In this document: piece by piece, positions 1 through 64,000 of the stretch
How positions within the stretch are numbered: position 1 is the stretch's first letter
Layout: the number at the start of each line of letters is the position of its first letter
Origin: Deltaproteobacteria bacterium
Lineage (GTDB): Bacteria; Desulfobacterota; GWC2-55-46; UBA9637
Assembly (NCBI GenBank): GCA_016214995.1
Contig: JACRML010000031.1
Coordinates: 6,453-70,452, forward strand
Length of the DNA: 64,000 nt
Direction of reading: 5' to 3'
The notes under the pieces: generated by a model
Databases searched by the model: none
Seen by the model: only the letters and a program-made list of their open reading frames with translations
Told to the model about the DNA's origin: nothing
Made by a program: the position numbers and the translations under genes

Positions 1-2
1 CT

Positions 3-65
3 GTTCTTGGAGACGGCAGACCTGTATTTCTTATTGATCCGGCGGCGCTTATTACTGCAGGTTGA
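3..65 (+). CDS. 3' end of a truncated CDS with a CheW-like C-terminus (partial)
   Basis: Frame 3 reads VLGDGRPVFLIDPAALITAG-stop. LGDGR..L(I/L)D..AL is a usual ending of CheW/CheA-W domains. Only 20 codons are visible. Confidence 0.3.
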   Translation, partial: VLGDGRPVFLIDPAALITAG

Positions 66-131
66 GGCAGAGGTATAGAAAATATCTCACATTTACTCTA
101 CCTATGTCTTTACCTATATCTGTCTTAACCT

Positions 132-881
132 ATGAATGTTGACACATTAAAAAAACTTATCAGCAATATTAAAAAGGGGAAGGTAAATAATGTCAGTGCT
201 TTAGACGCATTAAGAACCCTTCCCTTTGAGGAGATGGAATTTGCCACATTGGATACCCACCGTTCTTTGCGGCAGGGCTTTCCTGAGGTAATACTTGGGC
301 AGGGCAAGACTGCAGCACAGATTATAACAATAATAAAAAAGATGAAGGATAAAAAGGAGAATATCCTTGCAACAAGGGTGGATAAGGTTAAGGCAAAGGC
401 TATAAGGAAGGCTGTTCCGCAGGCAATATACAATGATGTCGCAAGAACTTTATTTATAAAATCCCATCCCATAAAAATAATAGGCAAAGGAGCTATTCTG
501 GTTATATGCGCAGGCACATCAGATATGTCTGTGGCAGAGGAGGCAGTTATAACGGCGGAGGCAATGGGCAATAAGGTAGAGAGGCTTTATGATGTTGGAG
601 TTGCAGGCATCCACAGACTTCTTCACAAAAAGAAAAAAATCATTTCAGCCAATGTATTAATTGTTGTTGCCGGCATGGAAGGCGCGCTTCCCTCCGTAGT
701 TGGGGGATTGGTTTCAAGGCCTGTCATAGCGGTTCCGACAAGTATCGGCTACGGCGCAAACCTCGGCGGGCTTACAACGCTTCTTGCCATGCTAAACTCC
801 TGTGTAGCAGGTGTTACTGTGGTTAATATAGATAACGGTTTTGGCGCAGGATATGCGGCGAGTTTGATAAACAGGGGATAA
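132..881 (+). CDS. larB: LarB, nickel-pincer cofactor biosynthesis carboxylase/hydrolase (PurE-like)
   Basis: 249 aa. PurE/NCAIR-mutase-like core ILVICAGTSDMSVAEEA, VGVAGIHRL, VVAGMEGALPSVVGG. Immediately followed by larC. Confidence 0.85.
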   Translation: MNVDTLKKLISNIKKGKVNNVSALDALRTLPFEEMEFATLDTHRSLRQGFPEVILGQGKTAAQIITIIKKMKDKKENILATRVDKVKAKAIRKAVPQAIYNDVARTLFIKSHPIKIIGKGAILVICAGTSDMSVAEEAVITAEAMGNKVERLYDVGVAGIHRLLHKKKKIISANVLIVVAGMEGALPSVVGGLVSRPVIAVPTSIGYGANLGGLTTLLAMLNSCVAGVTVVNIDNGFGAGYAASLINRG

Positions 882-894
882 AACAAAATTTAAA

Positions 895-2100
895 ATGAAA
901 GATGGAAAAGTAAAAATAGCATACTTTGACTGCTGCTCAGGTATAAGCGGCGATATGGTTGTTGGGGCATTGATTGATTCGGGTCTTGATATAAAAATCC
1001 TGCAAAGAGAGCTTAAAAAGCTGGCCATAAAAGATTATTCCGTATCTGCCTCAAGAGACGAGCGGCACAACATAGTTGGCAGCAATTTCAAGATTAGATT
1101 CAAAGAATCCAGCCATCATAGAACATTCACTGGTATAAAAAATCTTATCAATAAAAGCAAACTCTCTGCAAAGGTTAAAGCATTAAGCGCCGCCATCTTT
1201 CTTAATCTTGCAAAGGCAGAGGCAAAGGTTCACGAGTGCAATATTAACGATATTCATTTTCATGAGGTTGGGGCAGTGGATTCTATTGCGGATATAGTTG
1301 GAACAGCTATCGGTATTGAACAATTGGGCATAGAAAAGATATATTCCTCGCCTTTACCCCTGGGTTCAGGCTGGGTCGAGACATCGCACGGAAGAATGCC
1401 GGTGCCTGCGCCTGCTACTCTGGAGCTTTTAAAAGATGTGCCGGTCGTTTCATCTCCTGTTGCATCAGAACTTACAACACCAACAGGTGCGGCCATAATA
1501 AAAACGCTGGCGCAGGATTTTGGCAACATGCCAAATATGACGATACAAGGTACAGGCTGCGGTGTAGGCGATAAGAATTTTAAGGAAATTCCGAATATAT
1601 TGAGACTGGTGATTGGTGAAGGGCTGGCATCAAACGGAGGCAGGCATGGTCATGAAAAACTTCTCATGATCGAGACTAATATAGATGATATGAATCCCCA
1701 GATATACGACTATCTTATGGCAAGGCTTTTCAAAAAAGACGCCCTTGATGTATTTCTTATACCAATACAGATGAAAAAGGGAAGGCCAGCCATACTTTTA
1801 AATGTTTTATGTTCTGAAAATAAACAAAATCCAATCATTGATGTAATCTTTAAGGAAACTACAACATTAGGTATTCGGACATATGAAGTGAACAGATACT
1901 GCCTTGAAAGGAAGACAGAAGATGTCTCAACACCTTATGGAAAGGTGAGGGTTAAAGTTTCTCAAAAGGATGGTAAATTAATAAACATTCAATCCGAATA
2001 CGAGGATTGCAAAAAAATAGCAGAAAAGAAAAATGTGCCTCTGAAACAAGTGATGGATGTGGCAAAGGAAGCAGGCTATAATTTAAGACAAAGGAGGTGA
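895..2100 (+). CDS. larC: LarC, nickel insertion protein (DUF111)
   Basis: 401 aa. N-terminus IAYFDCCSGISGDM, then HFHEVGAVDSIADIVG. Single uninterrupted ORF. Confidence 0.85.
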   Translation: MKDGKVKIAYFDCCSGISGDMVVGALIDSGLDIKILQRELKKLAIKDYSVSASRDERHNIVGSNFKIRFKESSHHRTFTGIKNLINKSKLSAKVKALSAAIFLNLAKAEAKVHECNINDIHFHEVGAVDSIADIVGTAIGIEQLGIEKIYSSPLPLGSGWVETSHGRMPVPAPATLELLKDVPVVSSPVASELTTPTGAAIIKTLAQDFGNMPNMTIQGTGCGVGDKNFKEIPNILRLVIGEGLASNGGRHGHEKLLMIETNIDDMNPQIYDYLMARLFKKDALDVFLIPIQMKKGRPAILLNVLCSENKQNPIIDVIFKETTTLGIRTYEVNRYCLERKTEDVSTPYGKVRVKVSQKDGKLINIQSEYEDCKKIAEKKNVPLKQVMDVAKEAGYNLRQRR

Positions 2101-2105
2101 AAACT

Positions 2106-2189
2106 ATGGCAGCAAAAAAGAAGGCAGCAAAGAAAGCAACAAAGAAGACGGCAAAAAAGGCAAAAAAATCTTCTTGCAAAAGCTGTTAG
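2106..2189 (+). CDS. 27-aa lysine-rich small protein (MAAKKKAAKKATKKTAKKAKKSSCKSC)
   Basis: ATG preceded by AAGGAGGTGA with about 6 nt spacing. The SD overlaps the larC stop. Not in the supplied ORF track because it is under 60 aa. Confidence 0.4.
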   Translation: MAAKKKAAKKATKKTAKKAKKSSCKSC

Positions 2190-2239
2190 GTGAGTGAGTT
2201 CGGAATAAGAACAAATTCCTGCCTAGGAGAACCCTTGCT

Positions 2240-2454
2240 CCAAAAATAGACATTGATTTTTGGGGAAACTGGTAAGTTGCCTGCCAGACAACAACCCCTA
2301 AATCCCCTCTCGAGAGGGGACTAAAGGGGTGTGTTATTTGCAACGAGCCGTATGTTCACCGATACGGTGAGGAGCAAAAATTCGCCGACAACGAAGTATG
2401 GCAGGCAAATCGCCAGTTTGTAAAATAGCAAGGTTTTTAATCGCTATTTTACGG
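2240..2454 (+). repeat. Mosaic hairpin-module repeat, family A, copy A1
   Basis: Modules: ccaaaaatagacattgatttttgg hairpin, the cccctctcgagagggg palindrome, caccgatacggtg hairpin, and gtaaaatagc..gctattttac hairpin. Same modules recur at 6688, 22488, 43871 and 51559. Confidence 0.85.
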
Positions 2455-2488
2455 TTGCCATAAGCAGGCGGGGGTTCTCCAAAATCTT

Positions 2489-3211
2489 ATGAAAATGAGA
2501 AAAGAAAAGAAACCCATTGCCATAGTCCTTGTAAGCGGCGGCATGGATAGTCTTGTTGCCGCTGCTATTGCCAGTCTTGAACATGAGATGGCATTTTTGC
2601 ATCTCAATTATGGTCAGAGGACTGAAAAACGAGAACACAAGGCATTCAATGATATTGCTGATTTTTATGGCGTGAAAAAAAGGCTTGTTGTTGATGTAGG
2701 GTATTTAAAAGAAATCGGCGGTTCTGCGTTGACGGATAAAGGCATAGATATTCCGATTCAGACGTCAGCTACCAGCCAGCAGCTATCAGCCATTCCTGTC
2801 ACCTATGTCCCCTTCAGAAATGCCCATTTGCTTTCAATTGCAGTATCATGGGCAGAGGTAATAGACGCCCATAAGATTTACATTGGCGCTGTTGAGGAGG
2901 ACAGTTCCGGCTATCCTGATTGCAGGGAGGTTTTTTATAAGGCATTTGGAAAGGCAATAGATGCCGGCACAAAGCCGGATACCAAGATAGAAATAATAAC
3001 GCCGCTCATTCACATAAGGAAGTCGGCAATTGTGAAAAAAGGGCTTAAGCTTAATGCGCCATTTCATTTGACATGGTCATGCTACCTTCCCCCTTATCCC
3101 CCTCATGGAGGGGGACAGGGGGAGGTAGCATGCGGCAAATGCGATTCGTGCAGGTTAAGGCTCAAAGGGTTTAGAGAAGCCGGAGCGGATGATCCGATAC
3201 CGTATAAGTAG
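2489..3211 (+). CDS. queC: 7-cyano-7-deazaguanine synthase QueC
   Basis: 240 aa. PP-loop VLVSGGMDSLV and C-terminal Zn site SCY...CGKCDSCRLR. Carries a 14-codon repeat-derived insert at 3086-3126. Confidence 0.9.
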   Translation: MKMRKEKKPIAIVLVSGGMDSLVAAAIASLEHEMAFLHLNYGQRTEKREHKAFNDIADFYGVKKRLVVDVGYLKEIGGSALTDKGIDIPIQTSATSQQLSAIPVTYVPFRNAHLLSIAVSWAEVIDAHKIYIGAVEEDSSGYPDCREVFYKAFGKAIDAGTKPDTKIEIITPLIHIRKSAIVKKGLKLNAPFHLTWSCYLPPYPPHGGGQGEVACGKCDSCRLRLKGFREAGADDPIPYK

Positions 3212-3250
3212 ATATGGTTTTTTATCATTTGAAGTTTTAAGAGGTATGTT

Positions 3251-3958
3251 TTGAAAGTTTCCGTTGTTATACCGGTTTATAATGAAGCGCCGTTTGTAGA
3301 AAAGGTGATTGCGAGAGTTCTTGAAACCGGCATTCCGTATGAAATTATTATTGTGGATGATGGTTCCACCGACGGCACACGGGAAATACTGAAAGCAATG
3401 TTTGGAGATCGGACAACCGGCACCAACGGCAAGGTTCATATTTATTTTCAAGAAAAAAATATGGGCAAAGGGGCGGCGCTTCGGCGTGGACTTAAAGAAG
3501 TGTCCGGCGATGTCGTCATCATTCAGGATGCCGATCTTGAATACAGCCCTCGGGACTATCCCCAATTATTAGAGCCGATATTGAATGGCAGAGCCGATGT
3601 GGTATATGGCTCCCGCTTTGCCGGGGGAGAAGCGCATAGGGTTCTCTATTTCTGGCATATGGCGGGAAACAAATTGCTGACCTTGTTGTCTAATAAGTTG
3701 ACCAACATAAATCTTACTGATATGGAAACCTGCTATAAAGTTTTCAAAAAAGAGACACTTAACCGAATTGTCATAGTGGAAAATCGTTTCGGTTTTGAGC
3801 CGGAGATTACCGCAAAGGTGGCGCGATTGGGTGCAAGGATATATGAGGTGGGGATTTCCTATTCCGGAAGATCCTACAGCGAAGGGAAGAAAATTGGGTG
3901 GAAGGACGGATTTCGGACATTATACTGCATTCTCAAATATAATCTGATAAGGTTTTGA
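3251..3958 (+). CDS. Family 2 glycosyltransferase (polyprenyl-phosphate sugar synthase-like)
   Basis: 235 aa with a TTG start. VVIPVYNE, IIVDDGSTDGT and QDADLEY (GT-A DxD). Confidence 0.8.
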   Translation: MKVSVVIPVYNEAPFVEKVIARVLETGIPYEIIIVDDGSTDGTREILKAMFGDRTTGTNGKVHIYFQEKNMGKGAALRRGLKEVSGDVVIIQDADLEYSPRDYPQLLEPILNGRADVVYGSRFAGGEAHRVLYFWHMAGNKLLTLLSNKLTNINLTDMETCYKVFKKETLNRIVIVENRFGFEPEITAKVARLGARIYEVGISYSGRSYSEGKKIGWKDGFRTLYCILKYNLIRF

Positions 3959-3971
3959 GAATGTTTACTGT

Positions 3972-4472
3972 ATGTTCAGACGAAGTGTAAAATATATCAT
4001 CGGAATATTTCTGTTATCCATCTGGTTTGTGTCAAACATGTCGAGCTTTAAAGCAGAGGGCATAGTATGGGGGCAGATATTCTTTTCCAAAGAAAGCATT
4101 TTTAAAACATTTGCTGTTGAATATCCGCTGTATGATTTTCTCGGCAAGGTAGTTTCTCTCACCCCGGGAAACAGCGCCTTCTATTGTTTTAATCCGTTTG
4201 GAGAGGAAGGCGGTTTATATTATTTATATTATCCTGTTCTGGTTAAGTATTATCTTTATCCCAGAAAGGTAATTATGGTTAATCAAAGTGAAGAAGTGCG
4301 GATAGAAGAACTGCTCAAAAGCAACTATATATTATTCTATATCCCTTATAACTTTCCATTGGCTAAGATTGAATCCACAATTAACAGCTTACCTTTCGCA
4401 CAAAGAATTTATTGGTCTCATAATAGCGCATATCAGGCCATTTACAGTTTGCAAAAAAACGATATGAGGTAA
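3972..4472 (+). CDS. Hypothetical membrane-anchored protein
   Basis: 166 aa with an N-terminal hydrophobic helix. No motif recognised. Packed between the GT2 gene and a polytopic membrane protein. Confidence 0.55.
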   Translation: MFRRSVKYIIGIFLLSIWFVSNMSSFKAEGIVWGQIFFSKESIFKTFAVEYPLYDFLGKVVSLTPGNSAFYCFNPFGEEGGLYYLYYPVLVKYYLYPRKVIMVNQSEEVRIEELLKSNYILFYIPYNFPLAKIESTINSLPFAQRIYWSHNSAYQAIYSLQKNDMR

Positions 4473-4474
4473 TC

Positions 4475-5911
4475 ATGGAATTTTTATTGTTTACGGCGTC
4501 CATCTGCATATTTATTTTATCCGGCCTCATAGCGCTGAGCTACATAGAGAAGGGGGTGGCGCTGGGTTTTGGCATGTGGGCAAGACTGGCTGTTTCCTTT
4601 ATGCTGGGTCTTGGCATTATATCGATGCAGATGTTTATTTATACGATATTATCCATTCCCTTCAGCTTTTTTAATATAACCGTTATCTGGATTGTTTTGA
4701 CGACTTTCTCTTGTTTATCCCACGACAGGAGAAATTTGTTTTCCGCTCATTTCAAGGCGTTTGACATTTCCTGTTTTCACAACCTTAAATGGCATGATGT
4801 AATTCTGCTACTCATTGTTGTATTGCAGGTAATATACACATTTATGTGTGCATTTCTTATGCCTCTCAACGGATGGGACGCATTGGAAATATGGTTTCTC
4901 AAGGCCAGGGGATTTTTTATGGAAAAAAAGGTTTCGCCAGAATTTCTCCTAAACGCCTCCTCTCACGCTGATTATCCTCTTTTAATTCCTTTATCTGTTG
5001 CATGGATATATACCTCTATGGGCAAACTCAATGATCACATGGCAAAGGTTATGTATCCTCTGCAATATGTTTCACTGCTGATAATCTTCCATTATTTGTT
5101 AAAAAAAATTTCCTCTCGCAACAATGCGCTATTATTTACTACCCTTCTTTCGTTAACACCTATGCTTGTGCTTCATGCCGGTGGTTTCCCTGCAATGAGT
5201 GTGAACTTATTCGTTTATGATTACGTCGGGTATGCGGATATTACCTTGTCCATATATTTCATAAGTTTCTGCGGTTTCCTATATCTTTTCCTGCTGAATC
5301 AAAACTATTTGCTTCTTACAATAGCCGTTTTGTTTCTTGGAATGGGTGCGTGGACTAAAAATGAAGGATTGACATTTGCCTTGATTGGAGCATGTTTGAT
5401 TGCGCAATATCTTTCAGGGGAGCTAAAGCGGCGCCTTTTGACAATATCAGTTATTTTAGCTGTTTTTGTATTACCTTGGCTTGCTTATAGATTATATTTC
5501 GGCATACCAGGCGAATATTTTAGCAATCTGAATTTTTACGTAATCCTCGACAATATAAGTCGTTTATCGGTTATAGTAAATACGATGGGCAAATCTATGT
5601 TCGTAGATATAACGCTCTTCAGCTTCATATGGTATGGATATATATTGACATCACTCGTCAATTGGCGCGGTTTTCTTCACAGGCCGCTCTTTGTTTTACA
5701 AACAATGCTTTTATCGCAGTGTGCAATCTATATCTTTATATACATGATAAGTCCGCATGATATTGTTTGGCATCTTACTACCTCAGTAGATAGATTAATC
5801 TTCCACCTGACGCCGCTGGCTTTGTTCATTGCCGGTATCAATGTGTGGCAAAAAATTGAACCTGCTGATTTACAATCTAGAGCTTATTTTCCGGTAAGAC
5901 AAAATCTATGA
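4475..5911 (+). CDS. Polytopic membrane protein, possibly GT-C (ArnT/PMT-like) glycosyltransferase
   Basis: 478 aa with roughly a dozen hydrophobic segments. Function is inferred only from architecture and the GT2 neighbour. Confidence 0.5.
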   Translation: MEFLLFTASICIFILSGLIALSYIEKGVALGFGMWARLAVSFMLGLGIISMQMFIYTILSIPFSFFNITVIWIVLTTFSCLSHDRRNLFSAHFKAFDISCFHNLKWHDVILLLIVVLQVIYTFMCAFLMPLNGWDALEIWFLKARGFFMEKKVSPEFLLNASSHADYPLLIPLSVAWIYTSMGKLNDHMAKVMYPLQYVSLLIIFHYLLKKISSRNNALLFTTLLSLTPMLVLHAGGFPAMSVNLFVYDYVGYADITLSIYFISFCGFLYLFLLNQNYLLLTIAVLFLGMGAWTKNEGLTFALIGACLIAQYLSGELKRRLLTISVILAVFVLPWLAYRLYFGIPGEYFSNLNFYVILDNISRLSVIVNTMGKSMFVDITLFSFIWYGYILTSLVNWRGFLHRPLFVLQTMLLSQCAIYIFIYMISPHDIVWHLTTSVDRLIFHLTPLALFIAGINVWQKIEPADLQSRAYFPVRQNL

Positions 5912-5980
5912 GCATGACATTTAAAGAATTTCTTAAACAAAAAAAAGAGATTGACACAAGCAAGGTTGATCCTATGGATT

Positions 5981-6625
5981 TTATGGATGAGTATTATGAC
6001 GAATATATAGAATATCTGGCAAAGGTAAAAGACGGCTGCAGCCCAAAAGAGTAGCTATCTCGGCGGATAATATGGATAAATAATATGGATAATATGGATG
6101 ATAATATGGGTAAGGGGAATATGGATGGTACGGATAATATGGGTTGTATGGCTGATAAGGCCGCCACGGCTGAGGCGGTTCGTAAATTATTTCCGACTGT
6201 GGTTCAAAGATACGCATCTGCAATGGTTCCAGTACAGGGTAAACATAATCCATTTCTCCAATCTTCTGTATTGTTATGCCCTTGATTATGCCCGCAACAG
6301 TTATCTCCTTGCCTGCTTTATATAAAAAGGTGTCCAAATATATTGAACTATCTACAAGAAACCTGCCTTTAGAAAGTTCTTTGTCAATTACCATGTCTGC
6401 TCTGTCCAGAGGTGTTTGAAGCACTTCGATGACTGTTTTATCGGCAAGATTTTTTGATGATATAATTATTCCGCCCCAGATGACATTTTTACCTTTATAA
6501 GCGTTTGGGTTTGTCTGAACCATAGGTAAGGTTATGGTTCTGTCAATCTCGCGCCTTATATTTCCAGAGATAACAGAACAACCTGTTAAAAAAATCAAAA
6601 ATATGATAGAAAGTCTGTAGCTCAT
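5981..6625 (-). CDS. Slp-family outer-membrane lipoprotein with a Pro/Tyr-rich C-terminal extension
   Basis: Lipobox LTGC. Slp core NVIWGGIIISS, VIEVLQTPLD, GRFLV. The start at MSYRL is preferred over the ORF-track start at 6634. Confidence 0.7.
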   Translation of the reverse strand: MSYRLSIIFLIFLTGCSVISGNIRREIDRTITLPMVQTNPNAYKGKNVIWGGIIISSKNLADKTVIEVLQTPLDRADMVIDKELSKGRFLVDSSIYLDTFLYKAGKEITVAGIIKGITIQKIGEMDYVYPVLEPLQMRIFEPQSEIIYEPPQPWRPYQPYNPYYPYHPYSPYPYYHPYYPYYLSILSAEIATLLGCSRLLPLPDILYIRHNTHP

Positions 6626-6687
6626 ATAGAACATCTTATCTAATAAGGAGAAAATGTCAACCCTTTACAAGTTACCCAAAAATTGTC

Positions 6688-6789
6688 CGATAACGCAGTA
6701 TGGCAGCCAAATCGGCTGGCTCCACTTGCTGCGAAGCAATTGCAAGTGGAAGATGTAAAATAGCGAGGTTTTTAATCGCTACTTTACGG
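6688..6789 (+). repeat. Family A repeat, partial copy A4
   Basis: cgataacgcagtatggcagccaaatcggc, then the ccacttgctgcgaagcaattgcaagtgg hairpin, then the gtaaaatagcgaggtttttaatcgctactttac hairpin. Confidence 0.8.
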
Positions 6790-6820
6790 AATCATATGCT
6801 TTATATGACAAGGCAGTCCA

Positions 6821-6843
6821 GTGTTTTGCCATTGGCAAAACAC
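6821..6843. promoter_or_regulatory. Perfect 23-bp palindrome upstream of dgt (candidate operator)
   Basis: gtgttttgcca-t-tggcaaaacac, 11-bp arms, 20 bp upstream of the dgt start. Confidence 0.3.
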
Positions 6844-6862
6844 ATAATTTATTGAGGGTCAA

Positions 6863-8023
6863 ATGGTTATGAAAGAAATAATGACATCTGCTGATTTAGA
6901 GGCAAAGAAACTTGCACCACATGCAATGGCTAGCAAGAAGTCCAAAGGACGAAGATATAAGGAAGATGAACATCCCTTCAGGACAGCCTTTCAAAGGGAC
7001 AGGGACAGAATTATCCACTGCAATGCCTTCCGCAGGCTGGAATATAAAACCCAGGTCTTTGTGTATCATGAAGGCGATCACTACAGGACCCGCTTAACTC
7101 ACACAATAGAAGTGGCGCAGATAGCCAGAACCATTGCAAGGGCTCTCCGCCTGAATGAAGAATTGGCAGAGGCCATTGCTCTTGCCCACGACCTCGGTCA
7201 CCCGCCCTTTGGGCATACGGGGGAAAAGACTTTGGCTCAACTCATGAAAGGTCACGGCGGTTTTGAGCACAATCTCCACAGTTTAAGGATTGTAGAATAT
7301 CTTGAGAGGCGGTATCCCGGTTTTAAGGGTTTAAATCTGACATGGGAAGTAAGAGAAGGAATTGTAAAGCATTGCTCCGAACATGACAGCCCTGATGTGT
7401 TGAAGGAATATGAGCCTGAAAAAGCGCCCTGCCTTGAGGCGCAGATAGTTGATGTGGCAGACGAGATAGCATATAACAACCATGATATAGATGACGGCCT
7501 GTCTTCCGAGATGATTGATGTAGAGCAGTTGAAAGAGGTGCAACTCTGGCTGGACCATTATGAGAGGGTAAGGGAGGCCTTTCCAGGAGAGGAATTTAAG
7601 ATTCATAAATCTCAGACAATAATCCAGATAATAAACCAACAGGTTACAGACCTGATTGTGCAGATATCAAAAGAAATAGAAAAGAGGAAGATAGGCTCTG
7701 TTGAGGATATCAGGGATATCGGCGAACCCATAGCAAGATTCAGCCCTGATATGAATAAGAAAAACACAGAGTTAAAAAAGTTTCTCAAAAGGAATCTTTA
7801 CAGCCACCATAGGGTAATACGGATGGCGGATAAGGCAGACCGCATACTCAAGGCACTTTTTAAGGTTTATTCAGACGAGCCCAAGCTTCTTCCGCCCCAT
7901 GTATATGCTGAATTGGAAGAAAAGGGCAAAGAGCGGCTCATCTGCGACTACATTGCCGGCATGACTGACAGGTTTGTGCTTGATGAATATAAAAAGCTTT
8001 TTGACCCGTATGAGAGGGTATAG
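6863..8023 (+). CDS. dgt: dGTPase-like deoxynucleoside triphosphate triphosphohydrolase (HD domain)
   Basis: 386 aa. FQRDRDRIIH, FRRLEYKTQVF, RTRLTHTIEVAQIAR, HDLGHPPFGH. Confidence 0.85.
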   Translation: MVMKEIMTSADLEAKKLAPHAMASKKSKGRRYKEDEHPFRTAFQRDRDRIIHCNAFRRLEYKTQVFVYHEGDHYRTRLTHTIEVAQIARTIARALRLNEELAEAIALAHDLGHPPFGHTGEKTLAQLMKGHGGFEHNLHSLRIVEYLERRYPGFKGLNLTWEVREGIVKHCSEHDSPDVLKEYEPEKAPCLEAQIVDVADEIAYNNHDIDDGLSSEMIDVEQLKEVQLWLDHYERVREAFPGEEFKIHKSQTIIQIINQQVTDLIVQISKEIEKRKIGSVEDIRDIGEPIARFSPDMNKKNTELKKFLKRNLYSHHRVIRMADKADRILKALFKVYSDEPKLLPPHVYAELEEKGKERLICDYIAGMTDRFVLDEYKKLFDPYERV

Positions 8024-8114
8024 AGTTTGTATACAATATGAGTAGGTGCAGAGGTCTGGCACAGGTGACCAGAACAAGGAGTATCTGTATTTTGCCACAG
8101 TGCATAGCCGGCGT

Positions 8115-9227
8115 TTATTTGATTCCAGCTTTAGCAAAGATTTCCTTCAATACACTACGGACAATAGTCTCATAGCTTGAAAAAGATGTTCCTGAGAAAT
8201 TGCCATTAGCTATGATTTCGCCGCTATTTTCATCAATCCATTGCATATTAAATCTTAAAAGGGTGTAATAGAATCCATCCCAGGCATAATTATAGCTATA
8301 GGTAAGCAAAATCCTCCTGTTTTGTCTGGGCGTGGCAGCACTTTTTGGAGTGTCACTGTCATTGACTGCAATCAAGGCAGTGGCCTCTATCGCATCCTCC
8401 AGTGAAACCACATCCGATGTTTTGGTGTCTATTGATTTTCTGATATCATCATTAAATAGCGCTGCGGCGTAATTAATCTTTATTCCAAAATTCACATTTT
8501 GAGGAACGGTCCCTGTTTTTTTAAGCGTATATAAATCAGAAAGTTTTTCCGTTGCAATGCCTATTACATGAAATTTTTCATTTAAAATAGGCCCTCCGCT
8601 ATTTCCGGGTTGAATGGCAGCTGAAACCTGGAAACGTGTTGGATTATCCATGAGCCCTACATCGGCAGAGACTATACCCTCAGTGACCCTCGGATGTTTT
8701 CCCAATAAATCTATGAGTGGAAAACCTACTACTTTTATGTGGTCGCCAATTTTTACATTCTCACTCTGATCCAGCCGCATCCATTTGAGCACTTTTATAG
8801 GCTCAAGCGGCTTCAATATTGCAATGTCGTTTTCTTCGTCTATGATTATAACTCTGGACTTGAAACTCTCACCATCCACTTTTTTGATAATAATAGCAGA
8901 GGAATCCTTCACTACATGGAGATTGGAAATAAGCATGCCATCTTCAGAAATGAAGAATCCGCTTCCAAATGCTAGTGTCAGTTTTGGCTCGTGTTCCTGC
9001 ATCTTTTGATTAGAATGAAAAGTTTGGATGCTGAATCCCAGTTTACTCAGTTCTTCTGATATTATAGGGGCAACGCCTATCGGGTCGTTTTTGTTTGATA
9101 CAATAAAGGTCGTGTCCTTGGTTGTGATATTATCTGTGGTCACATAGGCAGTCATAGTGCAACCGTCAATTATTACCGTAGAAAAAAATAACAAAACGGC
9201 ACATACAAAACGCGACAACTCTTTCAT
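8115..9227 (-). CDS. Trypsin-like serine protease lipoprotein (S1C-like)
   Basis: Triad context SNLHVV, NDIAILK, GNSGGPILN. Lipoprotein signal ...VIIDGC if started at MKELS. The ORF track extends to 9299. Confidence 0.7.
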   Translation of the reverse strand: MKELSRFVCAVLLFFSTVIIDGCTMTAYVTTDNITTKDTTFIVSNKNDPIGVAPIISEELSKLGFSIQTFHSNQKMQEHEPKLTLAFGSGFFISEDGMLISNLHVVKDSSAIIIKKVDGESFKSRVIIIDEENDIAILKPLEPIKVLKWMRLDQSENVKIGDHIKVVGFPLIDLLGKHPRVTEGIVSADVGLMDNPTRFQVSAAIQPGNSGGPILNEKFHVIGIATEKLSDLYTLKKTGTVPQNVNFGIKINYAAALFNDDIRKSIDTKTSDVVSLEDAIEATALIAVNDSDTPKSAATPRQNRRILLTYSYNYAWDGFYYTLLRFNMQWIDENSGEIIANGNFSGTSFSSYETIVRSVLKEIFAKAGIK

Positions 9228-9295
9228 TATCAGGATGCCGCATTTATAGAGTCTGAAATCTGATATGGGATTTGCTGTTGTGCGAATCATAATAA

Positions 9296-9338
9296 TCAAA
9301 AAGAAAAGGGGCTAGCTAATATTATTTGCTAACCCCTT
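9296..9338 (-). terminator. Rho-independent terminator after tRNA-Phe
   Basis: Stem aaggggttagc/gctagcccctt (10 of 11 bp) followed on the minus strand by a T-rich run, cttttcttttt. Confidence 0.55.
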
Positions 9339-9346
9339 GATATTCA

Positions 9347-9422
<76 letters not shown>

Positions 9423-9552
9423 GTTAACTACGATTTGGAGTTGCTAGTTCGTAGCTCGGATAAAAAAGTATGTAAGTGTGATTTGTGTATTGTATGAATT
9501 ATAAGGTAATTTATACGAGTCCATTTTGTCAAGGTTTTTCTATTTTTTAACA

Positions 9553-10836
9553 TTATAATTCTTTAAATACCTTTTCTACGGCAGCCAGTGTTTTATTAAT
9601 GTCGTTTTTTGAATGCGCCAATGAAACAAACACTGCCTCAAACTGAGACGGAGCAAGATAGACGCCTGATTCCAGCATCTTCTTAAAGTATTTGGCAAAC
9701 CTTTCAAGGTTGCTTTTCTTGGCATCCTCATAATTATCAACCGGTCTGTCGTTAAAAAACAGCGTGAACATTGCGCCTGCCCGTGCAACCTGCACAGGAA
9801 TATTTTTTTTCCTTGCTATAGTTTCAAGACCATAGCACAGTTCTTTGCTGGTTTTCTCCAGCTTTTCATAAACCCCTTTGCCCTTTAATATCTTTAAAGT
9901 CTCTATGCCTGCAGTCATTGCAAGAGGATTGCCTGACAATGTCCCTGCCTGATAAACAGGGCCGGATGGCGCCAGCATCTCCATAATTTTCTTCTTTCCG
10001 CCGAATGCGCCGACAGGCAAACCTCCGCCAATTACCTGTCCGAGGCATGTCATATCAGGGTCAACATCATAAACCTTCTGCGCCCCGCCGTAGCAAAGCC
10101 TAAATCCGCTCATCACCTCATCCAGTATCAACACAATGCCGTATTGATTGCACATATCCCTGAGCGCCTTTAAAAAGCCGCTTTGTGGAAGCACAACACC
10201 CATATTGCCCGGCACACCTTCTACTATTATGCATGCCACTCCTTCAGGGTCATTTCTGAGAATATCCTCAACAGATGTAATATCATTATATATGGCTGTG
10301 TATGTATTTTTTGCAATATCCGCCGGAACCCCGGGGCTGTCCGGTACGCCGAGGGTTGCTGCGCCGCTACCTGCCTTTACAAGAAGGCCGTCACTGTGAC
10401 CGTGATAGCATCCTTCAAATTTTATTATCTTGTCTCTTTTCGTATATGCACGCGCAAGGCGGATAGCGCTCATTGTCGCCTCTGTGCCTGAGTTTACAAA
10501 ACGCACCATGTCCATAGTAGGAAACGCCTCAAGCACAAACCCTGCGAGGGTTACTTCAAGCTCTGTTGGCGCACCGTAGCTTGTTCCTCTGTCAACCGCC
10601 TTTTTCAAAGCAGCATTTACCTTTGGATGTGAATGGCCGAGGATTGCCGGCCCCCATGAGCCCACATAATCTATAAAGCAGTTGCCGTCTGCATCGTATA
10701 TCTTTGAGCCTTTGGCCTTTTTTATGAAGAGCGGATTTCCTCCCATTGCCTTGAATGCCCGCACAGGACTGTTCACGCCGCCGGGGATGATGCCCTGCGC
10801 CTTTTGCATGAGTTTTTTGGAATTGGTAGTGTTCAT
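9553..10836 (-). CDS. hemL: Glutamate-1-semialdehyde 2,1-aminomutase
   Basis: 427 aa. Class III aminotransferase with [10 protein letters not shown] and DEVMSGFR. N-terminus [10 protein letters not shown] is typical of HemL. Confidence 0.92.
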
Positions 10837-11279
10837 GTGTTTCCTCCATAAATTTTAAAATCGACAAATTCTCTTATTCTCAAAAAATCTCTTTTATTAT
10901 AGGTAACAACAATTGCCCCGATCTTCCTTGCGGTAAGGGCAATTAAGACATCCTTTGTAATCTTTGATAAAAAGTTATCCCCAAAACCATACTTTTTCCC
11001 AAGTTTGGCAACAACTTTACCTGTTTTCTGCCAATCGGATGCATCGGGAGTTATTAACCTGCTAAGATCTGCGAAGGTCGTATAAATTTTATCAAGGAGT
11101 TTTATAGAGGTGTTATCAAATGCACCTGCATAGAGTTCTTCAATGACAATTGCGCTCATATAAAACACTGGCTTCCCGAATTTTAGCTCAAACACGGGAT
11201 AGGAAATACCATTATTTATAAACGGGATGCATATTGAGGTATCAAAAATAACCTTAACTGGAAACCCTGCCATAAACAT
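10833..11279 (-). CDS. vapC: PIN-domain toxin (VapC-like)
   Basis: 148 aa. N-terminal [10 protein letters not shown] acidic motif. Stop overlaps the hemL ATG (ATGA). Overlaps the vapB 3' end. Confidence 0.75.
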
Positions 11280-11463
11280 CTTTAATATTTCCTTTACCCT
11301 TAATTGACATGAACATTTTCTCTATCTTGCTATTTGCTATCACAATGTCTAATGCCTTATTTATTGCCTCAGTGTCCGTCTTTGCCCCCAGAATTTTTCT
11401 GACGGATTCTATTTTATCCGATTCCAGGAGAAACTGTTTCCTCACTTTCAATGCAGTAGTCAT
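11254..11463 (-). CDS. vapB: VapB-type antitoxin
   Basis: 69 aa. Pattern ...ILGAKTDTEAINKALDIVI... resembles DUF2191/VapB antitoxins. Lies upstream of and overlaps the PIN gene. Confidence 0.65.
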   Translation of the reverse strand: MTTALKVRKQFLLESDKIESVRKILGAKTDTEAINKALDIVIANSKIEKMFMSIKGKGNIKDVYGRVSS

Positions 11464-11684
11464 CCTCCATCACCTCCATACACATCATATTTATTTTTAT
11501 ACACATTGTCAAGTTTTTCGGGTTAATCTTCTTAAATTTCAATGAGTTAAGAATTGTAAAGGTTATATTTTCTTGACCAGACTCATAGCTTTCCCTATAA
11601 TACGCATGCGGCATAAAAAATAAAAAATAATGTTGTGCCGAATGAAAAACCGTAACTCCATGACCAAGCAGAAGGAGGATGAAC

Positions 11685-12113
11685 ATGGGAATGCTCAAAG
11701 AATTCAAAGAATTTGCTATGCGTGGTAATGTTGTTGATATGGCCGTAGGTATTATTATCGGTGCTGCATTTGGGAAGATTGTAAGTTCGCTTGTGAGCGA
11801 CGTAATCATGCCACCAATCGGATTGCTTGTAGGCAACATCGATTTTTCTCACATGGCAATCACGCTCAGAGAGAAAACCATTGCGGCAGAGGCAGTCACA
11901 ATCAAGTACGGTGTATTCATCAACACCGCCTTGGATTTCATTATCGTGGCCTTTGCAATCTTCATAGTCATCAAGCAAATGAACCGTTTCAAAAAGAAAG
12001 AGGAAGCACCAGTCGCCGAACTAACGACCAAGGAATGTCCAAAATGCTTCACCGCCATTCCTATTAAGGCGATGCGTTGCCCGAACTGCACTTCAGAGCT
12101 TCAATCCGTATAG
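11685..12113 (+). CDS. mscL: Large-conductance mechanosensitive channel MscL with a C-terminal zinc-ribbon extension
   Basis: [31 protein letters not shown]... is the canonical MscL TM1. AAGGAGG lies 6 nt upstream of ATG 11685. C-terminus CPKC-x12-CPNC. Confidence 0.85.
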
Positions 12114-12120
12114 AATTGTG

Positions 12121-12192
12121 GCACAACAAGGCGCTCCACCAGATGTCTATTCCGCTGCGCTTCATAGCCGCTGATGAGCCTGGTCGTTAGAT
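12121..12192 (+). other. attC-like imperfect palindrome downstream of mscL (tentative)
   Basis: gcacaacaaggcgctccacc...gagcctggtcgttagat resembles the integron attC layout: RYYYAAC-like left end, GTTAGAT right end, 72 bp, bulged pairing. A single copy and no integrase. Confidence 0.2.
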
Positions 12193-12384
12193 GAGCGATA
12201 CATTACACAGAAGCTTTTACTTCTTCTGACCCCTGCTTAAGGCCTGCAGGGGCAGGATCCTGACTCTTGACTTCTGACTCATCTTTTTTATACCCGCACC
12301 CTTCCTTCGGGCATTTAACCGACTTGCCTGTCTTTTTGGAATATTTTTTCACAAGGGGAGGAGGTATTCATCGGGTTGTTTTAT

Positions 12385-14904
12385 TTAACCCGCCTTGCGA
12401 ATTTTTGCTTTTCCGCTTTTTACTTTTCCCTTTGCGCTTGCAGTTTTGGATTTTTTCTTTTCCTCGTTCAATCCAGCCATGGAAAGACATTCATCCAGCG
12501 TAAGCTCCTGCGGCTGTTTATCTGCGGGGATGCGGAAAAATCTTTTTCCGGCCTGAATGCACGGGCCGTATCTGCCGTTTACCACGCGCACGCTTGTATT
12601 CTCGTCCCATGCCTTGATGATTTTCTCCTGCTCTTTTTTCTCCTTCACAGTTACCAATTCAATGGCACGTTCCAGAGTTACACTGAGCGGATCTTCCCCT
12701 TTGCTCAAGGATGCAAAAATATTTTTATATTTCACATAAGGGCCGAATCTCCCTTTTGCCACACTGACATCTTCATTCTGAAACTTGCCTAACACTTTCG
12801 GCAGGCGGGGGCCGTTTAAAATTTCCTTGACCCTTTCCAGAGAAATCGTGTAAGGGTCTTCGCCTTTGGGAAGCGACACAAATGCATCTCTATATTTTAT
12901 ATACGGACCAAAACGTCCTATGCTCACAATCACCTCATTGCCTTCATGTGTTCCGAGATTGCGTGGCAGTTTGAAAAGTTCCATTGCCTGTTCAAAGGTG
13001 ATGTTATCCACACGCTGGTCTTTGCGAAGCGAAGCATAACGTGGTTTCTCATCGTCATCCTGATGTCCTATTTGAACCATAGGTCCAAACCTTCCGAGCC
13101 TTACGATTACTTGTTTCCCTGTCTTCGGGTCTTTGCCGAGCAGGCGCTCGCCGCTTTGGCGCTCTGATGTTTCGGCAGTATGCTTCACTATTTCATGAAA
13201 GGGTTTATAAAACGCCGCAAGCATCTTCGTCCACACCAATTTTCCTCCGGCAATTTCGTCAAACTCCTCTTCCACCTTTGCCGTGAAATTGAAATCCATA
13301 ATGTCTTTGAAATTATTCATAAGAAAATCATTTACCACCATGCCGATGTCCGTGGGAAAGAGTTTTGCCTTCTCTGCTCCGGTGTTTTCCGATTTAATTT
13401 CTTCTGTGATTTGCTTATTCTTCAAAGTGAAACAACTGAAATTTCGCTTCATCCCTTCGCGGTCTTCCTTAACCACATAATTTCTTTTTTGAATGGTAGA
13501 GATTGTGGGAGCATAGGTTGAAGGCCTTCCAATACCTAGTTCCTCCAGCTTGCGCACGAGTGTAGCTTCGGTATATCTGGGCGGGTGATGCGTGAAACGT
13601 TCTGTAGCAGTTATTTCTTTACCGGTGAGTTTCTCGCCGATTTTCAAAGGAGGAAGAATGCCTTCTGTGTTTTCCTCATCTTCGTCGTCTCTTCCTTCCA
13701 GATAAACTTTCAAAAACCCCTCGAACTTCAGAACTTCTCCCTGCGCAACAAAACTTTCTTCAGCCGTTGATACGCAGATTGTTGCTGTAGTCTTCTCCAG
13801 CAGGGCATCACTCATCTGCGAAGCAATCGTCCTTTTCCAAATCAGATCATAAATGCGGAGTTCCTGCGCATTGCCTTCAATTGAAGAGGCGCCGAGATCT
13901 GTAGGACGAATGGCTTCGTGCGCTTCCTGCGCTCCCTTGCTCTTTGTTTTGTAACGACGGATATTGATAAAGCCTTTTCCGTATAATTTTTCAATCTCCT
14001 TCTTCGCCTGGGCAAGCGCGGTGTCTGAAAGATTTACCGAATCCGTGCGCATATAGGTTATTTTTCCGCTCTCATAAAGCCCTTGCGCAGTTCTCATGGT
14101 TTGAGCAACAGAGTATCCGAATTTTCTTCCTGCCTCCTGCTGAAGTGTAGAAGTGGTAAAAGGAGCGGATGGGGATTTCTTTGCGGGCTTTGTCTCTATG
14201 TTGGCGATGGAGAACTCCGCATTTTTGCATTTTTCGAGGAATGATTTCGCCTCTTCTTTGGTCTGGAACTTTTTCGGCAGTTCCGCTTTCACCACCTCGT
14301 TTTTCTGATTCAGAAAAACAGCCGACACTTTGTAAGATGAAACAGATTTGAAATCTTGTATTTCTCTTTCCCGCTCCACAATCAATCTTACGGCAACGCT
14401 CTGCACCCTTCCTGCAGAGAGGGCGGGTTTCACTTTTTTCCAAAGGATTGGAGAAATCTCGTAGCCGACCAGCCTGTCCAAAACCCTGCGCGCCTGCTGA
14501 GCGTCAACCAAATTTTTATCAATTGTTCTAGGATTTTCAATTGCCTTTTGAATAGCCTCTTTGGTAATTTCAGAGTAGCTTATCCGTTTTGTTTTCTCCG
14601 GCTTCAAGTCCAGCGCTTCCGACAAATGCCATGCGATGGCCTCACCTTCGCGGTCTTCATCTGTTGCGAGCCACACCGTATCCGCACCCTTGGAAAGTTT
14701 TTTTAATTCGGCAACCACAGCTTTTTTATCGGGCGAAATTTCATACACTGGCTCAAAATTATTTTCTACATCTACCCCTATCCCTTTCTCAACCAAGTCG
14801 CGGATATGGCCGATGGAAGACTTCACTGTGAAATCCTTGCCGAGAAACTTGTTTATGGTCTTTGCCTTTGCAGGAGACTCTACTATGACGAGTGATCTGG
14901 ACAT
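12385..14904 (-). CDS. topA: DNA topoisomerase I
   Basis: 839 aa. TOPRIM LVIVESPAKAKTI and active-site ITYMRTDS. C-terminal repeated GRFGPY modules. Confidence 0.95.
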   Translation of the reverse strand: MSRSLVIVESPAKAKTINKFLGKDFTVKSSIGHIRDLVEKGIGVDVENNFEPVYEISPDKKAVVAELKKLSKGADTVWLATDEDREGEAIAWHLSEALDLKPEKTKRISYSEITKEAIQKAIENPRTIDKNLVDAQQARRVLDRLVGYEISPILWKKVKPALSAGRVQSVAVRLIVEREREIQDFKSVSSYKVSAVFLNQKNEVVKAELPKKFQTKEEAKSFLEKCKNAEFSIANIETKPAKKSPSAPFTTSTLQQEAGRKFGYSVAQTMRTAQGLYESGKITYMRTDSVNLSDTALAQAKKEIEKLYGKGFINIRRYKTKSKGAQEAHEAIRPTDLGASSIEGNAQELRIYDLIWKRTIASQMSDALLEKTTATICVSTAEESFVAQGEVLKFEGFLKVYLEGRDDEDEENTEGILPPLKIGEKLTGKEITATERFTHHPPRYTEATLVRKLEELGIGRPSTYAPTISTIQKRNYVVKEDREGMKRNFSCFTLKNKQITEEIKSENTGAEKAKLFPTDIGMVVNDFLMNNFKDIMDFNFTAKVEEEFDEIAGGKLVWTKMLAAFYKPFHEIVKHTAETSERQSGERLLGKDPKTGKQVIVRLGRFGPMVQIGHQDDDEKPRYASLRKDQRVDNITFEQAMELFKLPRNLGTHEGNEVIVSIGRFGPYIKYRDAFVSLPKGEDPYTISLERVKEILNGPRLPKVLGKFQNEDVSVAKGRFGPYVKYKNIFASLSKGEDPLSVTLERAIELVTVKEKKEQEKIIKAWDENTSVRVVNGRYGPCIQAGKRFFRIPADKQPQELTLDECLSMAGLNEEKKKSKTASAKGKVKSGKAKIRKAG

Positions 14905-14915
14905 AATAATAAAGT

Positions 14916-15000
14916 GATTACACGGATTTTTGAAAAGTGATTACACAGATTTAAAAGCAATCTTTTATCTGTGCAATCGTCTTTTGTAATCTGTGCAATC
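14916..15000. repeat. GATTACACAGAT double inverted-repeat element, family G, copy G1
   Basis: Two direct gattacac(g/a)gat units, then two inverted atctgtgcaatc units. Lies between the dprA stop and the topA start. The dprA TGA stop lies inside the last unit. Confidence 0.9.
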
Positions 15001-16111
15001 ATATTCTCCTTATAAACTGTTTTCCAGCCTGCTGCTCAATAAGCCCCTTTAATTCCATATCCAGAAGCAGTGATGATGTCTTTTGGGCGGATAAACCTGT
15101 GTTTTGTATAATGCTGTCAATGAAGCATGGTTCATCAAGAAGGTTCATAATCTTTTCTTCTTCAGGTGAAAGCCGTGGTCGTATCTTTCTTGCTGTGTCT
15201 GTAGTTACTTCTGTTTTCTGATTCCGGACTCCTGATATATTTATTGACAACTCTTCCAATATGTCCCTTATATCTTCAACAAGCTTTGCGCCATCTTTAA
15301 TAAGCTTATTTGTGCCCTTGCTCTTACTGGATGTTACGCTGCCCGGCAGGGCAAAAACATCCCTTCCGTAATCAAGCGCCAATCTTGCTGTTATAAGAGA
15401 GCCGCTTTTTAAGGAAGCCTCTGCAACCAGCACGCCTTTAACAAGGCCGCTGATAATCCTGTTCCTCTGGGGAAAGTTTGTTGCAAGCGGCGGGGCGCCA
15501 ATGGGAAACTCGGACACAACAGCGCCATTTGATATAATCTGTTCATACAGTTTCTTATTTTCTGACGGATATATCACATCAATGCCGCTGCCAAGCACAG
15601 CAATCGTCCTGCCTTTGCCTGCAATAGCCCCTCTGTGCGCCGCCGAGTCTATGCCCCTTGCCATGCCGCTTATAATTGTAATCCCAAGTGCGGCCAATTC
15701 TCTGGATAGTTTTTCTGCAACAGCGATGCCGTATAATGTTGGAAGCCTTGTGCCAACAACAGCTATGGCATTTTCATCCTCTTTACATATTGTCCCTTTT
15801 ACATAGAGATAAGGCGGAGGATCGGGGATTGAAAGCAGGGATTTGGGAAAATCCGCGTGTCTCAGGGTCAGGAATTTAACGTCGTGTTTCTTTATGAGGT
15901 TTATTTCATTTTCTACCCACTTCCACTCGTTAAATCCTTTTATGGCCTGGCTGAGTTTTTTCCCGACACCCTGGGTTTGTTCAAGTCTCTTTACCGATGA
16001 TTCAAAAACAAGTCTTGGCTCACGGAATTCGTCAATGAGCGTCTTATATGCTAGTTTGCCAATTCCCTTAATCCTTCCAAGGGCAAGCCAATATTTTATT
16101 TCGTGAGCCAT
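14999..16111 (-). CDS. dprA: DNA-processing protein DprA
   Basis: 370 aa. DprA Rossmann core GMARGIDSAAHRGA, FPQRNRIISGL. Confidence 0.9.
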   Translation of the reverse strand: MAHEIKYWLALGRIKGIGKLAYKTLIDEFREPRLVFESSVKRLEQTQGVGKKLSQAIKGFNEWKWVENEINLIKKHDVKFLTLRHADFPKSLLSIPDPPPYLYVKGTICKEDENAIAVVGTRLPTLYGIAVAEKLSRELAALGITIISGMARGIDSAAHRGAIAGKGRTIAVLGSGIDVIYPSENKKLYEQIISNGAVVSEFPIGAPPLATNFPQRNRIISGLVKGVLVAEASLKSGSLITARLALDYGRDVFALPGSVTSSKSKGTNKLIKDGAKLVEDIRDILEELSINISGVRNQKTEVTTDTARKIRPRLSPEEEKIMNLLDEPCFIDSIIQNTGLSAQKTSSLLLDMELKGLIEQQAGKQFIRRI

Positions 16112-16122
16112 AGAAAATAATT

Positions 16123-16188
16123 AGGCTATAGGCAATGGGCTTTGGGTAATAGGAAAACCTATAGCCCAGAGCCTATCACCTATAGCCT
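16123..16188. repeat. Heptamer-array hairpin (family H)
   Basis: Arm aggctat aggcaat gggcttt gggtaat agg, loop aaaa, then the inverted arm. 25 of 31 positions are complementary. Confidence 0.85.
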
Positions 16189-16191
16189 CTT

Positions 16192-17319
16192 TTATTCTGC
16201 TGTTCTTACCCTATCTCCCTTATAGATGACCTGCCTGCTTTTTGTTATAAATGCAGTGGATGTATCCTCCTCTGCACGGATTATTACAAGTTTTCCCAGT
16301 TCCGCAGGAGGAAAGGTGATTGTCTTCTCCTCTTTAGACATGGGGTCGCTTACCGTTGTTGTTGGCCTGAATATATTCATGGTGTTCCCCTGCTCAAGGC
16401 CGCTGTTTTTCCCTTTGTCAAGATAGACGATATCGCTTTCTGCTAGTCCTACCTTACCTTCAATCGACGCTATAATAAACCCGTCTATTACCTTTTCAGG
16501 CTTTTTTACCTCCACCTCTATAACAGGCGGCTCATGCGATTTTAGCTTTGCACCTTTTAATATCTCTTTGTAAGATTTTTCTATTCTTGCAATTATTACC
16601 CCACCTGTTTCAACCTTTATAATCTTCAATACGCCCGATGTGTCAGTCAAAAACCCTACTGGCTTATCAGTGACAGGGTGTTTTACTTCGCCTGTGATTG
16701 TAAAGATGGTGAGATTTTCGCCTTCTTTTATCTCATTTCCTTTGGCAATAGAGATGTAGACAATATCTCCTTGAGACAGCAAAAGCTTTTCCTCCTTGGA
16801 GCCTATAATTATGCCGATGCCTTCCTTATCTTTGGCAGATATCAATCCATGTCTTTCCATAATTAAGGAGGAAACCTTTATAATTTTAGGAGCTGGTTTT
16901 TCTTCAGTCGCAGAAGGTGTAGGGGGAACTTCAGCTTCTTTAGGCATTACTGCAGCAGATATATCTTCGGGTTTTTGCAATTTCTCAATTGGCAGTCCTT
17001 TCGGGACAGTCGGTTTTGCCTCTACACCACCCTCTTTTGCCTTTTCTCCTGCTTCAACCGATTCGGAAGGAAAGAGTCTGATTTTGTTGCCGGGGTATAT
17101 GAGATGAGGGTTCACAATATATGGGTTTATCTTCCAAACGCTTGGCCACTTAAATGGATTTCTTAAAAAGCTATCTGATATGTCCCAGAGCGTATCCCCT
17201 TCCAGAACAGTATATTCTCCATCTTCCAAATGCCTTTCTCTTTCTACAGCTAATGAGTGGCTGTAAACTGAGAAAGATAGTAGAAACATCAACATAAAAA
17301 TCAATTTTATCTTCATCAT
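16192..17319 (-). CDS. LysM domain-containing secreted protein
   Basis: 375 aa with a signal peptide. LysM YTVLEGDTLWDISDSF...PGNKIRL. Confidence 0.8.
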   Translation of the reverse strand: MMKIKLIFMLMFLLSFSVYSHSLAVERERHLEDGEYTVLEGDTLWDISDSFLRNPFKWPSVWKINPYIVNPHLIYPGNKIRLFPSESVEAGEKAKEGGVEAKPTVPKGLPIEKLQKPEDISAAVMPKEAEVPPTPSATEEKPAPKIIKVSSLIMERHGLISAKDKEGIGIIIGSKEEKLLLSQGDIVYISIAKGNEIKEGENLTIFTITGEVKHPVTDKPVGFLTDTSGVLKIIKVETGGVIIARIEKSYKEILKGAKLKSHEPPVIEVEVKKPEKVIDGFIIASIEGKVGLAESDIVYLDKGKNSGLEQGNTMNIFRPTTTVSDPMSKEEKTITFPPAELGKLVIIRAEEDTSTAFITKSRQVIYKGDRVRTAE

Positions 17320-17339
17320 AGCTTCCCCCTTTAGTAAAA

Positions 17340-18068
17340 CTATTTTTGGAGTTCTTGAATCTTTGTCCTTGCCTTCACTGCCGCCTCTGACGATGGGTAT
17401 CTCTCTATAAGTAATTTAAATTCACCCATTGCCTTTTCTTTGTTGTTAAGCTCCAAATATGTAAAGGCCACTTTTAAAAGTGCATCAGAAGCCTTATTTG
17501 CATTTGGATAGTTAGCCACCACTTTTTTAAACTCCACCAATGCCTTTTGATAGTCTTTCTGCGAATAGTAGGTTTCTCCAATCCAGTATTGTGCATTATC
17601 TGCCAGTGTATGTTTGGGGTAATTCAGAATAAAATTAGCGAACTTATCAATTGACTCAGGCAATCTGCCTGACATAAACAGGTTTTGTGCCTCATTGTAA
17701 AGTGCTTCCGGACTTGGCAAAGATTCTGCTTTTTTAGCATCTTCTTTTTTTATCGGTTCTTTTTTGGCTTCTGTCTTTTTTATATCTTCGGTTTCAAGTC
17801 TGACAACCTTGAGGTTGTCAGGCGGGATAACAGGAACAGCCATAGCCTTAAGCTCCCCAATATCTTTTTTGCTGACGGCAACCTGTTCCTGAAGCAGAAA
17901 GAGTTTATTATTTAACTCTTCCATGCTTGCATTGGTTTTAGACTGTTTTTTTTCTAATTCAGATATCTGAGTCTTGAGGTCCTTTACTGTTTGCTCCTGC
18001 TGTACGTTTGCACAACCGGTAATAAACAAACCAAGCAATAAGATAAGGTTTGCCGACGATTGTTTCAT
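17340..18068 (-). CDS. cpoB: Tol-Pal system protein CpoB/YbgF
   Basis: 242 aa. Signal ending ITGC, a coiled coil, then the YbgF TPR domain (AQYWIGETYYSQKDYQKA, YPNANKASDALLKV). Confidence 0.8.
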   Translation of the reverse strand: MKQSSANLILLLGLFITGCANVQQEQTVKDLKTQISELEKKQSKTNASMEELNNKLFLLQEQVAVSKKDIGELKAMAVPVIPPDNLKVVRLETEDIKKTEAKKEPIKKEDAKKAESLPSPEALYNEAQNLFMSGRLPESIDKFANFILNYPKHTLADNAQYWIGETYYSQKDYQKALVEFKKVVANYPNANKASDALLKVAFTYLELNNKEKAMGEFKLLIERYPSSEAAVKARTKIQELQK

Positions 18069-18108
18069 ATTTACCTCTAAGAGCTTGTTGAAAAACTCAA
18101 CAATCTCT

Positions 18109-18192
18109 GATTACACAGATAAAAGATTAGATTACACAGATTCAAACTTCTTTAAATATCTGTGTAATCATTTTTTCTAATCTGTGTAAATC
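18109..18192. repeat. Family G element, copy G2
   Basis: Two gattacacagat units, then atctgtgtaatc and atctgtgtaaatc. 40 bp upstream of the cpoB start. Confidence 0.9.
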
Positions 18193-18428
18193 AAGGCTGT
18201 TAATGGCTTTTTCCACAGCCTGCCAATGAACTACGAATCAAAACTTAATCTCCTTTATGATATTTGTCAAGGAGAATTTACAAACTTACAGGTTTTGTAT
18301 ACTATACTTTATATTGGATAGCCAACTTGCAGCAACTGTGATATAATACGCCGCATTTAAAATGTGGTATTGGATTACTGCATGGCAGCTAAAGGTTAAC
18401 ACTGCAACCAAAAGGAGATGATATGAAA

Positions 18429-18633
18429 GATTACACCGATTATAAAGGCGGATTACACAGATTAAGGCAAAGTAACAGTTTTTAATCACTTCGGGTCTAA
18501 TTCCCCGAAGCTTGCTTCGTAATTTTTTTTGTATCAACAACAATTGTAGCTTCTGTGAGGTGTTTTCAGATACCCCGCAGCTTGCTGCGGGGTAGTTCAT
18601 TCTGTGTAATCGTATTTCAAAATCTGTGTAATC
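18429..18633. repeat. Family G element, copy G3, with about 120 bp nested insert
   Basis: gattacaccgat and gattacacagat on the left, tctgtgtaatc and atctgtgtaatc on the right. The insert carries ccccgaagcttgcttcg and ccccgcagcttgctgcgggg hairpins. Confidence 0.85.
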
Positions 18634-18656
18634 AATTCTTTCATAGGAGGAATAAA

Positions 18657-19844
18657 ATGAAAGCAACGGTATCTATCATAAGGCAGGTAGTAATCATTAC
18701 AGTGATTGTTGCTATTTTTTTTAAATCTTACCTGAGTGCAGAGGAGAGTCAGTTTAGAAAGAAATTCATGGAAAACCACAAAGCCAATAGCCTGCAAGCC
18801 CAAAGCATCCTTATTAAAAAAAATAAGGATATCATACCAGCGGAAATTAACTCCCTGATTACAGAAGCTATGCTGCCTGAAAAGAGTTATCAGGAGAGGG
18901 TGTATCTGTTAGACATTGCAGGTGCCATAGCCACAATGAATATTCACTGGAACAACGGTGACGAGGAGTTGCTTAAGAAGGTAGAAAAATTACAAAAGGA
19001 AGAAGTTGAAAAGGAAAAAAAAAGAACCGAAGGGTTTGAAGAAATTAAAAAAATGGAAAAGGTGCCAGGTAATTTTGTTATGACTGCCCATAAGCAGGAA
19101 ATGGCTGCAAAGGGGCTAAGTCCTGTAATCTATCCCCACTGGATACACAGGGCATTCTTCAGATGCAAGGTCTGCCATGAGGACATCTTTATTATGAAAC
19201 GTGGCGCCAATGATCTATCCCAGGCAAAGATACAGGAGGGCAAGCAGTGCGGGATGTGCCATAACGGCAAGATATCTTTTAATGCAAGCGCTGAGGAAAA
19301 CTGCGGAAGATGTCATATTGTTGGTAAGCCTGAATCCAGGCCGCTTATGGATTTAAGTTATTATAACGGCAATAAATTTAAAGAGATTGCATCAAGGGTA
19401 GGTACTGAATGGAATCCCGAAAATCTTTCAGGCGGGAAATTGCCGGTTGATAAGCTAGGGTTTATCAACTGGGTTGAGCTTGACAAGGTGAAGGCGTTTA
19501 ATCCACGTACTAACCTCAATGGGGGCCCAGATGCTGAAGGTGTAAGAGAGACGAACATACTTTTTGAAACATCCATCGCCTTTTTAAAAAATGTCCTGTT
19601 CAGCCATAAAATACATTCTACATGGGTTAAATGTTCTATGTGTCATCCCGATACATTCAAACCAGAGCTTGGCGCAAACAGGGTAAAGATGATTGAAATG
19701 AAAGATGGTAAAAGCTGCGGCCGTTGCCATGGAAAGGTTGCCTTTACTCATTCTGATTGTCTAAGATGCCACAATTTTACAAAAGAAAATACGCCGGAAG
19801 GCGCGCTTATTAACCACGCGCCAACTGCTGCTCCAGCGCAGTAG
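18657..19844 (+). CDS. Hexaheme c-type cytochrome (two c7/c3-type triheme modules)
   Basis: Six CxxCH motifs: CKVCH, CGMCH, CGRCH, CSMCH, CGRCH, CLRCH. N-terminal signal anchor. ATG 18657 has AGGAGG 6 nt upstream. The ORF-track start at 18555 runs through repeat G3. Confidence 0.85.
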   Translation: MKATVSIIRQVVIITVIVAIFFKSYLSAEESQFRKKFMENHKANSLQAQSILIKKNKDIIPAEINSLITEAMLPEKSYQERVYLLDIAGAIATMNIHWNNGDEELLKKVEKLQKEEVEKEKKRTEGFEEIKKMEKVPGNFVMTAHKQEMAAKGLSPVIYPHWIHRAFFRCKVCHEDIFIMKRGANDLSQAKIQEGKQCGMCHNGKISFNASAEENCGRCHIVGKPESRPLMDLSYYNGNKFKEIASRVGTEWNPENLSGGKLPVDKLGFINWVELDKVKAFNPRTNLNGGPDAEGVRETNILFETSIAFLKNVLFSHKIHSTWVKCSMCHPDTFKPELGANRVKMIEMKDGKSCGRCHGKVAFTHSDCLRCHNFTKENTPEGALINHAPTAAPAQ

Positions 19845-19874
19845 CAGTTTGAATAAGACTCAAACATTTAGCCA

Positions 19875-21563
19875 TGTGAGGGGGAAAGGGGGTTTTGTTA
19901 CATTTCGCAACTCTACGGAAATACTAAAGGCCTTAAAACAGACCAGTTAAGAAGACTACAGCATATTTACCGCCGCCGTATTCCACCCAACCTGTTCATT
20001 ACTCCGGAATTAGGAAGATACCTTACAGAACTTTCCAGAGACATAGGCAGACAAATAGGTGTTATCGTTAATCGTCAGGGTTTTGTTGTCTGTGCCATTA
20101 TCGGCGATGAAAAAGAGATTGTCATCCCTATTCTTTCTGATTATCCGCTTGGCAGAAAGCGCCTCAGGGGCGTGCGCTGCATACACACGCATCTCAAAAA
20201 TGAACCTTTAAGCCAGGATGACCTTACAGACCTTGCCTTGCTGAGGCTGGATATGATGGCTGCCATCGGTGTTCTGGAAGACGGCCTGCCAGGCAATATT
20301 TATATGTCTCATCTTTTGCCGTTAAACCCTGAAGGCAAAACCTTTGAAACTCATCCGGCGATGCCGTTTCACAGGCTGGATTTAAAAGCAGACGAGTTTG
20401 TTGAGGCTCTGGAAGATGAGATGGGCAGGGCCATAGTAAGGGATGTCCAAGATAAAAGGGAAAGGGCAATCCTTGTAAGCGTATCAACAAAAAACAATAG
20501 AAGAGAAGAACAAATAGAATCCATGGAAGAACTTAAAGAACTGGCGCGCTCCGCAGATGTAGTTGTGCTGGATGCAATCATACAGAGGCCAAAGGAGTTT
20601 AACCCGAAATACCTCATGGGCAGCGGAAAACTGAAAGAGCTTGTCATAAATGCCCTTCAAAAAGAGGCAACCCTCATCATATTTGACCAAGAACTTACCT
20701 CTACGCAAATGCGCGAGATAGGCGAGATTACAGAGTTAAAGGTAATTGACAGGGCGCAGCTTATCCTTGACATATTTGCCAGAAGGGCGTTTTCTCGGGA
20801 CGGCAAGGTGCAGGTGGAACTGGCTCAGTTGAAATACCGTTTTTCAAAATTGACCGGCAAAGGCACTGCCATGTCAAGGCTTGCAGGCGGCATAGGCGGA
20901 AGGGGGCCGGGTGAGACGAAGCTGGAGGTTGACAGGCGCCGGGTGCAGGATAAAATCAGCCATCTTGAAAAACAGCTCAAACATTTAAGCAGGGGCAGAC
21001 TTGAGAGAAGGCGAAGCAGAAGAGACAGCGGTGTTCCCATAATATCCGTTGTTGGTTACACAAATGCAGGCAAATCCACGCTCCTCAATGCGCTCACAAA
21101 AAGCGAGACAAAGGTGGAAAACCTACTTTTTGCAACACTTGATACTGCCTCCAGAAGATTAAGATTTCCAAGAGAGAGGGATGCAGTTATTACAGATACA
21201 GTGGGTTTTATACGGCATCTGCCCGAAGACCTGCTCAAGGCATTCAAGGCAACGCTTGAGGAGATGCAGGATGCTGATTTGCTTATACACCTCGTTGATG
21301 TGAGCAATCCCAATTTTGAAAAACAGATGAAGGTAGTGGAAGATGTGTTGAGCGAGATAGGGCTTGACGCCATAGAAAGGCTTCTTGTGTTTAATAAAGA
21401 GGATAGGGCCGACCCTGAGATAGTTAAAAACCTTTGCAGACGATATAATGCAATATCTATTTCAGCTATATACACTGATACATTGAGGAAGCTGTTGGGT
21501 GTGCTTGAACAAAAGCTTTGGCCGAAAGATAGTGCAGAAACAATGGTTGCCAGCTTGGAATGA
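19875..21563 (+). CDS. hflX: GTPase HflX (long form)
   Basis: G domain VVGYTNAGKSTLLNAL, DTVGFI, NKED. HflX N-domain GKVQVELAQLKY, GPGETKLE. An open in-frame extension runs up to GTG 19875. The ORF track starts at GTG 20172. Confidence 0.8.
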   Translation, partial: CEGERGFCYISQLYGNTKGLKTDQLRRLQHIYRRRIPPNLFITPELGRYLTELSRDIGRQIGVIVNRQGFVVCAIIGDEKEIVIPILSDYPLGRKRLRGVRCIHTHLKNEPLSQDDLTDLALLRLDMMAAIGVLEDGLPGNIYMSHLLPLNPEGKTFETHPAMPFHRLDLKADEFVEALEDEMGRAIVRDVQDKRERAILVSVSTKNNRREEQIESMEELKELARSADVVVLDAIIQRPKEFNPKYLMGSGKLKELVINALQKEATLIIFDQELTSTQMREIGEITELKVIDRAQLILDIFARRAFSRDGKVQVELAQLKYRFSKLTGKGTAMSRLAGGIGGRGPGETKLEVDRRRVQDKISHLEKQLKHLSRGRLERRRSRRDSGVPIISVVGYTNAGKSTLLNALTKSETKVENLLFATLDTASRRLRFPRERDAVITDTVGFIRHLPEDLLKAFKATLEEMQDADLLIHLVDVSNPNFEKQMKVVEDVLSEIGLDAIERLLVFNKEDRADPEIVKNLCRRYNAISISAIYTDTLRKLLGVLEQKLWPKDSAETMVASLE

Positions 21564-21623
21564 TATATCTTGAACAAAGGGGTCTATTGTTTAAGGAGTA
21601 TCTGCTATTTCAACATATACCGA

Positions 21624-22373
21624 TTATGTTTTGCATGCCTTATGAAATGCCACTGTTCCGCCCAAAATGGAGCGGCCAATGATATTGGAATAACCCAGCT
21701 CCAACAGCACGTGGGAGAGCTCCTCTGTAGAGTAAAACATGCGGATAGACTGGATAAAGTAGGGCTGACATTTCAAAGATGTTGACCCACTACGGAAAGC
21801 CCTGGCAATAAGGGGCAAACAGGCCTTCAAGTAAAGGCAGTAAATTTCTTCTATAAATTTGTTTGCCGGTCTTAACATATCGCAGTGGTAAAAATAGCCG
21901 CCGGGTTTAAGCACCCGTTTGATTTCAGAGAATACCTTTATAACACGCAAATGCCGTGTCGCCCATTGTAGCGTCACAACGTCAAAATAATTGTCGGGAA
22001 ACGGCAAATGATGCACATCACTGATTAGACCGTTGATATGAAAGCCATGACGTTGGGCAAGGTTTCTGCCGACTTTCTGCATTGCAATACTTCTGTCCAC
22101 TGCATAAACAGTTAGATTTTGCTGTTTTTTTAAAAGCTTAATGCCAATGGCATTAGTACCGGCGCATACATCCAGAACCTTGTAATCGGGCTTAATATCA
22201 ATGGTGGAGATAAAGCGGCTGCGCAAGCTGTTCATAAGACCCAGGCTGGCGAAAATGTTTGCTCGGTCGTAATAAGCTGCAACATCGGAAAACACTGCGT
22301 CAAGGTCGTTATTCCAAATAGACTCAAACGCCTTTTTGCGTGCGTTTTCTTTCTCCATATAACTGCAATTCAT
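21624..22373 (-). CDS. Class I SAM-dependent methyltransferase, UbiE/MenG-like
   Basis: 249 aa. VAAYYDRANIFASLGL..., SAM motif VLDVCAGTNAIG, post-I D (AVDRS). Confidence 0.7.
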   Translation of the reverse strand: MNCSYMEKENARKKAFESIWNNDLDAVFSDVAAYYDRANIFASLGLMNSLRSRFISTIDIKPDYKVLDVCAGTNAIGIKLLKKQQNLTVYAVDRSIAMQKVGRNLAQRHGFHINGLISDVHHLPFPDNYFDVVTLQWATRHLRVIKVFSEIKRVLKPGGYFYHCDMLRPANKFIEEIYCLYLKACLPLIARAFRSGSTSLKCQPYFIQSIRMFYSTEELSHVLLELGYSNIIGRSILGGTVAFHKACKT

Positions 22374-22487
22374 ACTGATTCCTTTTCCAGCCAGAGAATT
22401 GGCATATATTATTTCCTTTTGGCTAACAAATTATTATACGGTTTCTGTGTAATATCAGAGCCAAATCATAAAGTCAAGGCGTTATAA

Positions 22488-22670
22488 CGTAAAATAGCGA
22501 TTGAAACACTCGCTATTTTACAAACCTGCGATTTGCCTGCCATACTTCGTTATCGGTCAATTTTTACTCCTCACCGTATCGGTGAACATACGGCTCGTCT
22601 CAAAAATTGGCGCTGCCTCGTCTGGCAGCCAACTTGCAGGTTTCCCCAAAAATCAATATCTATTTTTGGG
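22488..22670 (-). repeat. Family A repeat, copy A2
   Basis: Reverse orientation of A1. Lacks the cccctctcgagagggg module. Confidence 0.85.
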
Positions 22671-22987
22671 ACTGTAATACAAGAGTGGCAGATATTGTAG
22701 AATTTATATCTATTATTTCATGGTAGCATTATTTTATGAGTGATAGACAGAATTGTAGGATGGACTATGCCCACCATCTCTGGCTTCGGTTGGCGCAATC
22801 CATCCTACGGCTATGACAAATAAGGGATAGCCCCCCCCTTCTTCACACCGGCACCATTTTAGTACTCATTGAAGAAATTGTCGAATTCGATTTCAACAGC
22901 ACTATGGTGCCGACCCCCGGTCTGCGTTACCGCTGAAAAATAATCCAGCCTGCCAAACCTACTGTTGTAATAATATCAAACAATCTC

Positions 22988-23016
22988 TTGACAGATAATC
23001 ATACCTATGATAGATT
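22988..23016 (+). promoter_or_regulatory. Candidate sigma70 promoter of the XRE-DUF4065 operon
   Basis: TTGACA (22988-22993), 17-nt spacer, TAGATT (23011-23016). GGGGAGGG SD before ATG 23041. Confidence 0.4.
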
Positions 23017-23040
23017 AATGTTATTAAGGGGAGGGCTGCG

Positions 23041-23829
23041 ATGAGCATATACGAAAAAATAGGGTGTCGGATTAAAATGCTTAGGGAAAAGACCGGCATG
23101 AGCCAGGATATGCTGTCACAGAAGATTGGAATATCACGGCCTGCTGTTTCCAAAATAGAGAGCGGTGAGCGGAAAATCTCCGCATACGAGTTGCAAAAGC
23201 TTTCTCATATTTTCCATGTTTCAGTGGACGATTTGTTGAATCCGGTAAAAGAGCCGGAGGTTCATTTGCATAAAGGCAAGGAAGGGAAAACAGCCAGGCC
23301 GCAAATGCGGATTAGCGTGCCGCAGAAGAATCTCCAGAAATTCAAGGAAATTCTGTTGTACATTTTGAATAAGGTCGGGGCCAAAGAGAACATCGGCGAA
23401 ACTGTCATCTATAAACTCCTCTATTTCATAGACTTTGACTTCTATGAAAAATATGAGGAGCAACTGATCGGCGCAACATACATCAAAAACAAATACGGCC
23501 CCACGCCTGTCGAGTTTGCCAAAATCGTAGAGAAAATGATTGAAGGCAAAGAGATAGAGAAGGTCAAAAGCGAATATTTCAATTTTCCGCAGACCAAGTA
23601 TTTGCCTTGTCGGAAGCCTGACCTGGCGAAATTGAAGGCGAACGAGATTGAGGTGATAGACGATGTCCTGAACCGGCTTTCGGAGATGAATGCGAGTCAG
23701 ATAAGCGCCTATTCCCATAGCGATGTTCCATGGGTGACAACGGCGGATGGCGAGGCTATCGAATACGAATCGGTCTTTTACCGCACTTTGCCCTATTCTG
23801 TGCGGGCATATGCGGAAGAGAACGGATGA
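23041..23829 (+). CDS. XRE-family HTH fused to a DUF4065 (SocA/Panacea-type) antitoxin domain
   Basis: N-terminus LREKTGMSQDMLSQKIGISRPAVSKIESGERK. C-terminus KLLYFIDFDFYEKYEEQLIGATYIKNKYGPTP... Confidence 0.75.
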   Translation: MSIYEKIGCRIKMLREKTGMSQDMLSQKIGISRPAVSKIESGERKISAYELQKLSHIFHVSVDDLLNPVKEPEVHLHKGKEGKTARPQMRISVPQKNLQKFKEILLYILNKVGAKENIGETVIYKLLYFIDFDFYEKYEEQLIGATYIKNKYGPTPVEFAKIVEKMIEGKEIEKVKSEYFNFPQTKYLPCRKPDLAKLKANEIEVIDDVLNRLSEMNASQISAYSHSDVPWVTTADGEAIEYESVFYRTLPYSVRAYAEENG

Positions 23830-24074
23830 GTGAGCCATTCTACAGTCCATTCGTTAGGACGCTGTTCAAGAAGATATCTCATGCCCCGGAATTTGAAAAA
23901 GACATGAAGAGGCTTAAGCGATTCTCATCGATAGAAGAGGATTTGCGGTGGAAGGGGATAGATTCAGCAGGGATGGGGAAGGGTAAAGGGGTTGGGGTTG
24001 CGAGGGGGAGGGGAATAGATCAGGCTCGTATTTTCTGTTTTAGCTATAGAATAAGTTGGTACTTTGATATATAG
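23826..24074 (+). pseudogene. Truncated RelE/ParE-like toxin, 3' part replaced by repeat R3a
   Basis: ATGA overlap with the upstream antitoxin. The first 37 or so codons (..FEKDMKRLKRFSSIEEDL) resemble RelE/ParE N-termini. From about 23953 the frame reads through G-rich repeat sequence (GMGKGKGVGVARGRG). Confidence 0.5.
23953..24014 (+). repeat. G-rich post-toxin repeat R3, partial copy R3a
   Basis: Matches the 3' half of R3b and R3c: cagcaggga.ggggaagggtaaaggggttg.ggttgcgaggg. Confidence 0.8.
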
Positions 24075-24080
24075 TGAAAG

Positions 24081-24161
24081 CAATAAATAACTTGTAGGGC
24101 AAGCCTTCAGGCTTGCTTATTTGCAGGGCTAAAGCCCTGCCCTACACCAAGTTATTTATTG
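24081..24161. other. 81-nt three-way-junction palindrome
   Basis: Perfect 14-bp outer stem caataaataacttg/caagttatttattg. 6-bp tagggc/gcccta stem. Two inner hairpins, aagcc..ggctt and cagggc..gccctg. Confidence 0.7.
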
Positions 24162-24209
24162 CCGTTAGTATAGAATAGAGAAAAAATTAATAATGTAGGG
24201 GGGATTTAT

Positions 24210-24395
24210 ATGAGAACCGCGGCACAAAAAGTTAATCCAGAGGATTTTATCCTTTCTGCCCTTTCTCCAGAGGATCGGCTCGATGCGGCATTTGAGGTCG
24301 CTCGTGAGGCGTTCAAAAAGACACGCTTGACAATGAAAGATATTGACAATGCGGTTAAATCGGTAAGGAGAAAGGCTTACGAAAAGAAGAAATAA
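24210..24395 (+). CDS. Small putative antitoxin of the downstream PIN toxin
   Basis: 61 aa. No family firmly recognised. Position and size fit a type II antitoxin. Confidence 0.5.
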   Translation: MRTAAQKVNPEDFILSALSPEDRLDAAFEVAREAFKKTRLTMKDIDNAVKSVRRKAYEKKK

Positions 24396-24414
24396 AGTAG
24401 TCATAGACACAAGC

Positions 24415-24801
24415 GTGCTTATTTCTGCCTACGCCTTTGGTGGAACACCGGAGAAGGCTGTAAAGAAGGCGTTCTCAGAGGCAGACATATATTTAACCCC
24501 CGACCTTTTAAAGGAATACCGTGATGTCCCTTTGGCGCTTGAGGCAGAGGGAAAGATTAACCACCTGCAATTTAAGACCTTGATTTCAGGGATGGCAGCC
24601 GTTGTATCAAGAGCCGAGATTGTAAATCCAAAAAGAAAAATCCTGATATGTAGAGACCCGAAGGACGATATGTTGCTTGACTGTTGCATTGAAGCAAAGG
24701 CAGATTTTCTTGTCACAGGCGATGCTGACCTTCTTAATATCGCAGAATTGCCGTTTAATTTAAGGATAGTAACTCCACTCAAATTTCTCGAAGAAGGGTA
24801 G
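24415..24801 (+). CDS. PIN-family toxin (PIN_3/TIGR00305-like)
   Basis: DPKDDMLLDCCIEAKADFLVTGDADLL is the typical C-terminal PIN_3 motif. The conserved VVIDTSV segment is encoded in frame upstream of the first canonical start (GTG 24415). Confidence 0.75.
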   Translation: MLISAYAFGGTPEKAVKKAFSEADIYLTPDLLKEYRDVPLALEAEGKINHLQFKTLISGMAAVVSRAEIVNPKRKILICRDPKDDMLLDCCIEAKADFLVTGDADLLNIAELPFNLRIVTPLKFLEEG

Positions 24802-24814
24802 TCTATTCCCACCG

Positions 24815-24948
24815 GATGTAAAAACGATGAATGAAGAGGGCAATCGTAGGGTGGGCATTGCCCACCGGATGAGGAAGATAGAAGGGCTGATGGAGAGGTT
24901 CAGCAGGGACGGTGAAGGGTAAAGGGGTTGTGATTGCAAGAGGTGGGG
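24815..24948 (+). repeat. G-rich post-toxin repeat R3b
   Basis: Roughly 85 percent identical by eye to R3c over about 135 bp. Contains the ggtgggcattgcccacc palindrome and a G-run tract. Starts about 13 nt after the PIN stop. Confidence 0.85.
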
Positions 24949-24996
24949 AAATAAATGAGTCCGCTTCTTCAAAAAAAAGCTAAGTGGAGGTATTTG

Positions 24997-25266
24997 ATGA
25001 AAATAGTAAGCGAACACATAGACAAGATTGTAGCAATCGGCAAGCGGTATGGCGCTACCCGTCTGATATTGTTCGGGGGAGTGGTCGCAAGATCGGAAAA
25101 TACAAGAGATATTGATATAGCATGCGATGGCATCCCAGGCTGGAAGCTTTATGAATTTGCAGCAAGACTTGAAGAGGAGCTGCATATTCCTCTCGATGTA
25201 ATGCCGCTCAGCCCTCCGAGTCGTTTTACAAAATACATTGAGATGAAAGGCAAGGCGCTCATATGA
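24997..25266 (+). CDS. Nucleotidyltransferase-domain antitoxin (MntA-like)
   Basis: LILFGGVVARSENTRDIDIA (GG..x..DxD NTase signature). GGAGG lies 6 nt upstream of ATG 24997. ATGA overlap with the HEPN gene. Confidence 0.75.
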   Translation: MKIVSEHIDKIVAIGKRYGATRLILFGGVVARSENTRDIDIACDGIPGWKLYEFAARLEEELHIPLDVMPLSPPSRFTKYIEMKGKALI

Positions 25267-25736
25267 ATCTGAAAGACCTTTGCGAGGAAATTGCCATTGA
25301 GATTGAGCTTCTCGAATCCGTCATCAAAGAAATATCTTCCCTGCGCAACGACTTAACGGAGCGTGAGCCAACTATCAGGGAAAAAACAGCCGCAGGCGCC
25401 TTTATGGCACAATTTTACGGAGGGATTGAAAACATTTTGAAACGGATCAGCTTGTTCCACTCTGTTCCAATGCCTTCCGGCGACAACTGGCACACAGATC
25501 TTTTCCGAAGATTTTGCCAACCATCTTACCAAACCCTGCCTCTATTATTTAAGGAACAACTGGCCTTAGACATGGCCGCATTTCGTAAATTCAGGCATGT
25601 TGTTTATCACGGCTACGGTTTTGAACTTGACTGGGACAGGATGAAAGAAGGGTTGGCAAGAATTGATGATGTATTTAACCGTTTTAAACAGAAACTTAAC
25701 GAATATCTAAATGGGTTAGAAAAACAGAATAAATAG
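25263..25736 (+). CDS. HEPN-domain toxin (HepT-like)
   Basis: 157 aa. Rx4-6H motif in FRKFRHVVYHGYG. Paired with the MNT gene. Confidence 0.7.
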   Translation: MNLKDLCEEIAIEIELLESVIKEISSLRNDLTEREPTIREKTAAGAFMAQFYGGIENILKRISLFHSVPMPSGDNWHTDLFRRFCQPSYQTLPLLFKEQLALDMAAFRKFRHVVYHGYGFELDWDRMKEGLARIDDVFNRFKQKLNEYLNGLEKQNK

Positions 25737-25748
25737 CCGATACCGTCA

Positions 25749-25890
25749 AATGCGGAAACGATGATGGAAGAGGGCAAAAAGTTGTAGGGTGGGCTATGCC
25801 CACAGGATGAGAGAGATAGAAGGGCTGAGGGGAGAGGTTCCGCAGGGACGGGGAAGGGTAAGGGGGTTGGGATTGCGAGGGTGGAGGGGG
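25749..25890 (+). repeat. G-rich post-toxin repeat R3c
   Basis: Homologous to R3b. Starts about 13 nt after the HEPN stop. G-runs ggggaagggtaagggggttgggattgcgagggtggaggggg. Confidence 0.85.
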
Positions 25891-26017
25891 ATTTTATAAT
25901 TTCATACATGGATAAACGAGGCGACTAATGCAAATTTGAAGGTGATTGAAAGACTGATAAAACACTCATCAAAGCAATGAGATAAAGGCTGCAATAGCTA
26001 TTGTTTTAATATAAAAT

Positions 26018-29000
26018 ATGCCTGAACAAATGGATACTACCTGCAAAAAACCTCAGCCTGCTTTACTTGAAGATGTCTGGATAACATCAGGCATTTTTTC
26101 AAACCATTATCTATTAGAACGTCTGCCGCAGGCTGGAGCAAAAATCTGGCATAAAGATGAGGATGTACTGCCAGTATATAAAACCATTCAGGAATTATAC
26201 ACGAAAAATATTGTAGGTTTGAGAAGAGGTAATGAGGCAAATACCGAAAGGCGATTTATTGATAAGGTTTTTAATGAATTGGGTTTTGGCTATCTTAATC
26301 AGGATAAAATACCTGAAGCAGAGCGCAGACAGGTGCCTGATTACTTTCTTTACTCTACCCCCGAAGGTGCAGACAATGCCTTCAAACTCTCTCCGCATAA
26401 AAAATACAAACTTGCAATCTCAATTGTAGAATCAAAACGGTGGGATCATAATTTAGACCAGCCGTCATCAGGCAAGGGCAAGGCAACTAAAGGCGGGTAT
26501 CCGCATCAGCAGATAAGGGATTATCTAAACGAATCCGAACACATAAAATGGGGAATCCTTACCAATGGCAAGGAGTGGAGGCTCTATTCCAAAGAGGGGC
26601 GGTCAAGCAAATTTTTTGAGATAGACCTTGAGGCATGTCTTGAAGACCTTCAGAAGTTCAAATATTTCTATCTCCTTTTCAGCCCAAATGCCTTCATAAA
26701 GGAAAGTTCCGGCAGATGTCTCCTTGACAATATTTTTGACGAATCACTTAAGTTTCAGGAAGATGTTGAAAAAGACCTAAGAGTAAAGGTCTTTAACTGT
26801 GTTGAACGGCTTGGGTACGGCTTCCTGTCCAGAGAGGAAAACCGTTTATCTGAAAAAGACCTTGAATCAATATACTATCACAGCCTTATCCTTTTATATA
26901 GAATACTCTTTGTGCTTAATGCAGAGGCAAGAGACCTCCTTCCAACTAACCCACAAACAAATTACTACAAGCATTACGGCATCCAGAGGATAAAGGATAG
27001 GGTTAGGCATGGGAAAGGAGAATTTATAAGTGCCAAAACAGTTTTGTATGATGATTTATCAGCCCTTTTTCATCTGATAAACGGCAGCAATGAAAAACTC
27101 AATAGAGATATGAACATACCAAGATATAACGGCGGTCTTTTTGACCCTGATAAATATAAATTCCTTGAAGAAAAGAAGGCAGGAGACGATGTTCTTTCAG
27201 AGATAATTTATGAACTCTCCAACCGCACTGATAAAAATGGAGATGTCCATAGCATTGACTACAAAGGGCTTGGAGAGAGACATCTTGGAACAGTTTATGA
27301 AGGTTTGCTTGAACATAAGTTTAGTTTCGATAATGGTAAAGTAGTTCTTGAAAATGACAAAGGCGAACGAAAGGCTACAGGGGCATACTATACACCTGAC
27401 CATATTGTTAAGTATATCGTTGAAAATACGCTAGTGCCAATTATAAAGAAAATTGATGAAGAACTTTACCCCACTTTGAAAAAGGGGGGCGTGGGGGGAT
27501 TTTCAAAAGACGACTTTTTTGCCCAGGAAGTGCTGAACCTTAATATCTGCGACCCTGCGATGGGTTCAGGGCATTTCCTTGTCGAGGCTGTTCAATATCT
27601 TGCTGATGAGATTGCCTATCATCCCACAACACAGTTAAAGACGTCAAAAGGCGAAACAGAAGATGAAATTAACTATTGGAAGCGTAAGGTTGTAGAGTCC
27701 TGCATTTATGGAGTTGACATAAAAGAACTTGCAGTTGAACTTGCAAAACTCTCCTTATGGCTTAAGACAGTTGACAAAAGCCAGCCGCTAAATTTCTTAG
27801 ACCATCATCTCAGATGCGGCAATTCGCTTATCGGCGCAAGGATAGCCGACTTAAATTATCTGCCGCGGTCAAAGGGAAAGCAGAAAAAGACAGAGGAGAA
27901 TGAAAGCCAGTTGGTGCTTTTTGATAGAACCCGATTTAAAGAAGACATTACAACAGTAATAAAAGGATTTTATTCAATAGAAGAAATGCCGAGCGAAAAA
28001 ATTTCGGATATAAAGGCAAAGGAAAAGACATTCAAAAAATTGACCGAAGAACTGAATAGATACAGAGAAATTACAGACCTCTGGACAAGTTTGTTTTTTG
28101 GAAACAGCCTTGAACAAGAACAAGAGGCATTTGAAAACATTATACAAGAGCAGGATAAATTCCAGATGGATATATTCGGCTCAGAAACTAAAATCTCCCC
28201 CAAAAAGAAGTCCAAGGCAGGCATATCCAACCAGATTTACAATTTTATAGTTAGTTCACTACAAAGTCCTAACGGCAAAACCCAAGTTCCAAAACTTGAC
28301 TTGCTTCTTGGGAAGTCTGTATCCATTGCAAGGGAAAAGAAATTCTTTCACTGGGAACTTGCATTTCCTGAAGTATTCTTCAATGAAGACGGAAGTCCAA
28401 AAGAGAATCCGGGGTTTGATTGCGTAATAGGAAATCCGCCGTATGATGTTTTATCAGAACTTGAGCAGGAGAGGGATGTAGAGCATGAGAAAGAATTTTT
28501 CTTGCATCAGATGTCGTATAGACCTGCCATTGGCAGCAAACTTAATTTTTATCGCCTCTTTAGTGTCACATCTTTAAATTTACTCAAAAGCAAAGGTATG
28601 CATGGTTTTATCGTTCCTATGGCTTTATTAGCAGATAAACAAGCAAAGCCCTTGAGAGAATTTATACTTAAAAAGAACTGCCTGCAAAAGATAGAAGCAT
28701 TTCCCCAAAAAGATGACCCTGTAAACAGGGTATTTTATGAGGCAAAGTTATCAACCTGCATATATATCCTTTCTAAGCAAAAGCCATTTTCGTTTGATGT
28801 TAGAATCCATCCCGGAAAAGACATCTTGGAAACCTCTACTCGTTTAACCATAATGCCATCTCAAATTGAAGAATTTGACAAAGAAAATTTAAGTATTCCA
28901 TGTTATCCAAATATGACCGCAGAGGATTTTAAACTTGCCTTGAAATTAAACGAAGTTTCTAACGGAATTACACTCGGATACTTTGCGCCATCACAGCAGG

Positions 29001-29959
29001 GCGAGGTTAATCTTACAGCACACTCTGAATATTTGACAAATTCAGAAAAAGGACAAATTATTTTACGAGGTGCTCATATAAATCGTTATGAGTTTAAGGA
29101 AGAACCAAAACAAGGGAGTCCGATGTATCTTGATATTCAGCGATTCCTTGATGCACATGGAGAAGATACAAAAGCATTTGACCACAGGCACATACGCATC
29201 GGTTATCAAAGAGGGGCAGCAATAGACAATTGGCGCAGAATTATTGCAACTGTCATAGAAAAAGATAATTTCTGCTCCGATACAATCAACTATATTGTCA
29301 ATCCTAAAGAATATAGTCTGTTTTCCATTCTTGCATTATTAAATTCATCGCTATGGGAGTGGAGATTCAGGCTTACAAGCACAAACAATCATGTAAATTC
29401 TTATGAAATAGACTCAATGCCAATGCCAGTTATCTCCTTCACCACTCCCCCCAAAAGGGCGGAAGAATTTTTTAAGGATGCTGTTGAACTGTATGATGAT
29501 TCAAAATATGTTGATATTTTCAAATGGGCGGATTATGCATTGGATTTGGGCAGGAATGATACCATTCACGACTTCCTTGCCTATCTTGCAGAGCAGATAA
29601 TTGAGTTAAACAAGGCGAAGAATGAAGAGAGCAAAGGCTTTCTCAAATGGCTTGAAAGGGAAATCGGTACAGGAATTGATGCCTTAACAAACAAAACTGC
29701 AATCAAAGAATATCACGAACACGGCTTTGATCATCTCCTTGAAGTCCTCAAAAAGAACATAAACATAATCTCAATTGACCCTTCAGACCGAAAGAAACAG
29801 GAACTCGTTGAAAAGCATTTCACAAAAAGCATGTCAGTCCTTGAGCCTCTGAAAGAAAAAATTAAGGCGGCCGATAATCTGATAGACCAGATTATTTATA
29901 AGTTGTATGGATTGACGGAGGAGGAGATTGAGATTGTGGAGGGGAAAGTGACTTTATGA
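26018..29959 (+). CDS. Type IIG/IIL-like fused restriction endonuclease and N6-adenine DNA methyltransferase (Eco57I family)
   Basis: 1313 aa. N-terminal PD-ExK (VPDYFLY...IVESKRW), GAYYTPDHIV, SAM motif I DPAMGSGHFLVEA, motif IV GNPPY. TaqI-C-like TRD (LLNSSLWEWRF). C-terminal YKLYGLTEEEIEIVEG. Confidence 0.85.
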   Translation: MPEQMDTTCKKPQPALLEDVWITSGIFSNHYLLERLPQAGAKIWHKDEDVLPVYKTIQELYTKNIVGLRRGNEANTERRFIDKVFNELGFGYLNQDKIPEAERRQVPDYFLYSTPEGADNAFKLSPHKKYKLAISIVESKRWDHNLDQPSSGKGKATKGGYPHQQIRDYLNESEHIKWGILTNGKEWRLYSKEGRSSKFFEIDLEACLEDLQKFKYFYLLFSPNAFIKESSGRCLLDNIFDESLKFQEDVEKDLRVKVFNCVERLGYGFLSREENRLSEKDLESIYYHSLILLYRILFVLNAEARDLLPTNPQTNYYKHYGIQRIKDRVRHGKGEFISAKTVLYDDLSALFHLINGSNEKLNRDMNIPRYNGGLFDPDKYKFLEEKKAGDDVLSEIIYELSNRTDKNGDVHSIDYKGLGERHLGTVYEGLLEHKFSFDNGKVVLENDKGERKATGAYYTPDHIVKYIVENTLVPIIKKIDEELYPTLKKGGVGGFSKDDFFAQEVLNLNICDPAMGSGHFLVEAVQYLADEIAYHPTTQLKTSKGETEDEINYWKRKVVESCIYGVDIKELAVELAKLSLWLKTVDKSQPLNFLDHHLRCGNSLIGARIADLNYLPRSKGKQKKTEENESQLVLFDRTRFKEDITTVIKGFYSIEEMPSEKISDIKAKEKTFKKLTEELNRYREITDLWTSLFFGNSLEQEQEAFENIIQEQDKFQMDIFGSETKISPKKKSKAGISNQIYNFIVSSLQSPNGKTQVPKLDLLLGKSVSIAREKKFFHWELAFPEVFFNEDGSPKENPGFDCVIGNPPYDVLSELEQERDVEHEKEFFLHQMSYRPAIGSKLNFYRLFSVTSLNLLKSKGMHGFIVPMALLADKQAKPLREFILKKNCLQKIEAFPQKDDPVNRVFYEAKLSTCIYILSKQKPFSFDVRIHPGKDILETSTRLTIMPSQIEEFDKENLSIPCYPNMTAEDFKLALKLNEVSNGITLGYFAPSQQGEVNLTAHSEYLTNSEKGQIILRGAHINRYEFKEEPKQGSPMYLDIQRFLDAHGEDTKAFDHRHIRIGYQRGAAIDNWRRIIATVIEKDNFCSDTINYIVNPKEYSLFSILALLNSSLWEWRFRLTSTNNHVNSYEIDSMPMPVISFTTPPKRAEEFFKDAVELYDDSKYVDIFKWADYALDLGRNDTIHDFLAYLAEQIIELNKAKNEESKGFLKWLEREIGTGIDALTNKTAIKEYHEHGFDHLLEVLKKNINIISIDPSDRKKQELVEKHFTKSMSVLEPLKEKIKAADNLIDQIIYKLYGLTEEEIEIVEGKVTL

Positions 29960-32481
29960 ATTTTGAACGACCGCAACCCTTACATAAAAATATTGAAGTC
30001 AAAGCAACCAATAGGCCCATTAAAATTGCTTACCTTGTTCCATATGAAGAAAGTATAACTACACATAGGATACTTGATGCGGTTTTCCATGAATCATATA
30101 CCCGCTGGGGTGGTGTTCATACATTAATTATTCCTACTAATAGCAACAGTTTTTTGTTGGAAGAATACGATAAGTGGCTGCAATTTTATGACCCTGATTT
30201 TATTTATACATATGTTGATTTAGAACAGTCAGTGATTGCAAAAATAGATCACGCTTGTTGTCCTATCGCATTCATAAGTCACAAAAAATCAGAAATAACC
30301 CGATGGCAGGATTACATACCCGACTGGGGGGTATATTTCAAATCGATTTCATCGCTAACAACAATACATAGCCCATATGCTGGTTATCGTAGCCTACTAC
30401 CGTGGACTGAAAAAGAACAGAAAATAACACTTATTACCCAATACAAAGAAATTTCTGAAGAGCGTTTTATCGCTGATAACTTTGGAACTGCCTTTAATTT
30501 ACATATGTATCCTAACCCTATACAAGGGCTTTTTGATACTCTCTGTTTAGTGCCAAATGATTTGGGTAAGCATATGCATGTAGGTACTACAAAAACCACC
30601 TCAATTATAGATATACTTTCTCAAATAAGCGGCAAAAAAGCTATTATGATTGCAAAACTATCAATGGCTTACAGCAAATCTATATGCTGTGTGCAATCTT
30701 ATAGGTGGGATAGTTTCAACCTCTTTGTTGGAGATACTTGTCTTGATCGAATTCATTTCTGGAATGCAAGAAGTTTTTCTCCGGATTATATCAACGTGCC
30801 AGCCGCACTTATTGTAAAAAAGATACAGATAGAAGAATCAGATTTTATTACTCAGCTAGGCTTGTATCTAAATAGTCATAATTTTTTAGGGCAACATACT
30901 GGCCAGGCTTCAGTAGCAATAAGGAGCTTTAGCCACAACATTGAAGAACTCAAGCCGATACAAGAGAGATTACAAAAATGCACCTTCAATCGTGTGATTT
31001 TAACAAATGAATATAATAACCCTGCAATTCCATCTACCGACGATTTCAAACACTATTATCATAGTGGGTCTGCAGATGTAACGACATTTAAGTTAAGCGA
31101 AACTATTAATAAAATACAGGCGAAGGAGCCCGAACATTTTGCGTTCACTCCACCACGATTTAGAGGAATAAATGAAGGTCAGTGGATTGTCGAGCTTGAA
31201 ATTGAACGCCACAATAGCCTTTCTCGTGTTGTCAATGTTGCTGATACTTGGATGCCGCCACGGCGTCATAAAGCAGTAAGAGCATTTACTAAAAATTTGG
31301 GGAGGATTTCAAAAAACCATAGAATTTCTCTTATACCATCAACAGATAACCATCCATTATTGAGTAGCCCAATTAAAAAGGACTACTCATACTCCCTCTT
31401 TTTGCCGGATGATGAAACTTTTTTTCGATGGTTCGCCATCGATGCGGTTAATTATCTAAAAGAAGATTTACGGTCTTCACTTTCCTATGACCTATACAAT
31501 GGTTTGTCTGTCTCCGATAAAGGGCAAAATTTAAGAGGTGTAATTTCTATGTTTGGCAATCTTTCTGATGCATCTGAATGCTTGACCAATAAGTTTTGGC
31601 GTCAGATTATAAGAGCAAACAAGAGCAAGGTGGATGATGAAAAAGATGCCCAAAGACCAGATAATATTTTCAGTTGGGATAAATTGTTCTCTTTTATACC
31701 AAATGACCATAAATTTAAAGAGCAGCTACGGAAAAAATTACGCATTGGAAACAGGTTTAAAATACATGATTACTTGGTTGCAGACTTCAATGACGCGTTG
31801 GAATTTCTGATTAACAAAAAAGTTTTCTATCAGGTGCATCAGTGGAGGTGTTCATATTGCGGGCATACAAATACGCTTACCTTTGATCATATTAAAAGAA
31901 CAAATAATTGTGAGATTTGTGATAAGGAATATTTTGCACCGATTGATATTGAGTGGAAGTATAAACTTAATGACTTTGTATATAAATCATTATGTGAGCG
32001 TAACGGACTGACTGTTTTGTGGGCGTTGGGTCATTTACAAGAACGGGATGTGCATAGCAGTTTTTATTACCTTCCAGAAGTTAATTTGTTTTTAGAACAT
32101 AATAATTCAGAGAAAAAGCATGAAATAGATATTTTATGCATGATAGGTGGAAAGTTTTATGCTGTAGAAGCTAAATTTAGTTCAACCGGTTTTACTAAGA
32201 AACATGATGAGATTGAAAAGTTCATTAAGAAAATCTCATTAATCAGACCCGATGTCGCTCTATTAGCATTTGAACAGTATTGTGAACCTGAAGCTGATAC
32301 GGAGTCTGCCAAGAAGGATTTGAAAGGAGTGGTTGCAGATATATCTCAGAAAATAGGGGAGCAAATAAAAATTGAAACGGTAGTTGCATCTGATTTCGAA
32401 GAATTTAATGAGTATCCTGTTGATTTAGGTTGTTGGGGCAAACGTGTTTTAAAGATGCTTTATAAACTCGACAGCAAATAA
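29956..32481 (+). CDS. Uncharacterised 841-aa protein with a C-terminal zinc ribbon and PD-(D/E)xK-like nuclease signature
   Basis: ATGA overlap with the methyltransferase stop. CSYC-x16-CEIC at aa 632-655. HEIDILCMIGGKFYAVEAK at aa 722-740 (E-x-D...E-x-K). No Walker A or other motif recognised in aa 1-630. Confidence 0.8.
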   Translation: MNFERPQPLHKNIEVKATNRPIKIAYLVPYEESITTHRILDAVFHESYTRWGGVHTLIIPTNSNSFLLEEYDKWLQFYDPDFIYTYVDLEQSVIAKIDHACCPIAFISHKKSEITRWQDYIPDWGVYFKSISSLTTIHSPYAGYRSLLPWTEKEQKITLITQYKEISEERFIADNFGTAFNLHMYPNPIQGLFDTLCLVPNDLGKHMHVGTTKTTSIIDILSQISGKKAIMIAKLSMAYSKSICCVQSYRWDSFNLFVGDTCLDRIHFWNARSFSPDYINVPAALIVKKIQIEESDFITQLGLYLNSHNFLGQHTGQASVAIRSFSHNIEELKPIQERLQKCTFNRVILTNEYNNPAIPSTDDFKHYYHSGSADVTTFKLSETINKIQAKEPEHFAFTPPRFRGINEGQWIVELEIERHNSLSRVVNVADTWMPPRRHKAVRAFTKNLGRISKNHRISLIPSTDNHPLLSSPIKKDYSYSLFLPDDETFFRWFAIDAVNYLKEDLRSSLSYDLYNGLSVSDKGQNLRGVISMFGNLSDASECLTNKFWRQIIRANKSKVDDEKDAQRPDNIFSWDKLFSFIPNDHKFKEQLRKKLRIGNRFKIHDYLVADFNDALEFLINKKVFYQVHQWRCSYCGHTNTLTFDHIKRTNNCEICDKEYFAPIDIEWKYKLNDFVYKSLCERNGLTVLWALGHLQERDVHSSFYYLPEVNLFLEHNNSEKKHEIDILCMIGGKFYAVEAKFSSTGFTKKHDEIEKFIKKISLIRPDVALLAFEQYCEPEADTESAKKDLKGVVADISQKIGEQIKIETVVASDFEEFNEYPVDLGCWGKRVLKMLYKLDSK

Positions 32482-32561
32482 AAAACATTATTTTTTAAGA
32501 TGATACAATAAAAAAGAGCACATCGTTCTTCAGGCAGAGGGCGGGAGAGTGATGAGAATAA

Positions 32562-32954
32562 TTGACCAAAAAAACTCAAAAACTTTTAGATGAGTTAAGA
32601 GTCTTGCCTGCTGAAACCGAATGGGTATGGTTTAATAGGAAGTTGAGAAATGAGCGGCATTTCCAGATTTATAACTTTGATGACGGTCAACCGATTGAGC
32701 CTGACTTTGTTCTATTTCTCAAAAAGAAAGATTCGGATATTTCACTGCACTATCAAGTGTTCATTGAACCGAAAGGTGAGCACCTTTTAAAATATGACGA
32801 ATGGAAAGAGAACTTTTTAAAATCATTGAAAAAGAAGCATCAGATAAATATATTATGGAAATCAAAAAAATACACTGTATGGGGAATGCCTTTCTATAAT
32901 GAGGCGTTAAAGAAAACCGAATTTGAAGATGAATTCAGGGCTGCACTGTTATAG
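32562..32954 (+). pseudogene. Remnant of the C-terminal nuclease domain of a type III-restriction-like helicase/endonuclease
   Basis: 130 aa with a TTG start. W.WFNRK...F.I.Y...G..IEPDFVLFL...QVFIEPKGEHL is the PD-ExK tail normally found at the end of roughly 900-aa ResIII helicases. No helicase part is present. Confidence 0.5.
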
Positions 32955-33090
32955 GATAATGATGAAAAACCAGCCGCAACCCTTAACCATCCAGTCTGCC
33001 AAAACCGCCCACTAAAGGGCGCTCCTCGACAGGTTGGTTATGGGCTTTATGGGTTGACAAAGGAAGAGATAAGTATTGAAAACTACCCAT
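32955..33090 (+). pseudogene. Relic of a methyltransferase C-terminus
   Basis: Open frame ...APRQVVGYGLYGLTKEEISIE... mirrors the YKLYGLTEEEIEIVEG ending of the intact enzyme. No start and no upstream domain. Confidence 0.4.
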
Positions 33091-33132
33091 CTCCTGAAGG
33101 GGATAGGTATATTACAAAAGGAGGGTTATTTT

Positions 33133-33312
33133 ATGAAGAATATTGATATGCAGATTCAGGGAGACATGCTCACCATCAAAGTAGATTTAAAAAAGGAGTT
33201 TGGTCCCTCTGCTTCCGGTAAGACTACAATAATTGCAACTACCGAAGGTAATGTTACAGCGCCTGAGCATGAGAATATTAAGATAGGAATAAACGTGTAT
33301 AGGAAAAAGTAA
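33133..33312 (+). CDS. Small conserved-looking hypothetical protein (59 aa)
   Basis: AAGGAGGG about 7 nt upstream of ATG 33133. MKNIDMQIQGDMLTIKVDLKKEFGPSASGKTTIIATTEGN... The ORF-track start at 33076 lies in the methyltransferase relic. Confidence 0.55.
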   Translation: MKNIDMQIQGDMLTIKVDLKKEFGPSASGKTTIIATTEGNVTAPEHENIKIGINVYRKK

Positions 33313-33320
33313 TAAACCAG

Positions 33321-33376
33321 AAAATGTATTTGGCCAAAGATTGCGTTTGCCAAAAAATGTAACTTCATTTTTTGGG
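33321..33376 (-). repeat. MITE-like element, 5'-terminal fragment (about 55 bp)
   Basis: Reverse complement cccaaaaaatgaagttacattttttggcaaacgcaatctttggccaaata matches the left end of the copies at 44240 and 59129. Confidence 0.75.
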
Positions 33377-33387
33377 TAAAGGAACGT

Positions 33388-34059
33388 ATGGACGAGATTA
33401 AAATAGACAAGGTAATAAGGTCTCATAGAAAAACTATTGCCCTTGTAATAACACAAGATACTGCACTTGTGGTGCGCGCCCCTTTCTTTACACCGCTTGA
33501 ATACATTCAGAAGTTGATTGAGAGAAAACGTTTCTGGATAAATAGGAAGCAGGAAGAGATAAGGAAAAGACCGATAGTAAAGCCAAAGGAATTTGTCAGC
33601 GGCGAGGTTTTTTTGTTTTTGGGGAGGAGCTATAAACTTGAGATTGTAGATGGTTTACAATCCGACATTGAGTTAAGGGATACTCTGCAGATTTCAAGAA
33701 CCAGATTGCCCGTAGCAAAGGAAACGTTGATCGCATGGTACAAGGAACGCGCCCTTGAAAAAATAAGGGAACGTTGCGAATGGTATGCAAAGCTGACCGG
33801 ATACAAGCCAACATCAATAAAGATTACCGGCGCTAAAAGGAGATGGGGCTCTTGCGGACCAAGAGGAACGCTCAATTTTAGCTGGCGGCTTATCATGACA
33901 CCGCTTGAAGTGGTGGATTATGTGGTAGTCCATGAATTGGTTCATCTGGAAGAAAAAAGTCATGCAAAAAAGTTTTGGAGCAAAGTAAAAACCATTCTTC
34001 ACGATTATGAGAAAAGGGAGAGGTGGTTGAAGGAAAATAAGGCAGCGGTTATTTTATAG
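33388..34059 (+). CDS. DUF45/YgjP-type (M48-like) zinc metallopeptidase
   Basis: 223 aa. HExxH in VVVHELVHLEEKSH. WGSC...LNFSWRL is typical of DUF45. Confidence 0.8.
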   Translation: MDEIKIDKVIRSHRKTIALVITQDTALVVRAPFFTPLEYIQKLIERKRFWINRKQEEIRKRPIVKPKEFVSGEVFLFLGRSYKLEIVDGLQSDIELRDTLQISRTRLPVAKETLIAWYKERALEKIRERCEWYAKLTGYKPTSIKITGAKRRWGSCGPRGTLNFSWRLIMTPLEVVDYVVVHELVHLEEKSHAKKFWSKVKTILHDYEKRERWLKENKAAVIL

Positions 34060-34076
34060 GTGTTAGACCCTGAATA

Positions 34077-35114
34077 TCAGGCAGGGCGTGTTAACCCCGA
34101 CACCTTCACCCCGACAAGCCTTACCTCTTTTTGAAAATCTATTTTGTTCAGCACCCATAAAGCTGCTGTCCATATATCATTGAAGGAATCGGTTGGCTCT
34201 TCCATTGTCTTTGCCCTTGTTATGGTGTGGAAGTCTTTGTAGCGAATCTTCAGGGTTACGGTTTTTGCTTTGTATTTATCATATTTCATTCCGTCCACCA
34301 CATCCTTTGCAAGCTCAAACAAGGTCTCTTTTATGAGATACAAATCCCTTGTATCTTCCTGAAATGTAACCTCTCTGGAAAATGAGCTTGGTTCATAAAA
34401 CGGCACAACAGGGCTATCATCCATGCCGTGAGAGTATTCATAGAGCATCCTTCCAAAGGATTTTCCGAAATTTACCTCCAGATGCTGAACAGGGAGCTTT
34501 GCCAATTCACCAATTGTTTTTATACCAAGCTTATGAAGCCTCTTTTCTGTTTTTTCTCCAACCCCCCACAATTTTCTTACAGAGAGAGGGGAAAGTATTT
34601 TGATTATATCCTTTTCCCTTATCACGGTGAAGCCATTGGGCTTATTCATTTCGCTTGCCATCTTTGCCAGAAGTTTATTTGGCGCTATGCCCACCGATGC
34701 TGTAAGGCCAAGCTCCTCCTTAATCCTCTTCTTTATCTCCCTCGCTATATCAAGGGCGCTCTTGCTGCATTCTGTAACATCCATAAATGCCTCATCAAGG
34801 CCGAACGATTCTATGAGCGGCGTGTATTCTCTGATTATTGTTATGAACTTTTCAGATTCGTTTTCATACGCTTCAAAGTCTACCGGCAGAAAGACCGCAT
34901 GAGGGCATCTTTTAGACGCAGTTCTGAGAGGCATACCGGACCTTACCCCAAATTTGCGCGCCTCATACGATGCGGCAGATACAACGCCACGTTTCGTGGG
35001 GTTACCATCGCCGCCCACGATAACGGGCTTGCCTTTTAACTCCGGATGCTTTTTTAATTCTACGGAAGCAAAGAAGGCATCCATGTCTATGTGGATTATG
35101 GAACGGTTTGGCAT
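34077..35114 (-). CDS. dinB: DNA polymerase IV
   Basis: IIHIDMDAFFASVE, Y-family palm, little-finger region. Start chosen at MPNRSIIHID. The ORF is open up to 35168. Confidence 0.9.
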   Translation of the reverse strand: MPNRSIIHIDMDAFFASVELKKHPELKGKPVIVGGDGNPTKRGVVSAASYEARKFGVRSGMPLRTASKRCPHAVFLPVDFEAYENESEKFITIIREYTPLIESFGLDEAFMDVTECSKSALDIAREIKKRIKEELGLTASVGIAPNKLLAKMASEMNKPNGFTVIREKDIIKILSPLSVRKLWGVGEKTEKRLHKLGIKTIGELAKLPVQHLEVNFGKSFGRMLYEYSHGMDDSPVVPFYEPSSFSREVTFQEDTRDLYLIKETLFELAKDVVDGMKYDKYKAKTVTLKIRYKDFHTITRAKTMEEPTDSFNDIWTAALWVLNKIDFQKEVRLVGVKVSGLTRPA

Positions 35115-35257
35115 GTATTCTATACAGAGCGTCATAACTTTGCATACCTGCGTTGCTCCTCGGCTCATCGTTTCGGCGTATGCTTAAAATATGCCTCACT
35201 CCGAGCCTTTGTCGCGCCTTGGTCTGCTTTGTTCTGACGCTCTGTAATGTGTATTTA

Positions 35258-35286
35258 CCCCCACACCAAAATTTTTGGTGTGGGGG
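35258..35286. terminator. Perfect GC-rich hairpin between glyA and dinB
   Basis: cccccacaccaaaa-t-ttttggtgtggggg. T-rich only on the plus side (tttactt), so its role in terminating minus-strand glyA is uncertain. Confidence 0.4.
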
Positions 35287-35373
35287 TTTACTTATGACGC
35301 TGTGTATAATTAGGTAAGGAAAGTGGAGGCACGAATGTAATAAATGATATGTATAAAACTGTATTCTTAGAAT

Positions 35374-36624
35374 CTAGTCCTTCAGTTTATTCTTATAGAA
35401 TGGAAATTTTTCGCAGAGTTTCTTTACGTCAGCCTTGATGGAAGATAGTTTTGTCTCATCAGTTCTATTTTTGAGGGCATTATCTATGAAACCAGCGATT
35501 ACCTTCATTTCAGCTTCTTTCATCCCCTTTGTGGTTGCAGCAGGTGTTCCAATTCTTATGCCGCTTGTTACAAATGGGCTTCTGGTTTCAAACGGAATTG
35601 TGTTCTTGTTTACGGTAATTCCTGCCCTGACAAGGGCATCCTCTGCATCTTTTCCTGTAATATCCTTCTTGGTCAAGTCAACAAGCATGAGGTGGGTGTC
35701 TGTTCCGCCTGAAACAAGGTCATAGCCTTTGTTCATAAGCTCCGCGGCAAGGGTTTTCGCATTTGCGACAATCTGCTTTTGATATTCTTTAAAAGAAGAC
35801 TCCAGCGCTTCCTTTAAAGCCACTGCCTTCGCGGCAATCACATGCATAAGCGGGCCGCCCTGTATACCTGGAAATATCATTTTATCCACAGCCTTTGCAT
35901 AATCAGCTCGGCACATAATCATGCCGGCCCTTGGGCCTCTTAATGTCTTATGCGTTGTAGTTGTGATGAACTCCGCATAAGGCACAGGAGTTGGATGTAA
36001 TCCTGTAACAACCAAACCCACAATATGGGCGATATCCACCATTACAACAGCGCCTACCTCATCCGCAATCTCTCTGAATGCCTTGAAATCTAGGACCCTC
36101 GGATACGCGCTTGCGCCCACAACAATCATCTTCGGCTTATGCTGTTTAGCAAGGTCTCTTGCCTGGTCATAATCAATTCTATGATTGTCCTTCTTTACTC
36201 CGTAGAAAACAATATTGTAAAGCTGGCCTGAAAAATTCACAGGGCTTCCGTGTGTGAGATGTCCGCCGTGGGAGAGATTCATTCCAAGGATGGTGTCGCC
36301 GGGCTTTAAAACTGACATATACACAGCCATATTTGCCTGCGAGCCTGAATGGGGCTGGACATTCACATGGTCGCAGTTAAACAGTTTTTTAGCCCTTTCA
36401 ATGGCAAGGTTTTCTGCAATGTCAACGAACTCACATCCGCCGTAATATCTCTTGCCGGGATACCCTTCGGCATATTTGTTTGTCATCACACTGCCGAGCG
36501 CCTCAAGCACAGCCTCGCTTACAAGATTTTCAGAAGCGATAAGCTCAAGTTTATATTCCTGCCTCTCTGTTTCAAGCCGTATGGCATCGTAGATTTCAGG
36601 GTCAAAGGTTTTTAATGTGGACAT
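35374..36624 (-). CDS. glyA: Serine hydroxymethyltransferase
   Basis: [14 protein letters not shown] site [15 protein letters not shown] 36624 has a GGGGGA SD. The ORF-track GTG at 36636 is probably too long. Confidence 0.93.
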
Positions 36625-36641
36625 CTGTTCCCCCACTATTT

Positions 36642-36723
36642 AGTGTCAGAGTATCAGAGAGTCAAAGAGTCAAAGTAAAAACTATGACCCACTGACTCTT
36701 TGACTCTTTGACTCTTTGATACT
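36642..36723. repeat. Repeat-array hairpin (family H, 8-nt period)
   Basis: gtcagagt atcagaga gtcaaaga gtcaaagt, a loop, then the inverted gactcttt array. The 3' arm encodes the rpiB C-terminal tail. Confidence 0.85.
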
Positions 36724-37161
36724 ATTTTCTATCTCTCGTATTTTATCTAATCTCTTCTGGTGCCTGCCGCCTTCAAATTTTGCCTCAAGCCACGTTTTTA
36801 CCATTTCCCTTGCAAGTCCTTTACCGGCAATTCTTCCGCCGATTACAAGGATATTAGCATCGTTGTGCTCTCTTGCCATTTTTGCGGAATATACATCATT
36901 TACAAGGGCAGCCCGTACATTTGAAAATTTGTTTGCAACTATTGACATGCCAATGCCTGTCCCGCAAATAAGTATTCCTTTTTCAATCTTTCCCATGGAA
37001 ACCTTTTCTGCAACAGGAATACCATAGTCGGGATAGTCAACTGATTCGCTGCCGTTTGTCCCCATGTCAAGGGTATCGACCCCTTTTTCTTTTAAAAAGG
37101 TTTTTATATCTTCTTTCAATTCCAGGCCGGCATGGTCGCTGGCGATAGCAATGGTTTCCAA
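36682..37161 (-). CDS. rpiB: Ribose-5-phosphate isomerase B
   Basis: 159 aa. IAIASDHAGLELK, ILICGTGIGMSIVANK. Confidence 0.9.
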   Translation of the reverse strand: METIAIASDHAGLELKEDIKTFLKEKGVDTLDMGTNGSESVDYPDYGIPVAEKVSMGKIEKGILICGTGIGMSIVANKFSNVRAALVNDVYSAKMAREHNDANILVIGGRIAGKGLAREMVKTWLEAKFEGGRHQKRLDKIREIENSIKESKSQRVSGS

Positions 37162-37181
37162 TCAAGCACTCCTTATTGATT

Positions 37182-37266
37182 GATTACGCAGATTACAAAA
37201 ATAGATTACACAGATAAGGCTTGGTTTATCTAATCTGTGCAATCGTATTCTAAAATCTGTGTAATC
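37182..37266. repeat. Family G element, copy G4
   Basis: gattacgcagat, gattacacagat, then atctgtgcaatc and atctgtgtaatc. The fabF TGA stop lies inside the last unit. 20 bp upstream of the rpiB start. Confidence 0.9.
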
Positions 37267-38503
37267 ATATAAATTTTTTAAACACCAATGTCGCATTGGT
37301 TCCGCCAAAACCAAAGGAGTTTGACATCGCTATATTTATTTTTCTTTCTCTTGCCTTGTTTGGCACATAGTCTAAATCGCATTCAGCATCAGGTGTTTCA
37401 TAATTTATGGTCGGCGGCATTATGCTGTTATAAATAGAAAGAACTGTTATTGCCGCTTCTATTCCTCCGGCAGCCCCGAGTAAATGCCCTGTCATACTCT
37501 TTGTAGAGCTTACCGCAAGTTTTTTTGCATGACCCTGGAAAACTTTTTTTATCGCCATAGTTTCAGCCGCATCACCTACAGGTGTTGATGTGCCGTGGGC
37601 ATTAATATAATCTATATCTTCAGAATTTATCTCAGCCGATTTTAAAGCCATATTCATACACCTTACGGCGCCTTCCCCCTCTGGTGCAGGGGTTGTCATG
37701 TGAAAGGCATCGGCAGTCATTCCATAGCCGACAACTTCAGCATAAATTCTTGCTCCACGTTTCTTGGCAGTTTTCATATCTTCAAGAACCAATACCCCTG
37801 CCCCTTCGCCCAAAACAAAGCCGTCCCTGTTTTTATCAAATGGGCGGCTGGCTTTTTCCGGTGCATCATTTCTTGTGGAAAGAGCCTTCATGGCGCTAAA
37901 TCCTGCAACACAAAGCGGTGTTATTACAGACTCTGTCCCCCCTGCGATCATTATATCCGCATCTCCCCTCTCTATAATTTTAAATGCGTCTCCTATTGAA
38001 TTATTACCTGTAGCGCATGCAGTTACTGCGCTGCTATTTGGGCCTTTTGCTCCAAGTTGTATAGAAACCTGACCGGAGGCAAGGTTTATAATGACCATTG
38101 GTATAAAGAATGGTGTTATTCTGTTAGGGCCTTTTTCATTTAAGATGTTATGCCAGTGTTCTATAGCAGGGAGGCCGCCTATGCCTGAGCCTATATAAAC
38201 ACCGACCCTTTCTGCATTTTCTGACGTTACCTCTAATCCCGCATCTTTTGCAGCCATGATGCTTGCTGCCACTGCATAATGGATAAAGGTGTCCATCTTT
38301 TTAATCTCTTTTTTTGCTATAAATTCCTCTGGATTAAAGTCAGGAACCTCGCCTGCTATCTTGACAGAATAGCTTGCAGCATCAAACCTGGTAATCCGCC
38401 TTATGCCGGATTTACCTTCAACAATTCCTTTCCAGTTTTTTTCTATACCGGTTCCAAGCGGGCTGATAATACCGATTCCGGTGACAACAATGCGTCTTTT
38501 CAT
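37265..38503 (-). CDS. fabF: Beta-ketoacyl-ACP synthase II
   Basis: 412 aa. [15 protein letters not shown], active-site Cys in [26 protein letters not shown]. Confidence 0.95.
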
Positions 38504-38525
38504 ATTACCTTTCTCGAAAAAAATT

Positions 38526-38569
38526 AGAGACTAGGTTTGCGGATAGCTTTTTACCAACCTCTAGTCTCT
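38526..38569. repeat. Short intergenic hairpin (acpP-fabF junction)
   Basis: agagactaggtttg / caacctctagtctct imperfect inverted repeat. Confidence 0.6.
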
Positions 38570-38592
38570 GGCCTATAGTCGCTTTTAAAAAA

Positions 38593-38829
38593 CTACTTTG
38601 CCGCTTTCTTATTTATATAATCAACAGCATCCTTGACGGTCTTTATTTTTTCAGCATCCTCATCAGGTATCTCTATGTTGAATTCCTCTTCAAATGCCAT
38701 CACCATCTCTACAGTATCAAGCGAGTCTGCTCCCAGGTCGTCAACAAAAGATGCCTCTGACTTTACCTCCTCCTCGGTCACACCCAGTTGATCAACTATA
38801 ATTTTTTTAACCTTATTTTCTACAATCAT
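38593..38829 (-). CDS. acpP: Acyl carrier protein
   Basis: 78 aa with the [11 protein letters not shown] phosphopantetheine site. Confidence 0.97.
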
Positions 38830-38912
38830 TTTAAACCTCCTTGTTTTTGTTAATTTTTACAAAGTGTATCCTCTATATCATTTAATTAAATAACTTGTCA
38901 AAGGGTAATGCG

Positions 38913-38995
38913 GGTTAAGGTTCAGGTTCAGGTTGAGAAAAACTTTTTTGGTCTTCGTTTTCCACTCAACTCCAACCTTAACCTCAACCTCAACC
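38913..38995. repeat. Hexamer-array hairpin (family H, aggttN units)
   Basis: ggttaaggttcaggttcaggttgag ... ctcaactccaaccttaacctcaacctcaacc. The same unit family occurs at 59753. Confidence 0.85.
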
Positions 38996-39002
38996 TGTCT
39001 TT

Positions 39003-39743
39003 TTACATATACATCCCGCCATTTATATTTAGAACTTGTCCTGTAATATAGTTGGCAGCATCTGAGACCAAAAAGAGTACGCTCTCAGCTACATCTTCAG
39101 GCATTCCAATTCTGGCCAGGGGTATTTGCTTTGCCAGTTCCTCTCTTACCTTTTCAGAAAGGGCCTGTGTCATTGCTGTCTCTATAAAACCAGGGGCAAT
39201 TGCATTGCAGGTAATGTTTCTTGATGCAAATTCTCGTGCCACTGTTTTTGCAAGGGCAATAACGGCTGCCTTGCTGGCAGAATAGTTTGCCTGGCCTGCG
39301 TTGCCCATCTCTCCAACAATGGATGCAATATTTACAATACGCCCGTATCTCTGCTTTGCCATATACTTCACAGCGGCCTTTGTGCAGTTAAAAACACCTT
39401 TTAGATTTACAGCAATTACAGCGTCCCAGTCTTCCTCTTTCATCCTCAGGATAAGGGCGTCTCTTGTAATTCCGGCGTTGTTGACCAATATATGGATTGC
39501 CCCAAGCTTGGCAACTGTTTCGTCCACCATGGCCTCCGCCTCCTTAAGGTTTGCCACGTTTGCTTTCAGCGCTACTGCCCTTCTGCCAAGGTTCTCTATT
39601 TCTTTGGCAGTTTCCTGTGCCTTTTCAAGGTTCATATCAACGATAACTAAATCAGCGCCGCTATTTGCAAGCCTTAAGGCTATGGCTTTTCCTATGCCCT
39701 GTGCGGCGCCTGTAACAAGGGCAACCTTATCCTTGAGAATCAT
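39003..39743 (-). CDS. fabG: 3-oxoacyl-ACP reductase
   Basis: 246 aa SDR. TGAAQGIGKAIA and YSASKAA. Confidence 0.93.
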   Translation of the reverse strand: MILKDKVALVTGAAQGIGKAIALRLANSGADLVIVDMNLEKAQETAKEIENLGRRAVALKANVANLKEAEAMVDETVAKLGAIHILVNNAGITRDALILRMKEEDWDAVIAVNLKGVFNCTKAAVKYMAKQRYGRIVNIASIVGEMGNAGQANYSASKAAVIALAKTVAREFASRNITCNAIAPGFIETAMTQALSEKVREELAKQIPLARIGMPEDVAESVLFLVSDAANYITGQVLNINGGMYM

Positions 39744-39763
39744 AAAACCTCCTGTAAAAACTG

Positions 39764-40768
39764 TTAAATGTGAACTGTAAACTGTTTTAAGTCTTCCGGC
39801 TTCTCTATGTTTATTGTCTTTATACTGCTGTCTATCCTTTTTACAAGGCCTGTCAGTACTCTGCCGGGTCCGATTTCTATAATGGCTTCTACACCTTCCT
39901 GTCTCATCCTTTTAATAGACTCAACCCATCTGACAGGGCTGTAAAGTTGTTTTTCAAGAAGCTCCTTGACTCGCGTTTCTTCTAATAAAGGTTCTGCCTC
40001 CACATTTGTAATTACAGGGGTATTAAGCGGCTTAACTTTTATGCCGTTCAGCTCTTTTGCAAGTTTTTCGGCTGCGGGCTTCATAAGCGGAGAATGAGAA
40101 GGGACGCTTACCGGTAAAGGTATGACCCTTTTTGCCTTTCTATCCTTTGCAAGATTAGAGGCTCTTTCTACCGCCTCTTTATGGCCGGATATGACGGTCT
40201 GCTCGGGGGTATTAAAATTTGCAGGGACAACAATACTTTTTTCTGTGCTGGTTTCTCTGCAAATACCCTCTACGATTTCTCTTGTAAGTCCAAGTATGGC
40301 TGCCATAGCGCCAATACCTTGCGGTACAGCGTCCTGCATAAATCTTCCCCTCATGTTAACCAATCTAACCGCATCCTTAAAATCCAATGCGCCGCTGGCA
40401 ACCAAGGCAGTATACTCTCCAAGGCTGTGGCCTGCCAGCAACTTGGGTTTTATAGAAACTTCCTGCTCCAGACATTTAAGCGCCGCTACACTTGCGGTTA
40501 ATAAGGCAGGCTGGGTATTCTGCGTCCGATTAAGCTCTTCAATCGGGCCTTGAAAACAGAGCTTTGCCATATCAAGATGCAGTGTATCGCTGGCTTCTCG
40601 AAAAATCTTCTTTGCATCGGCATATCTATCGTAAAATTCCTTTGCCATGCCAAGACATTGGGAACCTTGGCCAGGGAAGATAAAAGCAATTTGTGAGGCA
40701 AGAGGCAAGAGGCAAGAGGCAAGATTTTTTTCTTGCTCCTTGCTTCTGACTTCTGACTTCTGACTCAT
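39764..40768 (-). CDS. fabD: Malonyl-CoA-ACP transacylase (start uncertain)
   Basis: IAFIFPGQGSQ, GHSLGEY. The 26 codons before IAFIFPGQGSQ are repeat-hairpin sequence. An internal TTG (giving MPLASQIAF) is an alternative start. Confidence 0.88.
   Translation of the reverse strand: MSQKSEVRSKEQEKNLASCLLPLASQIAFIFPGQGSQCLGMAKEFYDRYADAKKIFREASDTLHLDMAKLCFQGPIEELNRTQNTQPALLTASVAALKCLEQEVSIKPKLLAGHSLGEYTALVASGALDFKDAVRLVNMRGRFMQDAVPQGIGAMAAILGLTREIVEGICRETSTEKSIVVPANFNTPEQTVISGHKEAVERASNLAKDRKAKRVIPLPVSVPSHSPLMKPAAEKLAKELNGIKVKPLNTPVITNVEAEPLLEETRVKELLEKQLYSPVRWVESIKRMRQEGVEAIIEIGPGRVLTGLVKRIDSSIKTINIEKPEDLKQFTVHI
40695..40764. repeat. Heptamer-array hairpin (gaggcaa / ttctgac units) at the fabD 5' end
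   Basis: gaggcaa x4, loop ttttttt, then tcttgctccttgcttctgacttctgacttctgac. Confidence 0.85.
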
Positions 40769-40769
40769 C

Positions 40770-41744
40770 TCACCACCTCACCACTGCCGATGCCCATGTA
40801 AATCCGCCGCCAAAGGCAACAAAAAGTATAATATCGCCCTTTTTTATAACCCCTTTTTTAACCGCCTCATCAAGGGCAAGCGGGATAGAGCCGGCAGATG
40901 TATTGCCATATTTATCAAGGTTTATGTAAATCTTTTCTTCCGGCAGCCCCAATCTTTCTGCAGTAGCCTTTATTATGCGCATATTTGCCTGATGCGGAAT
41001 TAAAAGTGAGACATCCTCAACCTTCAACCCATTATGGTCTAATGCCTCCTGACATACTTCTCCCATTGTTCTGACTGCAACCTTGAATGTTTCATTGCCT
41101 TGCATTCTTAAAAAGGAATTTTCCAGAGGCTTATTGTGGAAAGGGCTTGAGGCTATGCAAAGAGGGGTATACAGCATTTTCCAGTAATGGCCATCAGCAT
41201 GGATGTGAGTTGAGAGTATGCCGCTCTTGCCTTTTTCACCGGAGAGTACAACAGCGCCGGCGCCATCTCCAAACAGAACGCATGTATTTCTGTCCTTCCA
41301 GTCAACAATATGAGAAAACAGGTCTACCCCTATGACCAGAGCCTTCTTGTTTACCCCTGCTCGTATATATTTGTCTGCTATATCTAACGCATAGAGGAAG
41401 CCGGAACATGCTGCGGATATATCAAAAGCAGGTATCCCTCTGTTGGCGCCAATGTGAGCCTGCACAAAACAGGCAGTGGACGGGAACAACATCTCTGGCG
41501 TGACTGTACCCACAATAATCAGGTCTATTTCTTTGGGGGAAATGCCTGCCGCCTTAAGGGCATTTTTCGCGGTTTTTGTGGCAATCTCATTTGTAGTTTC
41601 ATGATCTGCAATCCTTCTTTCCTTTATGCCTGTTCTGGAGGTAATCCACTCATCGCTGGTATCCACCATACGTTCAAGGTCCTGATTTTTAATGACCCTT
41701 GGCGGCACATAAGAACCTGTTCCGATTATGCTGGCTCTCATCAT
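40770..41744 (-). CDS. fabH: Beta-ketoacyl-ACP synthase III
   Basis: 324 aa. IIGTGSYVP, active-site Cys in DISAACSGF, PHQANMRI, GNTSAGSIP. Confidence 0.95.
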   Translation of the reverse strand: MMRASIIGTGSYVPPRVIKNQDLERMVDTSDEWITSRTGIKERRIADHETTNEIATKTAKNALKAAGISPKEIDLIIVGTVTPEMLFPSTACFVQAHIGANRGIPAFDISAACSGFLYALDIADKYIRAGVNKKALVIGVDLFSHIVDWKDRNTCVLFGDGAGAVVLSGEKGKSGILSTHIHADGHYWKMLYTPLCIASSPFHNKPLENSFLRMQGNETFKVAVRTMGEVCQEALDHNGLKVEDVSLLIPHQANMRIIKATAERLGLPEEKIYINLDKYGNTSAGSIPLALDEAVKKGVIKKGDIILFVAFGGGFTWASAVVRW

Positions 41745-41753
41745 TTACAATTA

Positions 41754-42788
41754 CTAGCCTTCTTCTCCCACAGAATGCATGGACGCCTGTCTTCCGAGCT
41801 TCTGAAGAATCTGACTTTTTTCAAGTTCTTCTAATAGATGGCGGTTAATCTTGTTTCTGGCGCATTCAGACGCAACCTTTATGGCATTTTTTATTGCTTT
41901 GGCATCAGATGCACCGTGGCTTATTATACCGATGCCATCTATGCCGAGAAGCGGTGCCCCGCCATATTCTGCATAGTCCACCTTCTTTTTTACTTTTTCA
42001 AGTGCGCTTTTAGCAAGCAGATATCCGAACTTGGCAGAAAGACTTGCCATGATTTCTTTTTTAAGCATTGATGTAAGGGCCTCGGCTACGCCTTCGGTCA
42101 CCTTAAGCACCACATTCCCCACAAATCCGTCGCACACTACTACATTCAAATCCCCTGAAAATATATCTCTGCCTTCTACATAACCAATATAGTTAAGATA
42201 ATTAAAAGAACTATCTTTTAATATCTCATGGGTTTCTCTTGTAAGTTCATTACCCTTGCCTTCTTCTTCGCCGTTTGAAAGGAGGCCAATCTTGGGGTTA
42301 TTTTTCTTGAGTATATACTTGGCATAAACAGAGCCCATAAGTGCAAATTGAACCAGATGTATGGGCTTGCAGTCAACATTTCCACCAGCATCCAATACTA
42401 TGACAGGTTCTTTCTTGGTAGGCAGGATAACTGCAATGGCAGGGCGGTCAACACCTTTTAAATTCCTAAGCACAAATATGCCGGCAGCCATTGCAGCCCC
42501 TGAATTGCCTGCGCTTACAACAGCATTGGCTTCTCCGTTCTTGACCAGGTCAAAGCAGACCCTGATAGATGAATCCTTCTTTTTTCTCATTGCCTGGCCA
42601 GGGGATTCATCCATGCCGACAACTTGAGAGGTATGTTTAATAGATATGGGAAGGCCTTGCCATTTATGCTTGACAAGTTCATCCTCAATTCTGGTTTTAT
42701 CACCAACCAGTATTAAGGGGATATCAAGTTCTCTGGCAGCCCACACTGCACCTTCTACTACAACAGAAGGGGCGTAATCTCCACCCAT
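41754..42788 (-). CDS. plsX: Phosphate acyltransferase PlsX (N-terminus probably extends to about 42809)
   Basis: MGGDYAP..., GFVGNVVLK. The conserved KIAVDA segment is encoded in frame upstream of the first ATG with no canonical start. Confidence 0.9.
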
Positions 42789-42811
42789 TGCATCAACAGC
42801 TATCTTCAGCG

Positions 42812-42903
42812 GTTATCAGTTACCAGTTGACAGTTATCAGTTGACAGTTACCAGTTTTTGTCTTTCACTGATAGCTGTTCACTGCTCACTGTTCACTGAT
42901 AAC
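42812..42903. repeat. Heptamer-array hairpin (NNNcagt units) between rpmF and plsX
   Basis: gttatcagt taccagt tgacagt tatcagt tgacagt taccag, a loop, then the inverted actg arrays. The outer 9 bp are perfect. Confidence 0.85.
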
Positions 42904-43082
42904 TACTCCTTGCTTTTTATGACCTCTCTGCCTTTATATGTGCCGCAGTTGGGGCAGATGTGATGAGGAGCCTTGGGTTCCCCGCATTGAGGGCATAGTG
43001 AAATAGCAGGCTTTGACAGTGCATCATGGCTTCTGCGGTTATTCCTTCTTGTTCTGGAATGTCTCTTTTTAGGATTTGGCAT
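42903..43082 (-). CDS. rpmF: 50S ribosomal protein L32
   Basis: MPNPKKRHSRTRRNNRRSH... with CPQC...CPNC. Start at the second ATG. Confidence 0.93.
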   Translation of the reverse strand: MPNPKKRHSRTRRNNRRSHDALSKPAISLCPQCGEPKAPHHICPNCGTYKGREVIKSKE

Positions 43083-43102
43083 CTTTTCCTCCTTTAACAA
43101 CT

Positions 43103-43253
43103 GATTACATAGATTTTAGAATACGATTCCACAGAAATGTCATTCCGAGCGAAGTGAGGAATCTCGGTTTGAGATTCTTCAGACTTTGCCCTCAGAATGA
43201 CAGCAACAGCAATACCGCCATCTGTGTAATCTCGTCTTTATAATCTGTGAAAT
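43103..43253. repeat. Family G element, copy G5, with a nested gaatgaca palindromic module
   Basis: gattacatagat, gattccacaga, then the insert tgtcattccgagcgaagtgaggaatctcgg..ccctcagaatgaca, then atctgtgtaatc and atctgtgaaatc. Confidence 0.85.
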
Positions 43254-43259
43254 CATTTT

Positions 43260-43790
43260 TTATTTGAGTTTGAGTTCCTTCAGCTTGGCAAACCTTGTAT
43301 CTGTATGATCTGTCGCATGGCAGCCGCAATTTCCCTGATTTAAATCTGCACCGCACTTCGGGCAGAGCCCCTTGCAATTAGGTCCGCATACAGGCTGCAT
43401 TGGTATATCTAATGAAAGCTGCTCAAAAAGAACTGCATTTATATCTATTTCATTGCCCTTTAAATAGTTGGCGCTGGCTTCTTCTCGCGAGAGTTCCTTT
43501 TCCTTCTCTTTTAAGCCATGTTCAGGAGCAATTGAGTAGACAACGTCTATATTAGAACTTATTTTTTGCTCAAATTCTTTCAAGCATCTGGCACAACGAA
43601 GCTTAAGGATAGACGCCATACGTCCTCTTACAAACACTTCTTCATCTGATTTTAGCAGTGTAAGATTTGCAGAAACAGGCGACAGAATTAAAAAATCTAC
43701 CTTATCAGCGGCGGTCTGCAGCTCACTGCCATTTTCTGCAATATCGAGATGCAATCCCTCTTCAAGTATATCACGGATATCCACCTTCAT
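43260..43790 (-). CDS. yceD: YceD/DUF177 family protein
   Basis: 176 aa from MKVDIRD. C-terminal CxxxCxGLCxxCG..L.....C motif (CGPNCKGLCPKCGADLNQGNCGC). Canonical position upstream of rpmF. The ORF-track extension to 44075 reads through repeat A3. Confidence 0.8.
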   Translation of the reverse strand: MKVDIRDILEEGLHLDIAENGSELQTAADKVDFLILSPVSANLTLLKSDEEVFVRGRMASILKLRCARCLKEFEQKISSNIDVVYSIAPEHGLKEKEKELSREEASANYLKGNEIDINAVLFEQLSLDIPMQPVCGPNCKGLCPKCGADLNQGNCGCHATDHTDTRFAKLKELKLK

Positions 43791-43870
43791 TGTAATTTTA
43801 GAGGTTTTATAATATACAAGAACTGTGTTGTTGTTGTCAAGGATAAAGCTGTCTCCTGTTAAAGCTATTT

Positions 43871-44170
43871 CCGTACAATAGCAATTAAAAACCTCGCTAT
43901 TGTACATCTTCCCCTTGCAATCGCTTCGCAGCAAGTGGAACCAGCCGATTTGCTCGCCCCAAGCTTTGCTTGGGTGCCCCGACTTTGTTATCGGCCATTT
44001 TTGCTCCTCACCGTATCCTCCCGCTGTCCCCCTCCATGAGGGGATAAAGGGGGGAGGGCTCGTCGCAAATAACACACCCCTTTAGTCCCCCCTCTCGCGA
44101 GGGGATTTAGGGGTGTGTTGTCTGGCAGGCAGCTTGCAGGTTCCCCCAAAAATCAAAGTCTATTTTTGGG
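43871..44170 (-). repeat. Family A repeat, copy A3 (longest, with extra modules)
   Basis: Contains all A modules plus cctcccgctgtccccctccatgaggggataaaggggggagg (44017-44057). That module is the one found in frame inside queC. Confidence 0.85.
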
Positions 44171-44239
44171 CTATTTCTTTGTCATTTTGCTTGAGTTTGT
44201 TTTTATAGTATGGTATCAAATCAGCATGAATCATATTAT

Positions 44240-44451
44240 CCCAAAAAATGCAGTTGCATTTTTTGGCAAGCGCAATCTTTGGCCAAATACTGCGTCAAAG
44301 CTGGCTGTCCCAATACTCACATACTTAAAACAGTATGCTCCGTTTTGTCCAGCCAGCTTTTCCTTGTCCCCTGATAGAAACTTTCAGGGGCAGGCTCTGG
44401 CTCAAATCTTGTGTTTGTACCAAAAAATAAAAAACAAATGCATTTTTCGGG
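44240..44451 (+). mobile_element. MITE-like element, copy 1 (212 bp)
   Basis: Terminal inverted repeats cccaaaaaatgcagttgcatttttt and aaaaacaaatgcatttttcggg. No ORF. A homologous copy is at 59129. Confidence 0.6.
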
Positions 44452-44549
44452 TTATAAACTTTCTAAAAACCTTTCACAATGTTTTGGGTGGTTTTACAGA
44501 TGCAGCACATATCTGCTTTTCTAATCATTCTCCTGTGATTTTTAACCTG

Positions 44550-45968
44550 ATGAAGAGAAAAGTAATGCTTTATACTGCCATATTCCTTTTACCCTGCTGT
44601 TGTCTTGAAGCGAGTCCGGTTAGCAAAGGCCAGCAAAATTATGCAGCTACGAAAGCCGGTGCAACAGCTTCTGACAAGGCAAATAAGTACTTCCCCATTT
44701 ACAAGGCAGGTTTCTGGATTGAAAGGCTGAATAATCCAGACGAGCTGATGCTTGCATCAGAGCAAATTGAAGAATTGAATGAGGCTATCCTTTATGAAAA
44801 TGATGAAATGGCGGATGTTACAAGGTTGGAAAACACAGCTTCAAAACAGGATTTGGTTGAATGGCTGCTTAAAGACCCTATTCCGCAGGACAAGAAGATG
44901 TTCGACAAAAAAGGTAAGGCTGTAAAAGAGGTTTTTTATAAGCAACTCTTGGATAATATGAATATTGAAGCTGTAAAAGAAACAAATGATTTGGTTTTTG
45001 GCGTAGTTGTGAAAATGACAGATATGAGGTCATTTCCAACCGATGAGCCTGTTTTTAAAAGTTCTTCTGCCAAAGATTTTGATGCATTTCAATACTCTGC
45101 CATATACCCTCCTCAGCCAGTTGCACTACTGCATAAAAGCAAGGATGGAAAGTGGGGGTTCTTTCAAACATCATTTGTAAGGGGTTGGATAAAGATTGAC
45201 AATATAGCATTTGCGGATAACAGAGATGATGTAAATCCGCATTCTGTATTTAATATCCCGTATTCCATCGTAATCACAGGAAGCAGAGTAAAGGTCCTGA
45301 AACAAGGGGTCGGGGGGCAGGGGGCAGGGGACAGGAAAAAAACAACTATTGAAACCGTTCCTATGGGAACTGCTCTGGCATTCAATGGCGAGGATAAAAA
45401 TTATTTGGTTATTAAATTTCCAGAGAAAAATAAACAAGGGCGCCTTAAATGGATAGACGGTTATATCGAAAAAAAGGCAGATGTACATATCGGGCCGCTT
45501 GCATACACCAAACGTAATGTAATAAATCAGGCATTTAAGATATTAGGGGAAGGATATGGATGGGGGGGGAGAAATGGCTTAAGGGACTGCTCCAGTTTTA
45601 TCAAAGATGTCTTTGCAACAATGGCTATTAACCTGCCGCGGCATTCCAGCCACCAGGCCACAGTTGGAACAGTGCTGGCAGACATTGCTGAATCATCTGC
45701 GACGGAGGATATAAAGAAGGCGTTGGATTCAGCAGTCCCTGGTATTACGCTTTTTGGTTTAAGCGGCCACATAATGCTTTATCTCGGCAATATAAACGGA
45801 AACTATTATACGCTTCATCAGCTTTTTGGCTACCATGATAAAGACGGCTTCAAAACCGTTAATAAGGCAGTGGTAACAAACCTTGAACTTGGCAAAGGTT
45901 CTCATATGGGCGCAATAAGGGATAGAGTAAAGAGTGTGAATCTTGTAGTGTTGGACGGGGCGAATTGA
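44550..45968 (+). CDS. NlpC/P60 (C40) cell-wall endopeptidase with N-terminal SH3b-like domains
   Basis: Signal MLYTAIFLLPCCCLEA. C-terminal catalytic Cys context GLRDCSSFIKDVF and His in SGHIMLYLG. The ORF-track start at 44115 runs through the MITE and repeat A3. Confidence 0.8.
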   Translation: MKRKVMLYTAIFLLPCCCLEASPVSKGQQNYAATKAGATASDKANKYFPIYKAGFWIERLNNPDELMLASEQIEELNEAILYENDEMADVTRLENTASKQDLVEWLLKDPIPQDKKMFDKKGKAVKEVFYKQLLDNMNIEAVKETNDLVFGVVVKMTDMRSFPTDEPVFKSSSAKDFDAFQYSAIYPPQPVALLHKSKDGKWGFFQTSFVRGWIKIDNIAFADNRDDVNPHSVFNIPYSIVITGSRVKVLKQGVGGQGAGDRKKTTIETVPMGTALAFNGEDKNYLVIKFPEKNKQGRLKWIDGYIEKKADVHIGPLAYTKRNVINQAFKILGEGYGWGGRNGLRDCSSFIKDVFATMAINLPRHSSHQATVGTVLADIAESSATEDIKKALDSAVPGITLFGLSGHIMLYLGNINGNYYTLHQLFGYHDKDGFKTVNKAVVTNLELGKGSHMGAIRDRVKSVNLVVLDGAN

Positions 45969-45970
45969 AG

Positions 45971-47212
45971 ATGGGGCAGAAGGCAAGAGGCAAGAGGCAA
46001 GAGGCAAGAGGTAAGACTATTTATCTTGCTTCTAACTTCTTGCTTCTAACTTCTTGCTTCTTGCTTCTTGCTATTCCTCTCGCTTTAGCAGCGGAACCCC
46101 CAAAAACCAAAACCGAGGTTGTAAAGAAAGAAAAGCAGCTGGAATCTCTTAAAAGGGAGATTGTAGAAAAAAAGAAAAGTTTAGAATATAATGTAAGAAA
46201 AGAGAATAATATCCTTGAAGAATTGGAAAGGCTTGATAAAGCAAGATTTAAAAAAGAGGAAGAGTTGACAGATATAGAAGATAGCATTATTAAGCTAAAA
46301 CAAAAAACCAGCGCAGTGGACATACATATTGCAACGTTGGTGCGCGAGAGAGAAAGGCTGGCAGGGTTTTTGAACCAGCGATTGGTTGCTATGTATAAGA
46401 TGAAGAAAGGCGGCGTAATACAGCCGCTCTTTTCCTCCAACTCTGTTAATGATTTTGGCAGAAGATATAAGTATATAAACAAGATAGTAGAGTATGACGT
46501 TGACCTGTTAAAGGATTACAAAGAGAATCAACTGCTTTTAGAAGCAGAAAAGGAGAGGCTTAAGGCATTTCAGGAAGAGGCATTTTCCTTAAAGGATGAG
46601 GTTGAACACAAAAAAGGAGAGATAGAAGAGGAAAAGGATAAAAAGCAAGCTCTCTTGACAGCCATAAAGAAGAAAAAGAACATACAGCTTGCTACAATAC
46701 GGGAAATGGAGGACGCTTCTAAAGAACTCCAGTCTTTTTTAGACAAATTCAGAAAGGATATGGCGGAAAATACCGGAGGAAGCCATACTTTCGGTTTTGC
46801 AGCGATGCGGGGCAATCTGCCGATGCCGGTAGCAGGGAAGATTGTTTCCCTGTATGGGAAAGTGGAGCATCCGAAATTTCGCACTGTTACTTTTAATAAT
46901 GGTATTGAAATAGCCGCAAATATGGGGGGGGAGGTTAGGTCTGTGTACAAGGGGAGGGTGGCGTATTCAGGATGGTTCAGAGGTTATGGAAAGGTTATGA
47001 TTGTAGACCATGGTGACGGCTATTTTACCCTGTTTGCCCGTCTTTCAAAAATTATTAAAGATCTGGATTCCATTGTAGAAAAAGGCGATATAGTTGCCCT
47101 TGTAGGGGATACAGGCTCCATAAAAGGTCCGCACTTATATTTTGAAGTAAGACAGAAGGGAGTACCGTTGGACCCGTTAAATTGGTTGGCTTATACAGAA
47201 AGAAAAAAGTAG
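45971..47212 (+). CDS. M23 peptidase-domain murein hydrolase activator (EnvC-like)
   Basis: Signal peptide, long coiled coil, and C-terminal M23 domain (DHGDGYFTLFARL, GPHLYFEVRQKGVPLDP). Confidence 0.85.
   Translation: MGQKARGKRQEARGKTIYLASNFLLLTSCFLLLAIPLALAAEPPKTKTEVVKKEKQLESLKREIVEKKKSLEYNVRKENNILEELERLDKARFKKEEELTDIEDSIIKLKQKTSAVDIHIATLVRERERLAGFLNQRLVAMYKMKKGGVIQPLFSSNSVNDFGRRYKYINKIVEYDVDLLKDYKENQLLLEAEKERLKAFQEEAFSLKDEVEHKKGEIEEEKDKKQALLTAIKKKKNIQLATIREMEDASKELQSFLDKFRKDMAENTGGSHTFGFAAMRGNLPMPVAGKIVSLYGKVEHPKFRTVTFNNGIEIAANMGGEVRSVYKGRVAYSGWFRGYGKVMIVDHGDGYFTLFARLSKIIKDLDSIVEKGDIVALVGDTGSIKGPHLYFEVRQKGVPLDPLNWLAYTERKK
45976..46071. repeat. Heptamer-array hairpin forming the EnvC-like signal-peptide codons
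   Basis: Arm gaaggca agaggca agaggca agaggca agaggta aga, loop ctattta, then arm tcttgcttctaacttcttgcttctaacttcttgcttcttgcttcttgc. Confidence 0.85.
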
Positions 47213-47307
47213 GCAGTAAGGAGTAGGCAGTAAGCAGGTTAGTAGGATGGGTGAAGCGCACTCATCTGTTGTAGGCTGCATGCTCCTTACTGCTTACTGC
47301 ATACTGA
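47209..47307. repeat. Heptamer-array hairpin with a nested gtaggatgg module
   Basis: gtaggca gtaagga gtaggca gtaagca gg ... ctccttactgcttactgcatactgac. Confidence 0.8.
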
Positions 47308-47330
47308 CTTCATAAGGAGGAACAAACATC

Positions 47331-48644
47331 ATGTTCAAAATGGTTAAGGGGAAAAAGCTTATTCCGTTGACTGGAATAGCAATAGTAATAAGCATTTTTT
47401 TATGGGGAATAAATCACAGGGTTTCTGCCGTACTTCCTAAGGCATATGAAAATATAAGGATATTTACAGATGTCATTTCTATTGTGCAGGATAACTATGC
47501 TGAAGAAGTGGATTCGAAGAACCTTATTTACGGTGCAGTAAAAGGCATGCTTCAAGGGCTTGACCCGCATTCATCTTTTATGGCCCCTGAAGAGTATAAA
47601 GAGATGCAGGTCGAAACCAAGGGAAGCTTTGGGGGTATTGGCATAGAGATAGGTACAAGAGACAATATGCTGACAGTTATTGCCCCAATTGAGGACACAC
47701 CGGCATTTAAGGCAGGAATAAAGGCAGGGGACAGGATAGTCAAGATTGGCGAGAAATATACAAAGGATATGAGCATAAATGATGCTGTAAAGCTTATGCG
47801 GGGGCCTAAAGGTACGAAGGTTACTATCTGGATACTCAGAGAGAGTTGGAAGGATCCGCAGGAATTTACACTTACCAGAGATATTATTGCAGTAAAGAGT
47901 GTAAAGTATAAGATCCTTGAAGAAGGGTTTGGTTATCTCCGTATTTCACAATTTCAGGAAAAGACCGCAAATGACCTTGAAGATGCATTGAATAAGCTTG
48001 GTTCAAAAGAGGGAAAGCTGAAAGGACTAGTCCTGGATTTAAGGAATAATCCCGGCGGGCTTTTACAGCAGGCTGTGGAGATTGCGGATAAGTTTTTGGA
48101 AGAGGGCCTGATTGTATACACAAAGGGGAGAGCCCCTGGCCAGGATATGAGGTTTGAAGCCAAGGCTGAAGGCACTCAGCCTCCCTACATGATAATTGTT
48201 TTGGTTAATGGAGGAAGTGCAAGTGCCTCAGAGATTGTAGCTGGCGCATTGCAGGACCATAAAAGGGCGGTGATACTGGGAACCCAAACATTTGGTAAGG
48301 GGTCTGTACAGACCATCATCCCATTAAGCGACGGTTCGGCCATAAGACTTACCACCTCTAAATACTATACACCGGCGGGTAGGTCTATACAGGCCAAAGG
48401 TATTGAGCCTGATATCACGGTGGGAGATGTTGCGACAAAAAACCATATAAAGGAAAAAGACCTGGAAAGACATCTTGAGGCAGAGGGCGGAGAGCCTCAA
48501 AAACCTGAAAAGTTAGAAAAGAAAGTAAAAGTGGAAGAAAAAGCTGAAAAAGAAAAGGAAGAGGCTGAAGACATCCAGCTTAAGAGGGCATTGGATTATT
48601 TGAAGAGCTGGTATATATTCAAAGGAACAGCTCCGAAATCATAG
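47331..48644 (+). CDS. ctpA: Carboxy-terminal processing protease (S41)
   Basis: 437 aa. PDZ (GIGIEIG..., AGIKAGDRIVKIG). S41 core NGGSASASEIVAGALQD, TFGKGSVQ. Confidence 0.9.
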   Translation: MFKMVKGKKLIPLTGIAIVISIFLWGINHRVSAVLPKAYENIRIFTDVISIVQDNYAEEVDSKNLIYGAVKGMLQGLDPHSSFMAPEEYKEMQVETKGSFGGIGIEIGTRDNMLTVIAPIEDTPAFKAGIKAGDRIVKIGEKYTKDMSINDAVKLMRGPKGTKVTIWILRESWKDPQEFTLTRDIIAVKSVKYKILEEGFGYLRISQFQEKTANDLEDALNKLGSKEGKLKGLVLDLRNNPGGLLQQAVEIADKFLEEGLIVYTKGRAPGQDMRFEAKAEGTQPPYMIIVLVNGGSASASEIVAGALQDHKRAVILGTQTFGKGSVQTIIPLSDGSAIRLTTSKYYTPAGRSIQAKGIEPDITVGDVATKNHIKEKDLERHLEAEGGEPQKPEKLEKKVKVEEKAEKEKEEAEDIQLKRALDYLKSWYIFKGTAPKS

Positions 48645-48650
48645 ATACAA

Positions 48651-48752
48651 AATCCTAATTTCTAAATCCTAATTTCTAATAAAAATCTAAATGTCCAATG
48701 GCAAAACTGGAAATTGGTAATTGGAAATTTTATTGGAAATTAGACATTAGGG
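48651..48752. repeat. AT-rich repeat-array hairpin (aatcctaatttct units)
   Basis: aatcctaatttctaaatcctaatttctaat ... attggaaattttattggaaattagacattaggg. Related to the hairpin at 62108 and the half-arm at 63883. Confidence 0.8.
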
Positions 48753-48809
48753 TTTCTTATGGTTGTATTACCCACAGGAAAGTCAGAAGAACCAAAACGG
48801 AACACGAGA

Positions 48810-49697
48810 ATGTCAAAAAACAAAACGAGTAAAAGAGGGTCTTTGAGAACAAAGACCCTCTTTATTTTTGGAATTGCACTGGGTTTTTTCATTATGGTCA
48901 TAGCAGGGTTTATTCTGTATTATGGCTATAAGAGCAAGGAGGGAGAACAAAAGAATTTACTCATACCTCCTCAAGTGGCAAAAATAGAAAAACCTCAACT
49001 TCCGCCAGCAAAGACTTTTGTCCCAAAGGCCAAGGTTGCAATAGTTATTGATGATATGGGACAGGATATAAAACAGTTGAGGGAATTATTGGAGATAGAT
49101 GTGCCTATATCAATTGCTGTATTGCCATTTTTGCCTTATTCAAAAGATGTCGCAAAAGAAGCCAATTTGAATGGAAGAGAGGTTTTGCTACACCTTCCCA
49201 TGGAGCCGAAAGATTCCAGGAATCATGACCCTGGGAAGGGGGCGCTATTTACGGATATGTCTGAGGCCAAAGTTGCTGAGCAGGTCAAGAAGGGTATTGA
49301 TGCTGTTCCGTATATTACAGGCATAAACAACCACATGGGTTCAATGTTTACGGAGGACGAGAGATTGATGAAGGTTGTATTGGAGATAGCAAAAACGAAA
49401 AACATCTTCTTCCTTGACAGCAAGACCACAAACAAATCGGCTGCCTACAGATTGGCAAAGGAGATAGGACTTAGAGCGGCAAGCAGGCAGGTATTTCTGG
49501 ATAATAAAGAAGATATAAATTATGTAAAAGCACAGATACTGGAACTTATAGAGATTGCAAAAAAGAGAGGCAGTGCAATTGCTATAGGGCATCCTCACCC
49601 GGCCACGATTTTAGCGATAAAAGAAATGATTCACACACTTAATCAAGATGTGAATGTGGTGGCTGTCTCTTCGTTGATTGACAGTGCGGGAGAATAA
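48810..49697 (+). CDS. Divergent polysaccharide deacetylase family protein (YibQ-like)
   Basis: TM anchor. AIVIDDMGQD, ISIAVLPF, EVLLHLPMEP, INNHMGS. Confidence 0.8.
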   Translation: MSKNKTSKRGSLRTKTLFIFGIALGFFIMVIAGFILYYGYKSKEGEQKNLLIPPQVAKIEKPQLPPAKTFVPKAKVAIVIDDMGQDIKQLRELLEIDVPISIAVLPFLPYSKDVAKEANLNGREVLLHLPMEPKDSRNHDPGKGALFTDMSEAKVAEQVKKGIDAVPYITGINNHMGSMFTEDERLMKVVLEIAKTKNIFFLDSKTTNKSAAYRLAKEIGLRAASRQVFLDNKEDINYVKAQILELIEIAKKRGSAIAIGHPHPATILAIKEMIHTLNQDVNVVAVSSLIDSAGE

Positions 49698-49708
49698 TGG
49701 TAAAAGAT

Positions 49709-49772
49709 GCCGTGATGCGTGTCCGTGAACCGTGAAAAAATTACGGTCACGGACAACGGACACGGATAACGG
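49709..49772. repeat. Repeat-array hairpin (ccgtgNN units)
   Basis: gccgtgatgcgtgtccgtgaaccgtga, loop, then ttacggtcacggacaacggacacggataacgg. Confidence 0.85.
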
Positions 49773-49787
49773 TTGTTGGGAGGTTTG

Positions 49788-50696
49788 ATGAGCATTCTTG
49801 TTGTTGGTTCTGTTGCATTTGATTCGGTTGAAACACCGTTTGGGAAGGCTGATAATGTGCTGGGAGGTTCTGCAACCTATTTTTCTGCCGCTGCCAGCTA
49901 TTTTTCTGAAGTCAAACTGGTGGCTGTGGTTGGCGAGGATTTTCCAGATGAGCATATAGATTTTTTAAAAGATAAGGGTGTGGATGTAACCGGCCTGCAA
50001 AGGATGCAGGGGAAGACATTTCATTGGGAAGGGCGGTATGACTATGACCTGAATGAAGCCCATACGCTTGCAACCCATTTGAATGTCTTTGAAAAATTTC
50101 AGCCTGATATACCGGCGGCTTACAGGAAATCGTCGTATGTATTCCTTGCAAATATTGACCCTGATATTCAATGGAATGTGCTTGAACAGGTTGAAAGGCC
50201 GAAATTTATTGCATGCGACACCATGAACTTTTGGATAGAGGGCAAACCCGATGCCTTAAAAAGGCTTTTATCAAAGGTTGACCTTTTTGTTTTAAATGAA
50301 GGCGAAGCAAGGGAGTTTGCAAAAGAGCCTAATCTCGTCAAGGCTGCCAAAAAGATTATATCCTACGGGCCAAAAACAATTATAATCAAGAGGGGTGAGT
50401 ATGGGGCGTTGATGTTCAACGGCGGTTCCATATTTTCTGCCCCTGCCTATCCGCTGGAATCAATATTCGACCCGACCGGCGCAGGGGATAGTTTTGCCGG
50501 CGGCTTAATGGGATATTTAGCAAATACAGATGATGCAAGCGAGGCAAATATTCGGCAGGCCATTATCTTTGGCAGTGTTATGGCATCTTTTAATGTAGAG
50601 GATTTCAGCCTGAACAGGATGAGAACCTTAACGCTGAAAGAGATTCGGGAAAGATACCGGCAGTTTAAGCAATTGACCCATTTTGAGGATATATGA
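49788..50696 (+). CDS. PfkB-family carbohydrate kinase
   Basis: ILVVGSVAFD and DPTGAGDSFAGG (the PfkB signature 2 region). GGGAGG SD before ATG 49788. Confidence 0.8.
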   Translation: MSILVVGSVAFDSVETPFGKADNVLGGSATYFSAAASYFSEVKLVAVVGEDFPDEHIDFLKDKGVDVTGLQRMQGKTFHWEGRYDYDLNEAHTLATHLNVFEKFQPDIPAAYRKSSYVFLANIDPDIQWNVLEQVERPKFIACDTMNFWIEGKPDALKRLLSKVDLFVLNEGEAREFAKEPNLVKAAKKIISYGPKTIIIKRGEYGALMFNGGSIFSAPAYPLESIFDPTGAGDSFAGGLMGYLANTDDASEANIRQAIIFGSVMASFNVEDFSLNRMRTLTLKEIRERYRQFKQLTHFEDI

Positions 50697-50743
50697 GTAA
50701 GAAACAGGCAATGGACTATGGGTTATAGGCTAAAGGAGCTAAA

Positions 50744-51568
50744 ATGACACAGGAATCAGAAGTCGGAAGTCAGAAGTCAGAAATTAGAAGTCAGAGGTTA
50801 GAAGCAAGAAGCAAGAAAAAATCTTGCATCTTGCACCTTGCATCTTGCATCTTACTGTTCACTGTCTTTTACAGCTGTGCCTCTGATGCAAGCCGAAAAG
50901 ACGATGCAGATATACATTATAAGATTGGCGTTGTTCATCTTAATGAAGGGAACATCCCTGAGGCTATGAAAGAGTTGACGACTGCTGTGGAGAAATATCA
51001 CAAAGAGGCCTCATTTCACAATGCGCTTGGCCTGGCATATTTTGCTAAAGGTATGCATGAAGATGCAGTAAAGCATATGAAAGAGGCTACAAGTATAAAC
51101 CCGAAGTTTTCTGATGCCCATACAAATCTTGCAGCTGTTTATCTTGAAAAAAAGGAGTGGGATTTAGCTGTAGCAGAAGCCAAGCTTGCTCTATCCGATA
51201 TTTTTTACACTACCCCGGAATTTGCTTATTTCAATATGGGACGCGCCTTTTATGAGAAGGCTGATTATGCAAAGGCAGAAGAAAGCTATAAAAAGGCAAT
51301 AGAGAGCAATCCAAAATATATTGTTGCCTACAACAATATGGGTCTTACCTATATGAAGATGAACAGAGATAAAGAGGCGGCAGATATGTTCAGGCTTGCG
51401 ATAAGGAATGCGCCAAATTATGTTGATGCCCATTACAGACTTGGTCTTGTTTTGATAAACCTGAAGGATAAGAAGGGGGCATTCAATGAATTTCAGGAGG
51501 TTATAAAACTTGCTCCTGACAGCGAGACGGCAAGGTCTGCCAAAAGTTACATAGACTTGTTAAAATAG
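50744..51568 (+). CDS. TPR-repeat lipoprotein (PilW/PilF-like, upstream of rodZ)
   Basis: AGGAG SD. N-terminus from the repeat hairpin ends in a possible lipobox VFYSC, followed by multiple TPRs. The conserved pilW-rodZ neighbourhood supports the call. Confidence 0.7.
   Translation: MTQESEVGSQKSEIRSQRLEARSKKKSCILHLASCILLFTVFYSCASDASRKDDADIHYKIGVVHLNEGNIPEAMKELTTAVEKYHKEASFHNALGLAYFAKGMHEDAVKHMKEATSINPKFSDAHTNLAAVYLEKKEWDLAVAEAKLALSDIFYTTPEFAYFNMGRAFYEKADYAKAEESYKKAIESNPKYIVAYNNMGLTYMKMNRDKEAADMFRLAIRNAPNYVDAHYRLGLVLINLKDKKGAFNEFQEVIKLAPDSETARSAKSYIDLLK
50756..50857. repeat. Heptamer-array hairpin forming the TPR lipoprotein signal-peptide codons
   Basis: tcagaag tcggaag tcagaag tcagaaa ttagaag tcagagg ttagaag caagaag caaga, loop aaaaa, then tcttgca tcttgca ccttgca tcttgca tcttactg. 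Confidence 0.85.
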
Positions 51569-51594
51569 CGAGGTTTTTAATCGCTATTTTACGG
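51559..51594 (+). repeat. Family A hairpin module alone (A5)
   Basis: gttaaaatagcgaggtttttaatcgctattttacgg. Overlaps the last codons and stop of the TPR gene. Confidence 0.85.
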
Positions 51595-51606
51595 AGATAG
51601 ATATAC

Positions 51607-52542
51607 ATGGAAAGTCCTGGAGAATATCTTAAGAGAGAGAGAGAGATTAGGGGTATCCCATTAGAAGATATTTCTAATGCAACCAAGGTAAGGGTAGGGC
51701 TTCTTACTGCTATAGAGAGAAACGATTTTGATGTCTTGCCATCAGCGCCTTTTGTAAAAGGTTTTATACAGGCATATTGTAAATATCTTGGTCTGGATGT
51801 GCAGGATGCATTGCTGCGCTATGAGGCATATATTCGTATTGCAGAGGATGAAACATCTGCCATGAAACAGAAGTCCGGAGCTATTACTCAACCACCAATT
51901 AAGCCTGGGGTTGAAAATTCTGTGTCTTATTCGCAGCTTTCAATTATAGGCATTGCGGCCATCGCACTATTGATAATAGTAGGCGGCGTGTATATTATAT
52001 CAAAATCAAAGAGGCAGCCGTCTGCTACCCCTGATTCTTCTGTTCGGCAAGTTGATGGCTCATCCAATTTTCAAACAAGGGAGAGTCAAACCGGGCACAG
52101 GGTGGGGCGTGAAGTTATTGCAAAAAAAGAAGCGTCTTCTTTGCCAACAAAATCTGAAGCCCAATCAAATCCAACCCATGAAGCTTCTGCCTCTAAGGTA
52201 TCAATAAAAAAAGAAAATAAAGATGCAAAAGATATGTTGCCAGATAATGTTGTTATTGATAAAGGTCCTCTTGTACTAATCATAGAGGCTACAAAGCCTA
52301 CGTGGATTAAAGCTGAGGTTGACGGCATGAACCCGTTTGAGGTGTCTCTAAAGCAGGGGGAAAAGATAAAATGGAATGCGAAAGAAAGGTTTTCTATTCT
52401 TATAGGAAACGCAGGTGGTGTTAATGTAATATTTAACGACAATCTGCTTGGCAGTTTGGGGGATGAGGGTAAGGTGGTAAAACTTGTTCTGCCAAAGGAA
52501 AGACTACAGACTCCGGACTCAAGACCACAGACTCAAAACTAA
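51607..52542 (+). CDS. rodZ: Cytoskeleton protein RodZ
   Basis: N-terminal HTH GEYLKREREIRGIPLEDIS..., FVKGFIQAYCKYLGLD, a TM segment, and a C-terminal DUF4115-like domain. Confidence 0.85.
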   Translation: MESPGEYLKREREIRGIPLEDISNATKVRVGLLTAIERNDFDVLPSAPFVKGFIQAYCKYLGLDVQDALLRYEAYIRIAEDETSAMKQKSGAITQPPIKPGVENSVSYSQLSIIGIAAIALLIIVGGVYIISKSKRQPSATPDSSVRQVDGSSNFQTRESQTGHRVGREVIAKKEASSLPTKSEAQSNPTHEASASKVSIKKENKDAKDMLPDNVVIDKGPLVLIIEATKPTWIKAEVDGMNPFEVSLKQGEKIKWNAKERFSILIGNAGGVNVIFNDNLLGSLGDEGKVVKLVLPKERLQTPDSRPQTQN

Positions 52543-52578
52543 GATTTTGGGCGTTAAAACTTTGGTCTTGAGTCTGTA
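52506..52578. repeat. Repeat hairpin overlapping the rodZ 3' end
   Basis: acagactc[cggactc]aagacca ... tggtcttgagtctgt. The 5' arm encodes the RodZ tail LQTPDSRPQTQN. Confidence 0.75.
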
Positions 52579-52595
52579 TTTCAAAGGAGATTTCA

Positions 52596-53303
52596 ATGGA
52601 AACGATCACCCGCTGCAGGAAATGCGGTAAAAAAATGAAGAGTGAGAGAGTGGATGACTACAGGGTAAAACTTGTATGCTCATGCGGCTTCTGGGAGTTT
52701 AAGACAATGCCTGCAGCCAGCAAGGCGATAAATCCATATTATCAAAGGGATACATTTTCACATGTAAAGATTGACGAGCAAGGCGGCCTTGTCTTTGAGA
52801 TTGAGAGGGCAAACAGAGAAAAGATGGAGATTATAACCCTTGAAGAGATAAGTATGCTTGCAAGTTCTGACTATGACCTGGATGATGTGCTTCAATCCGT
52901 TGTAGAAAAAACCGCAAAAAGACTGGGTGTGGATGTTTCTTCAATATACCTCTGGGACGGAAAAGAGCTTGTATTAAGGGCAACCACGAGCTTTGTAAAA
53001 GAAGCCATTGGAAAAGTCAGGCTTAAATTAGGGGAAGGCGTTACCGGTACGGCTGCGAAAGAAGGAAAATCAATATATATAAAGGATGTATCAAAAGATA
53101 AAAGATACAAAAAGTTTTCTGAATTAAGAGAACAGAATTATACATCCATGCTATCTCATCCTATTATCCACAGAGGAGATCTCTTTGGAGTGCTGAATGT
53201 CCAGACTGTTGCACCGAAAGAATTTCAGGAAGACGAACTCTATTTTGTATCTGTAATTGCCAATCTGCTCCTTGGCGCCATAAGGATTAGAAAGAAGGTA
53301 TAA
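52596..53303 (+). CDS. Zinc-ribbon plus GAF domain protein
   Basis: CRKCGKK...CSCG N-terminus. GAF core GEGVTGTAAKEGKSIYIKDVSKDKRY. Confidence 0.7.
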   Translation: METITRCRKCGKKMKSERVDDYRVKLVCSCGFWEFKTMPAASKAINPYYQRDTFSHVKIDEQGGLVFEIERANREKMEIITLEEISMLASSDYDLDDVLQSVVEKTAKRLGVDVSSIYLWDGKELVLRATTSFVKEAIGKVRLKLGEGVTGTAAKEGKSIYIKDVSKDKRYKKFSELREQNYTSMLSHPIIHRGDLFGVLNVQTVAPKEFQEDELYFVSVIANLLLGAIRIRKKV

Positions 53304-53304
53304 G

Positions 53305-54426
53305 TTGCTTTGTAGAAATTGCGGGACAAACTTCCCCGATAACATTGCAAACTGTCCAAAATGCAGCGCTGCTCTGCCCCGTCCAATCAAGGTTTTCAAA
53401 CCAGAGTCAGATAAGCCATCAAGCAGAATAAGAGCAGCCATTCTATTGGCATTGCTTCTTTCTGTTATAGGAATAGCTGTTTTCAAACTATATTTTATCT
53501 CCAGGCCCGGATTAGAAACAAGTCTGGATGCAGCCAAACAAGTAACCGCACCGAAGTTGGATAGAGAAGACAGCGCTCTGAATATTACGGAGCCTGTGAA
53601 AAAAAGACATACCTCCGAAACTATGACACGGCCTCAAGCTGTACAAGACTCGCATAAAGACCTTCTGATTAAAGACAGCGCTGAAAATAAAACAAGCTAT
53701 CAAAGGACACGGGAGGGCCTTGAAGAACAGGTTGAGAAGGGATTTCAGAAAAAAGAGGGGAGTCATTTTATTGTCAAGTTTGGAGATGCGGAGAATTCAG
53801 ACATCGGCCATCTCATCTCAATTGTTTTGGAAGAGGCGTATATAAAGGTGGGGTCTGACATTGGATATTATCCTAATGACAGGATAGAGGCTGTCCTCTA
53901 TACCCAACAACAATTTACAGATGTAACCAGGGCTCCAGGCTGGGTGGGCGCAATATATGACGGCAGGATTAAGATTCCTGTAGGCGGGATAACAAGCAGA
54001 ACCAGCCTTTTGGAAAAAGTCCTGTTTCATGAATACACCCATGCGCTAGTGCACAGGCTTTCCAACGGCAGGGCGCCGTTATGGCTAAACGAAGGCCTTG
54101 CCCAGCACGAAGAAGGCGCTGTCAATGAAGGCATCAATAACGTTTTGACTCAAGTTGCAAAAATAGAAAAACCACTGCCATTAAGACCGTTTGAAGGTTC
54201 GTTCATGGGCTTTAATGCAACACAAGCCATTGTAGCCTATTCTGTCAGCCTTTCTGCGACAGAGTATATAATAAAGGAGTTCGGCATGTCAGCAGTAAAG
54301 CGGATATTAGAAAATATTGGGACTGGGAAAACTATTGAAGAGGCTGTATCTTCAAGTCTTTATATTTCCTATGAAGACCTGCAAAGCAACTGGTTTATGT
54401 CGCTGAAAAGAAAATTTGCGGGATAG
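53305..54426 (+). CDS. Zinc-ribbon, single-TM, MA-clan metallopeptidase-like protein
   Basis: TTG start 1 nt after the upstream stop. CRNCG...CPKC, a TM helix, and HEYTHALV (HExxH) ...NEGLAQHEEG. Confidence 0.7.
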   Translation: MLCRNCGTNFPDNIANCPKCSAALPRPIKVFKPESDKPSSRIRAAILLALLLSVIGIAVFKLYFISRPGLETSLDAAKQVTAPKLDREDSALNITEPVKKRHTSETMTRPQAVQDSHKDLLIKDSAENKTSYQRTREGLEEQVEKGFQKKEGSHFIVKFGDAENSDIGHLISIVLEEAYIKVGSDIGYYPNDRIEAVLYTQQQFTDVTRAPGWVGAIYDGRIKIPVGGITSRTSLLEKVLFHEYTHALVHRLSNGRAPLWLNEGLAQHEEGAVNEGINNVLTQVAKIEKPLPLRPFEGSFMGFNATQAIVAYSVSLSATEYIIKEFGMSAVKRILENIGTGKTIEEAVSSSLYISYEDLQSNWFMSLKRKFAG

Positions 54427-54459
54427 ATAAATTTGGCCAGTGAAGAACTATACTCAATT

Positions 54460-54933
54460 TTACAGCATATCATGAAGTGTGATAATCTTATTTACCGAAT
54501 ATTCCTTTTTCCCTGTGGGAAGCTGTATAGCTACTTCATCTCCGACCTCTTTATTCAGAAGCGCCTTGCCGATGGGAGAGGCTATGGATATTTTTCCGTT
54601 TCTTGGGTCAACCTCTTCGGGCGTAACAAGCTCATACACAATCTCTTCGCCTGTATTTAAGTCTTCTAAAAAAACCTTTGAACCAAATGCAACCTTATCC
54701 CTCGGCAGACTGTCTAACTTGATTGATGCAAGGGCGTTTATCCGTGTATGTAAATGCGCAACCCGTGCCTGAAGAAATGTTTGCCTTTCCTTTGCGGCAT
54801 GATATTCGGCGTTTTCCCTGAAATCACCATGAGCCGCGGCTGCCCTTAGCTCTTTGGGCAGGTCTATTCTGAGCTCCTTCTCCAGTTTTTTAAGCTCTTC
54901 TTCCAGTTGTTTTAAGGCAGGAAGTTTATGCAT
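54460..54933 (-). CDS. greA: Transcription elongation factor GreA
   Basis: 157 aa. GDFRENAEYHAAKE. C-terminal FKBP-like SIASPIGKALL. Confidence 0.93.
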   Translation of the reverse strand: MHKLPALKQLEEELKKLEKELRIDLPKELRAAAAHGDFRENAEYHAAKERQTFLQARVAHLHTRINALASIKLDSLPRDKVAFGSKVFLEDLNTGEEIVYELVTPEEVDPRNGKISIASPIGKALLNKEVGDEVAIQLPTGKKEYSVNKIITLHDML

Positions 54934-54966
54934 GCTGCTTCTCCTATGAAAGAATAGATTACACAG

Positions 54967-55103
54967 ATTTTGAAATACGATTACCCAGAAATGTCATTCC
55001 TAGCAAAGCGAGGAATCTCGGCTTTAAGATTCTTCGGGCTTCGCCCTCAGAATGACAGTAATGCTGTCATCTGTGTAATCCACCTTTATAATCGGTGTGA
55101 TCT
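54967..55103. repeat. Family G element, copy G6, with a nested gaatgaca module
   Basis: gattacacagat and gattacccaga, then tgtcattcctagcaaagcgaggaatctcgg..ccctcagaatgaca, then atctgtgtaatc and aatcggtgtgatc. Confidence 0.85.
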
Positions 55104-55104
55104 T

Positions 55105-57522
55105 TCATATCATCTCCTTTTTAATAAGCCTTTTCATCTTTTCAACCGCCTCAAGTGCATCCTTTGCATAACCGTTCGCGCCTATCCTGTCTGCAAATTC
55201 CTGGTTCACCACCGCGCCTCCAACCATGGTCAAAACAGATACACCATGCTCTTTAAGCTTTTTAATAACATTATCCATTTCCATAACAGTTGTTGTCATC
55301 AAAGCTGAAAGACCAACTGCATCTACTTTATTTTTTATTGCCTCTGCTATGATTTTACCGGCAGGGACATTTTTTCCCAAATCAATGACTTCAAAACCAT
55401 GATTTTCCAATAGTGTGGATACAATATTTTTTCCGATATCATGAATATCGCCTTCAACAGTTGCCATCAAAACCTTGCCCATGCTTTGCGCTTTTTCCCC
55501 TTTAAACTCTTTTTTCAACCTGTCAAACGCCTTTTTCATGGTATCGGCAGAGAGCATAACCTGCGGCAGAAAGTAAATATTTTTATTAAACAATCGTCCA
55601 ACTTCTTCAAGTCCAGGTATGAGTCCCGCATTGCTTATCTTCAATGGATCCCATCCATGCTTCAAAGCCTCTTCAACCAATGAAACAATCCCTTCCTCAT
55701 CGCCGTTGATAATCGCATTCTTCAGCTTTTCATCAATTGTTTTAGGTTCTTTTTTTTCTTCTGACTTCTGACTTCTGACTTCTGACTTCTGGCCGTATCT
55801 CCTGATATATCTCTCTGCTCTCAAGTCATGGCCTGTCAGCACAATTGCGGCATGATATGCATCCATCATCAGACTATTATGCGGATTTATAATAGCAGCG
55901 TCAAGACCCGCCTCAATTGCCATTGTTAGAAAATTTGCATTTATTGCCTCCCTGTTCGGAAGACCGAATGAGATGTTGCTTACCCCAAGTATCGTGGAGA
56001 CTCCGAGTTTTTCCTTGACCATCCTAATTGCCTTCAAAGTCTCCCGTGCGGATTTCTGGTCTGCGCTCACTGTCATTGCAAGACAATCTATCACAACATC
56101 GGATTTTGAAAGGCCACATTCTAAAGCCCGCTTTAAAATTATCTCCGCAACGCAAAACCTGCCTTCTGTGGTCGGCGGAATGCCTTTATCATCCAGCGTC
56201 AGGCCGAGCACAGCTGCTCCGTATTTTTTTGCAAGAGGAAGGATTGTGCTTAATTTCTTTTCCTCTCCGCTTACTGAGTTTATCAACACCTTCCCGTCAA
56301 CTGCCTTTAAACCTGTTTCTAAGGCTTCAAGGCTTGAGGAGTCAAGAACTATGGGAAGCGGGCAGTTTTCATTGACTGCAAATACAGCCATCTGCATTGA
56401 TGCGGGTTCGTCTATCCCAGGCACCCCGACATTTACATCTAATATATGAGCGCCTACATCAGCCTGAGATTTTGCCTCTTTGCGGATGATAGAGGTCTTT
56501 TTATCTTTAATTTCCTGCTGGAGAAGTTTTTTGCCAGTCGGATTTATTCTTTCGCCTACAATTACAGGCGGCTGGGCGCCGCCAAATGATATATATCCGC
56601 TGCGGCTCGCAAGCCTGGTTTGGTGGGCATAGCCCACCCTACGACCTCCTGACTTCTGACTTCTAACTTCTGACTTCATTGCCTTAATATGCTCAGGTGT
56701 TGTGCCGCAGCAGCCGCCGATTATCTTGACGCCTGCGTCCAAAAGTTTAGGTACATACTTTGCCATCTCGGAAGGGCTGGCGGGAAATATGGTTTTGCCG
56801 TCTTTGAGATACGGTATACCTGCATTGGGTTGGGCGATTAAAGGCAGGTTAGTAACCTTGCTCATCGCAATAATCGCCTTGTAGATTCCTTCTATGCCAA
56901 GACTGCAGTTTGCGCCAATAACATCAGCGCCAAGACCCTCTGCAACTACGGCAAACACCTCTGGCGGAGTGCCAAGAACAGTCCTCATGGTCTCATCAAA
57001 TGTCATGGTTGCCGCTACCGGCAGGCCAGATGCCTTTGCAGCAATGATTGCCGCCTTCATCTCCCTTATATCCATCATCGTCTCAATGATGATTAAATCC
57101 ACGCCGCCGTCTTTTAGCGCACCAACCTGCTCTGAAAATATATCCACTGCCTCATCAAATGACAGGTCACCCACAGGCTCCAAAAACCTGCCGGTTGGCC
57201 CGAGTCCGCCTGCAACAAATTTATCTTTACCGGCTGACTCTCTTGCGTTTTTCGCTGCATTGAGATTTATTTCATGGAGTTTGTTTTCAAAATTATATTC
57301 CTTTAGCTTGGTTCTATTGGCGCCAAATGTGCATGTTGTAACAACATCAGAACCCGCATTTATATATCCTTTGTGAACTGTCTTTATCATCTCAGGATTT
57401 GTGATATTAAGCTCATCAGGGCAGCCGCCTGGCTTCAATCCAAGCCTCTGAAGCATTGTGCCGGTAGCGCCGTCAAAGAGGATGGGACGTTCATTTAATA
57501 TTTTTAAAAATTTGCTTTGCAT
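55105..57522 (-). CDS. metH: Methionine synthase (Hcy-MT, pterin-binding and B12-binding domains; no C-terminal activation domain)
   Basis: 805 aa. GGCCGTTPEHI, GERINPTG, and the DxHxxG B12 motif GDIHDIGKNIV. Two in-frame repeat inserts. Confidence 0.92.
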   Translation of the reverse strand: MQSKFLKILNERPILFDGATGTMLQRLGLKPGGCPDELNITNPEMIKTVHKGYINAGSDVVTTCTFGANRTKLKEYNFENKLHEINLNAAKNARESAGKDKFVAGGLGPTGRFLEPVGDLSFDEAVDIFSEQVGALKDGGVDLIIIETMMDIREMKAAIIAAKASGLPVAATMTFDETMRTVLGTPPEVFAVVAEGLGADVIGANCSLGIEGIYKAIIAMSKVTNLPLIAQPNAGIPYLKDGKTIFPASPSEMAKYVPKLLDAGVKIIGGCCGTTPEHIKAMKSEVRSQKSGGRRVGYAHQTRLASRSGYISFGGAQPPVIVGERINPTGKKLLQQEIKDKKTSIIRKEAKSQADVGAHILDVNVGVPGIDEPASMQMAVFAVNENCPLPIVLDSSSLEALETGLKAVDGKVLINSVSGEEKKLSTILPLAKKYGAAVLGLTLDDKGIPPTTEGRFCVAEIILKRALECGLSKSDVVIDCLAMTVSADQKSARETLKAIRMVKEKLGVSTILGVSNISFGLPNREAINANFLTMAIEAGLDAAIINPHNSLMMDAYHAAIVLTGHDLRAERYIRRYGQKSEVRSQKSEEKKEPKTIDEKLKNAIINGDEEGIVSLVEEALKHGWDPLKISNAGLIPGLEEVGRLFNKNIYFLPQVMLSADTMKKAFDRLKKEFKGEKAQSMGKVLMATVEGDIHDIGKNIVSTLLENHGFEVIDLGKNVPAGKIIAEAIKNKVDAVGLSALMTTTVMEMDNVIKKLKEHGVSVLTMVGGAVVNQEFADRIGANGYAKDALEAVEKMKRLIKKEMI
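55758..55790. repeat. In-frame ttctgac heptamer array inside metH
   Basis: cttctgac followed by ttctgac repeats. Translated as QKSEVRSQKSE in the linker before the B12 cap domain. Confidence 0.9.
56600..56680. repeat. In-frame mosaic repeat inside metH (palindrome module plus heptamer array)
   Basis: ggtgggcatagcccaccctac plus ctgacttctgacttctaacttctgac. Translated as SEVRSQKSGGRRVGYAHQTRLA. Confidence 0.85.
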
Positions 57523-57529
57523 TGGTTTG

Positions 57530-58129
57530 TTATCTTTTTATAAAGTCTTTGTTATGGCCAAGGGGGAAGGAAATATCTATATGGCCTGCAAGTGTCTTTG
57601 CCTTTTTCCCTTCTATGAGGAACTGCACCCGCTTTACTTCATGGAAGTTGAGGGTTATTGTATTGACAATGGAATAGATGGTTTGCAATTCAGCCGAGCT
57701 TCCCCCCGGATGTTTCTCGGATATCTCCTTGCTGAAATTCAAAAACGCAACACCTTCTTTAATCTCCACGCCAAGAAACCTTGTGCCGTCAGGGATAGTA
57801 GGTATAAGCCGTGCCTTTGGACCATTGATAAGGCCCTCTATGCTTTGTTTAATTTCTTTTGTCAAACTGCCCTTTGCTATCTCCCTTTTTTCTGCATTTA
57901 ATGCAATACCCTCATCACCAGAAAAATAGAGGTTTACTGTTTTTATCTCCGGCTTTTGGGGAATAAGGAAAGACGGAAGTTTTTCGCCGTACTTAGTCAA
58001 GAGCAAGATTCCGATCACCACGGTAATCAAGGCAATGATGATTACGGTCAGAATAGCGCCGCCGGAACTGCCCCTTTTTTTTCTCAACCCTTTTGATTTT
58101 TGAGCGGGTGGTATTTTTTTTTTAGCCAT
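57530..58129 (-). CDS. GerMN domain-containing membrane-anchored protein
   Basis: 199 aa with a TM anchor. GerMN-like core VAFLNFSKE...LQTIYSIVNTITLNF..VKRVQFLIEG. Confidence 0.7.
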   Translation of the reverse strand: MAKKKIPPAQKSKGLRKKRGSSGGAILTVIIIALITVVIGILLLTKYGEKLPSFLIPQKPEIKTVNLYFSGDEGIALNAEKREIAKGSLTKEIKQSIEGLINGPKARLIPTIPDGTRFLGVEIKEGVAFLNFSKEISEKHPGGSSAELQTIYSIVNTITLNFHEVKRVQFLIEGKKAKTLAGHIDISFPLGHNKDFIKR

Positions 58130-58239
58130 GCGCGTATTATCAAAAAATGCACCTGCATTTTTTCCGGGTTAAAGATGAAAGCCTCCAGCCCCCCAAAGCA
58201 GCGATTGATTTTTTGGGAAACCCGTACCCATTGCCTTTA

Positions 58240-59037
58240 TTACACATTTACCAGTTCAACAGTATCAACATTTGCAGTCATGAATTTACCGCCAACCTGC
58301 CTAAATCTGTCAGGCGAATCTGTAACAAAGAATCTATGCGAACCCTGTTGAGAAGATGCAACCTCGAGAATGCCTCTTTTCATAAGACACTGCGCAACAG
58401 CTGCTGCGGTTTCGTGGCCTGAATCTATCAGTGCAACATCCTTGCCCATAATTTCTTTAATTACATCCTTCAACAGCGGATAATGGGTGCAGCCAAGTAT
58501 CAATGCATCCACCCATTGCTTCTTTATCTCCCGCAGGTATGTATGAGCAGTTAAGCGGGCCATTTGATTATTCGTCCAGCCCTCTTCTACGAGTGGAACA
58601 AACATGGGGCATGGTTTTGTAAAGACGGCAATTGAACTGTCAATAGCCTTTATGGCGTCAAAATACGCCCCACTTCTTATCGTCCCCTCTGTTCCTATGA
58701 CGCCAACCCTTTTAGTCTTTGTTATTCCAACTGCCCTTCTTGCGCCGGGTTCTATCACGCCTACTACCGGTATTGGCAGCTCTTGCTGCAGCCGGTGCAG
58801 GCAATATGCAGAGGCGGTGTTGCATGCGACTACCAGCAGCTTTATATTAAACTTTAAAAGAAATCTTGCGTTTTCAAAGGAGTATCGTGTAACTGTCTCA
58901 ACAGATTTCGTGCCATAGGGGACGCGAGCGGTGTCTCCAAGATAGATGGTATCTTCCCCCGGCAGGGCATTCAAAATTTCCTTCAGCACCGTGAGCCCGC
59001 CTATGCCGGAATCAAATATCCCTATTGGCTTTTTCAT
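58240..59037 (-). CDS. murI: Glutamate racemase
   Basis: IGIFDSGIGGLTV, VVACNTAS, LGCTHYPLL. Confidence 0.95.
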   Translation of the reverse strand: MKKPIGIFDSGIGGLTVLKEILNALPGEDTIYLGDTARVPYGTKSVETVTRYSFENARFLLKFNIKLLVVACNTASAYCLHRLQQELPIPVVGVIEPGARRAVGITKTKRVGVIGTEGTIRSGAYFDAIKAIDSSIAVFTKPCPMFVPLVEEGWTNNQMARLTAHTYLREIKKQWVDALILGCTHYPLLKDVIKEIMGKDVALIDSGHETAAAVAQCLMKRGILEVASSQQGSHRFFVTDSPDRFRQVGGKFMTANVDTVELVNV

Positions 59038-59128
59038 CTAAAAATGCCTTTCTCGCCATAACAGTGCATAAACATGCATTATAATTGCTATCAGTTTAGG
59101 TAATTGCCCTTACTTTGTCAAGTGTCAA

Positions 59129-59421
59129 CCCCAAAAATGTAGTTGCATTTTTTGACAAACGCAATCTTTGGCTAAATACTGCGTCAGGGGCACCCATTGA
59201 GGAGCAATGGGTCGGGCTGTCCAAATACTCACATACTTAAAACAGTATGCTCCGTTTTGTCCAGCCATCTTTTCCTTGCCCTTGACAAATTATGTATTTT
59301 GTTGAAGCAAAACACGAAACCCCTCTTTGTTAAAGGCAAAGGAGATAATTTGTCAAGGGCTTGTCTTTGGCTCAAATCTTGTGTTTGCCCCGAAAAATAA
59401 CAACTAAATGCATTTTTCGGG
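59129..59421 (+). mobile_element. MITE-like element, copy 2 (293 bp)
   Basis: Same termini and core as copy 1. Differs by two internal hairpin insertions or substitutions. Confidence 0.6.
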
Positions 59422-59480
59422 ACAAGCGAGTTTTGCACACTAAATAAAAATCCCACAGATGTGTCTGTGGGATTAATTTC

Positions 59481-59556
59481 TGGCGTCCCCACAGGGATTC
59501 GAACCCTGGTTACCGCCGTGAAAGGGCGATGTCCTTGGCCTCTAGACGATGGGGAC
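59481..59556 (-). tRNA. tRNA-Glu (UUC)
   Basis: Reverse complement GTCCCCATCGTCTAGAGGCCAAGGACATCGCCCTTTCACGGCGGTAACCAGGGTTCGAATCCCTGTGGGGACGCCA. Anticodon loop CTTTCAC. Confidence 0.93.
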
Positions 59557-59564
59557 TTTAAAAA

Positions 59565-59657
59565 CAGTGAAAAGTGATGAGTGAATAGTGTTGAGATTTA
59601 TTTTGTTCTACCCATTTTTGTTTTTACTAACCACTCATCACTGACCACTGCACACTG
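59565..59657. repeat. Heptamer-array hairpin between tRNA-Lys and tRNA-Glu
   Basis: cagtgaa aagtgat gagtgaa tagtg ... ctaaccactcatcactgaccactgcacactg. Confidence 0.8.
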
Positions 59658-59664
59658 TAGTTAC

Positions 59665-59740
59665 TGGTGAGCCGCCCGGGATTCGAACCCGGGGCCCACG
59701 CCTTAAAAGGGCGTTGCTCTACCATCTGAGCTAGCGGCTC
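59665..59740 (-). tRNA. tRNA-Lys (UUU)
   Basis: Reverse complement GAGCCGCTAGCTCAGATGGTAGAGCAACGCCCTTTTAAGGCGTGGGCCCCGGGTTCGAATCCCGGGCGGCTCACCA. Anticodon loop CTTTTAA. Confidence 0.93.
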
Positions 59741-59752
59741 GTTATTAAAACA

Positions 59753-59799
59753 AAGGTTGAGGTTAAGGTTGAGGTTTCTCTTAGCCTTAACCTTGACCT
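59753..59799. repeat. Hexamer-array hairpin (aggttN units) after purA
   Basis: aaggttgaggttaaggttgagg, loop, agccttaaccttgacct. Same unit family as 38913. Confidence 0.8.
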
Positions 59800-59804
59800 G
59801 TTTT

Positions 59805-62100
<2,296 letters not shown>

Positions 62101-62107
62101 ATATAAG

Positions 62108-62215
62108 AAATCCTAAACCCCAATGTCTAATTCCTAATAAGATGTCCAATAACTAAATTTTTAATATTTTTTTGATATTTGACATTTTATTGGAAATTAG
62201 GATTTAGAAATTTAG
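62108..62215. repeat. AT-rich repeat-array hairpin (cctaat / attagg units)
   Basis: aaatcctaaaccccaatgtctaattcctaataagatgtccaat ... atttgacattttattggaaattaggatttagaaatttag. Confidence 0.8.
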
Positions 62216-62279
62216 CACAATATCTACTTGTTTTCATCATCCGCTATAAATTCGTAATTTCAATTCGTAATTGATTGTA

Positions 62280-63863
62280 TTACAGCTTTACCACCTTTGC
62301 AGAAATCATATGTGGCAGTTTCAAAAGTTTTGACAATAGGTCAGCCGGCAAAGGGGTATCGATATTCCAAACTGATACAGCCTCACCGCCGATTGCCTGT
62401 CTGCCGAGATGCAGTCTTGCAATATTGATATTGCCTGTGCCGAGCAGTGTGCCGACATTGCCTATAACACCGGGTTTATCATAATTGTGAAGCACCAGGA
62501 GATAACCTTCTGGCACAGCATCCAGGAAGAACTTATTTATTCTTACTATCCGGGGTTCTTTTTTGCCAAAGAGCGCGCCTTCTACAAGGTTTTCTTCCTC
62601 TTTTGTTTTTACCTTTATGGTTATGCTGCTGGCAAAATCAATGGCCCTTGAAGTCTTCATTTCCACTACCTTTATACCGCGTTCCCTTGCAACAAAAGGG
62701 GCATTTACAAAATTTACCTGCTGATCCATTACTTGATCAAGAAGGCCCTTTATGACAGCAATGGTAACAGGCGCAACATCATAGGAAACAACATCGCCGC
62801 TATATTCTACTGTAACCTCTTCTATGCCGCCTTTGAGTATCTGGCCCTGGAAAATACCAAGTTTTTCAGCAAGCATGATATATGGATTCAGGCTCGCAAG
62901 CAGTTCTGCAGGCACAGATGGAACATTTACAGCATTTCTTATGGTGCCTTTTATAAGGTAATCCACAATCTGTTCAGCTATTGCTATGGCAACATTTTCC
63001 TGCGCCTCTGCGGTAGACGCGCCGAGGTGCGGTGTTAGAATTACCTCCTCCATTTGTAATAAAGGATTATCGGACGACGTTGGCTCTTTTTCAAAAACAT
63101 CCATTGCTGCCCCGGATACCTTGCCTTGTTTTATAGCATCACACAAATCTTTTTCATTGACTATTCCGCCTCTGGCACAATTTATAATCTTCACGCCTTT
63201 TTTCATCTTTGCAAAGGCGTCTTTATCCACTAGACCCTTTGTTTCGTTTGTAAGAGGCACATGTATGGATAGAAAATCACTTCTTTTATACAACTCCTCC
63301 AACGATACCAACTCAACCCCCAATCTGTCCGCTGCCTCTTGTGACAGATATGGATCGTATGCAATCACATTCATCTTTATACCCTGTGCTCTGTCAGCAA
63401 CAATACTCCCGATATTGCCCACTCCGAGTATGCCTAGGGTCTTGCTCGTTACTTCAGTGCCTTCAAATTTTTTTTTCTCCCATTCGCCTTTTCGCATGGA
63501 TGCGGTTGCCTGTGGAATCTTTCTCGCCAGCGCCATAAGCATTGAAACTGCGTGTTCTGCGGTAGTTATGGTATTGCCGCCCGGGGTATTCATGACAACA
63601 ATACCTTTTTTTGTTGCAGCCTGTGTGTCAATATTGTCAACGCCTGTGCCTGCCCTGCCGATAACCTTGAGATTATCCGCCGCCTCTATGATCTCAGCAG
63701 TGACCTTTGTGGCGCTCCGTACAACAAGGGCATGGTAATCCTTAATTATCTTCTTGAGTTCTTCCGGCTTTAGTTTTGTATTGACATCCACCTGCAAACC
63801 GGGGGCATTTTTAAAAATCTCAACACATCTGTCAGACATGCTGTCGCTGATAAGAACCTTCAT
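62280..63863 (-). CDS. serA: D-3-phosphoglycerate dehydrogenase (long form with ACT domain)
   Basis: MKVLISD..., NAD motif GILGVGNIGSIVA, catalytic region LTPHLGAST, C-terminal ACT. Confidence 0.92.
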   Translation of the reverse strand: MKVLISDSMSDRCVEIFKNAPGLQVDVNTKLKPEELKKIIKDYHALVVRSATKVTAEIIEAADNLKVIGRAGTGVDNIDTQAATKKGIVVMNTPGGNTITTAEHAVSMLMALARKIPQATASMRKGEWEKKKFEGTEVTSKTLGILGVGNIGSIVADRAQGIKMNVIAYDPYLSQEAADRLGVELVSLEELYKRSDFLSIHVPLTNETKGLVDKDAFAKMKKGVKIINCARGGIVNEKDLCDAIKQGKVSGAAMDVFEKEPTSSDNPLLQMEEVILTPHLGASTAEAQENVAIAIAEQIVDYLIKGTIRNAVNVPSVPAELLASLNPYIMLAEKLGIFQGQILKGGIEEVTVEYSGDVVSYDVAPVTIAVIKGLLDQVMDQQVNFVNAPFVARERGIKVVEMKTSRAIDFASSITIKVKTKEEENLVEGALFGKKEPRIVRINKFFLDAVPEGYLLVLHNYDKPGVIGNVGTLLGTGNINIARLHLGRQAIGGEAVSVWNIDTPLPADLLSKLLKLPHMISAKVVKL

Positions 63864-63918
63864 TAAAACCTCCATAAAAGCAGGAATTAGAAATTAGGAA
63901 TTAGTTTCTTCTTCCCTG

Positions 63919-64000
63919 TTACTTATACCCTTCCAACAAGATCTCCTGCGCTGCCGCCACGCCTTTACCAAACTCCACCTTATAGCCAAACTTTTTCAGC
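63919..64000 (-). CDS. 3' end of a truncated CDS (partial), function unknown
   Basis: Minus-strand frame ends ...LKKFGYKVEFGKGVAAAQEILLEGYK-stop. Its position upstream of serA would fit a serC-type aminotransferase, but 26 aa are not diagnostic. Confidence 0.3.
   Translation of the reverse strand, partial: LKKFGYKVEFGKGVAAAQEILLEGYK

Follow-up and report, generated by a model that had tools for sequence, protein, structure and literature searches.

An 841-residue protein (P0001) encoded on the forward strand at positions 29956 to 32481 of the window, the 64,000-nucleotide stretch of DNA analyzed here, is probably (we put this at about 0.6) a stand-alone, horizontally mobile nuclease for which anti-phage or anti-plasmid defense is the most likely role. 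Its last ∼220 residues are predicted to form a C4 zinc ribbon packed on a PD-(D/E)xK domain of the Can2/Card1 type, with intact predicted catalytic residues. Defense is favored because the gene occurs in variable, island-like, mobile-element contexts, and it is from this genomic context that the putative role is drawn.

The protein, defined by translation of its open reading frame, belongs to an unnamed family whose members are roughly 830 to 870 aa long. The family comprises 1,408 clusters at 50% identity (E ≤ 1e−3), and 193 full-length homologs carry no Pfam domain. No family was identified when P0001 and as many as 49 of its relatives were scanned against Pfam, NCBIfam, and PHROGs. No PADLOC or PHROGs model recognizes the protein; the only PADLOC matches are weak but recurrent ones to CARF_PDDEXK/Csx1 models. 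Public data contain ∼1,400 clusters of one 830- to 870-aa architecture, for none of which a model exists in Pfam, NCBIfam, PADLOC, or PHROGs. When PDB sequences were compared with a whole-protein profile, a marginal zinc-ribbon match and nothing else was returned. Full-text literature searches yielded no description of the family, and phage-borne copies were not found in IMG/VR with the patterns used. The AlphaFold (AF2) model has a pLDDT of 80 over the whole protein and 90 over its C terminus.

The zinc ribbon is predicted at aa 623 to 662 (positions 31822 to 31941, forward strand), where the CxxC knuckles C632/C635 and C652/C655 occupy nt 31849 to 31920. The initial annotation had located the four cysteines exactly, but the segment that it gave as aa 631 to 658, WRCSYCGHTNTLTFDHIKRTNNCEICDKEY, is in fact aa 630 to 659, one residue longer at each end. 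In the AF2 model, C632/C635 come after a strand at aa 624 to 631 and C652/C655 after a strand at aa 649 to 651, so that both knuckles sit on β-hairpins; they are flanked by four short β-strands with pLDDT values of 94 to 97. All four cysteines are invariant among 39 homologs with 44 to 76% identity and among 38 superfamily members with identity down to 21%. Model and conservation together support the four-Cys ribbon as a predicted structure, and marginal profile matches to the zinc ribbons of S27e, Elf1, and RNA polymerase were also obtained.

The PD-(D/E)xK domain is assigned to aa 663 to 812 (31942 to 32391, forward strand) on the basis of the AF2 model (pLDDT 90), Foldseek, a sequence-profile match to Can2, and PADLOC. 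Its predicted catalytic residues lie in KKHEIDILCMIGGKFYAVEAKFSS (aa 720 to 743, nt 32113 to 32184) and comprise E723-I-D725 on strand β2 (32122 to 32130, forward strand), in which D725 is the predicted metal-binding aspartate, and E738-A-K740 on strand β3 (32167 to 32175, forward strand), the ExK part of the motif. Twelve residues separate D725 from E738. This signature, spanning nt 32122 to 32175 and including D725, E738, and K740 as the named residues, had been recognized correctly from the DNA itself. D725 is invariant in every alignment. Among the 39 homologs, E708, E723, E738, and K740 are likewise invariant; across the 38 superfamily members, E738 remains so and at least 90% retain K740, and an alignment of the C terminus alone gave the same outcome for these residues and for the four cysteines.

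The order of elements in the AF2 model is helices at aa 673 to 697 (the last at 684 to 697), β1 at 703 to 712, β2 at 722 to 730, β3 at 733 to 742, a helix at 750 to 763, β4 at 767 to 774, a helix at 779 to 800, and β5 at 805 to 810. An α-β-β-β-α-β core is present, with D725 on β2 and E738/K740 on β3. Together with the conservation of the key residues, the modeled core argues for the restriction-endonuclease-like nuclease that the initial annotation had proposed; neither of the outcomes named there as refuting it, a different fold or unconserved residues, was seen. Confident Foldseek matches are exclusively PD-(D/E)xK nucleases, namely, AF1548, Can2, the Card1-like protein VC1899, Cdn1, RecU, McrC, and Avs4. 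Probabilities of 0.9 to 1.0 were obtained for AF1548, Can2, VC1899, Cdn1, McrC, Avs4, and EcoT38I, and the C-terminal model matched AF1548 (1y88) and Can2 (8q3y) at 1.0 and VC1899 (1xmx) and Cdn1 (9u49) at 0.99. SfsA, XPF, and Bax1 are found as further matches along with RecU. In BFVD, the nuclease domain alone was matched, and viral “restriction endonuclease” models are among the matches. TM-scores against known nucleases are modest (0.35 to 0.41), since those proteins contain nothing equivalent to the ribbon and extra helices; for the Can2/Card1 group they are only 0.2 to 0.4.

On the basis of the Foldseek matches and the match between the C-terminal sequence profile and Can2, the nearest relatives of the nuclease appear to be the Can2/Card1-type domains of Can2, Card1 (VC1899), and Cdn1, along with AF1548, and not NERD, YraN, or Hjc. 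Can2, Card1, VC1899, and Cdn1 are DUF1887 CARF-PD-(D/E)xK ancillary nucleases of type III CRISPR systems (PDB 8bao, 8q3y, 7bdv, 1xmx, and 9u49), and they share with the 841-aa protein the catalytic strands hEID...hhhEhK in a C-terminal domain. They are its best confident Foldseek matches (probability 0.96 to 1.0), and Can2 (DUF1887, 8bao_A) is its only significant PDB sequence-profile match (E = 7.2e−4), in which E723-I-D725 aligns with the EID motif and E738-A-K740 with the ExK motif over a span of only ∼48 residues around the catalytic strands. The PADLOC match to a Csx1 “CARF+nuclease” model (E = 2.5e−6) covers only model positions 119 to 267, that is, linker and nuclease. NERD, YraN, and Hjc, to which the spacing of the motif had initially been compared, belong to the same superfamily and have a similar ExD...ExK spacing, but they are more distant from the 841-aa protein than Can2/Card1, and the proposed kinship was not upheld. 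P0001 has no match to NERD (PF08378), and just two of 39 family members reach E = 0.04 with that profile, well short of its gathering score; YraN and Hjc are absent both by sequence and among the top structures. With a cutoff of E ≤ 1, Pfam and PADLOC gave no match between P0001 and DUF4263/Shedu, Cap4, or YraN.

A regulatory module lies N-terminal to the nuclease in the Can2/Card1 group and presumably also in the 841-aa protein. In the former it is a CARF domain of ∼150 to 200 aa, whereas the latter has a ∼620-aa N terminus with five sub-domains in which no CARF was detected, and a C4 zinc ribbon is inserted ahead of its nuclease. The gene also differs from that group in being stand-alone, with no link to type III CRISPR: Cas10 (Csm1 or Cmr2) was not found above the cutoff in nine carrier genomes, and dependence on a type III system was therefore rejected. 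AF1548, an uncharacterized archaeal restriction-endonuclease-like protein (PDB 1y88), is the top Foldseek match of the C-terminal model (E = 9.7e−4, probability 1.0, TM-score of 0.41 on the target), but it is a protein of 184 aa with neither a zinc ribbon nor a large N-terminal module and is 15% identical to the 841-aa protein. The nuclease-STAND protein Avs and the Shedu protein SduA follow a shared logic, in which a single gene, located in variable islands, encodes a PD-(D/E)xK effector fused to a large sensing or regulating part, and the nuclease domain of Avs4 is a Foldseek match (probability 0.9). Unlike those systems, the 841-aa protein has no STAND/NTPase module, no DUF4263, and no PADLOC model; its nuclease is C-terminal, and its defense role is only predicted.

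The N-terminal module (aa 1 to 622, positions 29956 to 31821, forward strand) is divided into about five sub-domains in the AF2 secondary structure, including Rossmann-like α/β units at aa 13 to 108 and 254 to 348, a beta-rich part at aa 351 to 484, and a helical part at aa 485 to 622. It is conserved at the level of the catalytic strands, with a peak at aa 41 to 60. It produced no confident Foldseek match and no PDB sequence match, and hhalign comparisons among six sub-domains revealed no internal repeats or duplication. Low-probability Foldseek matches to Spt6, nitrogenase MoFe protein, histidinol dehydrogenase, periplasmic-binding/LacI-type proteins, a GT41 enzyme, and the PARP9 macrodomain (probability 0.72) were set aside, and nothing is built on them. 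Pfam gave no CARF match among 49 members, and neither a CARF nor a SAVED profile matched the N terminus. Known modification-reading domains, SRA, winged-helix, and DUF262 among them, were likewise not detected. We take the module to be a sensor or a regulator, the word “sensor” being a guess.

Immediately upstream, at 26018 to 29959 on the forward strand, lies the gene for a 1313-aa type IIG-like restriction-modification enzyme (Pfam Eco57I, N6_Mtase, and TaqI_C; PADLOC DrmMI and REase_MTase_IIG). It contains the methyltransferase motifs DPAMGSG and NPPY, a target-recognition domain (TRD) represented by TaqI_C, and a PD-ExK center (P107-D108...E138-x-K140, nt 26336 to 26437). The initial annotation had stated that the methyltransferase carries its own PD-ExK, and this is confirmed by 18 homologs, all of which retain P107-D108-Y109 and K140 and at least 90% of which retain E138. 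The methyltransferase stop and the start of the 841-aa gene overlap in an ATGA at 29956 to 29959 (forward strand), with a GGAGG ∼14 nt upstream of it, and no terminator was found between the two genes. These neighbors are predicted from the sequence to be cotranscribed. GC content is 0.36 to 0.38 here and 0.42 to 0.45 in the flanks. An open reading frame of 130 aa located 80 nt downstream of the 841-aa gene (32562 to 32954, forward strand) shows similarity to the C terminus of type III Res subunits (PADLOC REase_III, E = 4.5e−11, model positions 766 to 855 of 873) and appears to be a remnant. Panacea, PIN, and HepT modules are found in the same island of the window.

The genomic setting of the family was assessed at 22 other loci, of which 19 distinct homolog loci were clustered by open reading frame and three were viewed singly. 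No conserved neighbor gene emerged from the clustering of the 19 loci, and the three single loci gave the same picture. Family genes often adjoin integrases, TniQ, or toxin-antitoxin (TA) genes, and their neighbors across the loci include integrases, TniQ, a resolvase, HicAB, a SIR2-like protein, HNH, a type III RM system, and a DnaE2-like polymerase. The context is one of defense or mobile elements in the window and at L002, L003, L006, L009, L011, L013, L016, and L018; it is plain housekeeping, with no nearby defense gene, at L004, L022, and a 41-kb contig. None of 60 related genomes has the 841-aa gene. Its family occurs sporadically, in Nitrospirota-like MAGs, Desulfobacteria, Xanthomonadales, Legionella, Rhodocyclaceae, and one Methanobacterium MAG, and the Legionella copies are decaying.

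The arrangement in the window could suggest a dedicated partnership between the 841-aa protein and the type IIG enzyme, the translationally coupled pair forming one restriction system with two nuclease centers; the 841-aa protein might, for example, cut the second strand or add a restriction activity that the methyltransferase keeps in check. The stop/start overlap without an intervening terminator, the intact catalytic motifs of both proteins, and the low GC content common to both genes are as this would predict, and at L009 another gene of the family has a similar overlap, with a type III Mod gene. However, a relative of the type IIG methyltransferase was found within 10 kb at none of the 22 other family loci, which include the 71 to 72% identical P0004 and P0006, and the 841-aa gene was found at 0 of 22 loci of close type IIG relatives (up to 92% identical). 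Unrelated defense cargo is present there instead: type IIG homologs with 78 to 92% identity are followed at their 3′ side by Gabija, pAgo plus SIR2, PDC-M41/M30, or PDC-S01. In addition, the enzyme has its own nuclease, methyltransferase, and target-recognition domains and so needs no partner. Methyltransferase linkage as a general rule was rejected on these counts, and a dedicated partnership seems very unlikely to us. The earlier proposal of an operon encoding two nuclease centers is thus literally true at this locus, where the overlap exists and both motifs are intact, but does not extend to a general pairing, which is conserved among the relatives of neither gene. The two enzymes resemble each other in having PD-ExK centers and being adjacent here, yet the type IIG enzymes (Eco57I/MmeI type) are an unrelated protein family. 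We read the pairing as an incidental stacking of two independent systems; the ATGA overlap here and the type III Mod overlap at L009 leave some room for a link with DNA methylation.

Three further readings concern what the protein does on its own. As a special case of defense, it could be a type IV-like modification-dependent restriction endonuclease whose N terminus reads modified phage DNA that the PD-(D/E)xK domain then cuts. A single gene with a C-terminal nuclease and a large N terminus without NTPase motifs has a layout similar to that of the Mrr/MspJI type, RM genes adjoin the family gene in the window and at L009, and Foldseek also finds McrC, the Mrr-like domain of Avs4, and the viral restriction endonuclease models; nonetheless, no modification reader was detected, and Can2 and Card1, to which the nuclease appears most closely related, are signal gated rather than modification dependent. 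We consider this variant unlikely. That kinship would instead fit an effector activated in trans, with the Rossmann-like N-terminal domains binding cyclic oligoadenylates, or some other nucleotide signal, produced elsewhere in the genome, as might the closeness to Cdn1 and the PADLOC matches to CARF_PDDEXK models. Against it, none of the nine carrier genomes has a Cas10 above the cutoff, no cyclase, CRISPR, or cas genes were seen beside the annotated family loci, and the N terminus matches neither CARF nor SAVED, the PADLOC match being confined to linker and nuclease; activation of this kind is highly improbable. The protein might also have no role in defense and act as a nuclease in DNA repair or recombination, or else in the maintenance or addiction of integrative elements, as the neighboring integrases, TniQ, resolvase, and DnaE2-like polymerase, the purely housekeeping contexts at some loci, and the matches to RecU, SfsA, XPF, and Bax1 would allow. 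The extremely patchy occurrence (0/60 relatives), the lack of a conserved repair-gene neighbor, and the fact that in the window the gene fills a slot otherwise filled by defense systems all make this improbable as well, and the decaying Legionella copies fit a dispensable accessory gene.

Under the preferred reading, a stand-alone defense nuclease, D725, E738, and K740, aided by E723, would bind Mg2+ or Mn2+ and cut a nucleic acid backbone, a prediction made because of the fold and the conservation of these residues. The zinc ribbon probably stabilizes the nuclease or places it on nucleic acid. The N-terminal module would sense a cue or pick a target and gate the nuclease in the manner of CARF in Can2, with no partner gene supplying the signal and the 841-aa gene acting alone. 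The outcome may be abortive or restriction-like defense, the type IV-like variant included, and in the window the gene appears to have landed in a variable cargo slot 3′ of a self-sufficient type IIG gene. More tentatively, and with the odds rather against it, the family could represent a previously undescribed kind of immune sensor-nuclease made of one protein, in which the ∼620-residue five-domain module recognizes an infection cue directly and frees a zinc-ribbon-anchored Can2-type nuclease without a partner gene or an NTPase; candidate cues are a protein of the phage, nucleic acid that is foreign or modified, and a small molecule. If the protein is a defense nuclease, the family would add a widespread single-gene system in which a Can2/Card1-type nuclease is detached from CRISPR signaling and placed under a control module that has no described relative, and it would illustrate how an effector domain of CRISPR-ancillary proteins is put to use in other settings.

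Candidate defense proteins of 242, 274, 316, and 354 aa are also encoded in the slot 3′ of the type IIG gene family, and this slot offers a practical hunting ground for further defense genes.

The 841-aa protein P0001 is encoded on the forward strand (29956-32481) and carries in its C-terminal part the zinc-ribbon peptide WRCSYCGHTNTLTFDHIKRTNNCEICDKEY (aa 630-659), with Cys632, Cys635, Cys652 and Cys655 lying at nt 31849-31920. The initial annotation had placed the four cysteines at exactly these positions and had reported the peptide itself correctly, with limits that were one residue off. Its numbering of D725, E738 and K740 is also correct; these residues belong to the putative nuclease motif E723-I-D725 (nt 32122-32130) and E738-A-K740 (nt 32167-32175), with a D725-E738 spacing of twelve residues. 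In an alignment of 39 family members sharing 44-76% identity (A1), the four cysteines, E708, E723, D725, E738 and K740 are all invariant. The conservation expected of catalytic residues also holds among distant homologues: across 38 members with identity down to 21% (A2), the four cysteines, D725 and E738 remain invariant, and K740 is at least 90% conserved. An alignment of the C terminus only (A4, 27 sequences) agrees with this result and gives the consensus (E/D)-h-D-h-h ... E-h-K, with E708 kept only in the closer subfamily and the Lys of ExK lost in one distant member. Because conservation is so high against a mean column identity of 29%, the ribbon and predicted nuclease motif cannot be a product of chance in this family.

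The whole protein was modeled with AlphaFold2 from a 39-sequence alignment (mean pLDDT 80.3, pTM 0.79), and the C-terminal 222 residues were modeled from 64 sequences (pLDDT 90). The two models agree in the layout of the ribbon and nuclease domain. In both, the two CxxC knuckles sit on hairpin turns among four short strands, the predicted arrangement being that of a classical zinc ribbon. The ribbon is followed by helices (673-697), a strand (703-712), the strand bearing E723 and D725 (722-730), the strand bearing E738 and K740 (733-742), a helix (750-763), a strand (767-774), a helix (779-800) and a final strand (805-810). Both models therefore contain the alpha-beta-beta-beta-alpha-beta restriction endonuclease core that the initial annotation had named as the fold to look for. 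Sequence and models together show a zinc-ribbon motif followed by a PD-(D/E)xK active site that is both intact and conserved, within a confidently predicted fold.

Foldseek searches of the whole model against the PDB ranked VC1899 (1xmx, probability 0.99) and Can2 (8bao, 0.99; 8q42, 7bdv) highest, followed by EcoT38I, OkrAI, McrC, Can1, BamHI and XPF. The C-terminal model matched AF1548 (1y88; E = 9.7e-4, probability 1.0, TM 0.41), Cdn1 (9u49, 0.99), Can2 (8q3y, 1.0), VC1899 (0.99), RecU, McrC and the Avs4 nuclease, and a viral library returned "restriction endonuclease" and DUF2726 proteins. The C-terminal sequence profile matched Can2 (8bao_A, "DUF1887 family protein"; E = 7.2e-4), aligning the family consensus aeiDllcvldGkliivEvkss with NEIDCIVNLGNKILFVECKSH so that the catalytic motifs, of the hEID/ExK type in Can2, are superposed. 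The PADLOC models for Csx1 "CARF+nuclease" (E = 2.5e-6, residues 581-761) and CARF_PDDEXK matched weakly. The NERD, YraN and Hjc nucleases proposed in the initial annotation belong to the same PD-(D/E)xK superfamily and are more distant: NERD reached at best E = 0.04 in just 2 of 39 members, and YraN, Hjc, DUF4263 (Shedu) and Cap4 had no matches in the family sequences searched. On the basis of these matches, the C-terminal domain is, by predicted fold and sequence, a PD-(D/E)xK nuclease closest to the Can2/Card1 type.

Residues 1-622 form about five units by secondary structure in the AlphaFold2 model: a Rossmann-like alpha/beta unit (aa 13-108), a mixed unit, a second Rossmann-like unit (aa 254-348), a beta-rich unit and a helical unit (aa 485-622). 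The first equals the catalytic strands in conservation, peaking at aa 41-60. No Pfam, NCBIfam or PHROGs model matched this N-terminal module in P0001 or distant members, no relative was found among PDB sequences, Foldseek returned no confident match, and no internal repeat was found. Because it is placed ahead of the nuclease, we infer that the module is a sensor or regulator.

Among 5.8 billion proteins, 193 are full-length homologues (about 830 aa), and none of them has a Pfam domain. When 1.84 billion cluster representatives were searched with a profile, 1,408 clusters passed E <= 1e-3 and 399 the stricter E <= 1e-30, nearly all of 800-870 aa and matched end to end. The nuclease and ribbon are domain kinds already known, and no description of the whole protein family was found in the libraries and literature searched. 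The family is large and nameless, and the observation of its ribbon and nuclease is solid.

Family genes occur alone, patchily and in association with islands. A search of 60 related genomes found the gene in none of them, and the lineages that do carry it are far apart: Desulfobacteraceae, Thermodesulfobacteriota, Sulfuritalea, Rhodocyclaceae, Luteimonas, Stenotrophomonas, Dyella, Legionella and one Methanobacterium MAG. The Legionella copies (L. erythra, L017 9986-12172; L. drozanskii, L019 9986-12240) are each split into two ORFs and are probably decaying pseudogenes. In the window, the gene and its neighbors have a GC content of 0.36-0.40 versus 0.42-0.45 in the surroundings, and the island is bounded by hflX/ubiE-like and dinB/glyA genes. 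Immediately before the type IIG gene come three modules of toxin-antitoxin type, HTH-Panacea (23041-23829), PIN (24415-24801) and HepT (25263-25736, preceded by a small ORF at 24955-25266); the island also holds a C-terminal remnant of a type III Res (32562-32954) and a YgjP-like gene. Elsewhere, some neighbors are mobile-element genes, namely integrases (L011, L013, L016), TniQ (L018) and a resolvase and primase-polymerase (L003); others are of defense type, namely SIR2-like, HNH and prophage genes (L002), HicAB (L006) and a type III Mod-Res pair (L009). At L004, at L022 and on a 41-kb contig the neighbors are ordinary housekeeping genes. No family copy was found in IMG/VR by the search patterns applied. 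In a Thermodesulfobacteriota MAG (L009 3621-9924), the stop codon of the family gene overlaps with the start codon of a type III-like Mod methyltransferase (6209-8185). This Mod gene is frame-broken close to its 3' end, and after it comes a Res-like helicase bearing GTGKT and DEAH motifs; in L. erythra, part of a similar Mod lies 1.7 kb upstream. Together with the Res remnant in the window, these may reflect a recurrent type III neighborhood or simply island stacking. In a Rhodocyclaceae MAG (L001/L015 6967-10041), a 1024-aa Trans_reg_C-AAA_16-TPR protein precedes the family gene with an overlap of ~40 nt, and this STAND-like regulator may act as a partner at that locus.

We rate the 841-aa protein as a PD-(D/E)xK effector fused in one gene to an uncharacterized control module, a reading whose functional part draws on genomic context. 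D725, E738 and K740, with E723, would bind Mg2+ or Mn2+ and cut nucleic acid, the ribbon would anchor or position the nuclease, and the N-terminal module would gate or target it, presumably in defense against phages or plasmids. A type IV-like, modification-dependent mode is possible as a variant of this defensive role. Activation by cyclic oligoadenylate in the manner of Can2 is unlikely, because none of nine carrier genomes yielded a Cas10 scoring above the cut-off and neither a CARF domain nor a cyclase neighbor was seen. Elsewhere in the same genome, at 86795-87094 of contig C82, a 1055-aa ORF weakly matches the HD region (first 80 positions) of a Csm1/Cas10 model (18.7 bits, E = 5e-4); it could represent either a divergent Cas10 or some other HD protein unrelated to it.

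The 1313-aa product of the upstream gene (26018-29959, forward strand) is by its motifs a complete type IIG-like enzyme, with DPAMGSG and NPPY methyltransferase motifs, a TaqI_C target-recognition domain and, as previously claimed, its own PD-ExK (conserved P107-D108 ... E138-x-K140). The upstream gene ends in an ATGA overlap (29956-29959) with the start codon of the 841-aa gene, no terminator lies between the two, and they are almost certainly cotranscribed in this genome. That the operon encodes two putative nuclease centers holds here, with both motifs intact, but the pairing is not kept elsewhere. No methyltransferase relative lies within 10 kb of the family gene in 22 distinct homologue loci, including those of the closest relatives (P0004 and P0006, 71-72% identity), and clustering the ORFs around the first 19 revealed no recurrent neighbor of any kind. 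The 841-aa gene is likewise missing from all of 22 loci that hold type IIG relatives; seen from either side, the pairing is not conserved.

Type IIG homologues at 78-92% identity have other genes downstream, often with a similar overlap or a very short gap. These are PDC-M41A/M30A-like genes (L024/L031, L028, L033, L037, L038/L039), Gabija GajA and GajB (L027), pAgo with Aga_SIR2 (L025) and PDC-S01 (L035; upstream in L026). Given this differing cargo and the absence of the 841-aa gene at the other type IIG loci, the site immediately 3' of the type IIG coding sequence is a variable defense-cargo slot of which the 841-aa gene is one occupant. Small occupants with no assigned function (L026, 242 aa; L032, 354 aa; L036, 274 aa; L040, 316 aa) are candidate defense genes. 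Several close type IIG homologues (P0286-P0290, P0299, P0301, P0303, P0372 and P0379; 1420-1510 aa) carry an extra predicted C-terminal Fic domain (PF02661), an unusual fusion for a restriction-modification enzyme.

Follow-up and report, generated by a model that had tools for sequence, protein, structure and literature searches.

The 64-kb stretch of bacterial DNA analyzed here (the window) carries hairpin elements built from an inverted pair of tandem arrays of 6–8-nt units, mostly 7 nt long, flanking an A/T-rich loop. They probably represent STRR-like palindromic short-tandem-repeat elements that populate the whole lineage. The elements group into a handful of dispersed families, are swapped rapidly between close relatives, and occur both between genes and in frame within them.

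Architecture and distribution of the elements

The initial annotation listed 15 loci with array-armed hairpins, and 14 of these are hairpins whose arms consist of tandem 6–8-nt arrays; all the unit sequences it named are present in the window. TRF detected period-6/7/8 arrays at every listed locus except 38526, and an inverted-repeat finder paired the arms at 16123, 36641, 42812, 47190, 48662, 49710, 59565, and 59748. RNA folding against dinucleotide shuffles yielded long imperfect hairpins at 13 loci, with z-scores from about −3 to −9.6 for whichever strand folds better; the 50756 element folds weakly overall (z about −2), its pairing being limited to the inner AAGCAAG/TCTTGCA. A strict Watson–Crick hairpin scan returned 10 hairpins in the window versus 0, 0, 1, 0, and 0 in five shuffles (mean about 0.2). 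Both the folding z-scores and the hairpin scan confirm that the architecture is real and non-random. In an Rfam covariance-model search of the window, three tRNAs alone reached the gathering score, and no element produced a match.

The features identified in the window are as follows (unstranded, no strand assigned).

16123..16188, unstranded: AGGCTAT/AGGCAAT-type 7-mer hairpin (arm pairing and folding; MFE −45.6/−41.3 kcal/mol, z −8.6/−7.5); LysM-protein stop 3 nt before, dprA ATG 11 nt after, both genes on the minus strand
36641..36724, unstranded: AGTCAAAG 8-mer hairpin (TRF, arm pairing, folding z −9.6/−5.2); the rpiB frame crosses the first arm and stops in the loop, and glyA starts 5 nt past the element
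38524..38572, minus: acpP–fabF stem-loop with a trailing T7 and no tandem arrays (folding z −1.9/−3.0); not an array element
38913..38998, unstranded: AGGTTG/AGGTTA hexamer hairpin, fabG stop to acpP promoter (TRF and folding)
39758..39785, minus: degenerate AAACAGT-type heptamers over the fabD stop, no hairpin (TRF)
40695..40765, minus: (TCAGAAG)3-(CAAGGAG)-CAAG-A7-(TCTTGCC)4 composite, in frame at the FabD N-terminus (folding, alignment)
42812..42904, unstranded: CAGTGAA/ACTGNNA-type heptamer hairpin (TRF, arm pairing, folding), beginning at the rpmF stop and ending 3 nt short of plsX
45975..46075, plus: (AGGCAAG)5-loop-(CTTGCTT/CTAACTT)n hairpin in the M23 peptidase signal peptide (folding, Pfam)
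47190..47316, unstranded: GTAGGCA/GTAAGGA heptamer hairpin (arm pairing and folding), from the M23 stop codon to a point about 15 nt short of the ctpA SD
48650..48750, unstranded: AAATCCT/AATTTCT palindromic family member, ctpA to polysaccharide deacetylase (arm pairing, folding)
49709..49772, unstranded: CCGTGAN-unit hairpin, deacetylase to pfkB (arm pairing and folding)
50756..50860, plus: (TCAGAAG)n-(CAAGAAG)2-A6-(TCTTGCA)n composite, in frame at a TPR lipoprotein N-terminus
52506..52577, unstranded: ACAGACTC-type unit hairpin (arm pairing and folding), containing the rodZ stop and ending ahead of the SD of a GAF-domain gene
55758..55791, minus: lone, unpaired (TCAGAAG)4.9 array with an A-run after it (TRF), in frame, encoding KSEVRSQKSEEKK
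56649..56677, minus: lone (AAGTCAG)4 array (TRF), in frame within the MetH-like gene
59565..59650, unstranded: CAGTGAA/GAGTGAA-type hairpin flanked by two tRNA genes (arm pairing and folding)
59748..59805, unstranded: AGGTTG/AGGTTA hexamer hairpin, purA stop to tRNA gene (arm pairing and folding)
62108..62215, unstranded: second window copy of the AAATCCT/AATTTCT family, serA to a HisZ/HisS-like gene (folding)

The candidate at 38526 was rejected as a member of the array hairpins: it is an ordinary terminator-like hairpin whose sense strand continues into T7, and the relative L001 has conserved it.

Elements start 0–12 nt past stop codons and leave the downstream SD free. At rpiB, where the frame enters the element, the RpiB Pfam domain ends at aa 141 of the 159-aa protein. 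Elements occupy about 14 of 49 junctions across the whole window, fewer than the "almost every" junction first proposed; from 36.6 to 62.3 kb the figure is 13 of about 27. Most elements are intergenic, as had been described, but those at 40695, 45975, and 50756 lie within ORFs.

These coding-sequence elements occupy permissive parts of proteins. The 40695 composite is bounded by a conserved SD and ATG (1 nt past the fabH stop) and by the conserved FabD core, the Acyl_transf_1 domain of which begins at aa 29. At 45975, translation of the purine arm gives an n-region rich in K/R, and that of the pyrimidine arm gives an h-region rich in L/F/C, after which comes ALA|AEP; the M23 signal peptides of L164 and L165 are short and ordinary at the equivalent place. 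The 50756 composite has a lipobox, FYSC, downstream, and its ortholog in L161 (pfkB–TPR) shows equal copy number and about 6% point differences. In the MetH-like protein, the 55758 array lies in the linker from the pterin-binding to the B12-cap domains, and the 56649 array in that from the Hcy-methyltransferase to the pterin-binding domains. A full hairpin also lies in frame in a CobQ linker of L001. In-frame hairpins or single arrays were found in FabD, M23, TPR, MetH, CobQ, and tetrapyrrole methylase, always in linkers or termini, and ORF-internal arrays are in frame in all genomes examined. Because the two-arm architecture also occurs inside coding sequences, it appears to be a property of the element or of its generation, not of a junction-specific function.

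Dispersed families and turnover among relatives

High array density is a trait across the clade, seen in all eight related genomes. The comparison comprised nine loci from these eight genomes (CtpA identity 72–100%), in which 6–8-mer arrays occur at 0.23–1.28/kb; near fabD in 159 other genomes the value is about 0.02/kb. For period-7 arrays alone, the density is 0.30/kb in the window and 0.018/kb in 2.38 Mb from 159 unrelated fabD loci; counting non-overlapping period-7 arrays with 2.8 copies or more, TRF gave 19 for the window and 15 for L001. The relatives are labeled Deltaproteobacteria or Thermodesulfobacteriota. The host itself is an uncultured groundwater bacterium.

Unit sequences differ at many loci, as previously observed, but they are not strictly locus-specific, since units and whole composites recur. 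The AAATCCT family (A1; window copies at 48650 and 62108) can be aligned across non-orthologous loci in four genomes, and its copies tend toward flanking TATA/TTAT. The A2 composites (AGAAG/CTTGC) at 40695, 50756, and 45975 have common ordered units and a common loop, with 70% column identity in the alignment, and AGGTTR units recur at 38913 and 59753. Each genome has amplified its own set: an AAATCGT/AATTACG family with the common core CGATTTAAAATC occupies three to four loci in L001 and L161 combined and none in the window, and AAGTCAG occurs at four window loci versus one in L001 and L161. The diversity of units had been advanced as an argument against transposition; this argument fails, as families with common loops and heptamer order are dispersed to non-orthologous loci. 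The initial annotation had set its own reading against copies of a few mobile families bearing target-site duplications. A few dispersed families with genome-specific amplification are indeed present, which goes partway toward that condition, but no clear or consistent target-site duplications were found at the elements compared.

Orthologous junctions show how fast the elements are exchanged between close relatives. The fabH–fabD junction holds three unrelated elements across the window, L001, and L162. The deacetylase–pfkB junction holds five different families in five genomes, four of them in L161, L162, L164, and L166, and a short palindrome without arrays in L163 and L165. The fabG–acpP junction is filled in the window, lacks the hairpin in L001, and carries an AGCCTAC-type hairpin in L162, and the fabD–fabG junction (39758) has full hairpins in L001 and L162 that differ from each other; at these two junctions, presence or absence differs even between genomes with 91% identical FabD. 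The 42812 element has an ortholog in L001 in which the 3′ arm is homogenized to (AACTGGT)n, and a different family occupies the site in L162. At 52506, L164 carries a related family and L161 a different one. The 48650 element has orthologs in L161 and L162 that contain further small palindromes nested within them. A related hairpin with co-varying arms occupies the M23–ctpA junction (47190) in six of eight genomes; in the outgroup L167 this gap is 22 nt and hairpin-free. In four of five genomes, the native combination of arms folds better than chimeric combinations. Across these orthologous junctions, units turn over while a hairpin persists, as the initial annotation had predicted for such a comparison.

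At deacetylase–pfkB, older sequence was replaced, not interrupted, and the boundaries are ragged. Array-free relatives have the seed sequence in the equivalent position; the M23 signal peptide of L165, for example, contains CAGAAGGC, and ATGAGTCAG is common to the window and L162 fabD. No copy-number differences were found among five near-clonal consensus assemblies of one related species, which constitutes a weak test. Given this constancy and the L161 array that differs by point changes alone, change appears episodic, not continuous.

Origin, maintenance, and competing interpretations

The sequence patterns lead us to infer slippage and strand switching at the elements. Replication slippage would enlarge and homogenize an array, and hairpin-templated strand switching (quasipalindrome correction) would create the second arm and maintain its match to the first. 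Template switching between imperfect inverted-repeat arms is reported to extend and homogenize the arms (PMC8604942, PMC13100816, PMC7202029). Family copies may then reach new sites through a copy-and-paste or conversion process. Selection would chiefly purge copies that break frames, Shine–Dalgarno sites, or protein folds, and elements would persist wherever tolerated: after stops, between cistrons or tRNAs, and in N-termini, signal peptides, and interdomain linkers. If selection mainly removes harmful copies, junction location represents a tolerance pattern and not proof of function. A transcribed element would have to fold into a 20–35-bp imperfect RNA hairpin, which could impede 3′ exonucleases or recruit RNase III. 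Any such mRNA effect would be secondary, a side effect occasionally co-opted, as may have happened in the two signal peptides.

It is possible, though we consider it rather unlikely, that the elements are instead selected intercistronic RNA elements, which would block 3′–5′ exonucleases or be cut by RNase III and thereby set the relative stability or expression of neighboring cistrons, with structure conserved and sequence free. This was the view of the initial annotation, and matching roles have been proposed for the hupS–hupL STRR hairpins (PMC2670836). Hairpins of differing sequence recurring at identical junctions, co-varying arms, starts 0–12 nt past stops with the next SD free, and a small palindrome at deacetylase–pfkB even in array-free relatives all favor it. 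Recurrent hairpin gain at one junction (M23–ctpA in six of eight genomes, deacetylase–pfkB in five of seven) could equally reflect selection for structure. Of 22 elements, 16 fold better on the sense strand (binomial p about 0.05); selection at the RNA level would predict this bias, which speaks against the slippage and tolerance reading, but orthologs are non-independent and the sense-strand purine (G>C) skew confounds this comparison. Against an RNA role stand the same architecture within coding sequences, where such a role would be senseless, the variable presence between genomes with 91% identical FabD, and the hairpin-free M23–ctpA gap of L167.

We assign a similarly low probability to non-autonomous mobile elements of the MITE or REPIN type, mobilized in trans by a transposase from another part of the genome, with the arrays as terminal inverted repeats. 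Dispersal of families with common loops and unit order to non-orthologous loci, amplification of different families in different genomes, filled and empty sites among close relatives, the small palindromes nested in L161 and L162 elements, and the TATA/TTAT tendency beside AAATCCT-family copies are all consistent with mobility. They must be weighed against the absence of clear target-site duplications, ragged boundaries with sequence replacement at deacetylase–pfkB, arrays that appear locally seeded, per-arm copy numbers that vary freely, and the occurrence of single-arm copies. Inverted termini are an intrinsic feature of the elements. Pfam searches of the window ORFs identified no transposase, reverse transcriptase, or HUH nuclease encoded in the 64 kb.

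Intrinsic terminators or attenuators are a very improbable explanation: the hairpins are stable and lie shortly past stop codons, and 59754–59799 within the 59748 hairpin, the sole element with flanking T-runs, passes the window scan for a stem plus T-tract, but 13 of 14 elements lack a T-tract (in line with the original remark that most do), the inner-stem matches at 40718 and 50827 represent C/T-rich stretches of the arms, not tails, many elements sit within obvious operons (the fab cluster) or ORFs, and the true terminator-like hairpin of acpP–fabF is built differently and conserved. Equally improbable are contingency loci, which would turn genes on or off as a 7-nt unit is gained or lost; heptamer arrays do adjoin or enter start regions, a one-unit change shifts the frame, and bacterial simple-sequence repeats are classically associated with phase variation (PMC4679880), but the genes affected are housekeeping (fabD, metH, cobQ, the ctpA operon), ORF arrays stay in frame in every genome examined, and copy number was invariant in the weak test afforded by the near-clonal assemblies.

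Relation to known repeat systems

The population of tolerated array hairpins favored here shares features with several known repeats. Like STRRs, the short tandemly repeated repetitive sequences of filamentous cyanobacteria, it consists of many dispersed tandem 7-bp arrays, some paired into a hairpin between co-transcribed genes, and CAGT/ACTG-containing heptamers are common in both (Nostoc csR1; window 42812). The STRR1–3 consensus heptamers are CCCCAGT, TTGGTCA, and CAACAGT; the exact tandem units of the window do not include these consensus sequences. The host belongs to an uncultured groundwater lineage labeled Deltaproteobacteria and is not a cyanobacterium, the paired form at junctions is the rule here and occasional in STRRs, and the present elements also lie in frame within genes, with turnover documented across graded relatives.

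A preference for heptamer units is also known from long simple-sequence repeats of prokaryotes (Mrazek et al. 2007) and from the TAACTGA repeats of Beggiatoaceae, cyanobacteria, and Bacteroidetes (MacGregor 2015, PMC4679880). Both resemble the present elements in having 2–6 or more copies, located mostly just before start codons or over gene ends and sometimes inside ORFs, and in their sporadic phylogenetic distribution; an ACTGATA/TAACTGA unit is present in the window rpmF–plsX element. The Beggiatoaceae repeats comprise essentially one unit in direct orientation, with only one inverted pair among 170 sets, whereas many families with inverted pairing as the norm occur here.

REP hairpin RNA, as at malE–malF, can stabilize upstream mRNA. 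REP/BIME/REPIN sequences of enterobacteria and pseudomonads likewise form within-genome families of abundant imperfect palindromes in operons and after stops (PMC3116915). In contrast, REP arms are not tandem arrays, REPs are not known to lie in frame in genes, and they carry a conserved motif for the RAYT (Y1 HUH) transposase; Pfam found no RAYT gene among the window ORFs, and no shared hairpin-foot motif was seen across families. Rickettsia palindromic elements reportedly insert both between genes and in frame in conserved genes, adding surface or linker peptides, and would thus be comparable as palindromic families with both locations; they are said to be 100–150 bp long, not tandem-repetitive, and restricted to Rickettsia, and have no sequence relationship to the present elements. 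Borg tandem repeats are reported to be fast-evolving, recent, and independently arisen and to add linker-like or disordered peptides (PMC9879509); the abstract of that report mentions no inverted partner array, and Borgs are archaeal extrachromosomal elements, unlike the bacterial chromosome studied here.

The closest parallel is found at hupS–hupL, where hairpin-forming 7-bp STRR arrays lie between co-transcribed genes, "not unusual in filamentous cyanobacteria," for which a part in stabilizing the transcript or in coupling translation has been proposed (PMC2670836). The window stem-loops between co-directional genes resemble these hairpins, co-transcription here being inferred from operon layout only. 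The hupS–hupL report supersedes the earlier suggestion that paired inverted arrays form an undescribed class. Paired inverted heptamer arrays are an already known kind of element in cyanobacteria, of which the present case is an unusually clear variant.

Occurrence and density of the hairpin arrays

The initial annotation listed hairpins at 15 or more junctions of the window, in most of which each arm is an array of 6–8-nt (mostly 7-nt) tandem units, and their presence was confirmed by TRF, an inverted-repeat finder and RNA folding, with exceptions at 38526 and 50756. TRF detected period-6, -7 or -8 arrays at every locus except 38526, and the inverted-repeat finder paired the array arms with each other. 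Long imperfect hairpins were predicted by folding in 13 of the 15 stretches, with z-scores of approximately -3 to -9.6 (better-folding strand, relative to dinucleotide shuffles). Per-element z-scores were preferred to raw sliding-window MFE, which is driven by G+C content and misses A/T-rich hairpins. At 50756, pairing is confined to the inner part (z ~ -2). The 38526 site lacks arrays; it has a short stem with a T7 tail on the sense strand, and the closest genome conserves it. It is therefore an ordinary acpP–fabF terminator or attenuator. A strict Watson–Crick hairpin scan identified 10 hairpins in the window versus 0, 0, 1, 0 and 0 in five shuffles, and the density of period-7 arrays, counted by TRF, was 0.30/kb versus 0.018/kb in 2.38 Mb surrounding fabD in 159 other genomes. 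The earlier statement that almost every junction carries a hairpin proved too strong, since the ORF map gives 14 of approximately 49 junctions in the window and 13 of approximately 27 between 36.6 and 62.3 kb. Only one hairpin lies in the first 35 kb. An assembly artefact was ruled out by the recurrence of orthologous elements in independent NCBI, JGI, ENA and Logan assemblies, and CRISPR-like arrays by the absence of spacers and the contiguity of the units.

Most elements have a stop codon 0–12 nt before or within them and end short of the following Shine–Dalgarno (SD) site. The gene order, based on Pfam, is as follows.

Minus strand: rpmF-plsX-fabH-fabD-fabG-acpP-fabF-rpiB-glyA
Plus strand: nlpC/P60, M23 peptidase, ctpA, polysaccharide deacetylase (deac), pfkB, TPR protein, rodZ, GAF protein
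Minus strand: metH-like gene, tRNAs, purA, hisZ-like gene, serA

Other features were recorded in the window. A DinB/Pol IV (IMS family) gene (34077–35168, minus strand) adjoins glyA; it is mentioned solely because error-prone polymerases participate in slippage and template switching. A defence/toxin–antitoxin island (23041–32481) encodes HTH-SocA/Panacea, PIN and HepT-like proteins. It also encodes an Eco57I/MmeI-like methylase-nuclease of type IIG (1313 aa), behind which comes an 841-aa protein lacking a Pfam match.

The closest genome, a groundwater MAG labelled Deltaproteobacteria (GCA_016219285.1), provided the fab-region locus L001 (FabD 91% identical to that of the window) and the ctpA-region locus L161 (CtpA 95%). 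Relatives L161–L167 were obtained by a CtpA protein search, with identities of 91% (L162), 86% (L163), 85% (L164), 82% (L165), 78% (L166) and 72% (L167), so that the whole genome series spans 72–100% CtpA identity. A metagenome scan with FabD yielded no relative above 57% identity, and an exact-protein look-up of FabH returned no record. The density of 6–8-mer arrays is raised in all relatives (0.23–1.28/kb) and is a trait of the clade rather than of a single genome or assembly.

Turnover and dispersal of unit families

Comparison of orthologous junctions in the fab and ctpA regions bore out the prediction: the hairpin structure is retained even as its units are exchanged.

Table. Elements at orthologous junctions
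rpmF–plsX: window, CAGTGAA/ACTGNNA hairpin; L001, same element with 3' arm homogenised to (AACTGGT)n; L162, different family
fabH–fabD: window, TCAGAAG composite; L001 and L162, unrelated elements; all three in frame after the same SD+ATG
fabD–fabG: window, degenerate heptamers only; L001 and L162, hairpins differing from each other
fabG–acpP: window, AGGTTR hairpin; L001, none; L162, AGCCTAC hairpin
M23–ctpA: window, GTAGGCA hairpin; GTAGGCA-like hairpins in 6 of 8 genomes; L165, short remnant; L167, 22-nt gap
deac–pfkB: window, CCGTGAN hairpin; five families in five genomes including the window; L163 and L165, short non-array palindrome
pfkB–TPR: window, TCAGAAG composite; L161, orthologous, equal copy number, ~6% point differences

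At M23–ctpA the two arms co-vary, native 5'/3' pairs outfolding chimeric pairs in four of five genomes. At fabG–acpP, the insertions in the window and L162 have a common starting point, directly behind the ACAG of a small stem. The hairpins at this junction lie directly upstream of a near-consensus sigma-70 promoter of acpP (TTGACA-N17-GATATA, 38870–38900, minus strand), which is conserved in L001 and L162.

Contrary to the initial annotation's view that units differ from one locus to the next, the same units and composites recur. Exact tandem units are repeated within the window (AAGTCAG at four loci, AAGAGGC and AAGAAGC at two each), and 40695, 50756 and 45975 have in common an ordered composite of [YCAGAAG]n, [CAAGAAG]n, an A-run and [TCTTGCN]n, with 70% column identity when aligned. 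Palindromes of the AAATCCT/AATTTCT family likewise align despite occupying non-orthologous loci:

Window 48650
Window 62108
L001 14050
L164 5825
L167 5050

The AAATCGT/AATTACG family (common core CGATTTAAAATC) occurs at three to four loci in L001 and L161 combined and at none in the window; AAGTCAG occurs at four loci in the window versus one, the ortholog, in L001 and L161 combined. These recurring and genome-specific families point to particular elements having spread inside individual genomes since the lineages diverged. Signs of local seeding of arrays were also found: L165 has CAGAAGGC at the position of the window's (AGGCAAG)n, and the window and L162 both have ATGAGTCAG at the fabD start, before their arrays diverge.

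Other repeats were noted. A second dispersed hairpin family, common across the clade, has the same layout of inverted arrays with units of ~12–18 nt, comprising two direct and two inverted copies of GATTACACAGAT(T):

Window 14938–15001
Window 18108–18190
Window 37180–37262
L001 7508–7550
L166 ~13090–13200

A MITE-like repeat of ~120–150 nt, with termini AAACTGGTAAGTTGCCTGCCAGAC … GTATGGCAGGCAAATCGCCAGTTT and internal G/C-rich palindromes of the GGGGATTTAGGGG type, lies at 2266–2419, 22522–22643 and 43960–44130. A small lysine-rich ORF, MAAKKKAAKKATKKTAKKAKKSSCKSC (2107–2190, plus strand), is built on 12-nt repeats, AAAGAAGGCAGC.

Elements within reading frames

Three window elements lie inside reading frames. 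The 40695 element sits downstream of a conserved SD+ATG, itself 1 nt past the fabH stop, and ahead of the conserved FabD core, whose Acyl_transf_1 domain begins at residue 29 (Pfam). The 45975 element is translated into the M23 peptidase's signal peptide (MGQKARGKRQEARGK-TIYLASNFLLLTSCFLLLAIPLALA|AEP); in L164 and L165 the signal peptide at this site is short and ordinary. The 50756 element makes up the N-terminus of the TPR lipoprotein. Single TCAGAAG arrays occur in frame in both interdomain linkers of the MetH-like protein. In L001, the CobQ linker (CbiA–GATase_3) contains a full in-frame hairpin, (GATTTCG)4.7/(AAATCGC)5.3, and a tetrapyrrole methylase gene contains two arrays not complementary to each other. 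Cytoplasmic linkers tend to carry only the hydrophilic, purine-rich arm and signal peptides both arms, a distribution that fits filtering at the protein level. A 42-nt G/C-rich palindrome, CCTTCCCCCTTATCCCCCTCATGGAGGGGGACAGGGGGAGG (3090–3131), lies in frame inside QueC, adding ~14 residues beside the C-terminal Cys cluster. L161 (~4560–4600) has a near-identical copy nested in the ctpA–deacetylase hairpin loop.

The window plsX has CTG (42807–42809, minus strand; …TAACCG CTG AAG ATA GCT…) in place of the ATG start of L001 and L162, representing either a CTG start or a variant or error; in-frame TGA and TAA lie directly upstream, and ORF callers place the start at 42788, seven codons late. The YceD ORF (43260–44075, minus strand) comprises 271 aa versus 174 aa in L001 and L162, with the Pfam domain starting at residue 150; its extension enters the MITE-like repeat, so the start is probably over-called. 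In L162 (3186–4241), ORF calling splits plsX in two (119 and 211 aa), with ~60 nt of unrelated sequence in between; the cause could be a frameshift, insertion or assembly problem.

Origin and significance

The elements form dispersed families, turn over between relatives, co-vary between arms and occupy tolerant sites. They are probably palindromic tandem-repeat elements resembling the short tandemly repeated repetitive (STRR) sequences of filamentous cyanobacteria. Arrays would grow and homogenise via slippage, a second arm would be created and matched through hairpin-templated strand switching, and a dispersal step would carry elements to new sites. Strand switching is described in PMC8604942, PMC13100816 and PMC7202029 as homogenising and extending imperfect inverted repeats. 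Effects on mRNA, as a 3' exonuclease barrier or RNase III substrate, would be a by-product that may at times be co-opted.

Selection as intercistronic RNA elements is a possible but unlikely primary cause. Of 22 elements, 16 have the better fold on the sense strand (16:6, binomial p ~0.05; 40695 taken as the hairpin alone, without flanking sequence, where the antisense is better), a bias that is not decisive, being confounded by the sense-strand purine (G>C) skew and non-independent orthologs. No element matches an Rfam family, an Rfam scan of the window giving only three tRNAs. What chiefly counts against a junction-specific role as the primary cause is the presence of two-arm elements in frame within genes, which a role between cistrons could not account for. 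MITE/REPIN-like mobility in trans, compatible with STRR-like elements, is given a similarly small chance. No target-site duplications were seen at the elements compared, older sequence at element sites is replaced rather than interrupted, and no transposase-like gene was detected by Pfam among the window ORFs. A self-propagating, gene-less class of palindromic heptamer arrays is a slightly more doubtful proposal, combining family-wise spread per genome, retention at operon junctions for a useful RNA hairpin and repeated protein co-option. Such arrays would spread by a novel mechanism, either copying primed by the hairpin or the action in trans of an unrecognised enzyme. A charged segment would come from the purine-rich arm and a hydrophobic segment from the pyrimidine-rich arm, providing a ready-made signal peptide or membrane anchor. 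Terminators are highly improbable, only 59754–59799 resembling an intrinsic terminator among the elements in a terminator scan, and phase variation is equally so, five assemblies of one related species having identical array copy numbers, which argue only weakly against rapid variation because these assemblies are nearly clonal (3 SNPs in ~6.8 kb).

The hairpin arrays are real, and their density and regularity are striking, but they are not a new class: the initial annotation knew of no described counterpart, but the paired inverted form has already been noticed, in hairpin-forming STRR arrays between hupS and hupL of filamentous cyanobacteria (PMC2670836). PMC4679880, citing Mrazek 2007, gives heptamer arrays as the commonest long simple-sequence repeats of prokaryotes. 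TAACTGA heptamers are known as direct repeats just 5' of start codons in Beggiatoaceae, cyanobacteria and Bacteroidetes; of the 170 sets in the Beggiatoaceae genome, only one pair is inverted (PMC4679880). The older cyanobacterial STRR reports consulted, PMC2670836 among them, described single loci with no graded-genome comparison. In the accessible literature we found neither a clade outside the cyanobacteria dominated by the paired form, nor comparative evidence on family turnover and genome-specific amplification, nor in-frame use of such arrays as signal peptides and linkers. The in-frame use in this clade resembles that of Rickettsia palindromic elements, which reportedly insert in frame within protein-coding genes.

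Gene callers are misled by the elements into extended or shifted starts (e.g., fabD, plsX and the 271-aa YceD ORF), and assemblies could also be broken by them. The clade offers a graded genome series in which hairpin arrays appear, are replaced and invade coding sequence at known junctions, making testable the origin of palindromes by slippage plus strand switching versus mobility, selection on intercistronic hairpins, and the route from repeat DNA to signal peptides and linkers.

Follow-up and report, generated by a model that had tools for sequence, protein, structure and literature searches.

Genome-wide repeat classes read in frame in both interdomain linkers of a short methionine synthase

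Both interdomain linkers of the methionine synthase (MetH) encoded in the window, by which we mean the whole 64,000-nucleotide stretch analyzed here, carry repeat DNA that is translated in frame: an array of heptamers in each linker and, in the first, a single GTAG-type REP unit. We think it probable that both linkers are translated members of genome-wide repeat classes, and that their translation is tolerated because the linkers appear to be constrained mainly in length and general character and not in sequence. The locus is a clear, though not unprecedented, case of junk-like repeats serving as protein linkers.

Repeat DNA in frame in both interdomain linkers

The metH ORF (55105..57522, minus strand) encodes 805 amino acids, and its open frame spans both repeat segments. 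The product is a short cobalamin-dependent methionine synthase with the Hcy, pterin, B12-cap and B12 domains in order (Pfam: S-methyl_trans 15-285, Pterin_bind 323-546, B12-binding_2 598-670), and its best PDB matches are the Thermus and Thermotoga MetH proteins, with 8SSC at E=1.9e-128. The Zn-ligand cysteines Cys206/271/272 and the DxHxxG motif (D692-x-H694-x-x-G697) are invariant across orthologue alignment A1. The AdoMet activation domain (PF02965) was looked for and not found, other short MetH proteins lacking it too, and a search of the 82.5%-complete genome for MetE or a second MetH-type domain found none. Conservation suggests that the repeat-encoded peptide is made and that the enzyme is functional. 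The two repeat segments fall between Pfam domains, one between S-methyl_trans and Pterin_bind (linker I, Hcy:Fol) and the other between Pterin_bind and B12-binding_2 (linker II, Fol:Cap). A sequence-only reading of the window had claimed repeat DNA in frame in both interdomain linkers, and TRF, the open ORF, the translation and Pfam all agree with it.

The heptamer array of linker I (56649..56677, minus strand) reads in the sense direction GAAGTCA, GAAGTTA, GAAGTCA, GAAGTCA and a last G, and encodes MKSEVRSQKSG (aa 282-292); TRF reports it with period 7, 4.1 copies, 90% match and consensus CTGACTT. It is followed by a 6-nt spacer (56643..56648, minus strand; sense GAGGTC) that the G-G-R codons overlap, and similar array/REP junctions occur in ispA and cbiD. 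The REP unit then follows in sense orientation (56622..56642, minus strand; GTAG, GGTGGGC, TAT, GCCCACC; GGTGGGCATAGCCCACC(CTAC)), its 7-bp stem and 3-nt loop being predicted as a GC hairpin in the mRNA. It is translated as RRVGYAHQ (aa 294-301), so that array and REP together account for aa 282-301, MKSEVRSQKSG-GR-RRVGYAHQ. One of the other two frames would have a TAG stop. The REP probably persists in this linker because the gene reads it in one of the two frames that are free of stops.

In linker II the array (55758..55791, minus strand; sense (CAGAAGT/GAAGTCA) x4.9) encodes QKSEVRSQKSEE (aa 578-589). Four heptamers had been counted here; TRF finds nearly five (period 7, 4.9 copies, 100% match, consensus CTTCTGA). 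An A-rich tail (55740..55757, minus strand; sense gaagaaaaaaaagaacct), translated as EKKEP and kept as xKEEP in relatives, delimits the array on its 3' side. The sense strand of GAAGTCA is the sole stop-free orientation of this unit and yields a hydrophilic SEVRSQK period; the 7-aa periodicity claimed earlier is correct and arises because three 7-nt units make 21 nt.

The segments could be placed on an AF2 model, as the sequence-only reading had proposed. Predicted confidence falls below a pLDDT of 50 at residues 295-298 and 578-592. The first array units of linker I coincide in part with the final helix of the Hcy barrel, which the model puts at 276-287, and residues 281-290 have a mean predicted pLDDT of 81. 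MetH needs large domain movements. In Thermus MetH, Linker II (Fol:Cap) is a helix-loop hinge with an active role and is an unstructured loop in structure 8SSC, and Linker I is called rigid (bioRxiv 10.1101/2024.08.29.610163). Given that rigidity, a REP-coded peptide in linker I may be non-neutral.

Linkers across orthologues and lineages

Heptamer arrays occupy both linker sites in ten low-GC relatives as well, mostly in the same register and with differing units. In most of them the register is ATG-NN-(GTCANNN)x4 in linker 1 and NNNC-(ARNRRKY)x4 in linker 2. Units are homogeneous within an array and vary among genomes (GTCAGAA, GTCAAGG, GTCAAAA and GTCACAA, and further AGAGGTT, AGCAGTA, AAGGGGC and AGAAGGC), with L001 having a linker 2 array of heterogeneous units. 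The arrays are therefore old orthologous arrays that replaced linker content, and not recent events in the genome of the window. Beyond shared descent, selection for hydrophobic residue 286 may account for part of the conserved register in linker 1. The arrays are no assembly artefact, since the same architecture is found in more than 10 independent assemblies.

Array-bearing metH genes are limited to a low-GC clade of groundwater 'Deltaproteobacteria' MAGs, and GC-rich orthologues are without repeats. Nevertheless, the repeats are not net insertions, as had been proposed, given that distant orthologues have non-repetitive linkers of nearly equal length: linker 1 measures 20-23 aa in distant repeat-free orthologues versus 18-28 aa with repeats, and linker 2 measures 19-25 aa versus 17-20 aa. 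The idea of a lineage-specific insertion thus holds insofar as the repeats are confined to the low-GC clade, and is in part contradicted because distant orthologues carry residues at both positions. The start of linker 1 is still outgroup-like and alignable (MGS-V-KG vs MGSVFKG), and no MetH homologue in the range of 64-89% identity departs from a length of about 800-815 aa.

Linker lengths differ by 1-3 codons among metH genes, apart from one 7-codon gap (L005 vs L007/L003), so that a rule of 21-nt steps alone was rejected for metH, and the metH frame is open through both arrays in 13 of 13 orthologues. Selection on linker length and frame probably filters variants. The REP at the metH site is found only in the window and in L005 (also seen as P0004) and is absent from L001, L007, L006, L028 and others; the REP-bearing linker 1 is 22 aa long, compared with 23 aa in REP-free L001. 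One apparent frameshifted linker-1 allele, P0131, was rejected as such: its contig, L087, departs from the others where the linker begins and breaks off 18 nt past a stop, and it represents an assembly break or rearrangement and no heptamer slip.

Whole linkers also differ among otherwise similar genes, with four linker-1 alleles (protein-cluster variants) among MetH proteins that are 91-98% identical. The L007 gene is a mosaic whose nearest relative changes at intervals of 100-300 nt; over the linker-1 window it shares 99% identity with L003, and its linker-2 segment equals that of L002 (57/57 nt) within a 120-nt window that is 89% identical. The window gene and L005, both REP-bearing, are non-sisters in the metH tree. 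As judged from these alignments, the mosaic indicates that linker alleles moved between lineages by recombination.

The REP family and the heptamer arrays in the genome

The metH palindrome is a genuine GTAG-type REP. Its 17-mer core has five matches in the window with at most two mismatches, versus none in 100 shuffles, and CTTCTGACTTCTGA has 12 matches against 0.02 expected. The palindrome had been claimed to occur between genes as well, and this is borne out by GTAG-headed copies at 24846..24866 (plus strand, GTAGGGTGGGCATTGCCCACC; same family as the metH REP, within a tandem repeat of about 938 nt), at 25784..25804 (plus strand, GTAGGGTGGGCTATGCCCACA; in the next copy of that repeat) and at 22755..22775 (plus strand, GTAGGATGGACTATGCCCACC; degenerate, and followed some 30 nt downstream by an inverted partner of GTAG type). 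The source genome (G000) holds 39 GTAG-headed copies, a modest number compared with the more than 100 typical of classical REP-rich genomes. Many of them are inverted doublets, at least 10 having spacers of 4-25 nt (e.g., C3:60048/60090, C96:17383/17426 and C98:10793/10837); the metH REP is itself a singleton. The family is found in 19 of 26 relatives and a reversed control pattern in none. The same genome encodes a RAYT (C64:11991-12533, minus strand), which reaches 193.5 bits against NF047646 REP_Tyr_transpos, where the cut-off is 80. A REP doublet lies 67 nt upstream of it (C64 12600/12628), and more REPs lie nearby at 12702 and 10295 and within the RAYT ORF.

REPs are expected to be extragenic and the metH copy (aa 294-301) lies in frame within a gene; since intragenic exceptions are documented (PMC3733652), this site is compatible with membership in the REP sequence family. 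Other in-frame copies are present in cbiD, ispA, ogt and purL, and relatives have REPs within valS and GH57. GTAG REPs are known inside ORFs of known proteins, and flexible linkers or loops have been proposed to accommodate them (Di Nocera et al. 2013, BMC Genomics 14:522, PMC3733652). That family and the present one have in common the GTAG head with a short GC-rich palindrome, multiple copies, inverted dimers, a REP-flanked RAYT and copies within ORFs. The two differ in that the hosts here are metabolic enzymes (metH, cbiD, ispA, purL, ogt) and not mainly DNA-repair genes, that the ispA copy is conserved across genera, and that REPs directly adjoin heptamer arrays of the AGTCAG type. This last association is beyond chance (P=4e-5, motif-window test) and recurs in other genes of relatives; the module types, called unrelated in the sequence-only reading, are thus non-independent.

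Heptamer repeats are widespread in the genome, which has 860 period-7 TRF rows and 244 unit classes. There are about 455 arrays, of which 131 (29%) are internal to long ORFs and 119 more lie near ORF ends; internal means at least 40 aa inside a long ORF, and the counts are approximate, having been obtained with a greedy long-ORF caller. Arrays have a median length of 30-31 nt whether they lie within ORFs or between them, the commonest copy number is 4, and lengths are tightly distributed around modes near 23-24 and 31-32 nt, whatever the unit. AAGTCAG is the commonest sense-strand unit within ORFs, and intergenic hairpins in the window are built from units also used in the metH arrays. Genomes appear to have their own dialects, as far as can be told from three patterns in 12 MAGs: (GTCACAA)x3 has 32 matches in the relative G031 and none in 11 other genomes, and (GTCAGAA)x3 has 40 in G000, 57 in G026 and one in G031. 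Both metH linkers of G031, 860 nt apart, contain GTCACAA, and at protein positions where G031 has GTCACAA sites, the G000 counterpart is an array of some unrelated unit or a non-repeat loop of the same length. A rule by which every GTCAGAA array of G000 becomes GTCACAA in G031 was rejected, because one such site has an AAAGTCA-type array and another no array.

Arrays of this kind have precedents. To our knowledge, the CTTCTGA unit is unlike the cyanobacterial STRR units. STRR-like repeats are expected to be predominantly intergenic, whereas 29% of the arrays here lie well inside ORFs. Multicopy heptanucleotide elements occur within genes of Geobacter metallireducens (Aklujkar et al. 2009, PMC2700814). 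CTTCTGA x4.9 appears to fit the consensus and copy number of class 3, MTYCTGA x5, as stated in a supplementary legend. The Geobacter elements comprise a few fixed units read as regulatory sites, whereas units here fall into about 244 classes and 131 arrays are internal to ORFs; our arrays are orthologous across species with turnover of units, and those in metH are single arms and not inverted pairs. The GGGAATC and GGGGAYT repeats of Xanthomonas and Nostoc, like the cyanobacterial STRRs, show an excess of 7-nt repeats, clearly favor about four units per array and include inverted pairs able to form hairpins (Rehm et al. 2015, PMC4692102). These traits, the excess being genome-wide, are shared with this genome, but those repeats are G-rich, explained by G-quadruplexes and under-represented in coding sequence, whereas GAAGTCA, the unit most often found in coding sequence here, cannot form a G-quadruplex. 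Relative to the heptamer-SSR and REP literature that was searched, the same-length and largely in-register turnover, the unit dialects and the REP-array association are apparently new.

Origin and meaning of the linker repeats

We favor the hypothesis of tolerated repeats, according to which heptamer arrays would have arisen in the ancestor of the low-GC groundwater clade by overwriting a conventional linker of similar length. The arrays, about 30 nt per linker, would then have stayed at the same site and mostly in the same register, while their unit sequence was repeatedly homogenized (concerted evolution) and whole linker alleles were shuffled among lineages by homologous recombination. A 21-nt GTAG REP, mobilizable in principle by the RAYT of the genome, would have inserted next to the linker-1 array, on its 3' side, presumably by transposition; its presence in some close relatives and absence from others at the metH site is indirect evidence of mobilization.

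The sequence-only reading had instead, by analogy with Rickettsia palindromic elements (RPEs), pictured mobile modules as newly inserted, in frame and in this lineage alone, into linkers that had been shorter. RPEs are about 100-150 bp long, and each adds a sizeable peptide segment. They are in-frame palindromic repeats in genes whose proteins remain functional, at least as summarized in a later paper (Ogata et al. 2000, via PMC3733652). The in-frame behavior is indeed shared, but the analogy fails in other respects, the metH element being a 21-nt GTAG-tagged REP with a cognate RAYT in a linker that was not lengthened. Fresh insertion does fit the REP, present only in the window and L005 and belonging to a RAYT-associated family, as well as the lack of repeats in GC-rich orthologues. 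For the arrays, the comparison of orthologues leaves it largely refuted: the linkers are essentially as long as those of repeat-free orthologues, same-site arrays occur in 10 species and mostly in one register, the start of linker 1 is alignable with the outgroup (MGS.V.KG), and the REP-bearing linker is no longer than a REP-free allele. As a general account we find it decidedly unlikely. A contingency locus, in which gain or loss of one heptamer would make metH phase-variable by a shift of frame, is suggested by the perfect or near-perfect arrays of a unit that is not a multiple of three; with every orthologous frame open through both arrays, only 4-5 copies per array, linker lengths that differ by whole codons and metH as the sole methionine synthase detected, we consider it extremely improbable. 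It is also very unlikely, though slightly less strained than phase variation, that the repeats are selected nucleic-acid elements translated incidentally, whether binding sites for a protein that recognizes the repeats, RNA structures or ribosome pause sites, the latter two of which would aid co-translational folding at domain boundaries. The metH elements do lie exactly at such boundaries, the same units make intergenic hairpins in the window, the REP gives a 7-bp GC hairpin in the mRNA, and CTTCTGA x5 fits the MTYCTGA x5 that is proposed as Geobacter global-regulator sites (PMC2700814). However, purifying selection alone equally predicts placement at domain boundaries, the metH arrays have no inverted partner, and their unit sequence is unconserved among close relatives. 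Furthermore, the linker-1 region folds no better than shuffles (z=-0.49), with the REP stem alone predicted, and an Rfam search of the linker repeats matched no family.

Passive tolerance leaves three observations unexplained: homogenization proceeds at the same length although a one-unit slip would be a frameshift, unit usage is genome-specific (GTCACAA in G031), and REPs lie beside AGTCAG-type arrays. A rival reading is that arrays are actively rewritten: a dedicated copying process, and not local slippage, would reset arrays of about 30 nt, those of the two metH linkers among them, to the proliferating unit of the genome at roughly constant length; template-switching or transposase-like activity, or mini-elements inserting into existing arrays, are suggested agents. 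The tight array length, equal inside and outside ORFs whatever the unit, the dialects of G031 and of G000 and G026, the presence of GTCACAA in both G031 metH linkers and the unrelated units or same-length loops at the corresponding G000 positions all fit such a process, as does the preference for about four units in the unrelated heptamers of Xanthomonas and Nostoc (PMC4692102). On the other hand, no candidate enzyme was identified, heterogeneous arrays such as that of L001 linker 2 fit ordinary mutation and slippage, some G000 GTCAGAA sites correspond to something other than GTCACAA in G031, recombination between lineages can spread alleles without special machinery, and the dialects rest on three patterns in 12 MAGs. 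We therefore regard such a process as a minority possibility, and hold with similar reserve the broader proposal that array sites, including the catalytically important Fol:Cap hinge, are actively rewritten throughout the genome, with length constant and register often kept, and that GTAG REPs prefer AGTCAG-type arrays.

If active rewriting did occur, it would amount to a mutational system not described before, by which the coding sequence of protein linkers, loops and signal peptides is continuously renewed. Under the favored hypothesis of tolerated repeats, two classes of 'junk' repeat have been domesticated at this locus as linker peptides in an essential enzyme, and array sites are long-lived even though what they contain is replaced. 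The Fol:Cap hinge of MetH is encoded wholly in simple-repeat DNA that varies in sequence among close relatives but keeps to a length of 17-20 aa, a natural experiment which suggests that the hinge is constrained by length and general character and less by exact sequence.

Heptamer arrays and a palindrome in the linkers of MetH

The metH gene of the window is a single ORF on the minus strand (55105–57522) that encodes 805 amino acids, with Pfam matches to S-methyl_trans (residues 15–285), Pterin_bind (323–546), B12-binding_2 (598–670) and B12-binding (682–793). The top solved-structure matches to its product are the MetH proteins of Thermus and Thermotoga (8SSC, E = 1.9e-128). It is a short form without the AdoMet activation domain (PF02965), which was not detected in the 82.5% complete genome carrying the window. 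Tandem Repeats Finder reports CTTCTGA × 4.9 (100% match) at 55758–55791, in linker 2 (Fol:Cap), and CTGACTT × 4.1 (90% match) at 56649–56677, in linker 1 (Hcy:Fol). On the sense strand both arrays read GAAGTCA, the sole orientation open to translation, as the antisense unit contains TGA. The linker-2 array is translated as QKSEVRSQKSEE (residues 578–589) and the linker-1 array as MKSEVRSQKSG (residues 282–292); the latter is followed by a 6-nt spacer and the palindrome GTAGGGTGGGCTATGCCCACC (56622–56642), translated as RRVGYAHQ (residues 294–301). The heptamer dimer has 12 matches in the window versus 0.02 expected, and the palindrome core five versus none in shuffled sequence. The sequence-only reading had noted repeats at both linkers, an observation borne out by the repeat search, the ORF, the Pfam domains, the translation and these counts above chance.

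Replacement of the linkers and turnover of their content

Several lines of evidence bear on the further proposal that these repeats were inserted in frame. Homologs are approximately 800–815 amino acids long throughout, from 89% down to 64% identity. In relatives that are at least 70% identical, both linkers align with a 7-residue periodicity and differ in their peptides (SEIKSQK, SGVRSQG, SKQQAVS and GQGSGVS, among others), and in GC-rich, more distant orthologs the aligned linkers are non-repetitive and of nearly equal length. At the DNA level, linker 1 spans 18–28 amino acids with repeats and 20–23 without, and linker 2 spans 17–20 and 19–25, respectively; changes in linker length at metH are not confined to 21-nt steps. 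When ten low-GC relatives are anchored at conserved flanks, most share one register, ATG-NN-(GTCANNN)x4 in linker 1 and NNNC-(ARNRRKY)x4 in linker 2; three (L002, L005 and L026) drift to 8-nt units in linker 1, and the linker-2 array of L003 is in register if one additional codon is allowed. The start of linker 1, MGS-V-KG, which in the AlphaFold model is where the final helix of the Hcy barrel ends, still matches MGSVFKG or MGDxFRG of the outgroup. Given the similar lengths, the register common to most relatives and the outgroup match, the arrays are old and orthologous, replaced the sequence of a pre-existing linker without lengthening it, and evolve in concert. Thus, the repeats are real and lie in linkers, but the term insertion fits only in part, as linkers are of about the same length in repeat-free orthologs; distant orthologs do carry residues at these positions, alignable at the linker-1 start. 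In the relative L004 (L004:3001–5433; also proteins P0010 and P0015), this hinge was replaced in another way: linker 2 holds a unique non-repeat segment of 29 amino acids, REAQTIRPPGIESGEAFGKPRVTIKEPHG, instead of a heptamer array.

Array units of metH are uniform within an array and vary between genomes (GTCAGAA, GTCAAGG, GTCAAAA, GTCACAA, AGAGGTT, AGCAGTA, AAGGGGC and AGAAGGC). The genome carrying the window (G000; 1.98 Mb, 42% GC) has 860 period-7 repeat rows in 244 unit classes, which merge into 455 arrays with a median length of 30–31 nt both inside and outside ORFs; 131 lie at least 40 amino acids inside long ORFs. Its commonest coding unit, GAAGTCA, is translated into SEVRSQK peptides in 10 ORFs. 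Unit usage is genome-specific: (GTCACAA)x3 has 32 matches in G031, the genome of L006, and none in 11 others; (GTCAGAA)x3 has 40 in G000, 57 in G026 and one in G031; and (GTCAAGG)x3 has 29, 24 and 20 in G033, G028 and G034 and three in G000. Both metH linkers of G031 are built on GTCACAA. At the protein positions of GTCACAA arrays in G031, G000 has other-unit arrays or same-length non-repeat loops; unit conversion between the two is not universal. Array sites are retained as their content turns over without frameshifts. Many GTCACAA copies of G031 (e.g., L074–L086) are translated as SQVTSHK near the N terminus, in regions that resemble signal peptides, and an inverted arm comes next. Heptamer arrays followed by inverted arms also occur in the window at 50744–50890 and 45971–46080, where they apparently encode N-terminal signal or lipoprotein peptides.

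Linker alleles also move between lineages. Four distinct linker-1 alleles exist among proteins 91–98% identical to the homolog P0005. A metH tree from which the linker columns were left out groups the window gene with L001 and L007 (support 92/94), with L005, L006 and L028 just outside. In conflict with this tree, L007 has almost the same linker 1 as L003, an outsider to the group, the linker-2 segment is identical in L007 and L002 (57/57 nt), and the REP-bearing allele is common to the window gene and L005 only. In a sliding-window comparison the closest relative of L007 metH changes every 100–300 nt, which shows metH in this clade to be a recombination mosaic whose linker alleles travel between lineages. 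Compared with L001–L007 and L028, the window gene (55105–57522) is a fine-scale mosaic among species that share only approximately 80–86% nucleotide identity. On the metagenome contig L087 (1720–1861; protein P0131), the sequence of a metH at least 90% identical departs from the others precisely where linker 1 begins and then meets a stop, the contig ending 18 nt on; either the assembly broke at a hypervariable site, or the allele is rearranged or split.

The palindrome and its association with arrays

The palindrome is a GTAG-type REP. GTAG plus GGTGGGC-NNN-GCCCACC occurs in 39 copies in G000, many in inverted doublets; of 26 relatives (up to class level), 19 carry the family and none the control pattern. 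TAG is present in one of the three REP reading frames. G000 has 13 Y1-transposase (Y1_Tnp) matches, of which C64:11991–12533, outside the window, encodes a REP-associated tyrosine transposase (193.5 bits to NF047646, cut-off 80); it has a REP doublet 67 nt upstream and a REP copy within its own ORF (…GLAGTAHPTKS…). Further in-frame copies lie in CbiD, FPP synthase and Ogt, and in PurL as a doublet that divides the HMM match into two stretches. This purL doublet (C33:15693–15741, outside the window; …VVVGRAAPANNRWAQPTLQ…) is inverted and REPIN-like. In the window, a purine-rich segment, the R3 repeat of the sequence-only reading, is present in three tandem copies approximately 938 nt apart (23950–25900), two with the GTAG REP, and looks like a tandem triplication of gene plus spacer.

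REPs lie directly 3' of GAAGTCA units in metH, cbiD and ispA (3/39, expected fraction 0.0017, P = 4e-5). In relatives, REP and array composites occur in frame in valS, in an amylase-like gene of the GH57 family (one genome has AGTCAGG units on both sides of the REP there) and at the orthologous ispA site of two other genomes. That both elements merely share permissive sites accounts poorly for this association, because AGTCAG-type units (AAGTCAG 11 and AGGAGTC 7) make up only approximately 14% of ORF-internal arrays. A putative REP integration preference for AGTCAG-type arrays is plausible.

Function of the linkers and relation to known repeats

In the AlphaFold model (mean pLDDT 79.9), pLDDT falls below 50 at residues 295–298, the REP-coded segment, and at 578–592, spanning the linker-2 array. 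Work on Thermus MetH describes a rigid Linker I and presents Linker II as a hinge whose helix-loop transition drives catalytic domain movements, Linker II being an unstructured loop in 8SSC (bioRxiv 10.1101/2024.08.29.610163). The part of linker 2 that the repeats encode therefore corresponds to the functional hinge. The gene is very likely functional, since catalytic residues are intact, the frame is open in 13/13 orthologs and MetE (PF01717) was not found in the whole genome searched (82.5% complete).

Intragenic GTAG REPs, with linkers or loops as their suggested location, have been published and are one of the two closest published cases (Di Nocera et al. 2013, PMC3733652). The other is Geobacter metallireducens, for which heptanucleotide elements are described "within genes", and the consensus of one such class, MTYCTGA x5, fits the metH unit and copy number when compared by consensus (PMC2700814). 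The arrays share the preference for about four units with Xanthomonas and Nostoc repeats (PMC4692102), although here G-quadruplexes cannot account for it. The analogy drawn earlier with Rickettsia palindromic elements holds for behavior and extends to nothing beyond it. The metH feature is real and was correctly observed, as a variant of already known kinds of repeat; its most interesting aspect is the same-length homogenization of arrays with genome-specific dialects, as a mechanistic question.
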